Source of the DNA: a virus | Length of the DNA: 64,000 bases | Direction: 5' to 3' (one strand) | IMG/VR virus record: IMGVR_UViG_3300030060_007200 | In this document: positions 1-64,000 of the stretch, piece by piece | How the letters are laid out: each line of letters begins with the position of its first letter | How positions within the stretch are numbered: position 1 is the first letter of the stretch | Made by a program: the position numbers and the translations under genes | Notes under the pieces: generated by a model | What the model saw: the letters and a program-made list of their open reading frames with translations, nothing else | Told to the model about the DNA's origin: nothing | The model's database searches: none

Positions 1-1824
1 CTCTTCTTTTTTAGAATACTTTTTTTGTATCTTTATTTTTGTATCATTTAATTGTGCGTATACAGATTCGTATTCTAGCAAATTATCCTCTTCATCTATT
101 AGCTGTTGAGAATAATCTGTTTTTCCAAAATTCTTAAGAAGTATTTGTACCTCTTTAATCTCTTCGTTTGCAAGTTGATATAGCTCTTCAAATACTGTAA
201 TATCTAGAAATTGAGATAGTAAATCCTTTTTCTCTACCTGAGACTGGTCTATAAAACCTGTATTGTTATTTTGTACTGACATTGATGTTAAAACAAAGTC
301 ATTATATAATCCAAGATAGCCTCTTATATTTTTGTCTGTTTGAGTTCTTTGCTCGCCATTAAGTGATATTGGATTATCGTCCTCACCTATCATCCAAAAA
401 TCTACATCTACACGAACATGACCAGACTTCTCTTTTTTACCTCTACGTTCAATAAAATAATCTACACCGTCTATTTCAAAATTAAGTTTTGAATAAAAAT
501 TAGATTTCTTATTATTTAATACATCTGATGCAGATTTTGTTCTAGAGCATTTGTGAAATACATTAAACATTATAGCATCGAGTATTGCAGATTTACCTGC
601 GTGGTTAGGTGCAAATATACCTATAACATCTCTAAGTTTTGAAAAGTCTATTACGTTATCTTCTCCATAACTAAACATATTTGAGAACTCGAATTTTTTA
701 GGCAGCCACCTAACACCTCTAGAAACTTCTATTGTAGAAAGACTTTTATTTAATTCAGTGTTTATGTTTTTTATACGTCTTATTGTTTCATCGTCGGCAG
801 GATGGTTTGCACCTATATATTCTTCTAATAATTCATTTTGATATTGTACATCTCTAATATCTCTTGTTATTGACCTTGTTGTTTTATTTTGAGCATTTAG
901 CTTATCGTTTTTTATTATTACAATATCAGTTGTTCTACATTTACTTTTTATTTCTTTTATTATAGTTTTTAATTGTGCCTGAGTTGTATTTTCTGTTCTT
1001 ATTCTAACTCTAGGATATTTTGGTATATTGTCTATATTAGGCAGCTTTCCATTTTTTACATCTATTGTATAAAATCCATGTACGTTTTCAAAGTCTACAA
1101 AATCTGCTTTTCTGGTATCAACATTCCAAATTGCACATCCGTGATTCTCAAAAGACTCACCAAAATTTTGTTGTATAAGAGAACCTACTTGTAATATAGT
1201 TTTATCTTTATTGTAAAACTGTCTTTTATGTATATCACCTAACATGACCATATCATATCCATCAAACATAGATATTTTAAGGTCGTCGCTTTCAACTTTA
1301 TACCCTGTATCTGTATATGACATATCAAGTGCTCCGTGAAAAAGTGCAACCTTTGTTTCAGCATCGAATGAACTTGCCTTGATAAATGTTTGAGGGTCGT
1401 CAAATATACTAAACACAACAAAGTGAGTGCCTGCTATTTCGTGTACAGCAGAATCCTTAAGATAGTGTAATTGTGGATGCGCTAAAGATTCTATCATAGG
1501 AGACAAAGAGTCTAGTCTAGATGAGTTATTGAGATTCGCATCGTGATTTCCTGTAATTACAATAGTATGTCGCCTATCTGCTAAATTCTTAAGGAATTCT
1601 GTTGTAAGCTTTATTAGCTCAGGTGATATATCAGTTTTGCTATGTACAATATCACCTCCTACATATACTATCGAGTTTTTAGGCAGCCTATCTACCTGTT
1701 TATATAATTGCCTAAATACTTTTCTATATTCTTTATGTCGCTGATAATTTCTTATATGTATATCCGCAACGTGTAATACTTTTTCTAGCTTTTCAAACCC
1801 TACATCAATTTTATTAAAGTCCAA
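1..1824 (-). CDS. Mre11/SbcD metallophosphoesterase fused to Rad50/SbcC ATPase (gp47-gp46-like); runs off the window start
   Basis: Not in the ORF track; translated by hand from TTG at 1824. Motifs HVADIH, GGDIVH, ITGNHD, FHGA, GDIH and VGSLIQQNFGE, then Walker A GIFAPNHAGKS (about 590-625), a Q-loop (SMSVQ) and coiled coil, with no stop noticed. Confidence 0.9.
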   Translation of the reverse strand, partial: MDFNKIDVGFEKLEKVLHVADIHIRNYQRHKEYRKVFRQLYKQVDRLPKNSIVYVGGDIVHSKTDISPELIKLTTEFLKNLADRRHTIVITGNHDANLNNSSRLDSLSPMIESLAHPQLHYLKDSAVHEIAGTHFVVFSIFDDPQTFIKASSFDAETKVALFHGALDMSYTDTGYKVESDDLKISMFDGYDMVMLGDIHKRQFYNKDKTILQVGSLIQQNFGESFENHGCAIWNVDTRKADFVDFENVHGFYTIDVKNGKLPNIDNIPKYPRVRIRTENTTQAQLKTIIKEIKSKCRTTDIVIIKNDKLNAQNKTTRSITRDIRDVQYQNELLEEYIGANHPADDETIRRIKNINTELNKSLSTIEVSRGVRWLPKKFEFSNMFSYGEDNVIDFSKLRDVIGIFAPNHAGKSAILDAIMFNVFHKCSRTKSASDVLNNKKSNFYSKLNFEIDGVDYFIERRGKKEKSGHVRVDVDFWMIGEDDNPISLNGEQRTQTDKNIRGYLGLYNDFVLTSMSVQNNNTGFIDQSQVEKKDLLSQFLDITVFEELYQLANEEIKEVQILLKNFGKTDYSQQLIDEEDNLLEYESVYAQLNDTKIKIQKKYSKKEE

Positions 1825-2725
1825 ATTTCATCTCCAACAGCTTTGCAAAATCTACGGTTTTAGAATTAGATATTAAATCATTTATTTTTTTATGACCTAA
1901 TGTACTTGGGTCTTCACCGTCATTCATTTCTATTATTCTTACATCTATATTTTCTGATTGTAAATATTCACATAGTTTCACTGCTTCATTTTTTGCATCA
2001 TTATCTAAAACTATGTTTACTCTTTTTACATTTCTTTCTTTTATTTTCATTTTCAAAGATTTTGGCATAAACTTACCAAATATAGGAATTGAGTTTTCTC
2101 CTATAGCTATTGCATCAAAAACACCTTCGCAAATATTTATATCCTCATTCCAGTTTACCAAAAGCTCAAAACCTATTACGTCTTTAGAAGTTTTAGGATT
2201 TTTATGCTTAAAATCTGTATCGTAATAAGACCTTCCTACAAAATAATTTAGTATACCTCTATCATCATAACTAGGTATTATTACCATACCGCTATATTCT
2301 CCAGATTCACAATATCCTATATTATATCTTAACACATCTGTTTTTGTTATACCTCTTGACCTTAAATATTTTGCTGCATTTCTAAATTCAGGACTGTTTC
2401 TGTTTCCTGATATAAGAGGTATAAAACTCATAGGTAAAGAAACATGCTCCTCAACCTTTGATTTATCTGTATTGTGTCTAACGCCTGTTAATGTATTCAG
2501 CTCTTGTATTTTTCCTAATGCGCCAACCTTTCTAAATATACGTTCAGCACCTATACCTTTAATACCGCAAACCCAACAGTGCCATTTCTGAGTAATTATA
2601 TTTATTACTAATTTCTTTTTATGGTGATTGCAATAAGGACATGAAAACGTTGCCTCATTACCACTTGTCATGGATTTACCTAATACATTCTCAAACAAAT
2701 TGAGTAAACGTCTACTTTTATTCAT
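1814..2725 (-). CDS. DNA primase (zinc-binding domain + TOPRIM)
   Basis: CPYC..HCWVC zinc finger, YLRSRGI, YFVGR, ICEGVFDA and LDND motifs. Confidence 0.93.
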   Translation of the reverse strand: MNKSRRLLNLFENVLGKSMTSGNEATFSCPYCNHHKKKLVINIITQKWHCWVCGIKGIGAERIFRKVGALGKIQELNTLTGVRHNTDKSKVEEHVSLPMSFIPLISGNRNSPEFRNAAKYLRSRGITKTDVLRYNIGYCESGEYSGMVIIPSYDDRGILNYFVGRSYYDTDFKHKNPKTSKDVIGFELLVNWNEDINICEGVFDAIAIGENSIPIFGKFMPKSLKMKIKERNVKRVNIVLDNDAKNEAVKLCEYLQSENIDVRIIEMNDGEDPSTLGHKKINDLISNSKTVDFAKLLEMKFGL

Positions 2726-2726
2726 G

Positions 2727-2758
2727 TATATAATATAACAAATATTTGTGAATTATTA
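2727..2758 (-). promoter_or_regulatory. Early/middle-type promoter upstream of primase
   Basis: TTTAATAATTCACAAATATTTGTTATATTA matches the repeated promoter family (TC...TTTGTTATATTA). Confidence 0.55.
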
Positions 2759-3196
2759 AAACTTTATTTCGTTTATTTTTCTTTCTGTTTCGTCTGTAAA
2801 CTTGACTCTTGCAAACCGTCTTGGTCCTATACAGTCATTATAAAAATCATCTTTTACAGAAACATGATATCTATGGTGTATATTTTCTTCGAGATAATTA
2901 ACCTGGCCTTTTGTTTCTCCCATTATAAGTATTTCAAATTGAAAAGCCTTTTTTCCTAATTTTTTTATATCATTATTTAATACCTTAGAAGAACCAGTAT
3001 ATTCTCTCCAGTTAGAATCTTTTCTTACAACCTTGCGTCGTTTTTTACCAGCTACCTTTACACGCCTTGTTGTACCAAAGTATTTTCGGCCAATATATTT
3101 TTTACCTGACTTTATGTTGGTAATTAGATAAACAAAACCGAAATAATTATCTGGTGCTTCTTCTAGTATTTTTCCTTTATATAACCAATGACTCAT
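2756..3196 (-). CDS. GIY-YIG endonuclease (T4 EndoII/Seg-like)
   Basis: GFVYLITN..KKYIGRK, YTGSS, conserved E and FYN. Confidence 0.88.
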   Translation of the reverse strand: MSHWLYKGKILEEAPDNYFGFVYLITNIKSGKKYIGRKYFGTTRRVKVAGKKRRKVVRKDSNWREYTGSSKVLNNDIKKLGKKAFQFEILIMGETKGQVNYLEENIHHRYHVSVKDDFYNDCIGPRRFARVKFTDETERKINEIKF

Positions 3197-3199
3197 ATT

Positions 3200-5122
3200 T
3201 TATGTATCGAATCCTACAATAAAAGTTGTATCATAATCTAATGATTTTTTTATAGCTCGTGATAATTTACCTACAGCTAATAACCTAGCATTGTCGTCAT
3301 ACAAACCTATTGTTGTCACATAAGGTGACCAGGCAGAGCCTGTTGTAAATGGGTGTATTGTTCCTAGCTTTGGGTCATCGATTATTGTTGGATTCATTGT
3401 AAAACCGTATTCTCTTTCTTTTATATGACAAGCATATTCATGTTCTATTATTGTATGTGTATTTTTGAATGATAAAGTACATTCTGAAAATATATTATCT
3501 ACTGCAGTTGTATAGTTTGTTGACGGAGCTGTAAATGTTAATATTCCGTGATTGTAAAATACATTACCTACTTTATTTTCCATAGTTGGATATGTAGCTG
3601 TCCAACCAGCCTCTGCAGCTGTTATATTTTTACTAAACATCATTACATTGCTGACAGCACCTTTGAAGTGATTTGTAAATTCTGTTGCAGGTCTAAATTT
3701 TCTAGAATATCTTGTTCTTTTATCTCTAAATCTAAATTTTGTACCTGCATCTCTAGCTCTTGCTCCTACAATGATATCGCTGTCATTATATAGTGAGCCG
3801 GAAGGTATACTTCCGTGAGACTGTAATACACCATTAACATACAAATACGCAAAGCTTCCAGATTTTGTTAGCAGCACGCTATCAAATGCGTTACTCGTAC
3901 TAACAACTGTAGGACTATTAAGATATAGTGTATCAACACCATCGCTTATTGCAGCTTGATATGTACCTGCATTACCTATATTAGCACTACCTGAATTTTG
4001 TATTGCGTGTTTATTGACATATCTTATAGAAAAAGGAAACGAACCTTTTTTATGCGGGTCGTGTTTTGATATTATATGGTTGTGATGATATTGGTCTGTA
4101 AAATCTGCAGATTGAGATTCCTGAAAACGAGAAGAAGATACTCGTACATAAACTGCAAAATCATCAGCCTCAGTATTTCTTCTTGTTGGTCTTGTACGAA
4201 AATCAAATTGATGCCTATGTTTTATTCTCATCATACTTTGGTTTTCTATGTTTATTCGAGACTTAGTTGTTGCAGGTTTTATACCATCTAATTCAATAAA
4301 TGTTTGCTCAGCAACTGAGCTTGTTTGAGGTCTTATATTGTGAGCCTCTACACGATTTGGATATCTCGATCTTTCAAAAAATCTTGTTTTGTTTTTAAGG
4401 TTGAAATATTCCTTTCCATTATCTCTATAATAACTACTACTTGCTAATGCGTTTATACTATGAGCGCTTAATTTACTTCCAGCTTGGTTGTACATATCTA
4501 CAAAGTTAAGAGCTACCAAACTTGTTGTTACAAAACTTATTGATTCTGTAGGATTACCATAAAGCTGTACACTATTATCTATAAGATTTCCAAATCCATC
4601 ATCTGTTATTGTTGTACTACCTGACTGTATTTTTACAGAACCTTTTTTAATTGATTCGCCAAACATTTTTTGTGGTACTGATATTATCTTTGCAGATTTT
4701 CCAAGTGTTCTTATTTCTTTTTCATATCCACTATTATCTAATGTCCAACATGGGTCATCAGGATTTGTATAGTACATACCTTGTAACGAATCGTGTAAAG
4801 CTCTTTTGTAAAAGTGGTTTGTTGTTACTTCATGAGGAGAGGTTGTTAAAGCATTTAGATAAGAGCCGTATTCAGTAGGAGTAAAGTCACTTCCATCATA
4901 TTGTGTCTCATAAGAAAAAACACTTAATGAAACTATTCTTATATCTTGTGGTACATTAAAAGTAGAGCCTGTTATCCACGGGTCGAAAACTCTAAACTGC
5001 TCGTAACCTTTTTCAAAATAACTACCAGTATAATTTGTTAAACGTACTGTATATTCCTTGTTGGCCTCGAACGGAGTAATTTGTATTTCGTCCTTTCTAA
5101 ATTTCCTAAATATGCCGGACAT
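3200..5122 (-). CDS. Virion structural protein with LamG/ConA-like domain
   Basis: LamG-like YLYVNG...IIVGAR...FKGAVSNVMMF. C-terminal YVTTIGLYDDNARLLAVGKLSRA is shared with the next gene. Confidence 0.7.
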   Translation of the reverse strand: MSGIFRKFRKDEIQITPFEANKEYTVRLTNYTGSYFEKGYEQFRVFDPWITGSTFNVPQDIRIVSLSVFSYETQYDGSDFTPTEYGSYLNALTTSPHEVTTNHFYKRALHDSLQGMYYTNPDDPCWTLDNSGYEKEIRTLGKSAKIISVPQKMFGESIKKGSVKIQSGSTTITDDGFGNLIDNSVQLYGNPTESISFVTTSLVALNFVDMYNQAGSKLSAHSINALASSSYYRDNGKEYFNLKNKTRFFERSRYPNRVEAHNIRPQTSSVAEQTFIELDGIKPATTKSRINIENQSMMRIKHRHQFDFRTRPTRRNTEADDFAVYVRVSSSRFQESQSADFTDQYHHNHIISKHDPHKKGSFPFSIRYVNKHAIQNSGSANIGNAGTYQAAISDGVDTLYLNSPTVVSTSNAFDSVLLTKSGSFAYLYVNGVLQSHGSIPSGSLYNDSDIIVGARARDAGTKFRFRDKRTRYSRKFRPATEFTNHFKGAVSNVMMFSKNITAAEAGWTATYPTMENKVGNVFYNHGILTFTAPSTNYTTAVDNIFSECTLSFKNTHTIIEHEYACHIKEREYGFTMNPTIIDDPKLGTIHPFTTGSAWSPYVTTIGLYDDNARLLAVGKLSRAIKKSLDYDTTFIVGFDT

Positions 5123-5139
5123 ATTATACTCCTATTTTT

Positions 5140-6372
5140 TTAGAACTCAAGTTTAATTCGTATCAATGCTTCTCGTGTAAATGATTTCAATAGCGGTTTA
5201 CTTAATTTTGCTGTTGCCAATAATTCGTTATTGTCATTGTACATACCAACTGTTGTAATATAAACCTTAGGGTCTCTATACATTGATGGGTGTGCAAACT
5301 GTCCTTGTGAACCTGATGTAAATGTTGGATTATTACTAAAATTATATTCAGCGTTTTTAAGTCTACAGAAATAATGAGTTGCAAAAACTCTTTCAGAGCT
5401 ACGTGCTGCAAATGAACTAGATGTTTGTCCTTGTGGTATTAGTGAGTTAGAGCCTGTAAAGAATCCAACAACTCTATTTAATGTAGGGTTAACGTTTGTA
5501 CTACCTACGTTATTAGCATTACCAGGACACCAACAGTAATTTGTTTCTACTATATCCATTTGTAAAAGTCTAGGTGAAAGCATGATAACTCCCATATCTG
5601 GATAAAACCATCCATATTGAGTTGGGTTTGTTATTGATGCGCCTCCTGCATCTGTGATTCCTATAGAACCTGTTACTACTTTATATAGCTGTCCATAATC
5701 TCCAAGAGTTGCCAAGTTAGCTGCACTGTCATCTGTAAGTGTAATTTGAGAACCTACCGTTGGATTTGGTGAGTGACCTGCATGTATATAAGAACTAGAT
5801 ATTGTAAGCTCCCAATTACCTGGGTCAATTCTTTCCTTAAACCTTTGTCTGTTAACGTTAATAAAAATAGATGATGTTTCATTAACACTGTTTATTGTAA
5901 ATTGCTCATCACCTGGAGCTAAAAGTAAATTTGAATATTGAGAGTAAACAGCCTTCGTAGGTGTTTTACCAGATGAAGCATATTGACTAATAGGTGCCGA
6001 GCCTGAACCAAAATAATGTCCATAAGCAATTGCAAATTGAGGTTCTGCATCTGCAGTTACCTGTGGTTCGTCTCTATAAAATTCTTTGTAATATAATCCT
6101 GATGCTGCGTCTTGAACTGATGATGTGAATATTTCAGACTGTGACATCTTTAATTCACCATCATTGTTTGACCACATTGCTGCAGTAATAATATCAGCTT
6201 GTGCGTTTTCTACAATATCGCCAGGCTCAAATTGTGTATATAATGGTGTTATAGGTCTTCTATAAGGTCTAGATAATCTTCGATTACTTCGTCCTACTCG
6301 TGTAGAAAAGTTTCTTGATAATGCGCCTTCTCTTTCAAAACGCGGTGATGTGCCTCTATCGTATGTTGCCAT
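5140..6372 (-). CDS. Virion structural protein (baseplate/tail-fibre attachment type)
   Basis: C-terminal YITTVGMYNDNNELLATAKLSKP is paralogous to 3200..5122; baseplate gene context. Confidence 0.65.
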   Translation of the reverse strand: MATYDRGTSPRFEREGALSRNFSTRVGRSNRRLSRPYRRPITPLYTQFEPGDIVENAQADIITAAMWSNNDGELKMSQSEIFTSSVQDAASGLYYKEFYRDEPQVTADAEPQFAIAYGHYFGSGSAPISQYASSGKTPTKAVYSQYSNLLLAPGDEQFTINSVNETSSIFINVNRQRFKERIDPGNWELTISSSYIHAGHSPNPTVGSQITLTDDSAANLATLGDYGQLYKVVTGSIGITDAGGASITNPTQYGWFYPDMGVIMLSPRLLQMDIVETNYCWCPGNANNVGSTNVNPTLNRVVGFFTGSNSLIPQGQTSSSFAARSSERVFATHYFCRLKNAEYNFSNNPTFTSGSQGQFAHPSMYRDPKVYITTVGMYNDNNELLATAKLSKPLLKSFTREALIRIKLEF

Positions 6373-6384
6373 TTTTATTCCCTA

Positions 6385-7062
6385 TTATTTTTCAAAGTAA
6401 TAATCTTCTACTAAATTGGTAGCTGTAGCTTCCTTCTTAACAGTTACATTAAGCGTAACATATCCACCAGTTTCATTACCGATTATAGTAAGAGTTGTTG
6501 TTAAATCTGCTGTAGGTTGTGGTTTAGCAACTAACTCGAATCTTGTACCTACAGATGTTACAGAATTACCAGTATCTCCAATATAATCTGCAGTTGTAGG
6601 AGCCATTCGTGAAGCTATTTTTCCACCAGGTGCAACATTAAGATATGCAGCATCTGAATTAGCTAATATTGCTGTATATCCATAAGTTCTATTACCATTT
6701 GCAAAGTTTGCAGTGTTAGGCGTTACAGGTGCTTTATCTCCACCGTATGTTAACGTTATATCAGTAACACCAACAGTTACCTGTGGCATTCTTGAAATAT
6801 TTTTTGGTAATGTTACCAATTTGTGTTTCATTACGTAATTTTCGTTTGGTACAGCTTCTACTAACGGCATAGCCTCTATTGCTTGTCCATAATAATTTGT
6901 ACCTAGTTGATGATTAACATCCCATAAACCATAATCGATTTCGTCATCTGCTAGTGCAAATTGAGTGATATTAAAAAACTCACTTCCTTTTGCCAACAAT
7001 TCTCTACCCTTCTTTGTAAGAATTGCATCGACTGTGATTGTTGTTTTATCTAAATATCCCAT
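6385..7062 (-). CDS. Virion structural protein
   Basis: N-terminal DAILTKKGRELLA..ITQFALADDE resembles tail-collar/fibre-attachment N-termini; GGAG RBS and late motif upstream. Confidence 0.6.
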   Translation of the reverse strand: MGYLDKTTITVDAILTKKGRELLAKGSEFFNITQFALADDEIDYGLWDVNHQLGTNYYGQAIEAMPLVEAVPNENYVMKHKLVTLPKNISRMPQVTVGVTDITLTYGGDKAPVTPNTANFANGNRTYGYTAILANSDAAYLNVAPGGKIASRMAPTTADYIGDTGNSVTSVGTRFELVAKPQPTADLTTTLTIIGNETGGYVTLNVTVKKEATATNLVEDYYFEK

Positions 7063-7093
7063 AGTATTTTACTCCAAAATCTTTTTTATTATA

Positions 7094-7102
7094 TATAAAT
7101 AT
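7094..7102 (-). promoter_or_regulatory. Putative late promoter ATATTTATA
   Basis: The same 9-mer lies upstream of genes at 16859, 18763, 24793, 29080, 44825, 56996 and 57452. Confidence 0.6.
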
Positions 7103-7116
7103 ATAGTTCTCAGTTT

Positions 7117-10100
7117 TTATCTTATGCTACTATCAGCGTTTACTGCCTGTATCTGACTTTGTCCAGCAGCAGGTGTTGATATTACAAGTTGATTAGGATT
7201 TGTATCTGTAATTTCAACAACAGGACCTCCATCTATTGTATCTGTAACTGGCATGTTAAAGTCAGAACCTACAAGTTTACAACCTCCATATAACACATTA
7301 TTTTTTGCAAGTGAAATATAGTCTTGATGTTCAGCTCTTTTTAACGATCGGCTAACAGGTCTTATACCTGAACGATAAAATCCTTTTGAAAGTTCAGTTC
7401 CTGGATATCCACTCATACTAACTGATGAAAATTTACCACCTGTACTTCCACTATTACTCATGTTGTTTAACAATCCCATATAATGATATTCATAATCCCA
7501 ATATATTCTTGAAGCTCGTTGGTGATGGAAATATTTTATATTACCTCTATCATTCCATCTAGCTATTTTTACAGGACGTCGCACATGTCCATAAGCTGGG
7601 TGGTCGAATGCAAACTGCTTGTTCTTAAATGTGTCTGCCGAAAGTACCGATTGCGATGTATGTCTGTGCTGAAGATTGTCAAATCCAAAATACGTATCAG
7701 GTACAGTTTGTGCTGTAGTATCTGGTCCATAACCTATTGAAGCAGATAATGTACCATCAGATATATTAGATAAAAAGTCACCAGCATTTTCATAACTAGC
7801 TCCACCAATAACAACACTAGCGTTTGGATTATTATCCGGTAATGGCCCTCCGTTTGATGATGAGGGTACGTACCAAACCATGTTATCCCAATAATATCTT
7901 GAGCCATCTATATCTAAATCATGACCGTGGTGTTTTCTTGCATCTATATGCGCCTCGACCTCACCCGACGACTGGTCAGTTACAACAACACCATAACTAG
8001 AACCTGATTCAAGTGTTTGATATCCTGTGTGCGCTTGTATTGCCTTTGTTCCTGCTTGGTCTGAACCTGTTGACCATGCAAGATTTTTAGGGTTCTGCCA
8101 CTGGTGAAAAGGTCCACCTAGTGTTGTTGTATTTGCAGTAACTCTATATTTGCTTATATCAAGTGTACCTCCATAGTGGTTTTCCTCTACATATTCCTGT
8201 AAATTTTCAACCTTAGGTCTTTCCAATAAGTTTGCCTTAACCAAAAGTCCTACTTGAGCATTTGCTCTTGCAGGTATTAACATCTCTATCTGTCTAAATA
8301 ATGTATGGTCAATAAATTTAAGAATTCTTAAAAATTCAAAAAAGTTATATGGATTTGTGTGTTTTTTCCAATAAAAATTACGAAGTACTCTAAGTCTTTT
8401 ATATTCATCGTCTCTATAATCTAAAGGATTACCTACATAATTATGAAAATCAGCTCCACCTAATTCGTGAGCAATATCTAAATCTATTTCAAAGTGAGGT
8501 GCAAAATATACACCAAGTCTATTTGAGTCTAAAGGAGCTTTATCAAACTGGCTTCTTTCAACCTTCATTTTATCACTTAATCTACCTTGAAGCTTAGCAC
8601 TTTCTATTCTAACCTTGTCACTTATTTCTCTTGTTCTTACAAGGTCAGGCATTGCAGTATAATGTCTCTCTTCTTCGGTTGGCCAATCCTTGTTAACATC
8701 ACCATAAAACCTAGATGCGGTAGCATGTGTTTGATGATGAGGGAAAGAAGGCGTAAGACTTGAATATTGGTCGTATAATGTATTTACAGCCTGGTACTCA
8801 TCACCTGTGCTTGTCATATAGCGATGATTTACTTGAGGTGCTGATGATGGTAATACAACTCCATTTATCATACCTGCAGCGTGCCAGTTTGAAGATGTAA
8901 AGAAGTTAGCATTTGCTCTATTAAGGTCTAAACCTAAACTATGTCTTGCAGCTAATTGAGCGAACGACGATGTTGCAGAAACACCTTCTATAGAAAGCGG
9001 CGCTCTAACATGATTCCAAAATGGAGAAGGGTCACTACTTGTAGCATTATGATTGACGTGGTTAGGGTTCCAATAATTAAAGTGATATTGATGAGGTGGT
9101 ACATACCAAAATCTTATTTCTTGTAAAGAACCTGTATAACCTTGAGTAGGATTTCCAAGCGAGCTATTTAACTGGCCTGAACCCCATTGTATTTTTGTTA
9201 TAGCATCGTAAGACTCTTCATTAGAAACTGACAAGCTAAACGAACCTGTATGTGTTATTCTCGAATCTGAATGGTCGGGTGACTTTGCAACTGTTAATTC
9301 AAATATCTGTGCACCGGCTTGAAAGTTTGCCTTGTCTTTATTTCTACAAATCATTACTGTCCACCAATCATTATCATATAAAGGTAGATGTTCAGTACTT
9401 GCTGTTACATTTGTATTTGTAAATACATTGTTATTTATATCAACATATTCTAATCTTCCATATTTGTAATATGCTGATTTTGGATTTGTTGCTGATGGAT
9501 GAGGTATAATTCTAAGATTTGTTCTAGGGTTGACAGCACCGCTTTCATCATATCCTACAAATATAGATTGAGATACAGGGTGCCAGGTGTTGAACCTAAA
9601 TTCAATTGCATCAGCTGCTCTATCACCAGCACTAACTGTTTGGTATGGATGTACAGCCAATCTTGGCATTGGTGTTTCTAATATTGTTTGGTTATCCTTT
9701 CCAAATTCTAGTGAATAAGAAAACTTATCATATTTAACATAAGAATCTGTTTTCTTGGCTTTTTGCGGACCTCCATACTCAAATATTCTTAAAAGCGTTG
9801 GAGGCAAACCGTATGTTGTTGTTAGTGCACGTATACCTCTTTCACCACCTTTTGTTTTCATAAGATATGGAAGGTTGTTAAGCATTCTCTTCCAAGTCTC
9901 TCTAGATAAATCCTCGCGATTATTTAATTTTTTAGTTTGGTCTAAAGATGCGGTTATGTATTTAACAGAACCTGAGCGTACTACGTGCGCACCAGAACCT
10001 GATATATGTACGGCAAATGACTGGCTTGAATTTGCGTATGTGCCATCTTCATTTTGACCAAGCGCGTATTCCCAAAGGTCTGTAAAATGAAAACCTTGAT

Positions 10101-11544
10101 ATGATTCCCAACCAAATGACGATAATACATTGTATACAAGGTCTTTTGATAGTCCTTCATATAATGGATTACTACGCTTGTGTATTTGCATTGTGTAGTC
10201 AAGATAATTATATACAGTATCGAAATGGTGAGCTACCATATTTACAAATAATAAATAATTTTTATTATCCTCTCCATCACCTGCCTCTCTAATATGGAAA
10301 GGTATTGTATTTTCTAAATTGTGAGGATTATGTACATCATAATCTAATGCAACTGTTGATTGAGATGCAAACCAATTAACTGCTATAACATCATCTATTT
10401 TTCTATTTGTATATGGTTCAATGTCGTTAGATTTCGGCCACGTTCTTTCTACTCTTGAACCTTCACCCTGGTCAGGTTCGAACGAAGATGATTGAAAATA
10501 AAGATAACTTTCATATCCGTCAAATCCTTGAATAACCTCTTCTTTCTTTATTTTATACGAACCTAAATTTTGTTTTGTATGATAACCTGTATTAGACATT
10601 GCATTTATAGTTGCAATCTGACCATCATAATATTCAATCAGTCCTAATTTATACTTAAAGTTTTCTAATCTTTCTTTTGCAGAGCTAAAATGTACAAAGT
10701 TTTTATAGTTGTAATAATCTATATTTAGATGTGCTTGTTCATAAGCAGAGCCTGATGTGTATTTATTCATCAAGCTTTGTTTTGTTGTAGGGTTAGTACC
10801 TAATATAGAATTCCAAGTTTCCCAACCAGTCTCTCCACCAACACCTTTTGTTATATCCAATGTAAAATTAGGACCAGCAATAGCTTCTCCTACTGCAGGT
10901 TTTTCTTCAGGTATTAGTTTAATCATCTCAGTGTGAGATGTTACAACCTCTTTAACAATCCAAACTTGTTTCTTTAATTGTACGTCGCTAGGAAGAGGTT
11001 TGTATAATTTAAGAAGTATTCCATCATCATCATCTGACTGCCAGTTTGTTATAAGATATACATTGTTATCGCCACAATTAAGTAACAAATCCTGCCAATT
11101 ATCATCTACAAAATCTTCTATATTTTTACTTTGTAGTTCTTCAAACTGTTGTAAAAATTCTTCATCTGCAGAAGTTGTTCGTAATCTAATCTCTGTTCTA
11201 GAATCCGAAATTTCTGCCACATGCAATCCATTGTTTTCATTGTATGAGCCTAATACATCTCTAAAGAAATTATAGTGTACCTTATATAAACCTGAACTAA
11301 AACCTAAGTCCCTTATATCATTATGTATATCTAATTCTACTCTAGGTCTTCTTCTTTTTCTTCCTCTCTTTATATATCTATCAATTCTAAACGTATCGAT
11401 ATCATATTCTGTTGCCAGTAATGTTTCACCACCATATACATGAAGTTCGCACAGGTCAATCTCACCTTGTCCAAAGTTTGTAAACACCTTTTTTGAAGGT
11501 AGATTTTTTAAGTCCTCTATGTCGTATCTTTCTATTCTATCCAT
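7117..11544 (-). CDS. Large baseplate/virion structural protein (gp7-like position)
   Basis: 1475 aa, three genes downstream of the gp6-like gene. LPYLMKTKGGERGIRAL resembles the baseplate wedge KGT motif; central beta-rich LamG-like segment. Confidence 0.6.
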   Translation of the reverse strand: MDRIERYDIEDLKNLPSKKVFTNFGQGEIDLCELHVYGGETLLATEYDIDTFRIDRYIKRGRKRRRPRVELDIHNDIRDLGFSSGLYKVHYNFFRDVLGSYNENNGLHVAEISDSRTEIRLRTTSADEEFLQQFEELQSKNIEDFVDDNWQDLLLNCGDNNVYLITNWQSDDDDGILLKLYKPLPSDVQLKKQVWIVKEVVTSHTEMIKLIPEEKPAVGEAIAGPNFTLDITKGVGGETGWETWNSILGTNPTTKQSLMNKYTSGSAYEQAHLNIDYYNYKNFVHFSSAKERLENFKYKLGLIEYYDGQIATINAMSNTGYHTKQNLGSYKIKKEEVIQGFDGYESYLYFQSSSFEPDQGEGSRVERTWPKSNDIEPYTNRKIDDVIAVNWFASQSTVALDYDVHNPHNLENTIPFHIREAGDGEDNKNYLLFVNMVAHHFDTVYNYLDYTMQIHKRSNPLYEGLSKDLVYNVLSSFGWESYQGFHFTDLWEYALGQNEDGTYANSSQSFAVHISGSGAHVVRSGSVKYITASLDQTKKLNNREDLSRETWKRMLNNLPYLMKTKGGERGIRALTTTYGLPPTLLRIFEYGGPQKAKKTDSYVKYDKFSYSLEFGKDNQTILETPMPRLAVHPYQTVSAGDRAADAIEFRFNTWHPVSQSIFVGYDESGAVNPRTNLRIIPHPSATNPKSAYYKYGRLEYVDINNNVFTNTNVTASTEHLPLYDNDWWTVMICRNKDKANFQAGAQIFELTVAKSPDHSDSRITHTGSFSLSVSNEESYDAITKIQWGSGQLNSSLGNPTQGYTGSLQEIRFWYVPPHQYHFNYWNPNHVNHNATSSDPSPFWNHVRAPLSIEGVSATSSFAQLAARHSLGLDLNRANANFFTSSNWHAAGMINGVVLPSSAPQVNHRYMTSTGDEYQAVNTLYDQYSSLTPSFPHHQTHATASRFYGDVNKDWPTEEERHYTAMPDLVRTREISDKVRIESAKLQGRLSDKMKVERSQFDKAPLDSNRLGVYFAPHFEIDLDIAHELGGADFHNYVGNPLDYRDDEYKRLRVLRNFYWKKHTNPYNFFEFLRILKFIDHTLFRQIEMLIPARANAQVGLLVKANLLERPKVENLQEYVEENHYGGTLDISKYRVTANTTTLGGPFHQWQNPKNLAWSTGSDQAGTKAIQAHTGYQTLESGSSYGVVVTDQSSGEVEAHIDARKHHGHDLDIDGSRYYWDNMVWYVPSSSNGGPLPDNNPNASVVIGGASYENAGDFLSNISDGTLSASIGYGPDTTAQTVPDTYFGFDNLQHRHTSQSVLSADTFKNKQFAFDHPAYGHVRRPVKIARWNDRGNIKYFHHQRASRIYWDYEYHYMGLLNNMSNSGSTGGKFSSVSMSGYPGTELSKGFYRSGIRPVSRSLKRAEHQDYISLAKNNVLYGGCKLVGSDFNMPVTDTIDGGPVVEITDTNPNQLVISTPAAGQSQIQAVNADSSIR

Positions 11545-12817
11545 TGTAAACCGGTATGTTATTATCGCCTTGTATCAAATAAGGATTTTTACTATTTTCA
11601 TTTAATATTTCTATATCTGAAAAATCTCTAGGATATTCCATATCTTCTCTATGGTCATAGTATACATTCGCATTAGGGAATGAATATACATCATTAGAAT
11701 CAGACCAATATACTGTAGGACTATTATTATATTTCCAGTAGCCCATCTTTCTTTGTAGGTTAGATTGTATTGTATTTCCTTTCATAGAATTATCTTTAAT
11801 CCATTTGATTTTTGGATTTATATTCCAAGGTCGTTTTGTTATACCTCGTCCTGACCTAGCCTGTTGTCTTTCGAAAGATCGAGTTTGAGGATTATATCTC
11901 ATCTGCACCCATTGTTCTTCTTCTATAAAATAATCTTTATATGGTCTATTTTTTGGATGTCGTTTATCATATCCTTTTGTAGTACTTATAGGTGTCCACT
12001 CAAATCTTCCTGTAGGAATGTCGTTGTCACTACCTCCCATAATCTCTTTTATTCTTCCGTCTCTATATACATTGACATAGTGAGCAATTGTATTTGTTGT
12101 ACCTTTGTCGTTCTTTACTTCACAGTAATATCTACCAGTAGTCGATCGTTGTACATCATTAAGTACTAGTTTTCTTCCTTTACCTATAACTTTATTTTGT
12201 ACATCTGTATCAAAATTACGTTTTGTGTCTGCTGAAAAATACCAGGTAAATTGCAATAGGTCTCTATTTTTATTTCCTTTTTTATCTATATAGTTATATG
12301 CATTACATACAAATACAATTATTCCATTTGCCCAGCTAGATAATACATGTGTTTCTCCTATGTTATATGCTAGTCTTCTTGCACCTGCAATACCTTTGTC
12401 TGCTTTGTGGTATGTTACGTTTTCATATTCAAACTGGTCAACTATAGGTGTTCCATAATCTGGCTTTGCGGCTTTTGTTAGTTCTGTAAATTTTGTATCA
12501 GAAAATCTTTCTGTAGTGTCTCTATCAAATACATATCTTGCAGATGCTATTTCTAATTTCCACATATCTATATTTTCTCTAGATATAATTACACCAGCAC
12601 CGTTTCTTTCGTTTTCTTTTTTATCAATGTCGAATTCAAATTTTTCTCGTAGTACATAATTTTTATCGCTATGAAAATCATCGCCTTTTATTGATGTTGC
12701 GGCTCTAATAGGACTTACAGGCTTGCCTCTAACAATTATTTGACGTCCAGGAGTTTTAGTAACTCTTGCGTCTCTAACAAACTTTCTTTTATTACTTTTG
12801 TTTTTATTATGTGGCAT
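11537..12817 (-). CDS. Ig-like domain virion protein
   Basis: VFVC..FTWYF..KLVLNDVQRSTTGRYYCEVKN is an Ig I-set signature. Confidence 0.65.
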   Translation of the reverse strand: MPHNKNKSNKRKFVRDARVTKTPGRQIIVRGKPVSPIRAATSIKGDDFHSDKNYVLREKFEFDIDKKENERNGAGVIISRENIDMWKLEIASARYVFDRDTTERFSDTKFTELTKAAKPDYGTPIVDQFEYENVTYHKADKGIAGARRLAYNIGETHVLSSWANGIIVFVCNAYNYIDKKGNKNRDLLQFTWYFSADTKRNFDTDVQNKVIGKGRKLVLNDVQRSTTGRYYCEVKNDKGTTNTIAHYVNVYRDGRIKEIMGGSDNDIPTGRFEWTPISTTKGYDKRHPKNRPYKDYFIEEEQWVQMRYNPQTRSFERQQARSGRGITKRPWNINPKIKWIKDNSMKGNTIQSNLQRKMGYWKYNNSPTVYWSDSNDVYSFPNANVYYDHREDMEYPRDFSDIEILNENSKNPYLIQGDNNIPVYNG

Positions 12818-13992
12818 TATCTTACAACCTTAAATACATCTTTGATAGGATAGTAACCAATTGTATTTGTACTACTTCCACTTTCAAATAATTTTATTTC
12901 TAATTGATAATATCTTTCAGGACTTAAATTTGTTGAAAATATCTCAAAATAATTACCTTGCGTATCTAGACTTATTTTTGTAAATGTAGTGTCATAAGGT
13001 ATAACGGTTTCTCCTGTTTTAAGGTCTTTAACTGAATAGAATGCTGAACCAGAAGGTAAGTACTTTATTGATAAATCTGCTGATGTATTCGAATATGTTT
13101 TTGTAGGATATTTTTCTCTACCTACAATTCTAAATTTAATTTTTTCACCAAATTTATAACTACCTCTATTGTTTCTTAGATATATAAAAATCCTATCTGG
13201 ATAAGTTGTATCTAATTCTGATAATGATGATGCTGTCCATTTAGAATCATCCCAACAAAACTCTAATCTAGGTTGATATATTGTATGAGTATCAGATGAG
13301 TAAAATGAGAACGAGCCTAATTTTGAATTATCAACCTCAGCTCCTGTATCTCTTTTAATCATAAACCCTTGATTTGTTATTTTTGTAAGCCCGTTTACTC
13401 CGGCAGATGCCGTCATTTTTGCAATCCAATATGATACATCAAATTTTATATCTGTTCTTAAAGTATGACCTACATCATATAAATGAAAAGGTGTGTGTGC
13501 AGCAGTACTATCTATTGAGTGAGTTGAACCACCATACTGTATTATATTATCACTGTTTTTCCAAAAATTGCCACCATGCTCATCTAGATAATTCCAACTA
13601 CAACCTTCTGTTGTTATTGGCGTATTACTTCTTCTACCTATACCTGGTGACCATGATTGAGATATAGCCTTTACCTCTAAATAATCTGATGTACCTAATA
13701 ATTTATCTTGATTAGCAGAATAAAATTTTAGAAATGTAGTAGGTGGTGAAAACTCTGTACCATCTGGATTTGTAAATGTATTTAATGTATCTGAGCCGGA
13801 TTTTATAGAATCTGGCAAATCAAATTTAATTAAAAATCTAGAATTAAAAGGTCCAAATCCTAGTGAGCTAGACATCTCTTTTTTAATTTCAAGTATCTCA
13901 TCGATTCCTGTATTTGCGCTTGCAGAAAACACTCCATCTTTTACCTTTTCGTAAAGTGTTGCATCAACTGAAGATGTAATTGAATAAATCAT
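12817..13992 (-). CDS. Virion protein with DNRLRE/CBM96-like N-terminal domain
   Basis: DATLYE..NTGIDEILEI..SRFLIKFDL..FYSSD..PRLEF pattern. Confidence 0.5.
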   Translation of the reverse strand: MIYSITSSVDATLYEKVKDGVFSASANTGIDEILEIKKEMSSSLGFGPFNSRFLIKFDLPDSIKSGSDTLNTFTNPDGTEFSPPTTFLKFYSANQDKLLGTSDYLEVKAISQSWSPGIGRRSNTPITTEGCSWNYLDEHGGNFWKNSDNIIQYGGSTHSIDSTAAHTPFHLYDVGHTLRTDIKFDVSYWIAKMTASAGVNGLTKITNQGFMIKRDTGAEVDNSKLGSFSFYSSDTHTIYQPRLEFCWDDSKWTASSLSELDTTYPDRIFIYLRNNRGSYKFGEKIKFRIVGREKYPTKTYSNTSADLSIKYLPSGSAFYSVKDLKTGETVIPYDTTFTKISLDTQGNYFEIFSTNLSPERYYQLEIKLFESGSSTNTIGYYPIKDVFKVVR

Positions 13993-13994
13993 TT

Positions 13995-15920
13995 TTAGTA
14001 CCCTACAATTCTACCTTTAATATCGGTGTCTAAATTTTTAACTTCAAATATACATGGGTCCATTGAAGGATATACAACTCCGTCCCTCGTAGCGCCTTTT
14101 ATATCATATATGTTTCCACTATAACCTGATTCTCTATCAAAAAGATTAAATATTCTCAAGCTTTTAACAGTTTGTACTCCTTCTACTTTATCTAATTCTG
14201 TAGCTATTTTAGGAAGTATTATTGGTTCGTTTATTGACCAGTTATCCGGGTCAAATATACATCGTAATTTTTTAATGCATCGAAGCAACACATCTTTATT
14301 TTGATAACCTGGTCTAGGTAAAACACCAAAATCTACACCTATGTTTATTATGTGTGCGTCTTTAATGTTTATTGCATCAGTTAACATTCTATATTGAGAA
14401 AGATATGTTTGCATATTCTTCTTTGCCAACGGTGTTAAAGGTACATAATTTTTATTATCATTATATGCCAATGCGTATAGGTTAATAGCAAGAGGATTTT
14501 TTATTTCATGAGTACCTACAGTCTGAATCCAATACTGCTCATCTTTATCTAAATATGCCTTAGCTATAGAACCGAATTTTGCTGGCATCGCATATATTCT
14601 TGCAATATAATCTTCTCTTGTTACAGCTCTGTTTTGAGATGCGAAGTGAGCAAGTGCATTATATTTTATATCGTCTGTTGTTTCAGCAGAACGACCTCCT
14701 ACTGCAGGTTTTAGATTTATTGTAGCAAGGGACTCTTTAACTGTTTTTACAGTTGATGATGGCAACCCATCTTCTTCTAAAAACACTGAGCTTTCTATAA
14801 TTGTATCTATTGTTCTTGCAGCTACATTTGATATTATTCCACCACCTGCAATATATTTTATTGTCAATGTTGTATCTCTAGGTGCTTCACCATATTGTCT
14901 TGTAAACATTGTGTTTGCCGGGTCAAAAGCTATATCAACATAAGTTGTACCGTTCATATAGTTCTGTGTAGTATTACCATAAGGTAAAGCAAGACCTACG
15001 TTTGAAGGACTAGGAACGATTACCTCATCCGGCTGAGAAGAAACACCAGAACCAAACCACAGCTGTGTCATGTTATTTGCTTTTGTGTGAGTTGTAAATC
15101 TACGAGCAGTCCTTCTTAATTTAAGAATATAAGGTGCGTCATAATTATAAGCAGACATTGACGGGTCAGATGTCCAATTATTTATTACGTCTTCAAATAT
15201 ATTATCCTGTGCAAGGTAGTCAACCTCGTACCATTTATTGCCATCGCTATCTCTACAATCAACTATTGCAACAACATCATCTTTTGCAAGTGTTATTTTA
15301 TCGAATTTTTTAGGGTCAGTAAATACAAATTCTTCTGTTTCAATTTTACCTGCCATAGCACTTACTTCTTTCTTAAGAAGATAATATGTAGGTTCTCCTG
15401 TCGTGTCATCAATTTGGTATACTGATATTTCTGTTGGATTTGCAGAACTACTTGCCTTGAAGTCTACCTTGTCTTGTGTAATAAATTCAGAATCACCTCC
15501 ACTTAATACCATACCTTCTGCAACTTCCATTGCATATCTCATATCTGGTTTTACAACACCACCTCCTGGAAATATTGCAGGTACAATTTGATATACAGAT
15601 ATTTCTGCCAATGAAGGTACAGATGCATTTGTTTTATATCCAAGAGCTCTAGCTAAATCTACAACATTTGCTCTTTCTTCTGCATGCATTAACATGCTTT
15701 CTTTAAGTTGGTCATCGACGTAATATGATAAAGAGTCACCAACATAAGATGCCATTTCTATAAACATCATACCTGGTGATGATTCGTTAAAATCGTTATA
15801 TGTTTCAGGGAAATAAGATTTTGCAAACTTTATTAAATCATTTCTAAAGCCACTAAAATCTTTATTAAGATACTTTATATCCTTTACCTGTCTTTTATCT
15901 AAATTACAATCATTTGCCAT
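13995..15920 (-). CDS. Baseplate wedge subunit (T4 gp6/baseplate J-like)
   Basis: DF..SSPGMMFIEMASYVGD, LARALGY, FGSG, AVGGRSAET and QNRAVTREDY motifs. Confidence 0.92.
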   Translation of the reverse strand: MANDCNLDKRQVKDIKYLNKDFSGFRNDLIKFAKSYFPETYNDFNESSPGMMFIEMASYVGDSLSYYVDDQLKESMLMHAEERANVVDLARALGYKTNASVPSLAEISVYQIVPAIFPGGGVVKPDMRYAMEVAEGMVLSGGDSEFITQDKVDFKASSSANPTEISVYQIDDTTGEPTYYLLKKEVSAMAGKIETEEFVFTDPKKFDKITLAKDDVVAIVDCRDSDGNKWYEVDYLAQDNIFEDVINNWTSDPSMSAYNYDAPYILKLRRTARRFTTHTKANNMTQLWFGSGVSSQPDEVIVPSPSNVGLALPYGNTTQNYMNGTTYVDIAFDPANTMFTRQYGEAPRDTTLTIKYIAGGGIISNVAARTIDTIIESSVFLEEDGLPSSTVKTVKESLATINLKPAVGGRSAETTDDIKYNALAHFASQNRAVTREDYIARIYAMPAKFGSIAKAYLDKDEQYWIQTVGTHEIKNPLAINLYALAYNDNKNYVPLTPLAKKNMQTYLSQYRMLTDAINIKDAHIINIGVDFGVLPRPGYQNKDVLLRCIKKLRCIFDPDNWSINEPIILPKIATELDKVEGVQTVKSLRIFNLFDRESGYSGNIYDIKGATRDGVVYPSMDPCIFEVKNLDTDIKGRIVGY

Positions 15921-16444
15921 TATAAGTCACCTATTTCTAATGCAATTGTTTGAGTGTCCATAGCATTACCTTTGAACATCGACCAATCTATTTTTATATT
16001 CATTCTGTTACCATTTGTAGGAGGTTGTTCTACATTAACAGACTTTAGGTCTACATAAGGAAGCCATATAGCTACCTGCTCCTTAATCAATTCTTCTAAA
16101 CCTTCTCTTAAATCTGGTGTATTATTTTCAAAAAGAGATTTCCATACATCGCAACCAAATTGAGGATGCATAGGTCTTTCACCTCTGTTTGTAAGTACAA
16201 GATTTATTAGATTAGATTTTGTTTGCTCTACTGTTGTATAAGATTGTTGAAAATCACCTCCATCTTTACCTTTACTACTTTCGTTTCTAGGTATTACAGC
16301 CGTGTTACTTCCAGAAGGTGCCAATATTTCATAGCTATATCTTCTTTCAGCACTTGCATTATTTGTAAGAGGTAGTGTTAAACCTATTGCTACATCTCTT
16401 TCAAAATCAAGCGGGTTGTATTTATATTGAGGTCTTTTTCTCAT
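15920..16444 (-). CDS. Baseplate gp25-like protein
   Basis: NLINLVLTNRGERPMHPQFGC..LFE motif. Confidence 0.92.
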   Translation of the reverse strand: MRKRPQYKYNPLDFERDVAIGLTLPLTNNASAERRYSYEILAPSGSNTAVIPRNESSKGKDGGDFQQSYTTVEQTKSNLINLVLTNRGERPMHPQFGCDVWKSLFENNTPDLREGLEELIKEQVAIWLPYVDLKSVNVEQPPTNGNRMNIKIDWSMFKGNAMDTQTIALEIGDL

Positions 16445-16836
16445 TACTTAAATCTTTTTACTAACTCTGAATAATCTCTTGTTAATGCTTTATCTAAACC
16501 ATCACCTAAATTAGATACGTCTACAGGTCTGTTGTTTATATCTGTCATTTGAGTTGCAGGACTTGCATTACCTTGCATTGCCATAAATTGACTTCTCATG
16601 TCACTCTTAAAATTACCCATTGTAGGATAATCTTCAAATTCACCTATTGATGTATCGTTTAATACCTCGTTTAGCATAGGGTTGTTAGTGTAATTTTTTG
16701 TAACCTTTTTTGCTTTTGTTTTTGATACCTGCTTCTCCATCACATTCATCGCCTCATTAAGCTCTCGCTTAACTTGACTTTTTATTTCAATTTTTACAAC
16801 CTCTCGAATAAGTTTTACCAATTCTTTTTTTGTCAT
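16444..16836 (-). CDS. Hypothetical late protein with LIRE/LNE putative cleavage motifs
   Basis: Start moved to ATG at 16836 (AAGGAG RBS and late motif upstream); MTKKELVKLIRE..ELNE..MLNE. Confidence 0.6.
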   Translation of the reverse strand: MTKKELVKLIREVVKIEIKSQVKRELNEAMNVMEKQVSKTKAKKVTKNYTNNPMLNEVLNDTSIGEFEDYPTMGNFKSDMRSQFMAMQGNASPATQMTDINNRPVDVSNLGDGLDKALTRDYSELVKRFK

Positions 16837-16882
16837 GTGTACACTCCTTAGCTTTATATATAAATATCTTAAAGAATTGTTT

Positions 16883-17365
16883 TTACACCCAAGGACCGGT
16901 TGCACCGTTAGATGTTTGTGTCCAAGTACCTTGTTGTAACCAGTTTGCTATTACCTGTCCACAATTCATAGCCCATTGTGTATGAGGCAAACCACCCATT
17001 CCTGATGGGAATGTATTTTCTATAGGGCATTGAGTTGGTGGTATTGCTGCAAATGCAGGTAAACAACCTGGTGCGTATGTAGCATAGAATGCGTCTATAC
17101 CTGCCTTTATTATATTACCTTGTGTATCGGCAACATGACTTGTTCCGGATATTACACCAAACGCTGCTGCTTCTGCAGCTGCTATTGTTGCTGATGGTGG
17201 AAATATAGAAGGCGACGCAAGTTTTAGAGATTCTGCCCAAGCTTTTGCAGTTCCTGGTGAAGCCACACCTGATACGTCTCCAGCTGGAGGACCTTGAAAC
17301 AAAGGTGATTCGGCATCAAAATATTTTGCCATGTTGTTTGCAAATATCGGCACTAAAAAAGGCAT
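16883..17365 (-). CDS. Hypothetical Ala/Gly/Pro-rich protein, possible spike-associated structural protein
   Basis: Translationally coupled to the gp5-like gene. Confidence 0.45.
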   Translation of the reverse strand: MPFLVPIFANNMAKYFDAESPLFQGPPAGDVSGVASPGTAKAWAESLKLASPSIFPPSATIAAAEAAAFGVISGTSHVADTQGNIIKAGIDAFYATYAPGCLPAFAAIPPTQCPIENTFPSGMGGLPHTQWAMNCGQVIANWLQQGTWTQTSNGATGPWV

Positions 17366-18405
17366 TATTGTTTCATCAGCTCCATTTGTCCTTTAAGTAA
17401 TGTGTATATCGGTGCTTGAACTGGAGGTCCTGATAGACCACATGATGTTGGATGCGTTTCCTGAGCCAGCTGTGTTAACATTTCCAAAACAATATCTGCA
17501 AGTGCACTAACATTTAATTTCCAGGTTGCAGTAGAAAGACCTATTTCTTTTTTCGCTGAAAGTATTATATTTTCATTTTTTGCATTAAATATAAGTCTGT
17601 CTGAATTTATTATTACCTGAGATTTTCCCATATATGCATTTATTGGTAACATAGGTATTGCAGGTCCTGTAGGTACTGGTACTGTTTGAGCTGCAGGTGC
17701 GTTTGCAGGCTTTAGGTCTATTTTTTGTTTACTTGTTAATAGTACTGTAGAGTCATTGTCGTTAACATCTTCTATATGAGTATCACCTGTGTCAGCATGT
17801 CCATTTGTTATATACATTATAGGGTCACCATCAGCAGAACCTATTGACCATGTATTACCAGGCTTACCTAAAAGCTGAGTAGAGCCTAGTCTTATACTAT
17901 TATCAAACCTACCTTGTATTATTGTATCACCTTCATAATGCTGTACAGGCTTTATATCTTTTTCTGGAAATGTTTCACCTAATACATCATTGGTAAATTC
18001 AGTATTGTTAAACGCCATATTAGGTACCGCGTTGACATTTGTGTCACCAAACATCTGTATAGTATCAACCCAATAAAATTGAGTCTGTCCAGGTCTTATC
18101 TGACCACCTAATGAAGGACCTCTTACCAAAAGTACAATCTCTCCTTTAAGAGGATATGAAGCTATATTTTTATTTAGAGGCGGAATCCAAGCACCTATCT
18201 CTTCCAAATTTTGTGTAGGTCTTTGTCTGTCTTCTCCCAAAAACTTAACCTTAACATATCCTATTTCAGCACCTCCAAATTCCGAGTAAAGCCATTCGTG
18301 AGAATCGTTCATTACAACATCTACAACCTCACCTGCTGATACAAGAGTGTTTGCATTAGAATCATTATTTGTAAAACTTGCTGCTCTTCCTTTATTTCCA
18401 AACAT
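17365..18405 (-). CDS. Baseplate hub/central spike protein (gp5-like, no lysozyme domain)
   Basis: OB-fold-like N-terminus (YPLKGEIVLLV), GDTIIQGRFDNSIRLG, and C-terminal THPTSCGLSGPP. Confidence 0.65.
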   Translation of the reverse strand: MFGNKGRAASFTNNDSNANTLVSAGEVVDVVMNDSHEWLYSEFGGAEIGYVKVKFLGEDRQRPTQNLEEIGAWIPPLNKNIASYPLKGEIVLLVRGPSLGGQIRPGQTQFYWVDTIQMFGDTNVNAVPNMAFNNTEFTNDVLGETFPEKDIKPVQHYEGDTIIQGRFDNSIRLGSTQLLGKPGNTWSIGSADGDPIMYITNGHADTGDTHIEDVNDNDSTVLLTSKQKIDLKPANAPAAQTVPVPTGPAIPMLPINAYMGKSQVIINSDRLIFNAKNENIILSAKKEIGLSTATWKLNVSALADIVLEMLTQLAQETHPTSCGLSGPPVQAPIYTLLKGQMELMKQ

Positions 18406-18743
18406 TATTTATTGTCCTCTAAATCTTGTACAGAATCTAATAACTGTCTTTTTTCCGCCTCAGTTAATAAACCTTCTGTGTTATTACCAGTATCTCTTGT
18501 CATTGCTCTTTGTACAATTGCTGCCATTTTAATTAAATGCTCATCATTTTTTACACTGACTTCTAAATATTCTTTTATTATAGGTACAAGTATTGTTGCG
18601 TCTCCCATGTTTTTAATCATAGGCTGTAATTGTAATATAAGGTCATTTATCTGCTTTTCTTTTTTAGCAGAATTGTCGTATATATCTTTCAGTAAACCTT
18701 CAAAAGATTTACCTTCAAATATTTCGTCTTCGTTTATTGCCAT
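18405..18743 (-). CDS. Hypothetical helical protein
   Basis: Intact ORF with AGGAG RBS and late motif upstream. Confidence 0.7.
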   Translation of the reverse strand: MAINEDEIFEGKSFEGLLKDIYDNSAKKEKQINDLILQLQPMIKNMGDATILVPIIKEYLEVSVKNDEHLIKMAAIVQRAMTRDTGNNTEGLLTEAEKRQLLDSVQDLEDNK

Positions 18744-18773
18744 GCTAACACTCCTATTTATATATAAATATAC

Positions 18774-18806
18774 AAAAGAAAAAACCTGGAGCTTTCACCC
18801 CAGGCT
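18774..18806 (-). terminator. Rho-independent terminator
   Basis: GCCTGGGGT-GAAA-GCTCCAGGT followed by TTTTTCTTTT. Confidence 0.85.
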
Positions 18807-18832
18807 TCTTATTATATAACAATTGTAATTAC

Positions 18833-19057
18833 TTACTTCTTAATAAAGAATGACATCACAACTACTAATACTATCAATCCTACAAATCCACCATTACCTA
18901 GTGAATTTACAAGTGCAGTTAAATTAGCAATTACGTCCATTCCAAATACAGTACCGCCAGTTAAGACAGTCCATAGGATTGTTACAGGAAGAACTGCCAT
19001 CATGATTGATAGAAGTCCACCGAAAAATCCATTTACGTATTTGATTGCTGAATCCAT
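18833..19057 (-). CDS. Small membrane protein (two or more TM segments)
   Basis: Hydrophobic throughout; AAGGAG RBS before the ATG at 19057. Confidence 0.7.
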   Translation of the reverse strand: MDSAIKYVNGFFGGLLSIMMAVLPVTILWTVLTGGTVFGMDVIANLTALVNSLGNGGFVGLIVLVVVMSFFIKK

Positions 19058-19129
19058 AATTCTCTCCTTGTTTTTAATTTTGTTTTGTGGCATTATTGCC
19101 AGCGCGCATTTTTGTTAATTTCTAGTTAA

Positions 19130-19540
19130 TTAAAATTTAAGACCAAATCCTAAAGTAAGATTTGTAGTCTTAAGACCTGTATTGTATACAACTTTAGGGT
19201 CAACATAAATACCCTTATGAATTGTAAATAATTTACCTGCACCGATTGCCATATTATCAGTACTTAAACCATCAGTCGCTACGTAAGCGAAATATCCTTT
19301 CCAGAAATATCTTGCATGAAAGTCTAACTCCATGTCAACTGTTGAGTCTGCTTGAGCAACTGAACAACCTATCATTAGATTTTCGGTTACACCATACCCT
19401 ACAGTAGGGCTAACTGACCATTCAGTCCAAGCAACGTTTGCAACATCACCAGTACCTACGTACCAGTCACCTTTGTTTTGCGCTTGAGATGCGAAAGCAA
19501 ATCCACATACTAAAGCGATTGTTAAAATTAAATTTTTCAT
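19130..19540 (-). CDS. Small outer-membrane beta-barrel protein
   Basis: Signal peptide ASQA|Q, alternating strands and C-terminal LGFGLKF (BAM-type terminal Phe). Confidence 0.8.
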   Translation of the reverse strand: MKNLILTIALVCGFAFASQAQNKGDWYVGTGDVANVAWTEWSVSPTVGYGVTENLMIGCSVAQADSTVDMELDFHARYFWKGYFAYVATDGLSTDNMAIGAGKLFTIHKGIYVDPKVVYNTGLKTTNLTLGFGLKF

Positions 19541-19579
19541 ATTAAATTCTCCTTCTTGTTTTGGTTAGCTGCGCGCTAT

Positions 19580-20350
19580 TTAATTACGAGATATACTCTC
19601 ATAAATTTTGTACTTCTCTTTGAAGTCACGTTTTATTACATTTACAACTCGAGATATATCCTGTGTCTTTTCATTTGTCATTTCTCGAATTAAAACGTAT
19701 AAAGCCTTTTTATTATATTTTTCTATATTATCTCTACGTCTAAATAATTCCAATACTGCATAAGCTATTTTCTTATCTGCATCTTTATTAAATTTTTCAT
19801 CTACGCTATTATCATATTTTTCAACAAATAAATCTGTAAAATCTTTTAGCGATTCTTTTCTTGCAGCTTGGTGTTCTTCATTTGTAACATCTCTTTGCCT
19901 GTCGACTGCTAGTAAATTGTCTTTTGATTTTAGTAATTTATATGCTTTGTTATTTGTTTGTATACAATAGTTTTTTGCTACAATACTAAAATATGAAAAT
20001 GCTCTACCTTTATCCTCTGTGTATTTTGGAAGTTTTTGTAATAAAAATCCTATTACCTCATATTGCTTATCCTCTGTTGTACCATTCATATAAGGAAACT
20101 TAAATCTGTTAATTATATTTTGTGATAATTTCCATATAGGATAATGTATGTGTTCAGAATAAACCTTGTTTCGTTTATGCTGGCTTTTTTCAGCATTGTA
20201 AGCTACAATAGCTTTTTCTGTAACAGGTGTAAAATACATTTTGTTTTTTCTTTTTCTACCTCTCTTACTCTTGCTGTTCATGTACTCAAGAAAATCCTGC
20301 TCATATTTTTCAGCGTTTTCGTAAAATATATCTACAGGACTCTTACTCAT
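19580..20350 (-). CDS. Putative late-transcription sigma factor (T4 gp55-like)
   Basis: KYTEDKGRAFSYFSIVAKNY resembles sigma region 2 of gp55-type proteins; GGAG RBS before the ATG at 20350. Confidence 0.62.
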   Translation of the reverse strand: MSKSPVDIFYENAEKYEQDFLEYMNSKSKRGRKRKNKMYFTPVTEKAIVAYNAEKSQHKRNKVYSEHIHYPIWKLSQNIINRFKFPYMNGTTEDKQYEVIGFLLQKLPKYTEDKGRAFSYFSIVAKNYCIQTNNKAYKLLKSKDNLLAVDRQRDVTNEEHQAARKESLKDFTDLFVEKYDNSVDEKFNKDADKKIAYAVLELFRRRDNIEKYNKKALYVLIREMTNEKTQDISRVVNVIKRDFKEKYKIYESISRN

Positions 20351-20621
20351 CTTTTTTCTCCAAATCATTTTTAAGGTCTTCAATAATTCCTTTTAGTTGA
20401 CTGAATACTTGTCCTATCTCATCGTCAGATTCAAATCCGCCTTTTTGGTCTGCTGACTTCATTTGCGTATACGCATCATCAAATCTTTTATATAAATTTA
20501 TTATTATATCTTCTTGCTCTAATACAATGTCCTCTAACTTATCATGCTTTCTTAGCATGTTAACAATAATATAAGTAGATATTAAAATAACAGGTAGTGT
20601 TGTATATAATATCCATTCCAT
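20343..20621 (-). CDS. Membrane-anchored coiled-coil protein
   Basis: N-terminal TM segment, then GGFESDDEIG. Confidence 0.65.
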   Translation of the reverse strand: MEWILYTTLPVILISTYIIVNMLRKHDKLEDIVLEQEDIIINLYKRFDDAYTQMKSADQKGGFESDDEIGQVFSQLKGIIEDLKNDLEKKDE

Positions 20622-21376
20622 TATTTAGCCTCTCCAAATAATCCTGAAAATATATCATCAACTGATTTATTTGCTGTTGCTGTATCTAAAGATTTTTTCT
20701 TGTATGTTTTCTTTGCAGCCTTTTTAACTTCGCCTTCTACCTTGTTAATCTCACCTTCTATTTTAGAAGCCATTAAATCTGCTTGATGTAATACCAAAGG
20801 CATATTTGTTTTGAAATTTCTATCTGAATTATAGTGTTTGAAGTATTGTGTGTTTGCGTCATCATATAAACCGTCGTGAACCATAATAGTTATCATTTCG
20901 TTTTCAGAAAACTCAATACCAAATTTTTGTAGCAACCATAAACTTCTATGTTGTACTGGCATCCAGTTTAGTTCTGAATTTAGATTCCAAAGTGAGCCTT
21001 GATTTTTTCTATGCCATTCGCTTGGGTTAGGTACATATAAGTCTTTTTCTAAATCACCGTACTTACCTAAGTCGTGATTAAGTGCACAAAACATTAATTC
21101 TTCTAATGTATAACCTTCCATACTTGAGCCCATGTGTTTCCAAAGGTCATATGTATGCTTTGCTGCTTTACAAACTCTAATTACATGTTCTACATATCCA
21201 CCTACAAATGCGTTGTGGTAGTTTATGTTACCTGATGCAGGTGTAAACATCATTCTTTCTTGGAATGACTTATACATAGTTACAAGTTTTTCTTTTCTTT
21301 CACCATCAAAATTTTCCTCGATAATATCCATCAAGGAATTCCAGTTTTGTAGTAATTGTTCTTCTGTTAAATTCAT
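20621..21376 (-). CDS. HD-domain phosphohydrolase
   Basis: YH..GGYVEH, LNHDLGK, HDGLY and LHQAD. Confidence 0.88.
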   Translation of the reverse strand: MNLTEEQLLQNWNSLMDIIEENFDGERKEKLVTMYKSFQERMMFTPASGNINYHNAFVGGYVEHVIRVCKAAKHTYDLWKHMGSSMEGYTLEELMFCALNHDLGKYGDLEKDLYVPNPSEWHRKNQGSLWNLNSELNWMPVQHRSLWLLQKFGIEFSENEMITIMVHDGLYDDANTQYFKHYNSDRNFKTNMPLVLHQADLMASKIEGEINKVEGEVKKAAKKTYKKKSLDTATANKSVDDIFSGLFGEAK

Positions 21377-21897
21377 GAATTCTCCTCCATTTTGTTTTTA
21401 ACTCTACTCCAATAATTAACTGTTTGTGGTTTTGCCAATCCTCTTGGTCCACCATTCCAGCATCGAGCTATGTGCTCCGGAGTGTTGAGGTTATAGTGAT
21501 TACAATATATTTTTAACATCTCTATGGATTTTGTACGACTCCATCTATCGTTGTATGTATATATTTTATTTTTTAATATTCTGTTAACATCGTCTACCAT
21601 AGTCTTTCTTATTTGTAAACAACCAACAGCGTCTTCGCTTGCATTATATGCGGAATCGTTACCAGAGCTTTCAACAAAAATAAGAGCAGATATCATATTT
21701 GTTTCCATATCTACAAAATCATATATTTCCAATCTATTATTTAGAGTGTCTATTTCTTTATATAAACTATCTATAATATTTTCATACGATTCTAACTCTT
21801 TATGCATTTGCTTAATCTGGTTTTCTGAATCAAGCTGCATCATAAGTAACAATGCCATTGCCGAAACAATGAACAATACATATAATATATTTTTCAT
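21373..21897 (-). CDS. Membrane-anchored lysozyme-fold muramidase (i-type/SLT-like)
   Basis: N-terminal TM and coiled coil, then ALIFVESSG, AVGCLQI and ARCWNGGPRG. Confidence 0.82.
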   Translation of the reverse strand: MKNILYVLFIVSAMALLLMMQLDSENQIKQMHKELESYENIIDSLYKEIDTLNNRLEIYDFVDMETNMISALIFVESSGNDSAYNASEDAVGCLQIRKTMVDDVNRILKNKIYTYNDRWSRTKSIEMLKIYCNHYNLNTPEHIARCWNGGPRGLAKPQTVNYWSRVKNKMEENS

Positions 21898-21898
21898 A

Positions 21899-22117
21899 TT
21901 AGTCAAATAAAATTTTTAATTGTGCAGGGTCTCCGGTTTTTGTGTCTTTACCGAAATGCTCTTCGACTTGGTTGTTAGAATATCCTAACGCTTGAGCCAT
22001 ACGCTTGCAGGTTCTCTTAAATTCTTCAATAGTTAAATTGTTATTTACTTTGAATTCTATAATCTGTGGTTCTTTAGATATCAATGTGCGATGATATGTT
22101 AATTTATCTAATGCCAT
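21899..22117 (-). CDS. Hypothetical protein
   Basis: ORF with GGAG RBS and a promoter upstream. Confidence 0.6.
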   Translation of the reverse strand: MALDKLTYHRTLISKEPQIIEFKVNNNLTIEEFKRTCKRMAQALGYSNNQVEEHFGKDTKTGDPAQLKILFD

Positions 22118-22140
22118 TCATTTACTCCAATAGTTTTTAT

Positions 22141-22178
22141 TATATACTAATATAACAAATTTTTATGAATTATGAAAA
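22141..22178 (-). promoter_or_regulatory. Early/middle-type promoter
   Basis: TTTTCATAATTCATAAAAATTTGTTATATTAGTATA. Confidence 0.6.
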
Positions 22179-22181
22179 CAA

Positions 22182-22685
22182 TTAGCTGAATAATTTTGTA
22201 ACTAGTGATTCTGTAAATTTACCGTTTATTATTTTTGTGTAGTTTTTAATTTTTCTTGTAACTTCCTTCTTGTCTTTTTTCCAACGAAGGCCTTTTAGTT
22301 CTTTTTTAAGGTTTGCTATTTGCAAAGCCGCTTTATCTTTATATTCTTGTTTTTCTTTCTTAGAAAGTCTTTTCTTCTTTTCAATTTTTGTTGGTTGTAG
22401 AGTACCTTTCAGCTTAGGTTGTTCTACTCCTTTATGGTATACATTACCATTCCTATCAACAAATTCTTTCATAAAGTGCCAGCCTGATGGTTTACCTGTA
22501 TTACCTCTAACATTTATTACAGGCGGCTCGGTCATTTCCATTACGCATTCGTGACATACAGTAGATGTTGTATCTTCTGAAACAGGTGAAAACTGTCCAC
22601 ATATTTTACATTCCATGTATTTATACAATCTATCTGGATTCTGATTCCATTTATGTCCTTTTCTATATTCTATTGCGTATTCCAT
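22182..22685 (-). CDS. Zinc-ribbon, Lys-rich hypothetical protein
   Basis: CKIC..CHEC and a basic C-terminus. Confidence 0.65.
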   Translation of the reverse strand: MEYAIEYRKGHKWNQNPDRLYKYMECKICGQFSPVSEDTTSTVCHECVMEMTEPPVINVRGNTGKPSGWHFMKEFVDRNGNVYHKGVEQPKLKGTLQPTKIEKKKRLSKKEKQEYKDKAALQIANLKKELKGLRWKKDKKEVTRKIKNYTKIINGKFTESLVTKLFS

Positions 22686-22689
22686 ATTC

Positions 22690-23670
22690 TTATTTTTTAC
22701 CTTTTACTTTATTTCTTATATTATTAAGTATACCGCTTACAGAGTTTATTTTATCCTCAAAGTCCTTAATTTTACGTAAACCATTGGCTACCTCACCATT
22801 AAGTGTTTCAACTTTTTCTAAGCGATTCATTCCAGACATGTCCAAACCTAAATCTTCCATCTCGTCTTTAGTTGTTATTCTACTAAATGCAAAGTTTGCT
22901 GTTACAACTAATGCTATTGCTAATGGGTCAAATACAAAAACTATTAAAAGTAAAAACCAATTAACAACCTTATCCATAGTTGCGCCTGTCATGTCTGATA
23001 AATATTTTAGAGGACCTAGCTCTCTTTGTTCTTCATTGCCTATTTCCAATTTTAATAAATCAGTATCTAATTTCATTATAGAATCTTGTACAGCTTCTAA
23101 TTTTAGATTTATATTATTTCTATCATCGATTGTTGTATTTAATTCTGACTGCAAAGCTTTTCTAGCAGATGATGAAGTGGTTGTTATTAACTGGCCAGAT
23201 TCTCTATCAACATATTGTACCTGTGCTGGATTTGATAGTGAAACCCTTAATTCTTTTATAGTATTATTTAATTGAGTTTTTTCTATTATTAGGTCGTTTT
23301 TATTATCCTCAAATCTATCCTGCTTTACTTGTAATACTGCCAATGACTTGTCTAAAAACTCAGACTTTGTTGCAGTCTCTTGATATGCTCCTGATAAAAA
23401 TCCGTATATACCACCTGATGTAATTACCATTAAAACAAATACTGCAATTGATAAATATATTTTTAGAGCCTTGCTTATTTCTTTCCAGTATTGGTAAAGC
23501 AGGGATGCGGTGACTAACTTTGCAAACTCTAAACTACCAGCCATTATTATTACCTGGGTACTTGCGCCTGCAAACAGTTTGCTCAAACCAAATACAGAAT
23601 AAAATGCTGCTGACGCTGAAACTGACAATGCACTAAACGCTATTAAATAAGGAAGGATTTTTGTTTTCAT
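22690..23670 (-). CDS. Multi-pass membrane protein with long coiled coil
   Basis: Three N-terminal TM segments, coiled coil, ELGPLKY and a TM segment containing FDPLAI. Confidence 0.75.
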   Translation of the reverse strand: MKTKILPYLIAFSALSVSASAAFYSVFGLSKLFAGASTQVIIMAGSLEFAKLVTASLLYQYWKEISKALKIYLSIAVFVLMVITSGGIYGFLSGAYQETATKSEFLDKSLAVLQVKQDRFEDNKNDLIIEKTQLNNTIKELRVSLSNPAQVQYVDRESGQLITTTSSSARKALQSELNTTIDDRNNINLKLEAVQDSIMKLDTDLLKLEIGNEEQRELGPLKYLSDMTGATMDKVVNWFLLLIVFVFDPLAIALVVTANFAFSRITTKDEMEDLGLDMSGMNRLEKVETLNGEVANGLRKIKDFEDKINSVSGILNNIRNKVKGKK

Positions 23671-24536
23671 GATTTGCTTGGTGGTTGGTTAGAACTATAT
23701 ACCAATGTATATATTACCTTGCCATCTAAATCTTCTTTGATTCTTATTTCAGAATCCACAATTCCTAGTTTTTCTATAATTGTTTGAAGCCTAGATATTT
23801 TTTCAGAATCATAATTGCTTATACAAATATATTCACCAATAATTGTTACAACCATATTGTTGTAGTCATATCTTTTTTCGAATAAATTATATACCTCTTC
23901 ATCTAAAACAGGTACTAAAGGTAAATCATGTATAAGTCTTTCTGAATAATATTTTTGATTTTTTATGTCTAAATTTTCAAACCACTTTTTGAATGATGTA
24001 TAATCACCTTCAAAAATATTTTTGTCATTGTCTTTCATTAACGACCACATCTCTACAGTTGTTAATGCCTCGGGTATATATTTTTTATCTTTACCCATTT
24101 TCCAAGTACCATCTTTATTCGATTCGAAGTTTGTTCTATATTGCTTAAATAAATTTATTAAATTATCTATAGAATTCAACCCCTGTCTATTTGTATCTTT
24201 TATTTTAGGTGGCACATAATCTGAGTATGTATTGTCTAACGTTATTTCCTTAATAAGTTTTGTTAAACCTTTTTTACCAGAATCTAATAAATTTTTTAGT
24301 TCCTGGCATTTTTCGTATTCTTCTGTTTCAATAAAATAATCTATGATGTCATTTAGAATATCAGTAAGTTCTTTTACATCTAGACTAAATGGGTCGTATA
24401 ATATATAATGCGTTTCATTACCTGCTACGGCGAAGTTATCGATTTTTGATTTACCGGTAACTAACCTATAGGTATTTAGAAATGCTACATCCAAACCTTC
24501 AGTGTTTAATTCTTGTGATTCATACGATTCCATCAT
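23667..24536 (-). CDS. Hypothetical protein with UVR-like helical motif
   Basis: YFIETEEYEKCQELKN resembles a UvrB/C motif. Confidence 0.6.
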   Translation of the reverse strand: MMESYESQELNTEGLDVAFLNTYRLVTGKSKIDNFAVAGNETHYILYDPFSLDVKELTDILNDIIDYFIETEEYEKCQELKNLLDSGKKGLTKLIKEITLDNTYSDYVPPKIKDTNRQGLNSIDNLINLFKQYRTNFESNKDGTWKMGKDKKYIPEALTTVEMWSLMKDNDKNIFEGDYTSFKKWFENLDIKNQKYYSERLIHDLPLVPVLDEEVYNLFEKRYDYNNMVVTIIGEYICISNYDSEKISRLQTIIEKLGIVDSEIRIKEDLDGKVIYTLVYSSNQPPSKS

Positions 24537-24558
24537 ACTCCAATTATTTATTTTGTTA

Positions 24559-24791
24559 CCTCTAACCTCCGAAGCTTATACGGTGTGCTTCTTCTACCGT
24601 TGGTTTAGGGTGCCTTATCAGGCAGCCATCGCCATTTCAACTTGTGCGCCAGTTATGCGTTGAACTTCCTTATATCCTTTTCACCGTGTCAAATCCAGTC
24701 ACCCCCATGTTTTAACCTAAATCTTCTTGTGGAGGTGGAGGGTATCGAACCCTCGTCCAACAATGCAGCTAATATAAGTAATAGCGTTCAA
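24559..24791 (-). ncRNA. ssrA: Circularly permuted (two-piece) tmRNA; tag GAQVEMAMAA
   Basis: T-arm GAGGG-TTCGATA-CCCTC and 3' acceptor strand CACCTCCA (24754-24730) precede the 5' strand GGGGGTG-ACTGGATTTGAC (from 24706). Acceptor stem has G3:U70. ATAACT precedes the tag ORF at 24650-24621, followed by TGA TAA. Three inter-piece helices can be drawn. Confidence 0.93.
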
Positions 24792-24800
24792 ATATAAATA

Positions 24801-25028
24801 TCACTTCTCTACCTGTTTTTTAGGTTTTCTTCTATAAGTTCTGCGATTATTTTTAGGTGCAGATTTCCTAGAATTTTTTCCAAGTGATTTGATTTCGTTT
24901 TTTAGTAATTCATTTACTAGAATTTTATCTTCTAATAATTGTTTAACTGTAACGAATCTTTTGTTTAGATATAGTACTGTTCCTAATATACCTAAACCAA
25001 ATGCTAGTATTACTGATAATGTTATCAT
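24801..25028 (-). CDS. Small membrane protein with basic tail
   Basis: N-terminal TM segment and K/R-rich C-terminus. Confidence 0.6.
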   Translation of the reverse strand: MITLSVILAFGLGILGTVLYLNKRFVTVKQLLEDKILVNELLKNEIKSLGKNSRKSAPKNNRRTYRRKPKKQVEK

Positions 25029-25300
25029 TTCTTATACCCTTTCCATGTTCCTGTTCCCTCTTCAAGCATGCCAAGTCTTTGTCCTACTTTATACATTTTC
25101 TGCATATCATACATAGTCTCTATAACTCTATTTGTTTCAGAGAATGTTAATTCAATTCTCTTACCATCTATAAAGAATGTACCGATTAAAGGTTGATTAG
25201 CATCTCCTTGCGGACGTAATGCTTTAGCTCCTTTCATTAACTCACAGTCAATTGTTGACCAAACTTTCCCATACTTTTGGGGATTAAATTTCTTTGCCAT
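25025..25300 (-). CDS. Hypothetical protein
   Basis: Intact ORF in operon context. Confidence 0.65.
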   Translation of the reverse strand: MAKKFNPQKYGKVWSTIDCELMKGAKALRPQGDANQPLIGTFFIDGKRIELTFSETNRVIETMYDMQKMYKVGQRLGMLEEGTGTWKGYKK

Positions 25301-25365
25301 GTTTTATTTTTTTTAGCAAATTATGTCTACTCTTTTACATTTAGGATTTTCGACTTTCTCCTTAG

Positions 25366-25470
25366 AATTATCTAATATATTATTTTAATTTATTAGTTAA
25401 TTATTATATTAGTATACTAATTATTAGTATTATTAGTAATTACTATTATTAGTTTTTTACTACTAATATA
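25366..25470 (-). repeat. Extremely AT-rich tract of degenerate ACTAATAAT repeats
   Basis: Almost entirely A/T non-coding sequence directly downstream of the promoter at about 25461-25500. Confidence 0.7.
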
Positions 25471-25500
25471 TTAAAAATTTCCGACAAATAAAAATATTTT
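25461..25500 (-). promoter_or_regulatory. Early-type promoter
   Basis: AAATATTTTTATTTGTCGGAAATTTTTAATATATTAGTAGTA. Confidence 0.65.
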
Positions 25501-25511
25501 CAGAACTTTTT

Positions 25512-25748
25512 TTATTTTAATGGATATAAACCTTCTAGTAATTGTATCATATATACATTTATCAGGTTTTGTTTATATTCCAATGATTCGTTTTTAGACA
25601 TTATCTTTTCTATATAATGACATACAGGACTATCAGTCGGCTGTATTATAGCGTCGGCTCTATATAAATCAGTGACGCCTTCTGCACCATTATACTTAAA
25701 TGCAGATATAATTCTATCTTTGTCCAAATATCTTTTATTGAACCCCAT
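25512..25748 (-). CDS. Hypothetical protein (MGFNKRY N-terminus)
   Basis: Intact ORF overlapping the upstream stop. Confidence 0.6.
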   Translation of the reverse strand: MGFNKRYLDKDRIISAFKYNGAEGVTDLYRADAIIQPTDSPVCHYIEKIMSKNESLEYKQNLINVYMIQLLEGLYPLK

Positions 25749-26484
25749 GCTTTTCCTCTTTCAATCTTTTGTTAAATAATCTATTTGATTCGTAATTATA
25801 TGTATACAAATGAATCACAGATGCCTGGCTCTTACTAGCAGTGCCTGTAAGTACACCTCCATTGAATATTGAAGACATAATTTTATTTCCTTTTGGTATG
25901 TGTCCTCCCTCGCCATCAGCTGTCCAAGTTATATCTTTATAATGAGCAACAATTTTTCCTTTGCATCTTACAAGTATTTCATTAGCCATAGTTTTATATG
26001 GCTTGTTTTTATATCCTCTACAATAGTCTATCCAGTCTTTATCGCCGTATGGGTCTAGCTTTGTAGATTTTCTAACATTTAATACAACTATTTTTCTATC
26101 TGTATTTCTTAATTCTTTTTTCAGTCCCCATAGGTCAATGTTTATACCTGTGTTTAGCTCGTCTTCAAGCCTATCAAATTTCTTAAAATAATGCTTACCT
26201 CCATGACCGCGTTTTATATTTAACAGTCCTTCAGGTATACAAATCTGAGGATACTTCCAACAAGTTTCTATCAACATTGTTTCGGCATTTGTAGCGTCCT
26301 CTTCTGTCTTAAATCTTCCAAGAAGTCTAAACGAATATTCGTTGTTTCTTAACCAATCGACTTTTTTACCTGTATCGTTTTCTTGTATATGTTGAGTAAC
26401 TCTATCTGTCTGGCCTTTACCTACGTAAGCATGTAAACCTTTTTTAGAGAAATAACCATATACATAATATTTATATGCTTCCAT
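25735..26484 (-). CDS. GIY-YIG-like nuclease (LEM-3/Ankle-like)
   Basis: YYVYGY..AYVGKGQTDRVTQH..AETMLI..LLN. Confidence 0.72.
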   Translation of the reverse strand: MEAYKYYVYGYFSKKGLHAYVGKGQTDRVTQHIQENDTGKKVDWLRNNEYSFRLLGRFKTEEDATNAETMLIETCWKYPQICIPEGLLNIKRGHGGKHYFKKFDRLEDELNTGINIDLWGLKKELRNTDRKIVVLNVRKSTKLDPYGDKDWIDYCRGYKNKPYKTMANEILVRCKGKIVAHYKDITWTADGEGGHIPKGNKIMSSIFNGGVLTGTASKSQASVIHLYTYNYESNRLFNKRLKEEKHGVQ

Positions 26485-26800
26485 TTAGAAAATCTTTTTG
26501 GTCTTTAAGAGCCTGCTTAAGTTCATCTGACTTAATTTTTTTAGACTTTTTCTTACCTCCTTCACTAGCTTTCATTACAGCTAAAGCAGTTTTATCTCTT
26601 CGTATAATCCTTTCGTGTGTCATACAAGGATATATTGTAAAACCTACTCTTGATTTAGAGTTTTCATCTACTTGTATTTTATAGTCAGGAGTACCGTTAT
26701 CCTTAAATGTTAATTCTTTAATTTTACCAGTAAGTATTTCGCCGGTTAGAAATTTGAATGTGACTATGTCACCAACGTTGTATAAATGTTTTTTTGCCAT
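26471..26800 (-). CDS. Hypothetical SH3-like protein
   Basis: YNVGDIVTF..TGKIKE..Y pattern. Confidence 0.55.
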   Translation of the reverse strand: MAKKHLYNVGDIVTFKFLTGEILTGKIKELTFKDNGTPDYKIQVDENSKSRVGFTIYPCMTHERIIRRDKTALAVMKASEGGKKKSKKIKSDELKQALKDQKDFLNGSI

Positions 26801-26801
26801 A

Positions 26802-27263
26802 TTATTTATTTAAGTTATTTAATAAGTTTTCTACAGGTGTTAACAATTCTATTGTGTTAACTGTTGTTGGCCAGTCAAATCCGTTTTGGCCAAAATGAAT
26901 CCAAGTACCTTTGAAGTCAGATTGACCTCTGGTATTTGTATCGTCGATTAGTATGTCTCCAATCAACAAATCTTTTCTATGTGTTAAGAACATTTTTCTA
27001 GACAGTTCAGGTAGATGTTTTGCAATCCAGTTTCTTTTCTGTCCCCAAGAATCCGGGTGGTTCCAGGGTGGAGTTGTAGCAATGAATACCTCATGACCCA
27101 TATCCAATATTTTTTTAACTGCATCTATTGCACCAGGCATTGGCTCGAACTTTGAAAAGTCCAGTACCTCATCAGGATTTTTTACGTGTGGTATTTCGTT
27201 AGCTGCCTTTTGAAAGTTGGCAAGTACACCATCCATATCTATATAAATTCTTAATTTTTCCAT
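26802..27263 (-). CDS. 5'(3')-deoxyribonucleotidase (HAD, NT5C-like)
   Basis: YIDMDGVLANF, PMPGA, K and ILIDD motifs. Confidence 0.9.
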   Translation of the reverse strand: MEKLRIYIDMDGVLANFQKAANEIPHVKNPDEVLDFSKFEPMPGAIDAVKKILDMGHEVFIATTPPWNHPDSWGQKRNWIAKHLPELSRKMFLTHRKDLLIGDILIDDTNTRGQSDFKGTWIHFGQNGFDWPTTVNTIELLTPVENLLNNLNK

Positions 27264-27266
27264 ATA

Positions 27267-27506
27267 TTAAATTGATTCGTTATACCATTCATTGTCTAAT
27301 TCTTTAGAGCAAGGAACGCTGTCATTAGAAAGTGCTGATACAAAACAAAATACAGCAATTAGTAAATTGCAAATACAAAATGCCATTTCGTTAAGTGGGT
27401 CAGCAAAGTTAATGTAATTTAGAATATCGCCAGTACCAGTAATGTATGCGATGTATAGGGCGGCCAAACCTAGTGTAGCGTAGCCAAATTTTTTAATCTT
27501 ATTCAT
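27267..27506 (-). CDS. Small two-TM membrane protein
   Basis: Two hydrophobic segments; has its own promoter. Confidence 0.65.
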   Translation of the reverse strand: MNKIKKFGYATLGLAALYIAYITGTGDILNYINFADPLNEMAFCICNLLIAVFCFVSALSNDSVPCSKELDNEWYNESI

Positions 27507-27522
27507 GTTTCAATTGTTATTA

Positions 27523-27570
27523 TTTATACTATAAATATACGCAAAATTTCCGAGATATAAAAGGATTTTG
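27523..27570 (-). promoter_or_regulatory. Early-type promoter with upstream TTATTAACA boxes
   Basis: AAAATCCTTTTATATCTCGGAAATTTTGCGTATATTTATAGTATA; boxes at 27588 and 27600. Confidence 0.75.
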
Positions 27571-27602
27571 CTGCCTTTTTTTTAATTTTATTAACAAAGT
27601 TA

Positions 27603-28913
27603 TTAACAATCTCTTTGTGCATTGTAGACGTGTTTTAGTACAGGGAATCGCAATGAGTATTCTCCTTGTTTGTTTTGTGACTCTTCAAAGTATTGAACTG
27701 TAACAATTTTTCCAAGAATTTTGGTATGGTCTTTGTAGTATTCTTTTCTTTGTTCTAGTGTAAAACCAGAACCTACACCAACCTTATTACCTTTGTGCTC
27801 TATTACGATATTACTTAAACAAGGTATTGTTTTTTCTACACCGTCCTCTATAATCCTTATATCTCCATTGACAGCACCGATAACTTTGTATTCAGCATCA
27901 TGCATTTGTTTTACCTTGAGAATATCCTTAGAACGTTTACCTTTATATCCTGAGTTTTTACGAATCATAATACCTTCATGACCGGCAGCTATAGCCTCGT
28001 CGTTTATGTGGTTGAAGTATTTTACATTAGGTATAAAATCCTGGTCAAGTACATCGATAATATTATCGTTACAGTTAGATATATGTAGTTGGTGTATGGA
28101 ATTTTCATATCGAACATATAGTGGCGTATCGCCTTCTTGTTTCGCAAATTCCTGAAGTGTAAGCATATCGAATACAAACATCTTAGGGTTATCAATGGTG
28201 TGGTTTTTACGTCTTATTTGTTTCATAATATCTTGGAAGTTTTCGTTTCCATTATCATCTACAATACATACCTCACCGTCAAGAACAAAGTCGCCTTCGA
28301 TTTTATTAACCTCGTCAATTAAATTACCTAGTGTTTCAAACTCCTTGCCTTGTCTAGAATAAGCCTTTGTGATACCGTTTTCTTTAAGTATAATACATCT
28401 TACGCCATCTAGTTTCCTAGAACCAAACCATTCCTCGTTTTCAAAATCCGGCATGTCCTTAATAGCTTCAGCCAATGCAACCTTGAACTGTGGTATAAGT
28501 CCAGGTATTGACTTGTTAATTAAACTAGCGCCAGCACGTGTTTTTAAGTCCTTGTCAATTATATTGTATATGATATCCTCATATTCTTTATTTGCCAATA
28601 CAAAACCATTAACCGCAGATATTGCAGCATGGCCAGTAAGTACCTTGTTGTCCAAGTCGTCAAGTAAATCGAATAGTAAATAAAGGTCGTCGCTATCGCA
28701 TAGGTCATGACGCTTTTTACAATTGTCTGATGTTACACCAAACTGTATATAAGGACTATATACATATTGTAGTACTTGGCAAAGCCATTTGTTTTGAGAA
28801 TATGATTTGATTATTTCTTTCTTTTCGTTGGAGCTTGATGTAGCTTGTAATTCCTGTGAAAAGTTTTTGACCGCCTGAAGGGTCCTTTGTGTTTCTAGTT
28901 TGTTCCAGTTCAT
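27603..28913 (-). CDS. ATP-dependent DNA ligase
   Basis: KLDGVR (motif I), LDGEV, FVFD, EGIMIR, LKVK, VGSG and SLRFP. Confidence 0.95.
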   Translation of the reverse strand: MNWNKLETQRTLQAVKNFSQELQATSSSNEKKEIIKSYSQNKWLCQVLQYVYSPYIQFGVTSDNCKKRHDLCDSDDLYLLFDLLDDLDNKVLTGHAAISAVNGFVLANKEYEDIIYNIIDKDLKTRAGASLINKSIPGLIPQFKVALAEAIKDMPDFENEEWFGSRKLDGVRCIILKENGITKAYSRQGKEFETLGNLIDEVNKIEGDFVLDGEVCIVDDNGNENFQDIMKQIRRKNHTIDNPKMFVFDMLTLQEFAKQEGDTPLYVRYENSIHQLHISNCNDNIIDVLDQDFIPNVKYFNHINDEAIAAGHEGIMIRKNSGYKGKRSKDILKVKQMHDAEYKVIGAVNGDIRIIEDGVEKTIPCLSNIVIEHKGNKVGVGSGFTLEQRKEYYKDHTKILGKIVTVQYFEESQNKQGEYSLRFPVLKHVYNAQRDC

Positions 28914-28927
28914 TTGTTAATTATTAT

Positions 28928-28972
28928 TTATATATAAATATAATAAAAATATACGACATATGAAAGGATTAT
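28928..28972 (-). promoter_or_regulatory. Early-type promoter (ligase)
   Basis: AATCCTTTCATATGTCGTATATTTTTATTATATTTATA; box at 28992. Confidence 0.7.
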
Positions 28973-29131
28973 AGCAACTATTTTAGAAAAGTTATTAACA
29001 ATTATATTCCTAGAAGAAATACAATTACCATAATTGCTATATACATAAACGGTGTTATATCTATTTTGTTTTCCATATCTATAAATATTTTACTACAATC
29101 CCAAGTATGTTAACAAATTATTAACAAATTG

Positions 29132-29476
29132 TTATTTAACTTGCCATTTATACTCAGTAATATACCAGACCTCATCTGCATAGTATTTGTTTCTCGTGAA
29201 ATATATTCTTCTTTCGGCCTCCCATTTATTAGAAGACCAATAAACAATGTTGTTTTTAGCCTCCGATTTTCGATCGGTGTAATACACAATCTTGTCAGCC
29301 TGCCATTTGTTCTTTGTTTCATAAACCTTTACAACATCTTTCTCCCATTTATATTCGGTAGCATATAACACCTGAGCATTACATGACTCTGCAAATATTA
29401 CAAAGAAAACCATCAGTGCTGTAAGTATTATCAACAGTCTATTGGCATATTGTGCGCCTCTTTCTTCTTCTGTCAT
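29132..29476 (-). CDS. Exported protein with Y-x-T-x-x-K-W/Y-x-A-D repeats (DUF6150-like)
   Basis: Signal SCNA|Q followed by about six short internal repeats. Confidence 0.6.
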   Translation of the reverse strand: MTEEERGAQYANRLLIILTALMVFFVIFAESCNAQVLYATEYKWEKDVVKVYETKNKWQADKIVYYTDRKSEAKNNIVYWSSNKWEAERRIYFTRNKYYADEVWYITEYKWQVK

Positions 29477-29477
29477 T

Positions 29478-29675
29478 TTAATCTAATTCTAAGTATTTTA
29501 ATAAAAAATCTAATTTTGCATCTATAGCATCCATCTTTTTAAGAACCTCGTCCATCGTCTTAATCATGTCGGCCGCCTCACTCTTTCTCGCTTGCCCGTT
29601 CGGGGCGCGGTAGCCATAATTTTTAATTTGGCGTAGTTGGTTAAGGGTTCTTGGTTTTTTTCTTTTTCCGTCCAT
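29478..29675 (-). CDS. Hypothetical protein
   Basis: Intact ORF with a coiled-coil C-terminus. Confidence 0.5.
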   Translation of the reverse strand: MDGKRKKPRTLNQLRQIKNYGYRAPNGQARKSEAADMIKTMDEVLKKMDAIDAKLDFLLKYLELD

Positions 29676-29850
29676 TGTTTTTCTCTTTGTAAATTTCGTA
29701 CGCACGTTCGAACTTGTCTCCCATAGTGCGATATTTGTTAGTATCTAGTGTTTTACTAATCTTCATGACACCTTCGTATACATGTTCGCCTTCGTTATAA
29801 AATTGCATTAACAAATCTTCTACTCTATCAAACCCCATTACATCTTCCAA
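29641..29850 (-). CDS. Hypothetical protein
   Basis: Intact ORF coupled to its neighbours. Confidence 0.55.
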   Translation of the reverse strand: MEDVMGFDRVEDLLMQFYNEGEHVYEGVMKISKTLDTNKYRTMGDKFERAYEIYKEKNNGRKKKKTKNP

Positions 29851-30356
29851 TTTCTAAACGCATAAGCTATTTCGTCGTCCACTTTATTATCCTCAGTATA
29901 AGCAATTTTATCAGGTAGAGGTAATAAGGTATTAACAATAGTACGTAGATTAAATACATGGGTAGAACTAATGGTATGACTAGCGTATAAGGATTCTATC
30001 CAATCGATACACCAGTCGCGTCCACGGTCCAGATTAAATTCCAAATCCTTTAGGGTACGCGCATAATCTTCGTCGGTAGGAATGCGAAATACTCGAACAG
30101 AACCTGTAAGCTTTGTATTAGACTTTGGAGATTTACCACCACGTAGTCCACGCATAATACCGTAACCTGCACGCTGCGATAACTTGTTAACCTTGTCTGC
30201 TGTGGCCTTGTCCATAACCTGAATTGTATTACCTGTTTTGTGATAGGTAATATCTACACACGAAACGGCCTCGACGGTACTGCAATCGACACATTCCTTG
30301 TAGCCTAGGTCTACACGACCTTGTGGTATTACTGATTTACACTTTATGCAATGCAT
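29838..30356 (-). CDS. Protein with N-terminal DksA/TraR-type C4 zinc finger
   Basis: MHCIKCKSVIPQGRVDLGYKECVDC (CxxC..IP..R..CxxC). Confidence 0.62.
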   Translation of the reverse strand: MHCIKCKSVIPQGRVDLGYKECVDCSTVEAVSCVDITYHKTGNTIQVMDKATADKVNKLSQRAGYGIMRGLRGGKSPKSNTKLTGSVRVFRIPTDEDYARTLKDLEFNLDRGRDWCIDWIESLYASHTISSTHVFNLRTIVNTLLPLPDKIAYTEDNKVDDEIAYAFRNWKM

Positions 30357-30544
30357 AGCTTTTCCTTTAGTCGACGTATATGTTTGCAGTCCTGATAAGG
30401 TCGGTACATATGACCTATACAATCGCAACTGGCACTAGACGTCTTGTGATTAAGTGTTACTGTATAGTAATTTAGCTTGCCGGTCTTTTTATTACGCGAC
30501 CCCATTTCGCTATAGTCGCTTGTATATGAAAAAGGATTATCCAT
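30344..30544 (-). CDS. SWIM zinc-finger protein
   Basis: YTVTL..SCDC..CKHI. Confidence 0.7.
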   Translation of the reverse strand: MDNPFSYTSDYSEMGSRNKKTGKLNYYTVTLNHKTSSASCDCIGHMYRPYQDCKHIRRLKEKLCIA

Positions 30545-30683
30545 TTACTGCACGTTTTTTATTGTACGTCCACTCCTTTTCCTCTTTGGTAAGGTGTTTG
30601 CCTTTTACCGGCTCCATAACATAGTAGTATCCGCCGCAACCGTCGGACTTTTCTACTACCTCGTATAACATTTGTTTATCCAT
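30537..30683 (-). CDS. Small hypothetical protein (48 aa)
   Basis: Hand-translated MDKQMLYEVVEKSDGCGGYYY...; first gene after a promoter. Confidence 0.55.
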   Translation of the reverse strand: MDKQMLYEVVEKSDGCGGYYYVMEPVKGKHLTKEEKEWTYNKKRAVNG

Positions 30684-30701
30684 ATTTTTACAATTTTAAT
30701 T

Positions 30702-30748
30702 TATACTACTAATATAATAAATCTTTTCGACATAGAAAAGGATTTTGC
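30702..30748 (-). promoter_or_regulatory. Early-type promoter
   Basis: AAAATCCTTTTCTATGTCGAAAAGATTTATTATATTAGTAGTATA; box at 30756. Confidence 0.7.
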
Positions 30749-30889
30749 TGAAAAGTTATTAACAATTTTTGTTGTTTGCTTGTGGTGTACCATCATGTCA
30801 AAAACAGTTGTTTCTAGGGAAAAAATTTCAGCCCCGATGTGGGAGCAGCCTAAAGCGTTATGACAAAATGTCATATTGCACTGCTTACA

Positions 30890-30934
30890 GTTAATTAGAC
30901 CAGGAACGCATTTTTACGTCCCCAGCCAATTAAC
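30890..30934 (-). other. Long hairpin after the AAA gene (terminator or processing site)
   Basis: GTTAATTGG-CTGGGGACG...CGTTCCTGG-TCTAATTAAC inverted repeat with no U-tract. Confidence 0.55.
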
Positions 30935-30941
30935 CCCCTAA

Positions 30942-32144
30942 TTAAGCTTGTACCTCATCTTCAACGTTAAATAACTCTTCGTTTGAATCTACGTTGTTTG
31001 GGTCATATGACCACTTTTGTACAAGTTGTTTTACGAATGTTCTTTCGGAATCTAGACCTCCAGCGTTGTCGTATTGTGGATAGATACAAACCTCTGCTGC
31101 CTCCTCTAATGAGAAGCCATCGTAAATTAAGCTAGCCATTTCCACCGAGTTCCTGGTAGATATAGCCGTAGATATACGTGGTGTATCTGTACCTATTTCT
31201 ATTCTTGTACCACCTACTATATCCCCTATAGCCTCTATTGATTTGCCATCTAATTTAGGATATAAGTACGTTAGAAGGTCTATCTCTCCTTCCTTATCCA
31301 ATACATCCATTTCCACTATAATGAATCTGTCTAACAGTGCTCTATCCATAACTCTTGTAGCTGTATATTCATTACCTATATTAGCAGTAGCTATGAATGT
31401 AACTCCTTTTGCTACCTCTATAGTTGGCGAATCGTCAGCTTCATCCAATCTTAGGTACCTTTGGCCTTCGTCCAATACCGTCATTAGGATATTGTGGGCA
31501 TCAGGGTGAGCTCTTGATAATTCGTCTAATAGTATAACCGCATCCTCGGTCTGTATAGCTTTGACGAATAGAGCTTCTGAGAAGAACGTTCCATCTTGTT
31601 TATTGAAGTGTGTATTACCTATTAAGGTAGAACGTGGGTCCTGAGTGGCACCTAAGTTGAAATAAAAGCTTGGCCTATCCAGTACTTCAGATACTGATTT
31701 TGCAGCCATTGTCTTACCACATCCAGCCGGACCAGTCATCATGATGTTTTTACCACGAGCTGCCGACCTCATCAAGTATTTCCATTTAAGAGGCTGCATT
31801 TTCAATACCTCTGGTTTAAGGTCCACAGAAGTCTTGATAAAATCCATAAGGGCAACTTGCTCTTCCGGTAAATCTACAACCTCAGCTTTAGCTGCCTTAA
31901 ATTTGGTATCAGGTAGAGGTTGTGACCAGTTAGTGATATTACCACTAGATGAGGTACCAAATGTAGCTCTGCCGTCCCATCCTTGGTCGGCGTCGTCATC
32001 CAACTTAACGGATACCAATATTTCGTTTTTGTACGAATATTTAATCTTTTCAGCCGCCTTCGTATTTGGCTTAGCTGTCCAAACATCACCTGATTTGTTA
32101 ACCATTTGTGTGTCTGAGATAGGTGTAAAAAATAATTTTGTCAT
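30942..32144 (-). CDS. MoxR/CbbQ/CobS-family AAA+ ATPase
   Basis: GPAGCGKT, ILLDELSRA, ATAN and DRALLDRF. Confidence 0.92.
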   Translation of the reverse strand: MTKLFFTPISDTQMVNKSGDVWTAKPNTKAAEKIKYSYKNEILVSVKLDDDADQGWDGRATFGTSSSGNITNWSQPLPDTKFKAAKAEVVDLPEEQVALMDFIKTSVDLKPEVLKMQPLKWKYLMRSAARGKNIMMTGPAGCGKTMAAKSVSEVLDRPSFYFNLGATQDPRSTLIGNTHFNKQDGTFFSEALFVKAIQTEDAVILLDELSRAHPDAHNILMTVLDEGQRYLRLDEADDSPTIEVAKGVTFIATANIGNEYTATRVMDRALLDRFIIVEMDVLDKEGEIDLLTYLYPKLDGKSIEAIGDIVGGTRIEIGTDTPRISTAISTRNSVEMASLIYDGFSLEEAAEVCIYPQYDNAGGLDSERTFVKQLVQKWSYDPNNVDSNEELFNVEDEVQA

Positions 32145-32169
32145 AATTAGGGTTTAATGATTATTGATT

Positions 32170-32215
32170 TATACTATAAATCTACGCAATTTTTTTGATA
32201 TATGAAAGGAAAAAG
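32170..32215 (-). promoter_or_regulatory. Early-type promoter (AAA gene)
   Basis: TTTCCTTTCATATATCAAAAAAATTGCGTAGATTTATAGTAT; boxes at 32224 and 32235. Confidence 0.75.
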
Positions 32216-32244
32216 AGCAAAACTTATTAACAAGTTATTAACAA

Positions 32245-32442
32245 TTATACGTTTGGCCATGTAGAAGAGCGGTCCCCTACTGCTTCGTAATAGTTGAATA
32301 TACTCCATCCTGGGTACATAGATAATGCTTTTTGCTTTGCAGATTGTAAATTTTCTGCCTCTACAGTAGATAGTTTTACTTTTCCTGGGAATACAGGGTT
32401 GGATAGATAGATTTGCCAGATGTTTTCGTTGTCTAGATTCAT
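32245..32442 (-). CDS. Small hypothetical protein
   Basis: TVEAENLQSAKQKA motif common in small early phage proteins; has its own promoter. Confidence 0.6.
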   Translation of the reverse strand: MNLDNENIWQIYLSNPVFPGKVKLSTVEAENLQSAKQKALSMYPGWSIFNYYEAVGDRSSTWPNV

Positions 32443-32465
32443 AATTGATATTTGTTATTAGTTAT

Positions 32466-32512
32466 TTATACTATAAATATACGCTATTTATACGACATAA
32501 AAAAATTTTTCA
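32466..32512 (-). promoter_or_regulatory. Early-type promoter
   Basis: AAAAATTTTTTTATGTCGTATAAATAGCGTATATTTATAGTATA; box at 32543. Confidence 0.7.
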
Positions 32513-33110
32513 GCGATTATTTTTATGACAATGTGGCAAAAGTTATTAACAATTGGTGACAAACTGTCATTGCTCTATTTCAGTGTCTAAGTATGCTTTA
32601 AGCTACCCCGCCACACCCTATACTACAGCTCTAGAGTACGTATAACAACGCCAAATTTCAGTATAATGTACCACTCGATACACTCCAGATATGCTCTCTA
32701 GGGCTCTAAAAATGCGACTACGACGCGAATGTGCAAGGTCAAAATGAAATTCTGATATATCTTAAGCACCATATATAGGTATATATCCATCGTTATCCTC
32801 CATGAAACGAGTATATGAGTAGTCTTGATATATGTGAATAGAAGGGTGGGGAGATATTAAGCTACCCGATGTCGTTAAGCTACCTATTCTCAATCTCCCC
32901 CATGCCTTCCGTATACTAGAAGTTAGTGTCATCTGAATCTATTTGTTCGCTATCCCATATTATACTGTATATCATATAAGCCATTCCTATAACTAGTATT
33001 CCTGCTACTATCATCTTGATTCCTTTAATCTTTCTTGATGCATTTTAATCTGCTTATCAATCTTTCTCTTCTGCTCTTTCAATACTCTTATTCTTGCTCT
33101 GTGATAAAAT

Positions 33111-33302
33111 TTACCTGTCATTGTATATCTCTTCTATTACTATGATTCCTATTATTGCTATCCCAAATAAGGCTGCAATTGGCCACCACCACCAAATAGG
33201 TAAAAATACCCATATCCATCCTATATCTATTATACCTGCTATCTTTAATATAGCCAATAATATCATTAATGATGTCCACGGATTAGCTTTTATTTTTTTC
33301 AT
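33111..33302 (-). CDS. Small membrane protein
   Basis: LKIAGIIDIGWIWVFLPIW, a recurrent phage membrane-protein motif. Confidence 0.7.
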   Translation of the reverse strand: MKKIKANPWTSLMILLAILKIAGIIDIGWIWVFLPIWWWWPIAALFGIAIIGIIVIEEIYNDR

Positions 33303-33416
33303 CCCATTCTCTTAAATTCTTTTCAAGCTCTTTATGTCTTTGTCTGTTATCTATATGTGATGCTATTTGACTAGTCACGTATATACCTATTACGACTCCA
33401 ACTCCTATTCCTATAA

Positions 33417-33677
33417 CTAACTCCATGGGAATACTATTCTAACCTTTCCGCCTTTATATACAATAGGATATTCGTAGTCCTTGCTACCAAATCTTACCTT
33501 TACGTTTGCATCCGGATTACTCGCGAATATACGCATAGCGTACGCAAGTGGATTTGCCACGTTATCGTATACCCCACCGTCATGGACTATTTCTACCGCT
33601 CCGGGCCTCGCCTGGGATGATAGATAATGGGCGTCGTGTTGTGATTTACTTCTGTCTACTTTGAATTCTGTTTTCAT
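33417..33677 (-). CDS. Hypothetical protein
   Basis: Intact ORF. Confidence 0.6.
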   Translation of the reverse strand: MKTEFKVDRSKSQHDAHYLSSQARPGAVEIVHDGGVYDNVANPLAYAMRIFASNPDANVKVRFGSKDYEYPIVYKGGKVRIVFPWS

Positions 33678-33692
33678 AACCGTTTCCTTTTT

Positions 33693-33992
33693 TTAATTGT
33701 TAATTAGTGTTAATATAAATACTGTTGATAATATACCCATAGCTGCAATTAGAAATATTGTCATACTATCAGCATATTGCTTTTCTGTTCTACCTTGTAG
33801 CCAATCATGTCTTTTCTTTCCTATCTCTCTCCACTGTTCTCCTATTTTCTTTCTGCCTGTCCCTATATATGTTTGGCCTGTTTCCATATCTTTTAATAAC
33901 CATTTGGCTGGTACTTTTGTAATGATTTTTAGCTCCACTGGTTTATTCAATTCTTTTACTTTTGTACCTGCAACTTTTCTTATCTTACTCAT
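33693..33992 (-). CDS. Hypothetical protein with C-terminal TM segment
   Basis: TKVPAKWLLKDMETGQTYIG domain plus hydrophobic tail. Confidence 0.6.
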   Translation of the reverse strand: MSKIRKVAGTKVKELNKPVELKIITKVPAKWLLKDMETGQTYIGTGRKKIGEQWREIGKKRHDWLQGRTEKQYADSMTIFLIAAMGILSTVFILTLINN

Positions 33993-33995
33993 ATC

Positions 33996-34160
33996 TTATC
34001 TTTTATATACAGATTCGTCTGTAACTACATTTACAATTAGTCTAGTTACTGATATACCTGCTAGTACTAATGCCATAGTTGTTGAACCTTCAATATATGT
34101 TCCTAATGCTATGGTCAATAGGTATATTGGTACTTCTAATATTCTTATCATCTTAATCAT
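33996..34160 (-). CDS. Small membrane protein (54 aa)
   Basis: Hand-translated MIKMIRILEVPIYLLTIALG...; fills the gap between genes. Confidence 0.5.
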   Translation of the reverse strand: MIKMIRILEVPIYLLTIALGTYIEGSTTMALVLAGISVTRLIVNVVTDESVYKR

Positions 34161-34950
34161 CTTTATTCTCCTTATATTTTAGGTAGTGCTCTTGTTGGTC
34201 TTTATCTACCTCTCTCTTTTTTACCTCTTCGAATATATCTCTGTATGATAGTGGACTGCCTTGTGGCAATACAATATCGCTATCTACCTTATCAGGGTCT
34301 ATATCTACATTATCGAAGTCTTTTAGATTTGTTGGATATCCTTCATCATCTACCTGTATACCTTCATATCCTTTGCCAAGCTTTTTAAGCCAATCCTTTG
34401 GCATTCTTTTATCTCTACCAAATACGTTACCAGATATAAGAAAATAACAATTATAGCAAAGTATTTCCAAATTATCTATATCGTAATTCTCTCTATTACC
34501 ATCTTTTTGTGATAACAATAATGGTATTTTACCATCTATTACTCTTGCGTGGTCAAAGCCACATGATTCACAACAATTAGGCTTTAATCCTGCATTAAAC
34601 AATCTATCCTTCAAATGATTTAATGGATATTTTTCGTACTTACCATCAAGTACATCTTCCAATTTTTGCTTGTGCCTACCTTTGTTGATTTTTCTAGATT
34701 TACCTCTTGGTATATACGTTTTTATTGTATTTGTTTCGTAATCCCAAGCTGAATGTAATTCCAATAATGTTTTACCTGTTTCAGAATCTATATATGATTC
34801 TGCCCATTTCTTATATGTGTTGTATGATATACCTAGATATTTAGCCGCAGAAAGATTAGAACGCGTTACTCTCATAGCATCTCGAATATCAGATTCAAGT
34901 ACTATATAGCCTTTACGAGTTCTTTTTACCTTTGGCTTTAATGGCTTCAT
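34153..34950 (-). CDS. HTH + degenerate HNH-fold zinc-binding protein
   Basis: SAAKYLGISYNTYKKWA (HTH); CESCG..LLLSQKDGNRENYDIDNLEILCYNCY, with no His at the catalytic positions. Confidence 0.7.
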   Translation of the reverse strand: MKPLKPKVKRTRKGYIVLESDIRDAMRVTRSNLSAAKYLGISYNTYKKWAESYIDSETGKTLLELHSAWDYETNTIKTYIPRGKSRKINKGRHKQKLEDVLDGKYEKYPLNHLKDRLFNAGLKPNCCESCGFDHARVIDGKIPLLLSQKDGNRENYDIDNLEILCYNCYFLISGNVFGRDKRMPKDWLKKLGKGYEGIQVDDEGYPTNLKDFDNVDIDPDKVDSDIVLPQGSPLSYRDIFEEVKKREVDKDQQEHYLKYKENKDD

Positions 34951-35075
34951 CTTTTGATTTTACCTTTTATTCTGTATACAACATAACTCAATATTGGTGT
35001 ACCCATTAACAATGTTAATAAGCTTGGATGTGGTTCTCCACAAAGTCCTAGTGCGTGTCTTAAAAATTCTACCAT
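34947..35075 (-). CDS. Small membrane protein (42 aa)
   Basis: Hand-translated MVEFLRHALGLCGEPHPSLLTLL... Confidence 0.5.
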   Translation of the reverse strand: MVEFLRHALGLCGEPHPSLLTLLMGTPILSYVVYRIKGKIKR

Positions 35076-35512
35076 TATCCCCAGTCTTCCATTCTATCGT
35101 ATGAGTAGTCTACCTCATCAAATACCTCCTCATCGATTTTAATTTTACTCTTTCTCTCTTTATCAATTGTAGGTTGGTTATGAGGTAAATTTGTATCGTC
35201 CCCAACCATATTAACAATTGATGCCTGTACCTTTTTAGGTTTTTTATTATACTGCCTAGTCCAAAATTCAGATGTAAATGCGTTGTGATAGGCATCATAT
35301 ACTGTATCTGCAAATTGTAAATCAGGCCACTCTGGATTAACTACGTTTTTGCCATTTGCCTGTATGGTATACCTACCACCTGTATATACGACTTTTGCTC
35401 CTTTGAACTTTCTTTGTACGACCTTTTTCATTTTTTGAAAATCAGCCTGTCTTTTTTCTATATTCATATTAGTTTCTTTTATTATCTTGTACGCCTCTTT
35501 GTAATTTATCAA
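35075..35512 (-). CDS. Hypothetical protein
   Basis: Intact ORF; the true start may be the internal MNIEK. Confidence 0.6.
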   Translation of the reverse strand: MINYKEAYKIIKETNMNIEKRQADFQKMKKVVQRKFKGAKVVYTGGRYTIQANGKNVVNPEWPDLQFADTVYDAYHNAFTSEFWTRQYNKKPKKVQASIVNMVGDDTNLPHNQPTIDKERKSKIKIDEEVFDEVDYSYDRMEDWG

Positions 35513-35933
35513 ACCTTTCCTTATCCTGCTCTGTCAATTTGCTATACCATCCTTGAAAATTACCTAATTTCATATCTTTGTATTCAGGAAATGCTTCGTA
35601 TATAGTTCCAGTATAATCTTTTGATTCTCCTTCGTCCATATCCTCATCACCTTTATCTGCACCGTGATATACCTCGTTTCCATAATCGCCAGCCTTTCTG
35701 CTTCTTATCTGGCCAGTGTCTGGATTACGTTCGTGTATTACTCCATCAAACATACTGTTGATTTTTTCTACACCTCTATTCCAATTATCCTGGCAGTATT
35801 CCTGGTCATTAAGTCTAGCAAATTTGTCTTGTGTTATCGAAACCTGTACATAATCTGTTACCGGATATGTATACCAATTTTTTATGTTACCGCTGATTGC
35901 GTCTTCTTTTTTTATCCAAATGTGTATTTTCAT
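35469..35933 (-). CDS. Hypothetical protein
   Basis: Intact ORF. Confidence 0.6.
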   Translation of the reverse strand: MKIHIWIKKEDAISGNIKNWYTYPVTDYVQVSITQDKFARLNDQEYCQDNWNRGVEKINSMFDGVIHERNPDTGQIRSRKAGDYGNEVYHGADKGDEDMDEGESKDYTGTIYEAFPEYKDMKLGNFQGWYSKLTEQDKERFDKLQRGVQDNKRN

Positions 35934-35934
35934 A

Positions 35935-36150
35935 TTAGTTTAATATTGTTTGTCTGTGAACATTTATATGCTCGATTAGTTTTTTACCAAAACGGCTTTC
36001 AATATCAACCTCTTCTGTGATATACCATTTGCCGTGTACATTAGTTACACTGTATATGTTTTCGTATCCATCTGCATCTTTAAGATGTATGTCGTATACA
36101 AATCCATTTTCGTGTCCCATTCCGTTTGTAATTGTTAGTTCTGCTTTCAT
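35935..36150 (-). CDS. Hypothetical protein
   Basis: Intact ORF. Confidence 0.6.
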   Translation of the reverse strand: MKAELTITNGMGHENGFVYDIHLKDADGYENIYSVTNVHGKWYITEEVDIESRFGKKLIEHINVHRQTILN

Positions 36151-36155
36151 AATTT

Positions 36156-38129
36156 TTATTTAGTTGCGAATTTTTTATTAAGTGATTTAGTTAATTGATT
36201 AAGTTGTGTAACAGATATCATTTCTGCATCTTTACCGTACATTTTTTTGAAGTTTTCTCCATCACCACCATAACCACCAGTAACAAAGAAGCTTAGTACC
36301 TTGATACCTCTTGCCTTCATATTGTCAACCTGTGTTTTAGTGTGTTTTTGTGCCTGCTGTCCCCAGTAATTGATATTTTTGTTTTCAAAGTATGGTTCGC
36401 CGTCACTGAAATTGATAAAGTAACTGTCAACACCAGTACCATCAAGTATGTGATTTTGTATAGCCTCAAAACATAATCCTTCAGGTGTTGTACCAGGGCA
36501 AGTAATGTATTTGAAAAGTTTTGTAATTTTTGTAATTTTATCTTTACGTGAATCGTAAGCAATAAATATAGCCGGTATAGTAACAGAGCCAACTTGTTCA
36601 GTGGTTCTGAATGAGATTACAATATCCAAATTAGATACCATAGATGCAGCTTTTGCAATAGCCACAGCTGATGTCATTGAATTGTACCATTTGTCACCAG
36701 ACATAGAGCCTGAAGCATCGATTGAGATATGTGCAATACCTGGTTTGAATTTATCGATAAATGTTTGGCTGAATACCTGTTCGCTGCCAAATCCTAGTGA
36801 TGATATCATTCGCTTATCGATTTTACCTTTTCGAAGTCTTGTATATGTTAATGAATTTGAATCGTTACGAACTTGAAGTTTTTTACCAAGCATTGTACCA
36901 AGTCTGATACCTTTTATAACTGATTCCTGATTTGCCTCTAATCTGTATTCGTATTGATTAGCTGTAATTGTTTCGTAAATATTTGCATCGATAAGAGCTT
37001 GTGTAATATTTTTTACAACCAAGCAATCTGTACCAGTACCTTTTTGATAATAGTTTTTTTGAATTCCATTACCAACAGATTTTATTTCTGAACCAGATTC
37101 CTGTACCGCATCCACCTTTTTCTTATCTGATTTTGAAATTGTTTTCTTTTTAGTTTCGCCATCATTAAATTCGTTTTGCTTTTTGATTGCGTTTCGTAAC
37201 TGATGTTTTTGAGAATTAGTTAAAGGATTTGAAGCACCAGATGAACCATTTTGATTTTGGTTAACCTCGTTTCCATCACCTTCTTTGCCTTTACCATCAT
37301 TACCTTCACCATCTTCATTATCTTCTTCGACAGGTTCCGGTATATAACTTTCAACAATTTTGAATATTTGAAATGCAACATCCAATGAATCCTGAGTTGA
37401 TTTTAATCTGTCAACATTTCTTAAATCCAATAATTTCCAGATATCGTTAAGGCCAGGTAAAGCATTTAGGTCACGATTAGGATTTGTTAAATTGATAATC
37501 CTAAACATGTAAGATTCCCAATCGTTGTTACGCATTTCATCTGATTTAAGACCTTTGTCAACAATTTTTGAATTGAAATATTTATCGTACATTGCCTGGT
37601 AATAACCTTGATAACCAGGTGCCGAACGGTAAACAAAACTATCGATTCGTCTATCTTCTACATAATTAAGAAGAGATTTTACATGATTTCTAATATAATT
37701 ACAAACAATCCATGTTTTATCCTCCAAGTCATCTGCATTTTTAGCATATTTATTAGCTATCATATCGAATATCTCTTGCGGAACTACATTAGGATTATCC
37801 ATTAGATTTTTAAGAATTTTGAAGTCTGTAAGTTTACAGTGTGAACCTTCGTGAAGTGCCAAGCCAACCGTAGGGTCAAAGTCTTTTTCCTTGATGTTAC
37901 CAGATATAACCACCTGTTTACCATCTGTAAAGCTTTCGTCCTTTGAAGAATATGTAACTGGTATAGATTGTCCAGTAACAATATTAACAAAGTTTCCAAT
38001 AGCTCTTTTTGTAGCCGACATCTTTACGTAATCCTTGCCAGGTTTTATTGTTTCGCCTGTAAGAACATCGTAATTATCTGTGTCATCCATCCAGAAGCTT
38101 GAGTTGTTGTATTTTTGCCAGTTTGCCAT
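36156..38129 (-). CDS. CobT-like protein: HExxH metallopeptidase-like N-domain, acidic linker, vWA domain
   Basis: LALHEGSH, NYVEDRRID, E/D/G-rich linker, MIDAS IDASGSM, GTTPEG and NFSDGEP. Confidence 0.9.
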   Translation of the reverse strand: MANWQKYNNSSFWMDDTDNYDVLTGETIKPGKDYVKMSATKRAIGNFVNIVTGQSIPVTYSSKDESFTDGKQVVISGNIKEKDFDPTVGLALHEGSHCKLTDFKILKNLMDNPNVVPQEIFDMIANKYAKNADDLEDKTWIVCNYIRNHVKSLLNYVEDRRIDSFVYRSAPGYQGYYQAMYDKYFNSKIVDKGLKSDEMRNNDWESYMFRIINLTNPNRDLNALPGLNDIWKLLDLRNVDRLKSTQDSLDVAFQIFKIVESYIPEPVEEDNEDGEGNDGKGKEGDGNEVNQNQNGSSGASNPLTNSQKHQLRNAIKKQNEFNDGETKKKTISKSDKKKVDAVQESGSEIKSVGNGIQKNYYQKGTGTDCLVVKNITQALIDANIYETITANQYEYRLEANQESVIKGIRLGTMLGKKLQVRNDSNSLTYTRLRKGKIDKRMISSLGFGSEQVFSQTFIDKFKPGIAHISIDASGSMSGDKWYNSMTSAVAIAKAASMVSNLDIVISFRTTEQVGSVTIPAIFIAYDSRKDKITKITKLFKYITCPGTTPEGLCFEAIQNHILDGTGVDSYFINFSDGEPYFENKNINYWGQQAQKHTKTQVDNMKARGIKVLSFFVTGGYGGDGENFKKMYGKDAEMISVTQLNQLTKSLNKKFATK

Positions 38130-38155
38130 ATAGTTTATGTTTAATGTTTTTGATT

Positions 38156-38200
38156 TATACTATAAATCTACGCAATTTTTCCGATATATAAAAGGATTTT
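38156..38200 (-). promoter_or_regulatory. Early-type promoter (vWA gene)
   Basis: AAAATCCTTTTATATATCGGAAAAATTGCGTAGATTTATAGTATA; boxes at 38210 and 38221. Confidence 0.78.
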
Positions 38201-38223
38201 TGCATAAAGTTATTAACAAGTTA

Positions 38224-38475
38224 TTAACAATTTTTTCTAACAATATTGTAATTCCATAATTCACCACAATCTTCATCTTCATCTACAAGATTTAGCTGCA
38301 AACAAAGGTGATTAGGTAAAATTTCATTGACCTTTACTACATCAGAGTCTGATAATTTTTGCCAATATCCGAATCTTAGTGTAAGTCCAGAATTATTACA
38401 ACCAACCTGTATGTCATTACAGTCGAAGCGGTCTAGCTTGATTGTTGAAAGTGTTTGAATGTTTATTCTATCCAT
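38224..38475 (-). CDS. Hypothetical protein
   Basis: Intact ORF with its own promoter. Confidence 0.65.
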   Translation of the reverse strand: MDRINIQTLSTIKLDRFDCNDIQVGCNNSGLTLRFGYWQKLSDSDVVKVNEILPNHLCLQLNLVDEDEDCGELWNYNIVRKNC

Positions 38476-38491
38476 AGTTAATTTGTTTGAT

Positions 38492-38538
38492 TTATACTAT
38501 AAATCTACGCAATTTTTCCGACATAAAAAAATATTTTA
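38492..38538 (-). promoter_or_regulatory. Early-type promoter
   Basis: TCGGAAAAATTGCGTAGATTTATAGTATA, identical to the core at 38156. Confidence 0.78.
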
Positions 38539-38707
38539 GCAACTTTTTTTGTAAAATATGCTAATTTATATTCAGTCTAAATAAGCTTGAGGAAAGCTTT
38601 CTTTTTGTGCGTAAATATCATCTACATCTTCAACAGTATATGAAGTAGCATAAATATATTCATATATTATTTCCACCTCTTCATTCAATGTAGTTGTTGT
38701 TACCCAA

Positions 38708-38902
38708 TCAATCATATTTATTCTCCACTGTTTTTCTTTTTAATGCGCATTTTTCCATAAGTTTTTTAGTTAATTCGTCACAGCCTTGCCATTTGCCAAA
38801 TAGTACTCTAAAATTATGTATGAAATTATACGCACCTATTATATGCGAGCTGTTATTACAGCTGTATATAACTCTTAGTGCTTTTGTGTATGCTTTTTTC
38901 AT
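38708..38902 (-). CDS. Small hypothetical protein
   Basis: Start moved to MKKAYTKA at 38902, just after a promoter motif at 38903-38940. Confidence 0.55.
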   Translation of the reverse strand: MKKAYTKALRVIYSCNNSSHIIGAYNFIHNFRVLFGKWQGCDELTKKLMEKCALKRKTVENKYD

Positions 38903-38939
38903 AATACTAATATAACAAAATTTTCCGATATAAAAAAAT

Positions 38940-41900
38940 TTATTGAGGTCTATTTGAAAAACTTGTAAACTGTTGTTCGTTTTTATAAGCACCGCCTGAA
39001 CCTGTATAATGTCCCATTACAGCAGAAGCTCTACCTTGAGGACTTCTACTTTCTAATTTATATTGGTCGAATGTCCAGCAATTTAGTCCAATAAATCCTA
39101 CGTACAATCCGTTTTCTAACATCAACATTCCATCTGTCAATACACTACCTGAATGGTTAGGTCCCCAATAATTTTTAGGATAGTCTGTTCGAACTTGATA
39201 TGCGAAAGGTGTAAACTGTCCTTCTTGTTCTCCACATAAACCATTTTGTAATAAAAATTGAGCATTTGCCTGATTTGGTCCATATTCTGCCAAATGGTCA
39301 GGTGCGTGTGAAGGACTTACAACTCTTCTCTTTATACTTTTAAGTCGAACATATCCACTAGTTTTGGTAGTTCCTGGTATTATATCAGCACATTTAATAA
39401 ATCCAATTGAGTTGTTATTGGTATATGTTGAAACACTTGCACTAACATATCCAAGATGTCCTAATACTGGTGCAGAACCTGTAAAGTGATATAATTCATG
39501 AACAGATACAGCTCTTAAATCTTTTGGCCAATCTGCAGAGTCTGGAATAAGTGGATGTATTGGTGTTCCTTCACTTGGAAATAAAGGATTGTATATATAT
39601 AAATTTAGACCTCCAAGAGCTGAGAATTTATATCCATCTGTAAATTCTAAATCAAATACCTCATCATTTCTTACAGTTTTTAATGCTCTCCATGCAAATA
39701 TTTCATTACACGTACATGTTGGCCGCTTTGAATAGTATTGCTGGTTATCTGCAAACGTTACCCATCTTCCATAATGCTGTAAAGTTACCTCAACACCTCC
39801 ACCACCTGAACCAAGAGTTGTTCCAAAATTACTCCAGAAATGTCCAGCAACTGAATTGTCATCATTGAAGTCATGTATAACACCCATATCAAGGATGTTT
39901 GCACCCATTGGAGTACCTCCATTTATCATATTTTGTCTATTGTGGCCTCCATACATACTATTATTATGAGTCTGAGTTTGATAGCAACTTTCTCCACTTG
40001 CCAATGCTCTTGCACGAACAACAGAAGCAGTATACATAAATCGATATATATTTTGCTCTGAAGCTGAATCTAATAATTGATATTTTTGTAACATCTGTGA
40101 ATCAAAAAACCCTGAATTCAATGGGTCGTTTTTCTCTACAGGTAATATTCTTTTAATTGAAGGGAAATATCCTAATGAATAAGGTACAGTATTATTTCCT
40201 GTATATGTTCCAAATGGGTCTGACGATATAAATGATGCTGTTGCAGCCGAACCTACAAGATATACAAATAAACTTGAAGGATTACCTATTACTGCATCGT
40301 TTGCGCCATCTCCATTTGTATCGATTGTATTTGTATCAGGGTCTGTTTTTGTAAAATACCAAGCAACACCTGGAAATGTTGGAGGGCCGCCAAATGGAAA
40401 CTTCCCTGCATTAAACGTTCCATTGTATTTATAATATGAAGGTCCTGTTTGTGCTCCCCATTCAGATATTGAATATGTCTGATTACTAAAGATTGTAACT
40501 GAAAAAGGTTTTGGTGTTCTTCTTGTGTGCTTAGGCATATTTATTTCCCAGCGCAATCCTATATGTTCCGGACCAGTTGTATGCCTGCTACTTCCTGTTG
40601 TAAAATGATTCATCTCAACAAACATGGATTCATCATGAAGAGGCCTTCCGTTATCAGAACTAGAAGTATAAAATGCACCAAAGTTAGGTGAATTTGGGTC
40701 TTGATTTCTAGCCCAAGCTGGTTTCATTATTGCATACGCTATTTCACCACCCTGTCTAGGAAAAGACCATAATTCAGAATGTAATTGTGATTTCATATCG
40801 TGCGTACCTTGAAATAAATAAGATGCAGTTACGCCTGTATCTGCTATTTGCTTCCATAAATCCCAAGAAAACCTTATAGCTCTTGGATTATTAACATAGA
40901 ATCCATTTACTGATTGTGAAAATCCACTGTTTATTAAATAAGCTGTTGTTGTTCCATCTGGATTGTCAAAGTCTGCACTAAATGTTGTATATCCTCTTGC
41001 ACCTGGTATAACTACACTTCCTGTTCTAAACATTCCTTTTAATGGTTGAGTAGAATGAGAATAAGGACGATAATGGTTAGGACTATAATCATATCCAGCA
41101 AATTCATCAGGATATTGAGTTCCTTGAGGATGGGTAATATCTACAGGAGGCTGTCCATCACCTGGTCTAGGTCCTTCATACCAAGCAAGTACTGTATTCT
41201 GTTGATTATGTATTCTTGAGCCAGAACAAAAAGAGCTAGTATATATTAACACATCATTAGCTCCAACTGACCAAGAATAAGGAGCTCTCATATATGCAGC
41301 TTTGCCTAATAGTCCATGATATCCATAATAATTACCTCCACCTGAAGCAGACATATGAGGTGTTGGGTCCCAATGTTGAGCTGCTACTGCTTGATTAGCT
41401 CGTGAATGGTCCATAGTTCCCCAAAACTGGCCATAAAAATTAAGAGCTAGTGCTAATGATTCTGCCTTTGACCTTGTCCCTTCAGGCATCCAATCACCAT
41501 TAACTTTAGTTGTGACCGTTGATGCTGTACTAAAATACATAGGTAAAAAGAATTCACCGCCAACATAATTTCCACTAACATTTCTTTTTACAATACTACC
41601 AAACGACTCCCAATCATCTATATACCATAGGTCCTTAAATAATTGTTTTCTATTCAAGTCCATAGTACTACCGACATCCATACCATATACAATATCACCT
41701 GAAGAATGTGTATACAGACCTGCGTGATATTGAACTCCATTTGAAACACCAGATGCAGATGACATAGAAATATAAAATGCTATATTGTTACCACCAACAC
41801 TTTGAAAAAGAGTTTCTAATTGAGTGCTCGCCTCATAAAAATAATTATCAACCTGTCTACCAGCAGGTAAATACGTAGGCCAGTTTTTCCACCAAGCACT

Positions 41901-42878
41901 AACAAATGTCATATTACCAACTGTTACTCCTCCTGGATGATGTTTTAATACTGAACCTGAAGGTTCAAGAGAGTATATCGAATTAGGATATTGAGCATTA
42001 TTTTCTAGTGTATTTATATTTCTTTCAAACTCAAAATGTTGTGATGCTGTAGTTTGGTAATTATTGTGAGGCCAATGCCATCCAATATCACCTGCGTTAT
42101 ATGGTCCATATCCACTACCTGTAGTCCATGCAGACATTGTAACTTTAACACCTGTTTTCATTACGTGTGTTGGTGTACCGTTAATATAAACCATATAATC
42201 ATTTGTCAATACTTTACCTTTGTCATAAGGATATTGATATAATGCTGATGCTGTTCCTGATGAACCAAGACTTGAGGAATATCTATCATTTTTTATATGA
42301 CTTAATACTCTATTTCCATAAGATGTAATTCGACTTGAACTTCTAAAAAATTCAAATATATCGTAGTTATGGTTTGAAGGATATGTTTTGCTATAATGCT
42401 TTGCGTGCTTAAAACCATTCAACCAATCTGTTCTTATACTTCCTGATACTTCTTTACAACCACAGTCATCATCGTGAAAATCTTCTGTTGTAAAATCAGG
42501 TGGTTGCAATCCAGCAGGTATATATGGTGTATTGTTACCTGCCAAACTCGCTACTGTTCCATAACTAGCAGACCCCATATTTTGATACGTTGCCACAAAT
42601 GAAGAGCTCATATTTTGCTCAATATCAAAGTTTATAGGTTGACCTATACCATGACTTAATCTATCAAAATTTGTAAGAAATGGGTCACCGTGACCTCTTA
42701 TCCAGAAATTAGTATTACCCATTAACGCTGCTTTCAAATGATATGCAACATTTCCAGGATATTGATATGTACCATTATCACTATAAACAAGTTGCTGATG
42801 AAGGTCTATATTAGACCAGAACAATAATTCTTCTGGAATTTGAGGATTCGCATTACCTGCAGGTAAAAATGTTGCCAT
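38940..42878 (-). CDS. Large G/S/T/aromatic-rich virion-like protein; C-terminal region paralogous to 42878..43579
   Basis: 1312 aa with about 26 [ST][GASQ]S motifs; shared blocks YFPSIK, KRPTCTC, FTDGY and MLENGLY. Confidence 0.6.
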   Translation of the reverse strand: MATFLPAGNANPQIPEELLFWSNIDLHQQLVYSDNGTYQYPGNVAYHLKAALMGNTNFWIRGHGDPFLTNFDRLSHGIGQPINFDIEQNMSSSFVATYQNMGSASYGTVASLAGNNTPYIPAGLQPPDFTTEDFHDDDCGCKEVSGSIRTDWLNGFKHAKHYSKTYPSNHNYDIFEFFRSSSRITSYGNRVLSHIKNDRYSSSLGSSGTASALYQYPYDKGKVLTNDYMVYINGTPTHVMKTGVKVTMSAWTTGSGYGPYNAGDIGWHWPHNNYQTTASQHFEFERNINTLENNAQYPNSIYSLEPSGSVLKHHPGGVTVGNMTFVSAWWKNWPTYLPAGRQVDNYFYEASTQLETLFQSVGGNNIAFYISMSSASGVSNGVQYHAGLYTHSSGDIVYGMDVGSTMDLNRKQLFKDLWYIDDWESFGSIVKRNVSGNYVGGEFFLPMYFSTASTVTTKVNGDWMPEGTRSKAESLALALNFYGQFWGTMDHSRANQAVAAQHWDPTPHMSASGGGNYYGYHGLLGKAAYMRAPYSWSVGANDVLIYTSSFCSGSRIHNQQNTVLAWYEGPRPGDGQPPVDITHPQGTQYPDEFAGYDYSPNHYRPYSHSTQPLKGMFRTGSVVIPGARGYTTFSADFDNPDGTTTAYLINSGFSQSVNGFYVNNPRAIRFSWDLWKQIADTGVTASYLFQGTHDMKSQLHSELWSFPRQGGEIAYAIMKPAWARNQDPNSPNFGAFYTSSSDNGRPLHDESMFVEMNHFTTGSSRHTTGPEHIGLRWEINMPKHTRRTPKPFSVTIFSNQTYSISEWGAQTGPSYYKYNGTFNAGKFPFGGPPTFPGVAWYFTKTDPDTNTIDTNGDGANDAVIGNPSSLFVYLVGSAATASFISSDPFGTYTGNNTVPYSLGYFPSIKRILPVEKNDPLNSGFFDSQMLQKYQLLDSASEQNIYRFMYTASVVRARALASGESCYQTQTHNNSMYGGHNRQNMINGGTPMGANILDMGVIHDFNDDNSVAGHFWSNFGTTLGSGGGGVEVTLQHYGRWVTFADNQQYYSKRPTCTCNEIFAWRALKTVRNDEVFDLEFTDGYKFSALGGLNLYIYNPLFPSEGTPIHPLIPDSADWPKDLRAVSVHELYHFTGSAPVLGHLGYVSASVSTYTNNNSIGFIKCADIIPGTTKTSGYVRLKSIKRRVVSPSHAPDHLAEYGPNQANAQFLLQNGLCGEQEGQFTPFAYQVRTDYPKNYWGPNHSGSVLTDGMLMLENGLYVGFIGLNCWTFDQYKLESRSPQGRASAVMGHYTGSGGAYKNEQQFTSFSNRPQ

Positions 42879-43579
42879 TAGTATGAACCTCCTGTTGGTG
42901 TGTGAAATATATATACACCATTTTCTAACATCATTGATGCTCTAATAACACTGTTTGAAAAAATATCTTGAGGATAAGTTGTTTCAGGAAAACCTGCCAT
43001 CATTCCAGTACCTGAATTTATTGTAAAGTCTGCAACGCTTTCTACCTTAATACAGCCTGATGAAACATCTTGTGTTTTGCCATAAGATTGACATGCAACA
43101 ACATATTCTCCTGCAGTAGGATTATCGAATTGAAGTCCAGTATTTTTTACTACTAACATTTTATTTCCTAGACCTAATGTTATTGCATAGCCATCTGCAA
43201 ATGTATATGTATCAACAAGAGTTGTGTTTGTTGAGCCTTGATAATTTGTTACAACAAATTTATCTAAACTAGTACATTCACAATTAGGTCTCTTAACCTG
43301 CACTCCTGTATTAACAGTTGCTGTAGCATTCGCAGAAGGATTTGCAACACCTGCTTGTGCTTGTAGTTGAGCAAATGTTGTTAATACACCTTCATGAGTA
43401 GCTCTAAAAGGTTTAATCGTAGGAAAATAAGAATATATCTGTCCATTTGCAGTACCTGGTCCATAGGTAAAAGCAGCACTTGCAGCTCGTGTCACAAGAA
43501 GTTGTGAATTGTTAACAGGTGATTGACATCCTCCTCCTACTGGTGGTGGTCCTAATTGTGTCGAAGCTCTTAACGCCAT
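42878..43579 (-). CDS. Hypothetical protein, possible degenerate Hint fold
   Basis: GGGC..SQLLV, YTFADGY, IKVESV and MMLENGVYIFH. Confidence 0.5.
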   Translation of the reverse strand: MALRASTQLGPPPVGGGCQSPVNNSQLLVTRAASAAFTYGPGTANGQIYSYFPTIKPFRATHEGVLTTFAQLQAQAGVANPSANATATVNTGVQVKRPNCECTSLDKFVVTNYQGSTNTTLVDTYTFADGYAITLGLGNKMLVVKNTGLQFDNPTAGEYVVACQSYGKTQDVSSGCIKVESVADFTINSGTGMMAGFPETTYPQDIFSNSVIRASMMLENGVYIFHTPTGGSY

Positions 43580-43681
43580 ATTTCATCTTCTAAATCTGTC
43601 TTTACTATTCTTGCTTTTAATTTTTGACCTGTTTCGCTTACCAAATATATAATATATTCAGTGTCGTTTAATTTTTTAATT

Positions 43682-43948
43682 TCAACTGTCATTTCTTTTT
43701 CTCCAATAACCTTGAGGACATTCCTCTACTTTTAATCTTGCTTTAACTTTTATATAACAACCACAATCCATACATCTTATTTGTGCTGCATTAAAAAAAG
43801 GACACGCATAACAAATTGATTTTCTTTCTTCATATTCAGTCTGTGAAACGTTTTTGAATCCTGATTTTATATTTAACCACATTGACTTAAAAAATCCTTT
43901 TGCCTGCCTAAGGAATTTTCGTCTTTTATACCTATTGCAACATGCCAT
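43682..43948 (-). CDS. Small Cys-rich zinc-binding protein (DUF6171-like)
   Basis: ERKSICYACP..RCMDCGCYIKVKA..CPQGYW. Confidence 0.75.
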   Translation of the reverse strand: MACCNRYKRRKFLRQAKGFFKSMWLNIKSGFKNVSQTEYEERKSICYACPFFNAAQIRCMDCGCYIKVKARLKVEECPQGYWRKRNDS

Positions 43949-43951
43949 AAC

Positions 43952-44809
43952 CTATTCTCCTTTTGAATTTTTTACATATTCTACTTTTATCTTTATTTTT
44001 GGCTCGTAACTATCAGGTGTTCTATCATCGATACCAAAATATTCTGATTTATCTTTATCCATTCTTAATGTAAATTCTAAATCTGTCACATTCATCATTA
44101 GCTGGCCTGTGGTAGAAAGAATATCTTTTTCTGTAGGTCCTTTGACCATATCTACATTTCTATATGGATTGTTTCTCATATTCTTTGCATGATATGCAGA
44201 CAAGCCATTTAATACATCGCTAGGTGTTTTTACCTTTGAAAGCATATCTTGTGCGTATTTCCATCTTAATTCTGATGATTTTTTATTAAGTCCTGAGGTA
44301 TATCCAGAATCATCATAATCATATCCGTGATTTGTTCTCACATGATTATGACCTCTATTTAATTTTTTAATAACTGGCTCGTGTTCAGATGTCATTTCTA
44401 TTGAATATGTATGTTTTGGTGTCGCTACAAATGTATGTCCTTTAACACCAACATCTCTTTTGTCGTCACCTTTGAAATTAACTATTGATAATATTGATTC
44501 AGACGCTTTTCTAAACATAAGAGCTCGTCTTATTTTTTTACCGTCTTCTGATGGCTTGCCTTTTTTCTTTGCTAACTTCTTTTCTTTTTCATCTGCATTT
44601 ACCATAAGAGCAGAATTGATAACAGCAGTACCATAATTATTCATACCTTCTGACCAATCAGTATCTTCGTCAACAATATAAACCATTTCTACATCATTGA
44701 TTAGCTCTCTTACAACTTTAACTCTTGCTGTATAAGAACGGTCTCTATTTTTTGCTAAAATAATTTTATTATTAACAACAGTATGTGCTATTGTACATTC
44801 GTTTATCAT
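43952..44809 (-). CDS. Ntn hydrolase (Cys nucleophile; C45/C59/TANGO2-like) with MINE leader
   Basis: MINE|CTIA..LAKNRDR..EGMNNYG..VRTNH; AAGGAG RBS before the ATG at 44809. Confidence 0.82.
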   Translation of the reverse strand: MINECTIAHTVVNNKIILAKNRDRSYTARVKVVRELINDVEMVYIVDEDTDWSEGMNNYGTAVINSALMVNADEKEKKLAKKKGKPSEDGKKIRRALMFRKASESILSIVNFKGDDKRDVGVKGHTFVATPKHTYSIEMTSEHEPVIKKLNRGHNHVRTNHGYDYDDSGYTSGLNKKSSELRWKYAQDMLSKVKTPSDVLNGLSAYHAKNMRNNPYRNVDMVKGPTEKDILSTTGQLMMNVTDLEFTLRMDKDKSEYFGIDDRTPDSYEPKIKIKVEYVKNSKGE

Positions 44810-44840
44810 TTGCTCTCCTTTATATATAAATATCAAACTA

Positions 44841-45368
44841 CTATTTAACCAGTGAAGTTACAATAGTTGTTTCAGGGTATTTCTTTTTAAGAGCGTCGAC
44901 TGCCTTTATATTTTTAGGTGAATCGTCCATAAAATATATTGGGTCATAACCTTTTTGAATTTCTTTTTCTATATAATCTGCTTTTTTCTGTGGGTCTCCA
45001 CTACCTAATGTAATTACATAAGGCTGAATTCCTATTGATTTGAAGAAAGAGTTAATTGGTGCGCCAAGTCTTCTCGCTGTAAGTATCGTTACTTTTCTAC
45101 CACCTTTCTTTAATTGTTTTTTCAATAAATCTGCATTCTTTTTTATTAACCTGGGATTTCTTATTGGCCTATCAAAATCTCTAAAATCATATGACTGTCC
45201 TTTTTTAAGACCTTTATGCACAGCAAACTGTGCCGCATCCAATGTATCTACAACACTTCCTTCATCGTCAACAACATATACCCATGAATCTGATTTTACT
45301 AATGTATCATCAAAATCAAAAATGCTTAACATTCTTTTTTCTAATAACAGGTCTTTTAATTTAATCAT
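44841..45368 (-). CDS. HAD-superfamily phosphatase (Swiss-Army-knife RNA-repair type) with MIKLKDLLLE leader
   Basis: IFDFDDTL, ILTAR, K and FMDDSPKN. Confidence 0.8.
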   Translation of the reverse strand: MIKLKDLLLEKRMLSIFDFDDTLVKSDSWVYVVDDEGSVVDTLDAAQFAVHKGLKKGQSYDFRDFDRPIRNPRLIKKNADLLKKQLKKGGRKVTILTARRLGAPINSFFKSIGIQPYVITLGSGDPQKKADYIEKEIQKGYDPIYFMDDSPKNIKAVDALKKKYPETTIVTSLVK

Positions 45369-45847
45369 AGATACTTTTTCCAATTCTTTTCAGCATTTCT
45401 AGCTTGTTTTTCCATAGGATTATTTGTATATCCTTTTTCTCTACCTTGCTTTATTTTCTTTGGGTCTTGTGTTGCGTGTGTATATTCATGAAGCATAGCA
45501 CGTATTACATCTTCCTCAGAATTAAGAGCAGCCTTATATAAATATATAGTATTGTCTTCATGTACAAATTCAGCATGCTCGTTTTCACCGCCTGGATAAT
45601 CATCAATTCCACTGTATCTTGCATAAACATTGCTGTGTATTTCGATTTTAGGTGTACCTTTTCTTGCTCTACCTAAATTTTTAACAACCTGAGGATATAT
45701 TCTATTAACGATTTTTAATATATCGTTTTTTGACATTCCTTCTGATAGTATTTCTTTTAATTTTATCATTTTATACGGACAGTTTTTACAACCACAGTTA
45801 CAACAGAATCCTCGATTTAATAAAAATTCTCTTGATAGAGGCTTCAT
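45365..45847 (-). CDS. Zincin-like HExxH protein; N-terminal DUF5522-like Cys cluster and internal MIKLKEILSE leader
   Basis: RGFCCNCGCKNCPY, LHEYTHATQ and NPMEKQA. Confidence 0.72.
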   Translation of the reverse strand: MKPLSREFLLNRGFCCNCGCKNCPYKMIKLKEILSEGMSKNDILKIVNRIYPQVVKNLGRARKGTPKIEIHSNVYARYSGIDDYPGGENEHAEFVHEDNTIYLYKAALNSEEDVIRAMLHEYTHATQDPKKIKQGREKGYTNNPMEKQARNAEKNWKKYL

Positions 45848-46036
45848 TTATTCCCATTTTCTTTCGTATTTTTCTCGTTGGTCAACAAGAACATATTCGA
45901 CAATATCATTTTTGCCACAGTGAGGACAGTTTAATCTTTCTAAATTAGTTGCCTCGTTTATCTTCCACTCACCTTTACACGTTTTGTCACTGCACTTATA
46001 GATATATGTGTGTCGTATAAATACTTTGTGTCCCAT
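45848..46036 (-). CDS. Small zinc-ribbon protein
   Basis: YKCSDKTCKGEW..LNCPHCG; start moved to 46036 to avoid overlap. Confidence 0.65.
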   Translation of the reverse strand: MGHKVFIRHTYIYKCSDKTCKGEWKINEATNLERLNCPHCGKNDIVEYVLVDQREKYERKWE

Positions 46037-46040
46037 TTTA

Positions 46041-46604
46041 CTACCATTTTCTACATGACCAGTAACGAGCTTTCGTTTTAGGTCCAGGATTATCACAGTT
46101 GTGTCTTGCTCTAAATGATTTACGTCTTTCAGGATTGTTCTTTTTGATTCTGTTCTCTGCACCTTTTGCACCAAAACTAACTTTCTTTACCTTGTCTCCA
46201 TCTTTAACGTATACCTTAAATTTACTATTACCATCACCTTGCATAGGTTTGTTGAGTTTAACTTTACGACCTTGATATTCAGCTTCTGAGATGCGTTTAA
46301 CAGCTTCAACTAACCATTCTGTAAAGCAACCGATGTCTTCCTTTTTAACAAAAAGTTCATTTTCTGTAATATTATTTATTACCTCATCTAGCTTTCCTTC
46401 GAAAAAATACATATCTCTTTGCATCCAACCATCAAGGTTTTCCCATTTACCATCAACCAAATCGTAATCAATATCATCTGGGTCTTTTACTACAGAAAGC
46501 ATTGCCTGCTCTCTTTCGTCTTCGCTGGCTTTTTTCCACCATTTTTTGGTAACTTTTACACCTTTACCAACTCTTCGTTCATTAAGAATTTGTTTTAGCT
46601 TCAT
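46041..46604 (-). CDS. Putative head-internal protein with MKLKQILNE leader
   Basis: C-terminal basic domain KKVSFG..RRKSFRARHNC..KARYWSCRKW; several x-x-E sites. Confidence 0.7.
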   Translation of the reverse strand: MKLKQILNERRVGKGVKVTKKWWKKASEDEREQAMLSVVKDPDDIDYDLVDGKWENLDGWMQRDMYFFEGKLDEVINNITENELFVKKEDIGCFTEWLVEAVKRISEAEYQGRKVKLNKPMQGDGNSKFKVYVKDGDKVKKVSFGAKGAENRIKKNNPERRKSFRARHNCDNPGPKTKARYWSCRKW

Positions 46605-47577
46605 AATATCTCCATAATTCTTTTCCTAGTTTTTTACCAAATAAAGAATCTGATAAAAAATGTTGTTTTGCAATATTTCTACTATATGATATTTCCTCTG
46701 CAATTTTCAAAAAACGCATTTTATGCTCAGGATAAATATCACCTAACACATAAGCTAATAAATAACCTTGCGCTGAATGACCACTTGGATATGATGGTGT
46801 CATTGCACTATCGAGAGGTTGGTCATGAAATTTAAGACCATACGATTTAGCAACTTGTACAGGTCTAGGTCTATTGTAATGATATTTCAATGATTTAATT
46901 ATCCATCTTGTTTGTTTCATAACATTTTTCATTAAGTCATAAGAAACATTTATATTTAAGTCTTGAGTTCTTTCAATGAAATATTTTTTTATTTTGTCTG
47001 CCTTTAATACAAATTCAGGATTAGGTTTTAATTTATCGATTTGCATTAACTCTTTTCTTGTTTCTATTGAATCGTTAGGTGGAAATGGAAGATTGTGAAA
47101 GTTACTGATAGGAAATTCTTTCCATGCACCTTTTTTATCTGACATGTGACTGATGGCCTTTTCATCAGGTTCGCCAAATTTTATGTCATTTCTTCCTTCA
47201 GTTACCTTATCAGGAAGCTCCTCATAATCTTTCTTAGTCATTTTACTATCCATTTTCTTTGCAGCTTTTGGGTCTGTCGCAAACATAAATCTTTGTTGTG
47301 CCTTGCTAGCAAATTTTTCAAAAAGAAATGAATGTACACCACCTCCTGTACCAATACTAGACCATTTGTCATGTTTTATTTTTATTGAAGGATATAATTT
47401 TTTTATTGATTTAATTACATCCTTTGGATTTACCTTATATCCATAAAACACACTCATACCATTTTTATTCAGTTTCGTAACTTTAGGTCTTGTTCTTCCT
47501 GAATAATCAATAGATAATTGATATGAAATATCTTTTTTATTTATCTTTTCAAATAATATGTTTTGTAATTTAATCAT
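46582..47577 (-). CDS. PAP2/vanadium-haloperoxidase-family phosphatase with MIKLQNILFE leader
   Basis: KYHYNRPRP, PSYPSGHS and SR..A..HF.SD. Confidence 0.85.
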   Translation of the reverse strand: MIKLQNILFEKINKKDISYQLSIDYSGRTRPKVTKLNKNGMSVFYGYKVNPKDVIKSIKKLYPSIKIKHDKWSSIGTGGGVHSFLFEKFASKAQQRFMFATDPKAAKKMDSKMTKKDYEELPDKVTEGRNDIKFGEPDEKAISHMSDKKGAWKEFPISNFHNLPFPPNDSIETRKELMQIDKLKPNPEFVLKADKIKKYFIERTQDLNINVSYDLMKNVMKQTRWIIKSLKYHYNRPRPVQVAKSYGLKFHDQPLDSAMTPSYPSGHSAQGYLLAYVLGDIYPEHKMRFLKIAEEISYSRNIAKQHFLSDSLFGKKLGKELWRYYEAKTNS

Positions 47578-47915
47578 CGGTTTAAGTATTGTCGCCATTT
47601 ACTATAATCAGGTGCCATATTAGTTCCACCAACATTAACATTAGCTTTTAATTTATCTTGAGCATCTAAGTAAGTTGTACGTCCACTTGTGATTTGAAAA
47701 GCAAATTTCTTTTTAAGGTTAACAGCAAATAGACCACCAGGCAGACCAATTAAGAATGTACCTTTAGGAACTTTGGCATAACTTTTACCAGCCATTTGTG
47801 TTCCTACACCAGGAATACCACCAGCTGGACGAGTATTATATTTTACCATTGCATCTTTTAATATGATAGCTTGGAAGTTAATTCCTTCTCTTAATATGTC
47901 TTTTAATCTTGCCAT
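47574..47915 (-). CDS. Hypothetical protein with MARLKDILRE leader
   Basis: Leader motif; intact ORF. Confidence 0.65.
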   Translation of the reverse strand: MARLKDILREGINFQAIILKDAMVKYNTRPAGGIPGVGTQMAGKSYAKVPKGTFLIGLPGGLFAVNLKKKFAFQITSGRTTYLDAQDKLKANVNVGGTNMAPDYSKWRQYLNR

Positions 47916-47916
47916 T

Positions 47917-48426
47917 TTATTTTCCTCTTACTTTTTTAGCCAAGTCTTTATCTGCCTTACCCCAAGTACCAGGACTCTTTGTTGTAAATGAATTTACTCG
48001 AGCATATCCCCATTGTTGTTGAGTTGCACCAGGTCTATGTCCAGTTTTCCATGCAGCCATACCTCTGTTAAATACCTGCTTTAATATACCAAAAGGCATA
48101 CCTGATTTTTCAGCCTTCTTTTTAAGACCTTTTTTAACAGCAGCGCTCATTTCGTTAATACCTTTTGACATTTTATATACTTCTTTTATGGTTTTCCAAC
48201 CGGATTCACCATACATCTGCTTGAATTTTTTTGTATGTGTCGACACTTTTGTTTTCTCCCCTTTATCACTTCTAAAATCTTTATATGCATCAGGGTCATC
48301 GTCATCCATTTTACTTCTTTTTGCGATAACTCTTTCGCGTTCTTCTTTATCGTCTTTTGATAAACCTTTGAAATATGTAGGGTCTTTTTCTGGTGTTGCA
48401 GCTTCAGCTAATTTTTTTAATTTCAT
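47917..48426 (-). CDS. Basic protein with MKLKKLAE leader (DUF5824-like)
   Basis: LKKKAEKSG..RGMAAWKTGHRPGATQQQWGYARVNSF..ADKDL. Confidence 0.7.
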   Translation of the reverse strand: MKLKKLAEAATPEKDPTYFKGLSKDDKEERERVIAKRSKMDDDDPDAYKDFRSDKGEKTKVSTHTKKFKQMYGESGWKTIKEVYKMSKGINEMSAAVKKGLKKKAEKSGMPFGILKQVFNRGMAAWKTGHRPGATQQQWGYARVNSFTTKSPGTWGKADKDLAKKVRGK

Positions 48427-48893
48427 GAGTGTGCCTCGTGTATGTATCTTGTCTTACCATTAACTCGCTTTGCAATTGTTAATTTCTTTCTGTTTTCTCT
48501 ATGTGTCACATAGCTAACATGAATCCAGTTAGGATTTTTATCATCACCGAACTCCCAAATTAACTGGTCAAAATCTAAATTATCTTTTATGTAATGATAC
48601 ATCTCTGCATTTGTTTTATATCCAAAAGTATCATCTAAATCTAAAGCCTGTCCTTTCATATGTTGAGAATATTTTGAACCACCAATTGCAGTGTTAACTG
48701 GTTCGCCTCTGAAAAAGCTATTTATTTTTATAGGTCCGCCAACCCATTCTCTTAATGGCTCAAACAAACCTTCTGCTATTTCTTTCATGCATTTTATTTG
48801 GTCTTCATTTGGTGTGTTATCAAGACCTCTTCTTAATGCAGTGTTACTATGTGTACCTTCTTTCCAACTTACGTGTTTACTAAATCTTTCCAT
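48423..48893 (-). CDS. Peptidase M15 (peptidoglycan endopeptidase, probable endolysin)
   Basis: INSFFR, SQHMKGQALD and WIHVS. Confidence 0.88.
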   Translation of the reverse strand: MERFSKHVSWKEGTHSNTALRRGLDNTPNEDQIKCMKEIAEGLFEPLREWVGGPIKINSFFRGEPVNTAIGGSKYSQHMKGQALDLDDTFGYKTNAEMYHYIKDNLDFDQLIWEFGDDKNPNWIHVSYVTHRENRKKLTIAKRVNGKTRYIHEAHS

Positions 48894-49126
48894 TATTTCC
48901 CCTTAATTTTTTCAAATGCACTAATACCAAAACAGCCTAGTGTTACCATAACAAAAGAATTATATATCGTATCATTGATTTCTAGTTGACCACCTCCTAC
49001 ATATCCCATAAACCATATACCAGTAACCAAATCAGCCACTGCAAATAACACCATTACTGCAAAAGATACAAATCCAACTATATTCTTTTCATTGATATTA
49101 TTTTTATCTCTAAATATTTTCCACAT
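48893..49126 (-). CDS. Two-TM membrane protein (holin candidate)
   Basis: Two TM segments; directly upstream of the M15 peptidase. Confidence 0.55.
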   Translation of the reverse strand: MWKIFRDKNNINEKNIVGFVSFAVMVLFAVADLVTGIWFMGYVGGGQLEINDTIYNSFVMVTLGCFGISAFEKIKGK

Positions 49127-49485
49127 TAGAATCCCTCCATTATGATTTCATCTATTTTAGCCTGTACTTCTTTTTGTGTTGCTTCCATTGTCATCATAAT
49201 GTTGGCTTGAAACCTTGCAACTTCTTCTCCATCATTATATATTACAATTGTTGGTACTACTACAATTTTATACTTTGCTGCAGCCTTTTGGTCTGCTGCG
49301 ATATCTATAAATTTTGTATCACATTCTTTTAATTTACCTACCCAAGGTACTTTATTTTGAGCATTGAAACTTGCATTGAACTGTACGACACATAACCCAT
49401 CAGTCTTGCAGGGTGTCTGGCCTACAGCAGATGTAACAAATAACCAAAATAATATTACTAATAAATATGCTAGTTTTCTTTTCAT
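49126..49485 (-). CDS. Exported thioredoxin-fold protein lacking CxxC
   Basis: Signal SAVG|Q; VVQFNASFN in place of WCxxC; YKIVVVPTIVIYNDGEEVARF. Confidence 0.78.
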   Translation of the reverse strand: MKRKLAYLLVILFWLFVTSAVGQTPCKTDGLCVVQFNASFNAQNKVPWVGKLKECDTKFIDIAADQKAAAKYKIVVVPTIVIYNDGEEVARFQANIMMTMEATQKEVQAKIDEIIMEGF

Positions 49486-49784
49486 TTATCAAGCTCCTCA
49501 ATTTTTTCTAAAATATCATTGATATGTATTTTTATTGTATCGACCTCATACTGAGTCTGTTGAATGATTTGAAACATACTGTCTTGATATTGTATATCTT
49601 CTTGTGTAGGTATCCAGATTTCAGATTCTGGTTCTTTCTCGATTACTTTTATTTCTTCTTTTGGTGATGCAGAAATAACTCCTGCTACAACTATTCCACT
49701 AATAAAAACGGCTATCATTACCATTATAGAGCTTTTTGATGTTAAGCATATTTTTTTACAAAATATTTCGTTAAGTCTTTTCAT
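49482..49784 (-). CDS. Membrane-anchored coiled-coil protein
   Basis: TM segment followed by an acidic coiled coil. Confidence 0.6.
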   Translation of the reverse strand: MKRLNEIFCKKICLTSKSSIMVMIAVFISGIVVAGVISASPKEEIKVIEKEPESEIWIPTQEDIQYQDSMFQIIQQTQYEVDTIKIHINDILEKIEELDK

Positions 49785-50068
49785 TATCTTAATTTATCTA
49801 TCTTTTCTTCTAAACGCTTTATAGATTCTTTTAATTCTTTAACATCTTCTTGTGTAGTCATAATTGTCTGTCTAACTAATTGGTCTTTCATGTCAAATTC
49901 CATTCTAGTTATTTCTGCAGGTGGAGGTACAGGTAATTCTTTTGCCTCTTGTATATCTGCTTGAAGAGCGAACCACATACCTACAATAGTAAATATTAGT
50001 ACTGCTATACCTGCTAGCGTTTTTATACTGATATTAAAACTAGTTTCTTCGTTAAGTTGCTTCGCCAT
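49784..50068 (-). CDS. Single-TM coiled-coil protein
   Basis: TM segment, PVPPP linker and coiled coil. Confidence 0.65.
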   Translation of the reverse strand: MAKQLNEETSFNISIKTLAGIAVLIFTIVGMWFALQADIQEAKELPVPPPAEITRMEFDMKDQLVRQTIMTTQEDVKELKESIKRLEEKIDKLR

Positions 50069-50078
50069 TCTTATTCCC

Positions 50079-51134
50079 CTAAAATACTCTATAATTTATC
50101 CCAGCACTAAATCCGTGCCATGTTCTGTTCCAATATTTATTATATGTTCCTTCTACAAAAAGTCCTAAATTTTTACTTAACCAGTGTCCGAAAATAACAC
50201 CTCCTGAATAATCTATCCATTGGCCTCCATTAAAATTGTAATAACTAAATTCATTTTCATCATCACTGTAATGTAATGGCATTACGTTGCCCCAAGCATG
50301 TAGCCAACTAGATTTTGTATATTTGTAATAATCAAATCCTGCTACCCATGAATGTGTCCACTGAATAGGTAACTCATCTCTTTTCTTTTCTGTATAATTA
50401 GCCAGTGCTTGTGGTATTACAACTGCTTCCCATACTTCTGAACTTGTAGCTACTGAAATACCTGCAGGGTCAAAATATTCTGCACCACCTTGTCCATCAA
50501 ATTCTACTGTATACCCTTCTTGTAAAGCTAATTGAGTATAGTGTAGATTGCCTGTTGATAATTTCCATTCTTCTAATGGGTCATATCCATAAGGCTCTGA
50601 CATTCTTTGAGCTATACCAATATTAAGTGATATGCCTTTCCATTGTTTTCTTAGTCTTTGAGAAGATTCAAAATATTGTACATCAGCAAATCCATCTTTA
50701 AGATATTCAACCTTAGCAAGCCATTTATCATCAATATATCTTATCATATGATTAAGGTCAAAATATTCCTGACCTTGTTGTCTTTTATATTCATGTTGAA
50801 ATAAAAATTCAACCTCGTTTTTCCATAAACCTTCAGTAGCGCCATCACTAAACGAAGCCTCCAAACCTCTTTTGAAAGCCTCTTTTGGTTCATATCCAAA
50901 TCTTTTTATCTTTCTAACACCAAGTATAAGTGAGTAGTCATAAGGAGTTTTAATTGTAGATGTCTCCAAACCATTTGTAACGCTGTATACATCTACATCT
51001 GAAATAGAATTACCACCGTTTACGGCACCATAAAGAGTAGAATATTTGAAAAAGTCTTTAACTTGGCCGCAACATTCTTTTGGTGCAGCGCAAGATGCTA
51101 AAACAACTAATAATAAAAGCAATATTTTTTTCAT
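50079..51134 (-). CDS. Putative outer-membrane beta-barrel protein
   Basis: MKKILLLLLVVLASC signal/lipobox, aromatic-rich strands and C-terminal AGINYRVF. Confidence 0.7.
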   Translation of the reverse strand: MKKILLLLLVVLASCAAPKECCGQVKDFFKYSTLYGAVNGGNSISDVDVYSVTNGLETSTIKTPYDYSLILGVRKIKRFGYEPKEAFKRGLEASFSDGATEGLWKNEVEFLFQHEYKRQQGQEYFDLNHMIRYIDDKWLAKVEYLKDGFADVQYFESSQRLRKQWKGISLNIGIAQRMSEPYGYDPLEEWKLSTGNLHYTQLALQEGYTVEFDGQGGAEYFDPAGISVATSSEVWEAVVIPQALANYTEKKRDELPIQWTHSWVAGFDYYKYTKSSWLHAWGNVMPLHYSDDENEFSYYNFNGGQWIDYSGGVIFGHWLSKNLGLFVEGTYNKYWNRTWHGFSAGINYRVF

Positions 51135-51145
51135 AATTATTATCC

Positions 51146-51382
51146 CTATTTTGTCATTCTTTGTGTCCAATCTTTTAGCTTATCCTGCAGTTGTTTTTTA
51201 ATTCCAGGTCCTCTAAAAGTTCCGCCTATCTTCATTGCGTCTTTGATAAAGCTATTATATTCTTTGTTCCATTTTACTACCAAAGTTTTTTCAAAATCAT
51301 TTAATAATTTTGCTCGCTCTTTGTCTTCGCCTTTTGAGATTGTTCCGTCAGGATTAGCCTCAATAATTTTTTTTAATTTCAT
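51146..51382 (-). CDS. Small protein with MKLKKIIE leader
   Basis: Leader motif. Confidence 0.6.
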   Translation of the reverse strand: MKLKKIIEANPDGTISKGEDKERAKLLNDFEKTLVVKWNKEYNSFIKDAMKIGGTFRGPGIKKQLQDKLKDWTQRMTK

Positions 51383-54300
51383 TGTTTTATCACCCTTGTT
51401 GTAAATCTTTTGTTATTATATATAAGTATCAAGTTATATACACCATTACTGTAATTTGATAAATCTATTCTTTTAGATTTTTCTCTTGTCATTAACTTAC
51501 CTTGTAAATTGTATATTTCAACCTCCACATCCAATCTTGTATCTATATTTAATACATCGCCTGTTGGATTTGGATAAACCATAATTCCCATAGATGTTAT
51601 ATCTTCAACATTTGTTGGCCAACCTAATTGGCAATAATCATACATTGATATACATGATGCATCCCAATCTGTAGTACAGCAATAGTCGTCTACTGATATC
51701 ACCCAAGCATAACATCCATCATTTAACCAATAAGGTATACCAGGCCCTCCATAACATCCTGCATCGTATAAACATGCTGTAGAATCAGTTACATTTGCCA
51801 GTGGATTGTAATTATATGCCGCTACATCTGTACAACCTGAAACAATTTCGATACATGAATTATCATCAAAGCATGCTGCCGGGTCATAATTCAATGCTGT
51901 AGGGTCAGTACAACCTGAAATATAACAACATGTATTATCAGATGTGTTTGCCAATGGATTGTAGTTTAATGCTACTGGGTCGTTACATCCGTATACAAAA
52001 GGTTCACATGAACCGTTATCAACATTAGCCAATGGATTATAGTTCCACATTGTCGAATCTGTACAACCATAAATTGGTAAAATACAGCTAAAATCATCTG
52101 TGTTTGCAAGTGGGTCGTAATTTAATGCTGATGGGTCTGTACAACCGTAAACAATAGATTGACAAGTGCCATTATCTGTATTAGCTAATGGGTCATAATT
52201 AAATGCCGTTGAATCCATACATCCATATATAAACGGTATACAATTTCCTGATGATGTATTTGCTGTTGGGTCGTAGTTCCACATTGTATTATCCATACAT
52301 CCAATTATTACAGGAATACAACTACCATCATTTGTATTTGCTGTTACATCATAATTAAACATTGTTGGGTCTGTACAACCGTAAATATAAGGTATGCAAG
52401 AACCATCATCTGTGTTAGCTGTTAAACTATAATTATACATTGTTGAATCAGTACAGCCGTATACAATACCTACACATGTTCCGTCATCATCTGTAGCAGC
52501 AGGATTAAAGTTTATTGAAAGTGGATTTGTACAACCTGCAATTTCCAATTCATCGCAAACTCCATCACCATCTGTATCTAATATACAAGCTCCATAACAA
52601 TCATAATATTGAACTGGATATGTACAACCTCCATTATCTACATTTGCAATTGCGTCGTAATTACAAGCTGTTACATCTGTACAGCCTAAATAAATACAAG
52701 AACCATCATCTACATTTGCTAATGGATTGTAATTATATCCTATAGAATCCATACAGCCATTCACAATTGGAATACATGAATTATCATCTACTGTTGCTAA
52801 TGAATCATAATTAAGAGCAAATTCATTTGTACAGCCATATATAATAGGAATACAATTGCCATCATCAGTATTTGCCAGTGGGTCGTAATTTGCTGCTGTT
52901 GAATCCATACAGCCTAATATTACTGGTACACAAGTATTACCACAAAATGGAATACCTACATATTTTGTCCAGAAAGGAGATTCAAAAGATTGTAAAGCTC
53001 CTTGACCGTTATTAGCAAAAGGATTTTGTCCTTCATGCATTAAAACAAAGCCATCTGCATTTGTTAATTTGAATGAGTTATGCCAAGTTTGAAATTGAAC
53101 CTCTTGCGGTGGTTGTTGTGGTCCACCTACTTCAAAATAAAATACTTCAACTGGAATTCCTGGGTCTAAAATAATATTCCATGAACCACCATAATTACCA
53201 GGTCCCATTGTATATGTACCAATTATCAATCCGTTTTGATAAACTCCTATATAAGAATTACCCCAACCATCTCCTGCAGCATCGAATATTTCTAATAAAT
53301 AATTACAGTCAGGTATTAAATCCATCATTGTTGCTGCTGGGTCATAATTAAATGCAGCTGGGTCTGTACAGCCGTATGTATGTAATGTTGCACATGAACT
53401 GTCATCTACTGTCGCAGCAGGATTAAATTCTACGTAATCATCATCTGTACATCCTGGTATTGGAGGTATTATAGGACAAGGTGTTGCCATTTGCTGGCCT
53501 GAATACAATACGGAACCAAAACCTGGATTGTCCATATACCAAATTGTATCACCATCACAGTCGTATATAACAATAGCTCCATCCATCGAACCACCTGAAG
53601 TAGAGCCTGCCATACCGTCACCAAAATCATCGTTAACAATAAGTTCGAATCCTGCAGTTTGGTCTACACAGAAAGTATAAGTGTATGTTTGTCCGATATC
53701 GTTAAAATCATATGTTCCTACTGTAGCTTCATCAATAACTCCTAAACTATTCATTATCCACGATGTTTCTCCTGGCCAATTATCTAGTGTAATTTCCATT
53801 GTTATTTGATATTGAGTTGCAGTATCACAAGATGTACCTGCACAACTTCCATCATCATATGTAGCCCATGGGTTATATGATATTTGAGTAGGGTCTGTAC
53901 AACCTGATATACAAGAAGTAGGTGTGTAAGCTATTGTATCTGATAAACTACCATCTAAAAATTCTACCCAACCATAATGTTCTACTGACCAGTTAGGTGG
54001 CATCTGACCGTTACCTGCGTAAACTGCAAAGTCTAATGAGTTAGGACCAAGTCCATACTGAAAAGGACCTGCGCCATTTTCATTGGAATACCAGAATTTT
54101 ACAGGTGTACAATTTGTATTGCTATCAAGAGTCCAGTTAAAAAGTACAAGTGTTTGTCCACCTGGTAAGCAATTTTGTGATGCTGTAGAAGTTAAAAAAC
54201 CCTGACATGGGTCAAATTGACAAATGCTAGGGTCAGAAATATATGCTGTTGAGTCATAATTTAATGCTGAAGGGTCTGTACAACCTACTGTTGGTGGAGC

Positions 54301-54678
54301 ACAAGGAGCAGTTGTTAATGTTTCTACCAAACTATCTCCAAAATTACCTGCAGCATACATTAAAGTATCTTGGCATGAATTGCTAATTAAAAACCATCCA
54401 TCAGTCCCACCCCATTGAGATGCAGCTAATCCATCACCATAACTATCGTATATACTTGCAATAAAAGTACCTTGTATAGGAATGATAGTATCATATAATG
54501 TATTAGGTAACATACCACTATCATTTTGCAAAATAATTGGTGAGCCTCCTGGAGGTGTGATATCCCAACTTGTTTCAGAAGGATAATTGTCTGTTAATAA
54601 TTGTACGTGAATCCAACTGTCAATTTGTGAAAATACAACCGTTGGTATAACCATTAGTAAAAATACTAGTTTTTTCAT
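51379..54678 (-). CDS. T9SS type A sorting-domain protein with about 18 GC(T/M)D Cys repeats
   Basis: Signal VFS|Q; repeats GCTDxxAxNYDPxAxxDDGSC; C-terminal VYPNP..YNLQGK..IDLSNYSNGVY..RVIKQ. Confidence 0.9.
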   Translation of the reverse strand: MKKLVFLLMVIPTVVFSQIDSWIHVQLLTDNYPSETSWDITPPGGSPIILQNDSGMLPNTLYDTIIPIQGTFIASIYDSYGDGLAASQWGGTDGWFLISNSCQDTLMYAAGNFGDSLVETLTTAPCAPPTVGCTDPSALNYDSTAYISDPSICQFDPCQGFLTSTASQNCLPGGQTLVLFNWTLDSNTNCTPVKFWYSNENGAGPFQYGLGPNSLDFAVYAGNGQMPPNWSVEHYGWVEFLDGSLSDTIAYTPTSCISGCTDPTQISYNPWATYDDGSCAGTSCDTATQYQITMEITLDNWPGETSWIMNSLGVIDEATVGTYDFNDIGQTYTYTFCVDQTAGFELIVNDDFGDGMAGSTSGGSMDGAIVIYDCDGDTIWYMDNPGFGSVLYSGQQMATPCPIIPPIPGCTDDDYVEFNPAATVDDSSCATLHTYGCTDPAAFNYDPAATMMDLIPDCNYLLEIFDAAGDGWGNSYIGVYQNGLIIGTYTMGPGNYGGSWNIILDPGIPVEVFYFEVGGPQQPPQEVQFQTWHNSFKLTNADGFVLMHEGQNPFANNGQGALQSFESPFWTKYVGIPFCGNTCVPVILGCMDSTAANYDPLANTDDGNCIPIIYGCTNEFALNYDSLATVDDNSCIPIVNGCMDSIGYNYNPLANVDDGSCIYLGCTDVTACNYDAIANVDNGGCTYPVQYYDCYGACILDTDGDGVCDELEIAGCTNPLSINFNPAATDDDGTCVGIVYGCTDSTMYNYSLTANTDDGSCIPYIYGCTDPTMFNYDVTANTNDGSCIPVIIGCMDNTMWNYDPTANTSSGNCIPFIYGCMDSTAFNYDPLANTDNGTCQSIVYGCTDPSALNYDPLANTDDFSCILPIYGCTDSTMWNYNPLANVDNGSCEPFVYGCNDPVALNYNPLANTSDNTCCYISGCTDPTALNYDPAACFDDNSCIEIVSGCTDVAAYNYNPLANVTDSTACLYDAGCYGGPGIPYWLNDGCYAWVISVDDYCCTTDWDASCISMYDYCQLGWPTNVEDITSMGIMVYPNPTGDVLNIDTRLDVEVEIYNLQGKLMTREKSKRIDLSNYSNGVYNLILIYNNKRFTTRVIKQ

Positions 54679-54821
54679 ATTTCAAACCCCAAATTACATA
54701 TCATAAATCGAAATTTACCTTTTTCGACCTTTATTTCTAATACTGTAAAAGTACCAAGTCTAAATGTTAGACTGTACTTCTCTTTTTTATTTCCTGCGTC
54801 AAAGCCGTTAATCCAATTCAT
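54675..54821 (-). CDS. Small hypothetical protein (48 aa)
   Basis: Hand-translated MNWINGFDAGNKKEKY..RFMICNLGFEI; coupled to the T9SS gene start. Confidence 0.55.
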   Translation of the reverse strand: MNWINGFDAGNKKEKYSLTFRLGTFTVLEIKVEKGKFRFMICNLGFEI

Positions 54822-54823
54822 AA

Positions 54824-54967
54824 TTACTTCTTTTTTGTTTTTTTAACTTTTTTTGCTTTCTTTGTTTTTTTCACTGTGCAGTTTTCTTCTACACATTCTT
54901 CGCACCATCCGATACATACTTTACCAAATGTGATTGCGCATAATAATTTACAAATAAATGATTTCAT
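54824..54967 (-). CDS. Small Cys/Lys-rich protein
   Basis: MKSFICKLLCAITFGKVCIGWCEEC. Confidence 0.5.
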   Translation of the reverse strand: MKSFICKLLCAITFGKVCIGWCEECVEENCTVKKTKKAKKVKKTKKK

Positions 54968-54968
54968 T

Positions 54969-55358
54969 TTAATCTCCAAATACTTTTTTCTTGCCACCGT
55001 GGTATTCATAAGCATGACCTTCGGCTTTAAGTGTTTCGTTTATATTATATTGTTTACCGTCCTTATCCTGTATAAATATCTCACCTAAAACTCGGCCATA
55101 TTTTCCAACACCATGACTTTTTAATCTAAAGTAGCCAGCCTTGTCGCTGACCTCCATTAGTAATTCTTTATTACGAGCCTTAGCCTCCAAACCTTTTGCT
55201 TTTTCTGCCAAGTCTCTTGTTCTACTTTCCCAAGTATCTATGCCTGTATATCGAATTCTTTTCTTAACCCAAATATCAAAGCCAACATCTATAAGAGCAT
55301 CGATAGTATCTCCATCGACAACTCGTTCTAGCTTTCCTCTATAAATATATTTGTCCAT
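54969..55358 (-). CDS. Thermonuclease (SNase-like)
   Basis: RVVDGDTID, RIRYTGIDTWES and GKYGRVLG. Confidence 0.9.
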   Translation of the reverse strand: MDKYIYRGKLERVVDGDTIDALIDVGFDIWVKKRIRYTGIDTWESRTRDLAEKAKGLEAKARNKELLMEVSDKAGYFRLKSHGVGKYGRVLGEIFIQDKDGKQYNINETLKAEGHAYEYHGGKKKVFGD

Positions 55359-55585
55359 TACTTTATATTTTTCTTTAAGTAAGCAACGCAAAAATTTAAT
55401 AATTCTTTTCTTGCTGGAGCTATATCACCTTTTTCAGTCATAGGACCAGTTTTCCATTCAACCCATCCTTCTACTATAGTTTCTAAACCTTCTTCCATAC
55501 CAGGCATAAGCTCGATATATTCCTCGTTGATTTTTTCTTCGTTTATCTTTCTCAACCAAGCATGTGTGTTAAATTCTTTTGCCAT
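55358..55585 (-). CDS. Small protein with INE|EKINE|E leader
   Basis: Tandem INE motifs. Confidence 0.6.
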   Translation of the reverse strand: MAKEFNTHAWLRKINEEKINEEYIELMPGMEEGLETIVEGWVEWKTGPMTEKGDIAPARKELLNFCVAYLKKNIK

Positions 55586-56958
55586 TAGTATTGCTCCATT
55601 TTATCTAATTTAGCCATAAGTTTTTTGAACTCAGCTTTTTTCTTTTTATATTCTTTTTCTTTTTTATCTATTTCTTTACCATATCTAGTAGCTTTAGGGC
55701 CACCTTCTGGTTCTGCTTCCTGTTCCATGTCTATATGTAACTGTTTAAGATCGTTAGTTATCGTTTTCATATCATATTCAAGGTCCATGATAGTATCTTG
55801 TAGTTTCATTTTTGCATCGAAGTGTTTCCAAAGATTTGTTGCTTCGTTTACAGATTCTTTTGCCATCATGACAGCAAGTCCTAAGTCATCAATAATCTTT
55901 TTAGCATCATTAAAGTATTTTTTATCCAACTTCAGTGCTGTCAAAGTTGTAGATAATCTATTCATTGAATATCCTTTTATTTTAGCTTTATCCAATGCTT
56001 TTTGTAAGTCTGCAGGTTTGAAGTTTCCAGCAGTCTTTATACCAATCATACTTTCATTTAATTCGTTAACACCTTCGCCAAAATTCATAGCTCTTAATTG
56101 AAATTCAATAATTCCTTCAGCGCGCTTTCTGTTTTGTTTACCAACAAGCTTTGCGAATGCCAATTTGTCAAAAATTACCTTTGCTGCTTTTACAGGATTT
56201 AATCCTTCATTTAATTTGCCTTCTATAATAAAATCATCAAATCCTCCAATATGACTTGCAAGAGCCTGGCTGTGCATTAGTCTTCCTGTTTTTGGATTCT
56301 TCCAAGAATTTCCTGATATTTTTAAGAACGGTCCATAACCACCGCCTTTTGCTTTTGCACCTTTTTTAGCTTTTACCAAATCTTTTTCTACAGATTCGTT
56401 TACAGATTCATTCCTCATGTTGTATTCTACATCTTCAATCCAGTCAGCAACGTCAAACTTTTCATAATCTTTTACAAACTGTCCTGGTTTTTTTCTAGCA
56501 ATTTGCTCGATAGATTTTAGATAGTCTTTAACATATCTTTGGTCTAGTCTTCTGCCTTTTGTAGTTTGAAGTAGAGCCTCTTTGGCAAATTTGAAAACAT
56601 CTTTTGCCATGCTTTCATTTAATTCGCCTCTAACTATATTTTCTAAATGAAGTTCAGCATCTTTATCCAACTGTACAATCATTGAATTTAATAATTTTTG
56701 AGCTTGCTTTTTCTTTGCTGTTAATGCTGCAGCAACCTTTTTATATTTTTCCTTGTCAGAATCTGTAGTTGCGTCTTTGTAAGATTTTAGATTTTTTAAT
56801 AATTCAGCTGTAACTTTTGCCAACGCATCATATGCTTTTGAAACCTTTAACGGTGTCACTTTTGCTTCATCTAGGTCGTGTAAAATCTTTCGTTTTTCTT
56901 TTTCTGTAAGTTCAGAAAGCTCTTCACTCACTATTTTTTGAATATCAAGTTTACCCAT
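55585..56958 (-). CDS. Putative head-internal polyprotein with many [LIV]-x-E sites
   Basis: ELNE|S, RNE|SVNE|S, KLNE|G, GVNE|LNE|S and SVNE|A separate unrelated helical modules. Confidence 0.65.
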   Translation of the reverse strand: MGKLDIQKIVSEELSELTEKEKRKILHDLDEAKVTPLKVSKAYDALAKVTAELLKNLKSYKDATTDSDKEKYKKVAAALTAKKKQAQKLLNSMIVQLDKDAELHLENIVRGELNESMAKDVFKFAKEALLQTTKGRRLDQRYVKDYLKSIEQIARKKPGQFVKDYEKFDVADWIEDVEYNMRNESVNESVEKDLVKAKKGAKAKGGGYGPFLKISGNSWKNPKTGRLMHSQALASHIGGFDDFIIEGKLNEGLNPVKAAKVIFDKLAFAKLVGKQNRKRAEGIIEFQLRAMNFGEGVNELNESMIGIKTAGNFKPADLQKALDKAKIKGYSMNRLSTTLTALKLDKKYFNDAKKIIDDLGLAVMMAKESVNEATNLWKHFDAKMKLQDTIMDLEYDMKTITNDLKQLHIDMEQEAEPEGGPKATRYGKEIDKKEKEYKKKKAEFKKLMAKLDKMEQY

Positions 56959-57008
56959 CGGGATTTCTCCTTTTGTAACGTTAGTACTATTATGATATAA
57001 ATATCAAA

Positions 57009-57230
57009 CTATTTTATTAAAATGTCGTTGTTTTCAACCCAATAACGTCTGCCAGCATGCTGTACTGATATATTTTTCTTGGTTTTACAGCTGCATATTT
57101 TATCTAGTACTTTTACCTTGCTACCTTTATATAGCATTCCACTTTCTGTTTGAGTGTCCTTAACAACCGTTGCTGTTTTTCCTATAATTACCATATCATT
57201 TTTCGTGCTTATTATATCTGAAGCCTTCAC
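57009..57230 (-). CDS. Hypothetical SH3-like protein
   Basis: Intact ORF. Confidence 0.55.
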   Translation of the reverse strand: MKASDIISTKNDMVIIGKTATVVKDTQTESGMLYKGSKVKVLDKICSCKTKKNISVQHAGRRYWVENNDILIK

Positions 57231-57447
57231 TCATAAGTGTTGTAGCAGAATTTATGGCTTCAATGTGAGACTTAAAAGGACCTGAAACTTTATTTTTGCC
57301 GTGAAAAACAAACACCTCTACTTTTCCAGGTATGGTTTGTATATCACCATTGTTTAACCTTCTTTTGCGAGGCATGTCAATTTTTTGACGGACATCAAAA
57401 TATCCTATCTTACATATATAGCTTCCGTATTTTTCCTTTTTTCCCAT
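57196..57447 (-). CDS. Hypothetical protein
   Basis: Intact ORF with late motif upstream. Confidence 0.6.
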   Translation of the reverse strand: MGKKEKYGSYICKIGYFDVRQKIDMPRKRRLNNGDIQTIPGKVEVFVFHGKNKVSGPFKSHIEAINSATTLMSEGFRYNKHEK

Positions 57448-57464
57448 CGTATATAAATATATAT

Positions 57465-57611
57465 TTATTTAGTTTTGGCTTTTCTAGCCTTCTTCTCTTT
57501 TAATCGAGCTAGCTCTTGTTTGAATGCATTTATCACCCAGCCATCTTGTCTACCGTGAGCAGTTAACTCACTTTCAAGATATTTAATTCGCTCGTCTAAA
57601 CTTTGTTTCAT
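57465..57611 (-). CDS. Small hypothetical protein (48 aa)
   Basis: Hand-translated MKQSLDERIKYLESEL..DGWV. Confidence 0.5.
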   Translation of the reverse strand: MKQSLDERIKYLESELTAHGRQDGWVINAFKQELARLKEKKARKAKTK

Positions 57612-57856
57612 TAGTTTACCCTTACTTTTAATCCTTTTATTTCTGTTAAAAATTCTTCAACAGTTAGCGTTTTGCCTTTATCAGTTTTTATTTTTACATC
57701 TGGTAGCATTTCAGGTTTACTATCTACCATTTTCATTAAAATTTTTAATCCTGCTCCTGCCCAAAATACACCAAATCCTGTATTCTCTCCTAATAAATTA
57801 GAATCAAAATAAACTTCCTTTTCAGTATCTCCTGGCATCATTACAAAATATGTCAT
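57611..57856 (-). CDS. Hypothetical protein
   Basis: Intact ORF coupled to the sugar cluster. Confidence 0.6.
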   Translation of the reverse strand: MTYFVMMPGDTEKEVYFDSNLLGENTGFGVFWAGAGLKILMKMVDSKPEMLPDVKIKTDKGKTLTVEEFLTEIKGLKVRVN

Positions 57857-58569
57857 TTTTTATATTCCAATATTAAATCAAGAGCTTTACTTTCAAACTC
57901 TTCAGCCAATATTTCTGTATTAGGTATTACACAATGACCTCCAATACCTCCTTCAGGTGGATATAAATTAGGTCTTACAACATTCTGCATATCCAAACCA
58001 TAATATCCTAAATTATATGAAAGAGTCCATTTGTTAATAACGTCAAAATCTATATTGTGTTTATCACACATCTTTTTCATTTCACCATGCCATGCTATGC
58101 AAAGACCATAATATGTCGTACTTGTTAACTTGGCAAGTTCAGTAGAATCTGAATTGTGTACAGGATAAAATACTATTCCTAAATCTTCATAATGCTCTTT
58201 CGCAAGAGCTAGGTCCACAGGGTCATTATATCCTATAAATTTAACAAACTTTTCAATACCTTCTTTTAGATTAGGATGCACACCTCTTACAGGTGAATGT
58301 ACACAAGGTCTTTTTATTTGTTTTGTTGTACCAACAGGTACCGTAGAATGAATTATTGTTATTTTTGGTAAATACTCATCGATATAATCATTGACTACAT
58401 TTACGAATTCTTCACCGTGAGGCAAACAAATATCTAACACATCTACCTTTCCGTGTATTGTATTGAAATTTATATCTCGAATCATAGGCTCTTTACCTTT
58501 TGCCTTATATACCTCTGCAAGTGACGAGCCTATTTCTCCATTTCCTATTATTGCAATTCTAGTTTCCAT
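57853..58569 (-). CDS. NDP-sugar 6-dehydrogenase family protein (lacks the C-terminal domain)
   Basis: GNGEIG Rossmann motif, STVPVGTT, HSP, ELAK and GGIGGHCV. Confidence 0.85.
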   Translation of the reverse strand: METRIAIIGNGEIGSSLAEVYKAKGKEPMIRDINFNTIHGKVDVLDICLPHGEEFVNVVNDYIDEYLPKITIIHSTVPVGTTKQIKRPCVHSPVRGVHPNLKEGIEKFVKFIGYNDPVDLALAKEHYEDLGIVFYPVHNSDSTELAKLTSTTYYGLCIAWHGEMKKMCDKHNIDFDVINKWTLSYNLGYYGLDMQNVVRPNLYPPEGGIGGHCVIPNTEILAEEFESKALDLILEYKK

Positions 58570-58945
58570 TTAATATCTCCGTTGTTGAATAACCTTCTAT
58601 TCTTTCAAAAAATCTTACATGTTGAGCGTGCTCATCTCCAATTACTTCTTTGTTTTTCCAGTCAGAACCTACAATTAAAACATGAGGTTTTACATTAGAA
58701 ATTATCTCATTTAATTTTTCTGCAGTGTCGAAAACAAAAACCTTGTCGATATATTTTATTGATAAAAGCATCTCAACTCTATCTTCTAATTTATTAAAAG
58801 GTCTATTTTCACCTTTATCTTTTTTTACTTTTTCATCAGAATCAATTCCTACATACAATTTATTACCTAGTGTTTTTGCATGTTTGAATAATTCTATGTG
58901 ACCTCGATGTAATACATCAAAGCATCCATTTGTCCATACTGTCAT
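58559..58945 (-). CDS. hldC: Heptose-1-phosphate nucleotidyltransferase (RfaE domain II)
   Basis: TNGCFDVLHRGH, KGENRPFN, GSDW and GYSTT. Confidence 0.88.
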   Translation of the reverse strand: MTVWTNGCFDVLHRGHIELFKHAKTLGNKLYVGIDSDEKVKKDKGENRPFNKLEDRVEMLLSIKYIDKVFVFDTAEKLNEIISNVKPHVLIVGSDWKNKEVIGDEHAQHVRFFERIEGYSTTEILNGN

Positions 58946-59667
58946 ATTGTTACTACACCTCTTTTTTGTACAACTTCTGAAGCACATTTATTTGCAAAAT
59001 CAATCGATTCTTCAACAGAATTTGTAATTATATATTTGTATACCAAACCTGCAAGGAATGTATCACCAGCTCCTGAAACATTTGATACCTTTACTTTCTT
59101 CTTTGTTTTGAACGCATCATTTCTATACCAAGCACCTTCAGCTCCTTTTGTTACGATTACATTATCAGAATCGTAGTCTGTATTGCTGTTCCATTCATGT
59201 TCGTTAATTTTAATAAAATCTATATCGTGACACCATTTGCCTAGTTTCTTTTTTGTATCTAAAAACGTAGGACATTTACATATCTCTGCAACATTACTAA
59301 TAATATCTTCTGTTAAAAATCCTTTATTATAGTCAGATATTACTACAGCATCAAATTTATATTGTTCTAAATATTCATTAAAATCTAATTCACATTTACG
59401 TGCAAAATCATTTTCATCGAACCTCATAACCATTTGGCCTGATTTGTCATCTACATATCTTGTCTTTTTTATTGGAGAAGAATTTGTTACGATGTATGTT
59501 TCACAGCCTAATGATTCTAAATTTGCAACTACATTACCTGCCATTCCAGGATTTTCTGTTTCACACACAGGATTCAAAACTGGTACTGGTGCCTCAGGAC
59601 AAAGTCTATTTATATTACAATAAATAAATTTATCAATGCAGCTGTCACCTATAACTAAAACTCTCAT
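58942..59667 (-). CDS. hldA: Heptose-7-phosphate kinase (RfaE domain I, PfkB family)
   Basis: VIGD..D, RLCPEAPVPV, GMAGNV, ISDYNKG and SGAGDTFLAG. Confidence 0.88.
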   Translation of the reverse strand: MRVLVIGDSCIDKFIYCNINRLCPEAPVPVLNPVCETENPGMAGNVVANLESLGCETYIVTNSSPIKKTRYVDDKSGQMVMRFDENDFARKCELDFNEYLEQYKFDAVVISDYNKGFLTEDIISNVAEICKCPTFLDTKKKLGKWCHDIDFIKINEHEWNSNTDYDSDNVIVTKGAEGAWYRNDAFKTKKKVKVSNVSGAGDTFLAGLVYKYIITNSVEESIDFANKCASEVVQKRGVVTI

Positions 59668-60026
59668 TGACTATCTCCTTTTCTTACTCTATAACTATCA
59701 GGGTCAAAGTGTTGAGTTGAAACTTCAAATATTTCTGAATTATCTTGAAGAGCTACCAGTTGATGTGGCTGTCCTCTTTCAATTGTAATACATGTACCAA
59801 TACCTATAACTGTCGAATGCTCTTCTGCACTTTCAGTATCTATCCACCTATATTCGAAACTACCTTTTCCTACATACCAAGATTCTTTTTTAATTACATG
59901 ATAATGCATTGAAAATTTATTTCCTTTTTTATTAAATCTTAAAAGCTTTCCACAATATTCTTCATCATTATGAATCCATATCTCTTGTCCCCAAGCTTTA
60001 TCTACAACTTTTGGTTTTACTATCAT
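59664..60026 (-). CDS. Cupin-fold sugar isomerase
   Basis: KAWGQE, SMHYH..K.ESWYV, PHQL, EVST and DSYRVRKGD. Confidence 0.85.
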   Translation of the reverse strand: MIVKPKVVDKAWGQEIWIHNDEEYCGKLLRFNKKGNKFSMHYHVIKKESWYVGKGSFEYRWIDTESAEEHSTVIGIGTCITIERGQPHQLVALQDNSEIFEVSTQHFDPDSYRVRKGDSQ

Positions 60027-60799
60027 AATAAAATTTCCATTTTCCTTTTTATATCTTTCACAGAAGGATTCCAATCTTCACAAATAATATATTCTACATT
60101 TGTATTAAAAGGATTCCAGTCTTTTGTATATCTTTTCTTATTCGATTGTCCATAAGGTTTGCCGCACCAAGTCAGCTGGTTCAATCCACATAGTGATGCA
60201 AGATGCATAGGTCCTGACGAAGGTCCTATAATTAAATCTGCGCTTTTCATATAATCCTGTATTTCAATATCTCTTAAATCTTCTGTACCTTCTATATGGT
60301 GTGCAGCATTTTTTGTACCTACACTCGCAAATTTGTATTCTGGAAAGCTATCTACAATTTCAGAAAAATTATCAATACTCCAATTTCTTATTTGAGTCCC
60401 TGCCTTATTTGTATTTCTTGCATGTATTAAAATTTTTATATCTGTATCTATTTTATTTCCATATTCTATAAAGCTTTGTTGCAAACTAGGTCTCCAACCA
60501 TGTTCAGGAGTATAATGTGTTAACATGTGATTGTATGGAATATATGTACAACCTTTTGGAGGTTTAGGTATATTTGTCATTTTTCCACGATTAAAATAAG
60601 AATCTGGTTCGTATGAATCTGGTTCATATGAAATATATTCATCACAAAAATCTTCATATAAAAATTTTGTAGATTTTCTTCCTGACACTATTACTTTTTC
60701 AAAATCATTTACCTCAACATATTTTCTTAAAATACCTTGCCAGCAAAATAATTCCCAACCAAATTCTCCAACCCATGGTCCTGCAAATAGTGTTTTCAT
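60023..60799 (-). CDS. Glycosyltransferase family 9-like (heptosyltransferase-like)
   Basis: RNWS..F and ADLIIGPSSGPMHLASLCG. Confidence 0.78.
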   Translation of the reverse strand: MKTLFAGPWVGEFGWELFCWQGILRKYVEVNDFEKVIVSGRKSTKFLYEDFCDEYISYEPDSYEPDSYFNRGKMTNIPKPPKGCTYIPYNHMLTHYTPEHGWRPSLQQSFIEYGNKIDTDIKILIHARNTNKAGTQIRNWSIDNFSEIVDSFPEYKFASVGTKNAAHHIEGTEDLRDIEIQDYMKSADLIIGPSSGPMHLASLCGLNQLTWCGKPYGQSNKKRYTKDWNPFNTNVEYIICEDWNPSVKDIKRKMEILL

Positions 60800-60832
60800 A
60801 TCTTTAATATAACAAATTTTTATGAATTAAGT
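60800..60832 (-). promoter_or_regulatory. Internal early/middle-type promoter in the sugar cluster
   Basis: TTAATTCATAAAATTTGTTATATTAAAG matches the 22141 promoter. Confidence 0.55.
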
Positions 60833-61602
60833 AAATAATCTTTGTACTTTTTTGTTCCTAATTTAACATTATTTTTTGGTTGCCAACCTGGCATAAATTT
60901 TTCTTTGTCAGCCTGTGTAAAATATTGATACCATCCAGGTATTTTATCTGGTGTATGATATTCATAATCTATACCTATACCTCCAACAAGACTTTCAAAT
61001 GTTTCTGCATTTCCTGAACCTACATCGAACAAACCTCTTTCAAGAGTTGCAGCATGTATATTAGCATCTACAACATCATCGATATATACAAAATCTCTTT
61101 TTATATCACCTGGAAATAATTTGAACTCTCCTGCTTTCCAAGCTTGATATGCAACTGATGCCATTTTTCCTTTGTGTTCCTCGCCTGGTCCATAAACATT
61201 AAAATATCTTAAAGCAACAAATCTTTCGCAAGCCTTTAATCCATAGTCCTCTGCAAGTAATTTAGACCATCCATAAATATTGTTAGGTATACCATCACCT
61301 CCTCCGTAATTTGCAGCAGAGCTTGAATACACAACCTTAACATTGTATTTTCTTGCTAAATCAAATATTCTTTTACTTAATGTGTAATTATAGTAAAGCA
61401 TCTCATTCGAGTCCTGTAATGTAGTATCAGATATTGCACCAACATGAAATATAACATCACATTGTTTAATAATTGTTTCTAAATTATAATCTTCATAAAC
61501 GCCATCTCTTTCCAAACAATAAGCGTAATGACCTAATTTTTTTAATTTTTTTAATAGATTAGAACCTATAAATCCTTTATGTCCTGTTAACAATGCTTTC
61601 AT
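60820..61602 (-). CDS. hldD: ADP-L-glycero-D-manno-heptose 6-epimerase
   Basis: TGHKGFIG, HVGAISDTT, SSAANYG, YGWSK, RYFNVYGPGEEHKGKMASV and YQYFTQAD. Confidence 0.88.
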   Translation of the reverse strand: MKALLTGHKGFIGSNLLKKLKKLGHYAYCLERDGVYEDYNLETIIKQCDVIFHVGAISDTTLQDSNEMLYYNYTLSKRIFDLARKYNVKVVYSSSAANYGGGDGIPNNIYGWSKLLAEDYGLKACERFVALRYFNVYGPGEEHKGKMASVAYQAWKAGEFKLFPGDIKRDFVYIDDVVDANIHAATLERGLFDVGSGNAETFESLVGGIGIDYEYHTPDKIPGWYQYFTQADKEKFMPGWQPKNNVKLGTKKYKDYLLNS

Positions 61603-62300
61603 AATCCTTTTATCATTCTCCATCTTTTTTTATCTAATATCATTTGCTCTAATTTATTGCTTATACCTTTTTCAAATATACCAGCCCCTCCATAGTGTAT
61701 CGCATACGAATCAAATCTATTTGCATTGTTGTTCCAGTCTTCTGAAAACATTGTCATATGATTCCACTTATATGATAATTCATGTACCTTATGTTTGTAT
61801 TTGTTTATTAGATATCCCATGTGTACATCGTCATATCCAAAACCTATCCAATATTCTCCATTTATCTTTTCATATATGTTACTGTGGCATTTAGATGTTA
61901 ATAAAAATGCAGAATCAATATATCCACTTTGCCATCCTACGTTACCCCATTTTGCCTGTGCCTGCATAATACATTGTCTTCTTGCTGCTGCTCTACTTCC
62001 TTTGTCTTCATAAACACTAGCTATACAATCATAAGGTACAATATCAAATATGTTAGGACAGTCAGGTGAAAGAAGTACATCTGAATCTATGTGAAGTATT
62101 CTATCGTATTTTTCATGAAGTTGTTTATGTTTGAAAATTCTGTAGTGCCATTTTCCATCACCATCATTACAGTCTGACTTATGACTCATTATTTCAAAAT
62201 CAGCACCAACATTTTCTGCATATTTTTTTATTATCGGATGTGTTATATCTGTCCAATTTTTTATACCTTCATCTGCTCTAGTTGTAATTAAAAGCTTCAT
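61599..62300 (-). CDS. GT-A glycosyltransferase (GT8-like)
   Basis: YDRILHIDSDVL (DxD), KWN and IHYGG. Confidence 0.78.
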   Translation of the reverse strand: MKLLITTRADEGIKNWTDITHPIIKKYAENVGADFEIMSHKSDCNDGDGKWHYRIFKHKQLHEKYDRILHIDSDVLLSPDCPNIFDIVPYDCIASVYEDKGSRAAARRQCIMQAQAKWGNVGWQSGYIDSAFLLTSKCHSNIYEKINGEYWIGFGYDDVHMGYLINKYKHKVHELSYKWNHMTMFSEDWNNNANRFDSYAIHYGGAGIFEKGISNKLEQMILDKKRWRMIKGL

Positions 62301-63208
62301 TTTATCTCGTCCATAAATTTAAGTCTTCTACAAGTGTTATTTCTTTTTAATTCTAGACAATCTTCTGATATAAAATATTTAATCATATTTTCAAAATGGT
62401 CAGCTTTTTCTATTTCAATATTTTTTACATTTCCATTTTTAATAATCTGTATAGGATTTGTACATTCAGGTGTTCTAGAAAATGCTCGTTGAAGTTTTAG
62501 TACCTCATCTTCACAACTTATTGTTATTTCATTTCTATATGCCTGGCCAAATCCAAAATTTATATTGGCTATAGAATCCATATATGTAAAACATATTGTA
62601 CCTCTTTCTATTACCTCAGACTCAATACATGTAAATGTATGGCCTTCAGGTGTGTCTCCTAATATCCTATAAACAAAACTTAAAGGATATATAAGTGAGT
62701 CGTGTATTGAACCACCGCCTAGCTTCTTTGAATATCTTATATCATTTTCATTTGCAAAATAAGGAAAACAGAAAGTTGCATCGATATGTTTAACATCACC
62801 CATATCTTTTAATAATTCATCTATTTTATTATGTACTGGGTGGAATTCATACATCAACGCCTCCATACATTTTAAGCCTTTTTGCTTTGCTATGTTAAAT
62901 AATTCTACAGCTTCTATTGTTGATGTTGTAAAGGTTTTTTCCATAAGAAGATGCTTTCCTGATAATAAAACTTTTTTGCCCCATTCGTAGTGAAGAGCAG
63001 GTGGCAATGAAACATATATTATATCTACGTCACTTTTTAATAACTCATCGTATGTATATGGGTTTGTATAATATTCAAATCCCCAATCGATTGCTTTGTT
63101 AATATCTCTTGACGCTACACCATAAAGCGTTAAATCTTTTACTTTTTTTATTGCAGGGATTACACATCTCTTTGCAATTGATGAACAACCTAAAATTCCT
63201 ATTTTCAT
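62297..63208 (-). CDS. Gfo/Idh/MocA oxidoreductase, NDP-hexose 3-ketoreductase-like
   Basis: GCSSIA, VASR, LLMEK, DIRY..LGGGS..D..YP. Confidence 0.85.
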   Translation of the reverse strand: MKIGILGCSSIAKRCVIPAIKKVKDLTLYGVASRDINKAIDWGFEYYTNPYTYDELLKSDVDIIYVSLPPALHYEWGKKVLLSGKHLLMEKTFTTSTIEAVELFNIAKQKGLKCMEALMYEFHPVHNKIDELLKDMGDVKHIDATFCFPYFANENDIRYSKKLGGGSIHDSLIYPLSFVYRILGDTPEGHTFTCIESEVIERGTICFTYMDSIANINFGFGQAYRNEITISCEDEVLKLQRAFSRTPECTNPIQIIKNGNVKNIEIEKADHFENMIKYFISEDCLELKRNNTCRRLKFMDEIK

Positions 63209-63209
63209 T

Positions 63210-63953
63210 TTAACAATGTGCTATAATACTTCTTAAGCAATGACCTACCCAAGCATCTTGCTTACAGCATTCCTTTATTTGATGTAAACTCATCCAAATA
63301 AAATTGTCGTTAACTAAATCAATTTCACAATCAACTTCAACAATCATATTTAGATTTCTTTTATTATATAATCTACCTCCATCTTCAGCAAGCCATTTTT
63401 TGTAAATTACATTGTATTTATCGTCCTGAAAATATTCAAGATAATTAGGTGTGTTACCTAAATGTGCTTTTTTAATATTACTAAATGTAGCTTGAAGTGT
63501 AGGACTTATTTGTACCATATTAGGATTACCTGGTTCACATTTTGCCTCAACCAAATAATGAGGTACACCTTCAAATCTTTTTCTTAATACTCCTAAAATA
63601 CCACCATCCCATCCTGTCTGCTTTACAATAGGCTGGTCCCAACCTCCTTTGCATTCACGAACATCAGTTGAAACTCTTAATCCTAATATAGAAAAGAACT
63701 CTCCGCTATCATGAAATATTTTTTCGCCATCAATATTCCATTTTTCACATTCGCTCAAAGATATTTCCTCGACAGTCATTTGTTTTTTATTGATGATATT
63801 TTTATACCATTTTTCAATTTGCTCAAACGTATGAAATAAAGACCAATCATTGAGAGACTCAAAGTTAAATTCAAGTGTATTTATATCAGTATCTATTCCT
63901 AACTTTGCAACCTCATTTTTATATTCTGAAAATTTTTCCTTGTATGTTTTCAT
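63210..63953 (-). CDS. NDP-hexose 2,3-dehydratase (single-domain)
   Basis: HDSGEFFSI.G, WDQPIV.Q, EPGN..QISPTLQAT.SN and EDGGRLYNKRN.NM. Confidence 0.87.
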   Translation of the reverse strand: MKTYKEKFSEYKNEVAKLGIDTDINTLEFNFESLNDWSLFHTFEQIEKWYKNIINKKQMTVEEISLSECEKWNIDGEKIFHDSGEFFSILGLRVSTDVRECKGGWDQPIVKQTGWDGGILGVLRKRFEGVPHYLVEAKCEPGNPNMVQISPTLQATFSNIKKAHLGNTPNYLEYFQDDKYNVIYKKWLAEDGGRLYNKRNLNMIVEVDCEIDLVNDNFIWMSLHQIKECCKQDAWVGHCLRSIIAHC

Positions 63954-64000
63954 ATATTATATCCAAAGTGATTAAGACATGGGATAAGATTTACAAATAA
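63950..64000 (-). CDS. C-terminal fragment of an upstream gene (partial)
   Basis: Open frame LFVNLIPCLNHFGYNI* whose TGA overlaps the ATG of the dehydratase. Confidence 0.4.
   Translation of the reverse strand, partial: LFVNLIPCLNHFGYNI

What the first reader, a model, noticed from the sequence alone, without database searches (positions are those of the whole stretch)
48423..54821. Phage-encoded T9SS substrate within an envelope module (beta-barrel, redox-dead thioredoxin, TM coiled coils, M15 peptidase)
Seen, in transcription order: a 1099-aa protein with Sec signal, about 18 Cys-rich GCTD repeats and a type A CTD; one small leader-bearing gene; an outer-membrane barrel; two TM coiled-coil proteins; an exported Trx fold without CxxC; a 2-TM protein; and an M15 endopeptidase. 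Established: type A CTDs route proteins through the Bacteroidota T9SS to the cell surface. Inference: the phage uses host T9SS and BAM to build a surface structure on the infected cell (receptor masking, adhesion or grazer avoidance), or this is an atypical spanin-like lysis module.
Basis: partly seen in the sequence, partly recalled or inferred. Interest (0 to 1): 0.8.

Follow-up and report, generated by a model that had tools for sequence, protein, structure and literature searches.

The report
Phage envelope module with T9SS cargo
An uncultured marine phage of Bacteroidota carries, just upstream of its cell-bursting genes, a conserved phage-only set of four exported proteins (a cysteine-rich fibre tagged for the host's type IX secretion system, an outer-membrane barrel, an inner-membrane helical protein and an inactive thioredoxin); the set is common in ocean viral DNA and its job is untested.

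Summary
The 1099-aa protein (T) has a Sec signal, 18 GCTD repeats, 60 Cys and a type A T9SS sorting domain above the curated cut-offs. The 351-aa protein (B) folds as a 12-strand outer-membrane barrel. The thioredoxin fold (X) lacks CxxC. The M15 peptidase is endolysin-like. Two listed genes are not part of the unit: the small 'leader-bearing' gene carries a capsid-targeting-type leader, and the second coiled-coil gene occurs in only 8 of 80 related loci.

The real unit is four genes: barrel B, TM coiled coil C, dead thioredoxin X and T9SS cargo T. All four occur in 32 of 32 related viral contigs with enough flank. Their order is always a rotation of B-C-X-T. In 28 of 32 contigs they lie directly upstream of holin-like or endolysin genes of differing families. 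The barrel profile matched none of 300 other Bacteroidia genomes. T's beta-sandwich domain is a common accessory module of host T9SS cargo.

My best reading (about 0.4) is a late, lysis-linked envelope device acting on the outer membrane or cell surface. Surface remodelling alone is the main rival. Phage T9SS cargo (Bellas 2020) and phage outer-membrane proteins are already published; this linked set is not in the papers I could search. The scan had already found the same module in other genomes (e1-5784260, e1-5726111).

The parts
54675..54821 (-). g48: 48-aa beta-rich peptide with no signal. A frequent companion placed before the module in several gene orders.
   Evidence: tblastn finds it in 10 of 80 loci: before T (window, L001, L002), before C in the CXTB loci (L038, L059, L060), and elsewhere in L018 and L078.
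51379..54678 (-). T: 1099-aa T9SS type A cargo. It has a Sec signal and three beta-sandwich domains of about 110-125 aa. The 18 GCTD repeats include tandem runs between aa 589 and 974. A conserved Cys module (YCCxxxWDxxCxxxYxYC, aa 999-1016) precedes the sorting domain.
51382..51579 (-). Type A C-terminal sorting domain of T (aa 1034-1099).
   Evidence: PF18962 matches at 4.9e-11 and TIGR04183 at 1e-11, both above curated cut-offs and covering the full profile. 25 of 40 distinct relatives also match.
51146..51382 (-). g78: small gene with an MKLKKIIEA leader (capsid-targeting type). Not a module member.
   Evidence: No hydrophobic segment. Present in 4 of 80 loci. The same leader type is seen on g169, g187, g160, g180 and g113.
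50079..51134 (-). B: 351-aa outer-membrane 12-strand beta-barrel. In this window it has a lipobox plus a C-A-A-P-K-E-C-C-G-Q motif.
   Evidence: AF2 model mc0485b0282ba. VIA Z is 14.0 to EstA, 13.0 to NalP, 12.9 to Tsx and 12.8 to KdgM. No Pfam match for any of 62 members. Present in 80 of 80 loci.
49784..50068 (-). C (cc94): bitopic inner-membrane protein with a Pro-rich linker and a periplasmic helix. It is the most conserved member of the module.
   Evidence: One TM segment. Mean column identity is 71% over 42 sequences. 23 of 42 members match phrog_1009, of unknown function.
49482..49784 (-). cc100: second TM coiled-coil protein, a distant paralogue of C and an accessory gene.
   Evidence: hhalign against the C profile gives 75.7% probability and E 2.4e-5. 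Present in 8 of 80 loci.
49126..49485 (-). X: exported thioredoxin fold without CxxC.
48893..49126 (-). tm77: 77-aa protein with two hydrophobic segments. A holin candidate, or a fifth module member.
   Evidence: No holin family match. It lies just before the endolysin-type gene in many loci and goes with full-length sorting domains.
48423..48893 (-). M15 peptidoglycan peptidase (endolysin).
   Evidence: PF08291 at 2.1e-13 and phrog_894 at 5.2e-26.
56991..57004 (-). Late-type promoter-like motif (ATATTTATATCATA) before g457. It is the nearest such site upstream of the module.
   Evidence: The motif ATATTTATATATAA stands before tail and baseplate genes and before g294. There are 11 sites against 2.1 expected.

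Best explanation
This is a phage-only four-gene envelope module built into the lysis region.

Shown:
- T, B and X carry Sec-type signals of the Bacteroidota kind, ending before Gln.
- T ends in a type A T9SS sorting domain.
- B is a 12-strand outer-membrane barrel.
- C is a bitopic inner-membrane protein with a periplasmic helix.
- X is a thioredoxin fold without active-site cysteines.
- The four genes are always linked and almost always sit just upstream of holin-like and endolysin genes.

Inferred:
- Late in infection the host Sec, BAM and T9SS machines place the four proteins across the envelope.
- C in the inner membrane and B in the outer membrane form a periplasm-spanning pair with a spanin-like layout.
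- X acts as a non-redox binding partner or holdase, either for that pair or for the 60-Cys cargo.
- T coats the surface as a disulfide-stiffened fibre made of binding-type modules.
- When the holin fires and the M15 enzyme cuts the wall, the device acts on the outer membrane or cell surface. It would either help rupture it or condition the debris so that progeny are not lost on it.
For: - All four genes are present in 32 of 32 loci with at least 6 kb of flank on both sides of the barrel. The order is always a rotation of B-C-X-T: BCXT 21, CXTB 6, TBCX 5.
- 24 of 32 loci have an endolysin-type gene and 28 of 32 a lysin or holin-like gene downstream on the same strand. Often it begins 3-60 nt after the block. 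Two unrelated lysin families are used (M15; phrog_33083-like at 9e-18) and two holin-like families (tm77; phrog_3427 at 2e-30).
- In the window the genes overlap or abut from g457 to M15, behind a motif also found before tail and baseplate genes.
- B is the only lipobox-bearing ORF on the coding (minus) strand between 40 and 60 kb of the window, and it lies next to two TM coiled-coil genes.
- The module occurs in at least two phage backgrounds, next to replication genes in L016 and next to a 2300-aa protein in L043. It therefore moves as a unit.
- The barrel profile has no match in 300 other Bacteroidia genomes, and B, C and X have no match in 50,697 deposited phage records.
Against: - No function was tested.
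- C has no cysteine, whereas intermolecular disulfides are proposed as general for two-component spanins (PMC6139136).
- C is far more conserved (71% column identity) than I would expect of an i-spanin (my own knowledge).
- 38 of 62 barrels lack a lipobox, and a 330-aa barrel is unlike any known o-spanin.
- L032 and L034 carry a separate Rz-like gene after the endolysin (phrog_739, 1.3e-5).
- A fibre of 600-1400 aa has no known role in lysis.
- Adjacency may reflect only shared late timing.
- The late motif is not conserved in the other loci.
Confidence: 0.4

Rival explanations
1. Surface remodelling only. T is displayed through the host T9SS as an adhesin or receptor mask, serving superinfection exclusion, protection of progeny from debris, or attachment of the infected cell. 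B anchors it in the outer membrane, and C and X help its folding or delivery. The position next to the lysis genes reflects only late co-expression.
For: - T has a full type A sorting domain.
- T has no catalytic domain. It is built of beta-sandwich modules, which in host genomes are accessory parts of T9SS-secreted proteases and sortilin-type proteins. The domain is found in 107 of 301 Bacteroidia genomes.
- T is the most variable member in length (600-1400 aa) and in N-terminal domains.
- More than 3,800 homologues exist, and nearly all of the top 120 carry PF18962.
- A precedent exists: variable phage-encoded T9SS cargo (PMC7468147).
Against: - 15 of 40 distinct relatives keep only a roughly 37-aa tail that Pfam does not recognise, yet B, C and X stay linked to them.
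- Late expression leaves little time for exclusion functions.
- The reading does not explain why an inner-membrane coiled coil is the most conserved part.
Confidence: 0.3
2. A private export or anchoring route. B is an autotransporter-like or usher-like 12-strand channel or anchor for T. X is T's periplasmic chaperone and C a membrane tether. This would make T partly or wholly independent of the T9SS, above all in the short-tail forms.
For: - The best fold matches of B include autotransporter beta-domains: EstA Z 14.0, NalP 13.0, AaaA 12.6.
- T is strictly linked with B, C and X.
- A Cys module just before the tail is conserved in both long- and short-tail forms.
- The same unusual lipobox-PKKCC[SG]Q signal appears on B and on some T proteins, in L020 and L073.
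Against: - The fold matches are generic for 12-strand barrels: Tsx, KdgM and NanC score within 1.3 Z of the best.
- No Pfam autotransporter match was found.
- A folded, disulfide-rich passenger of about 1000 aa is not expected to pass a 12-strand pore (my own knowledge).
- 25 of 40 relatives keep a complete T9SS signal.
Confidence: 0.15
3. Nutrient capture. B is a small solute channel of the Tsx or KdgM type and T a glycan-binding capture protein. Together they would boost uptake during infection, as an auxiliary metabolic module.
For: - B resembles Tsx (Z 12.9), KdgM (12.8) and NanC (12.7).
- The best, though weak, fold match of T's domain is a calcium-dependent carbohydrate-binding module (2xhh, Z 6.5).
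- A preprint reports transport genes beside 10- to 22-strand phage outer-membrane proteins (10.64898/2026.10.24.761521).
Against: - No transporter or catabolic gene lies beside the module; the neighbours are lysis genes.
- Z 6.5 is within the noise range stated by the tool.
- Late expression gives little time for a metabolic gain.
Confidence: 0.08
4. Assembly chimera or host gene wrongly joined to phage DNA.
For: T's domains have host relatives. Nine matches to the barrel lie in bacterial or archaeal MAGs.
Against: - The same gene set is flanked by phage genes in dozens of independent contigs from different samples.
- The MAG hits are assigned to unrelated taxa (Parvibaculum, Nitrosopelagicus, Woesearchaeota), as expected of mis-binned viral contigs.
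- Composition and strand bias are continuous across the region.
Confidence: 0.01

Closest known systems
Phage-encoded T9SS type A cargo of 'Cryophage' (Bellas et al. 2020, PMC7468147)
   Same: A phage of a Bacteroidota-type host encodes proteins ending in a type A sorting domain. The cargo genes vary strongly between related phages.
   Different: The Cryophage cargo are enzymes or PA14 proteins (endoglucanase, GH39). They are not reported with a linked barrel, coiled coil and thioredoxin. Here the cargo has no catalytic domain and is locked into a four-gene set beside the lysis genes.
Two-component spanins (lambda Rz/Rz1, T4 PseT.3/PseT.2; Kongari et al. 2018, PMC6139136)
   Same: An inner-membrane protein with an N-terminal TM segment and a periplasmic coiled coil is encoded next to an outer-membrane protein, which here carries a lipobox. 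Both lie beside holin-like and endolysin genes.
   Different: The outer-membrane partner is a 330-aa beta-barrel, not a small Pro-rich lipoprotein, and 38 of 62 relatives have no lipobox. C has no cysteine and is unusually conserved. Matches to Rz-like families are only weak (E 0.03-0.055).
Phage-encoded outer-membrane beta-barrel proteins of large phages (Yuan and Chen, bioRxiv 10.64898/2026.10.24.761521)
   Same: A phage gene for a Sec-exported outer-membrane barrel with envelope-related neighbours. That survey counts 12-strand forms among 1,603 phage outer-membrane proteins.
   Different: That survey reports mostly host-derived barrels with transport neighbours. This barrel family had no relative in the host genomes searched and no Pfam match, and its neighbours are C, X, T and lysis genes.
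Host T9SS cargo of Bacteroidia (secreted trypsin-like and S8 proteases, sortilin/BNR proteins)
   Same: They share the Sec signal with Gln at the cleavage site, the unannotated beta-sandwich domain (D-x-[YW]-P-x-E-[TS]-x-W ... [YF]-G-D-G) and the type A sorting domain.
   Different: The host proteins carry a catalytic or BNR domain, and none of the six host loci examined contains a B, C or X gene. The phage protein consists only of accessory modules and GCTD repeats.
T4 Imm/Sp and T5 Llp (exclusion and receptor-masking proteins; my own knowledge, not tested here)
   Same: These are small phage membrane or periplasmic proteins that change the infected cell's envelope towards other phages or towards the phage's own progeny.
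   Different: There is no sequence or fold relation, and T4 imm and sp are early genes. This is a functional analogy only.

Membership tests
T9SS type A CTD cargo (TIGR04183 / PF18962) | C-terminal sorting domain matching the family model above its curated cut-off, placed at the very end of the protein | tested here: met
   PF18962 scores 43.2 bits (cut-off 27) over aa 1034-1097 of 1099. TIGR04183 scores 44.6 bits (cut-off 23) over profile positions 1-72 of 72.
T9SS type A CTD cargo (TIGR04183 / PF18962) | N-terminal Sec signal peptide | tested here: met
   A hydrophobic N-terminus ends in VVFSQ. All complete relatives show the same kind of start. No dedicated signal-peptide predictor was available.
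T9SS type A CTD cargo (TIGR04183 / PF18962) | Sorting domain kept across the family | tested here: inconclusive
   25 of 40 distinct relatives match PF18962. The other 15 have a roughly 37-aa tail that aligns collinearly with the domain's later strands only weakly (hhalign E 0.022).
T9SS type A CTD cargo (TIGR04183 / PF18962) | Secretion that depends on the host T9SS | not testable with these tools
   The host is unknown and no genome is held for the window. This needs expression in wild-type and T9SS-mutant Flavobacterium.
Two-component spanin | i-spanin: N-terminal TM segment with a periplasmic coiled-coil domain | tested here: met
   cc94 and cc100 each have one TM segment and a C-terminal heptad helix. 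There are weak matches to coiled-coil families only.
Two-component spanin | o-spanin: small outer-membrane lipoprotein with a lipobox | tested here: not met
   The only lipobox ORF nearby is the 351-aa barrel. 38 of 62 distinct barrels have no lipobox.
Two-component spanin | Periplasmic cysteines for intermolecular disulfides (proposed as general in PMC6139136) | tested here: not met
   cc94 contains no cysteine.
Two-component spanin | Genes beside the holin and endolysin | tested here: met
   28 of 32 full loci have a holin-like or lysin gene just downstream.
Two-component spanin | Sequence match to known spanin families | tested here: inconclusive
   phrog_739 and phrog_7686 (Rz-like) match 4 and 2 of 42 members at E 0.027-0.055. 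The main match is phrog_1009, of unknown function.
Thioredoxin superfamily | Thioredoxin fold recognisable by profile | tested here: met
   The family profile matches thioredoxin 2vim at E 1.4e-9, with 193 PDB sequences at E up to 1.
Thioredoxin superfamily | CxxC active site | tested here: not met
   All 55 aligned sequences have F-N-A-x-[WF]-N-x-x-N, or a gap, at that place.
Outer-membrane beta-barrel protein | Signal peptide, closed antiparallel barrel and C-terminal aromatic residue | tested here: met
   12 strands in the AF2 model, pLDDT 75.8. Z is 12.7-14.0 to solved 12-strand barrels. The family consensus ends N-Y-x-I-F.
Autotransporter (type Va) | Passenger domain fused to the barrel, and a match to PF03797 | tested here: not met
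   B has no passenger domain (351 aa, with the barrel starting at aa 33). None of 62 members matches any Pfam family consistently.
T9SS barrel partners PorV / PorP-SprF / PorQ | Sequence or fold match to those families | tested here: inconclusive
   No Pfam match at E up to 1. FadL-type barrels score only Z 7.9-8.3, and no T9SS chain is among the top 50.
Peptidase M15 endolysin | Match to PF08291 above cut-off, with the zinc ligands H-x6-D and a later H | tested here: met
   50.8 bits against a cut-off of 23.2, and phrog_894 'endolysin' at 5.2e-26. The motifs Q-H-M-K-G-Q-A-L-D and W-I-H-V are present in the translation.
Class II holin | Small protein with two TM segments and a charged C-terminus, next to the endolysin | tested here: inconclusive
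   The layout fits, but no holin family matches. L019 and L078 carry both tm77 and a phrog_3427-type holin.

The most novel reading that the evidence does not exclude
B, C and X form a new kind of periplasm-spanning machine of Bacteroidota phages. An integral outer-membrane barrel, rather than a lipoprotein, would be coupled to an inner-membrane coiled coil and a non-redox thioredoxin. The machine would replace or assist spanins in breaching the outer membrane and would be functionally tied to a T9SS-delivered surface fibre. It would be the first phage system to link the type IX secretion pathway to host lysis or virion release.
Probability: 0.25. Interest if true: 0.85.

Novelty: new variant of a known kind. 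Interest (0 to 1): 0.62.

Why it matters
How phages of Bacteroidota get through the outer membrane at lysis is poorly known. In this window I found no o-spanin-like lipoprotein besides the barrel itself. The four-gene set is abundant in ocean viral DNA: at least 150 viral contigs carry the barrel and thousands of homologues of the cargo exist. It was not found in the host genomes searched or in deposited phage genomes, and it moves as a unit between phage lineages.

If it acts in lysis, it defines a new outer-membrane step. If it acts in surface display, it shows phages using the host T9SS to re-dress infected cells late in infection. Either way it gives a concrete gene set that can be expressed in Flavobacterium johnsoniae and tested. 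It also flags an unannotated beta-sandwich domain that is widespread in host T9SS cargo.

Tried and rejected
- DNA and protein searches of 50,697 deposited phage records: no match for the region, B, C or X. T gave only one weak repeat hit.
- The closest cultured relatives by baseplate protein, Flavobacterium phages vB_FspM_immuto (42% identity), showed no tblastn match to the barrel.
- Pfam, NCBIfam and PHROGs gave nothing for B, nothing useful for tm77, and only unknown-function families for C.
- The ESM Atlas gave only viral clusters without a Pfam family for B. Its nearest named clusters (autotransporter, PF24653 Phage_OMP) scored 0.93-0.94 with low feature counts, so they are leads only. 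PF24653 is mentioned in no searchable paper.
- The barrel profile against 1.84 billion representatives gave a closed family of about 407 clusters, many of them fragments. Two distant members lie on contigs too short to give context.
- Fold search of T's domain gave no Foldseek match at E up to 0.001 and a best VIA Z of 6.5, so I claim no fold assignment beyond a beta-sandwich.
- T4's late motif TATAAATA is absent on the coding strand between 42 and 59.6 kb. The generic sigma-70 and terminator scan was at chance level.
- This phage's own late-type motif is not kept in the related loci.
- cc100 is not the Rz-like gene of L034 (BLASTP E 0.17).
Full report
**Setting.** The window has about 33% G+C and nearly all long ORFs lie on the minus strand. 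It carries baseplate-wedge and DNA-ligase genes of phage type. Its baseplate protein is 42% identical to that of Flavobacterium phages vB_FspM_immuto. No whole genome is held for it. Earlier notes of this scan call it a T4-type marine phage of Bacteroidota.

**The observation.** The stretch 48423-54821 holds nine tightly packed or overlapping genes.
- T (1099 aa) has a hydrophobic N-terminus, 18 GC[TMN][DN] repeats (mostly of 26 aa) and 60 cysteines. Its C-terminal domain passes the curated cut-offs of both PF18962 and TIGR04183.
- B starts most plausibly at the ATG at 51134. It has a lipobox (LASC) and ends in Phe. With a 62-sequence alignment it folds as a 12-strand barrel (pLDDT 75.8). The best structural matches are 12-strand outer-membrane barrels of several unrelated functions: EstA Z 14.0, NalP 13.0, Tsx 12.9, KdgM 12.8, NanC 12.7. 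The fold is therefore clear and the function is not.
- cc94 and cc100 each have one TM segment and a heptad helix.
- X is a thioredoxin by profile (E 1.4e-9 to 2vim). It has W-N-x-x-N, or a gap, in place of WCGPC, and it keeps the cis-Pro.
- tm77 has two hydrophobic segments.
- The last gene is an M15 peptidase of an endolysin family.

The 78-aa gene is different. It has no hydrophobic leader but an MKLKKIIEA start. Similar starts occur on g169, g187, g160, g180 and g113, and other notes of the scan read them as capsid-targeting leaders.

**What the unit is.** The barrel recovers at least 150 marine viral contigs, of which 80 were kept.
- By tblastn, B is in 80, cc94 in 78, X in 75 and T in 70 of these loci. 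tm77 is in 36, M15 in 15, cc100 in 8 and g78 in 4.
- With profile searches, all 32 loci that have 6 kb or more on both sides of the barrel carry B, C, X and T. The order is always a rotation of B-C-X-T: 21 BCXT, 6 CXTB and 5 TBCX.
- The set lies in different backgrounds: after replication genes in L016 and after a 2300-aa protein in L043. It therefore moves as a cassette.
- C is the most conserved member (71% mean column identity), followed by B (59%), X (46%) and the last 110 residues of T, the only part of T aligned across the family (42%).
- cc100 is a distant paralogue of C.

**Origin.** The barrel profile matched none of 300 other Bacteroidia genomes. Its few matches in MAGs lie in bins assigned to unrelated taxa, which fits mis-binned viral contigs. 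B, C and X have no match in deposited phage records.

T's beta-sandwich domain (AF2 pLDDT 92) is the opposite case. It occurs in 107 of 301 Bacteroidia genomes; one of these, G181, is an unpublished genome. In four of the six host proteins examined it sits in Sec-signal proteins that end in a type A sorting domain, namely trypsin-like and S8 proteases and a sortilin-type protein. T thus looks like a host-type T9SS cargo reduced to its accessory modules. The domain's fold matches are weak (best Z 6.5, to a calcium-dependent carbohydrate-binding module). Binding of a glycan is therefore only a lead.

**A complication.** 15 of 40 distinct relatives of T end in a tail of about 37 aa that lacks the YPNP half of the sorting domain, and Pfam does not recognise it. 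It aligns collinearly with the later strands only weakly (E 0.022). The Cys module just before the tail is kept in all forms. tm77 goes with the long form: long tail with tm77 11, long without 6, short with 1, short without 16. This count is not corrected for shared ancestry.

**Link to lysis.** Downstream of the block and on the same strand, 24 of 32 full loci have an endolysin-type gene, either M15 or a family matching phrog_33083 'endolysin' at 9e-18. In all, 28 of 32 have a lysin or a holin-like gene, either tm77 or a phrog_3427 holin at 2e-30. This gene often starts within 60 nt of the block's end. Because different lysin and holin families are involved, the link is not a single inherited arrangement.

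In the window, the motif ATATTTATATATAA precedes tail and baseplate genes and g294. A one-mismatch copy precedes g457. From there to M15 the genes overlap or abut. Late co-transcription is therefore likely here. B is the only lipobox ORF on the coding strand between 40 and 60 kb.

Several points argue against a simple spanin reading:
- 38 of 62 barrels lack a lipobox.
- C has no cysteine.
- L032 and L034 have a separate Rz-like gene.

**Literature.** Bellas et al. 2020 described phage-encoded T9SS cargo as a unique occurrence. A 2026 preprint catalogues 1,603 phage outer-membrane proteins. Kongari et al. 2018 define spanins. The Gln rule for Bacteroidota signal peptides is cited in PMC10367356. 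I found no paper describing this four-gene set. The scan itself has met the same module in other genomes and reached a similar verdict there.

**Verdict.** It is phage-specific, abundant and tied to the lysis region. The most likely role is a late envelope device acting at the outer membrane or cell surface around lysis (0.4). Surface display alone (0.3) and a private export or anchoring route (0.15) are the main rivals.

Noticed in passing
window 43952-51382 (g294, g180, g160, g187, g338, g113, g169, g78): Many unrelated small genes around the module start with M-x-K-L-K-x-[IL]-[LI]-x-E or a close variant. One is a soluble PAP2-family phosphatase (PF01569, 1.7e-13). This looks like a capsid-targeting leader on packaged proteins.
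   Followed up: partly
window 27267-38902 and 7089-18771: Two recurrent upstream motifs. A long early-type box (…TCGGAAAAATTGCGTAGATTTATAGTATAAAT…) precedes at least six genes between 27 and 39 kb. A late-type box (ATATTTATATATAA) precedes tail and baseplate genes (11 sites against 2.1 expected).
   Followed up: partly
L020:3870-7220, L073:10005-13178 and 23 of 62 barrels: An unusual signal is shared by barrels and by some T proteins: a perfect lipobox followed by x-x-P-K-[KE]-C-C-[SGA]-Q. It could be a lipoprotein with two extra cysteines, or a long signal-peptidase I signal obeying the Gln rule.
   Followed up: no
L064:9703-10473 and L064:13946-14356 (minus strand): Between X and T lies a run of four or five tiny, extremely basic ORFs (37-90 aa, Lys/Arg-rich). 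Nearby on the other strand is a 136-aa protein with a signal and a C-terminal Phe that looks like a small 8-strand outer-membrane protein.
   Followed up: no
L043:1073-7975 and L088:144-7922: In some lineages the barrel follows a giant 2300-2600-aa protein that contains an HAD-like segment similar to window gene g180. The module is therefore shared with a different phage type.
   Followed up: no
G107:C5 (L105), G144:C4 (L101) and 105 other Bacteroidia genomes: The beta-sandwich domain of T (D-x-[YW]-P-x-E-[TS]-x-W … [YF]-G-D-G) has no Pfam model. It is nevertheless common in host secreted proteases and sortilin-type proteins; in four of the six examined it lies N-terminal of a T9SS sorting domain, directly before it in two. 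One matching genome, G181, is unpublished.
   Followed up: partly
window 54969-55391 (g140) and 17 related loci: A staphylococcal-nuclease homologue (PF00565, 1.6e-7) without a signal often lies beside the module.
   Followed up: no
L034:10647-11331: After the endolysin-type gene comes a TM coiled-coil gene matching Rz-like spanins (phrog_739, 1.3e-5). A second, signal-bearing ORF without a lipobox overlaps its 3' part in another frame. This has a spanin-like architecture but a non-lipoprotein partner.
   Followed up: partly
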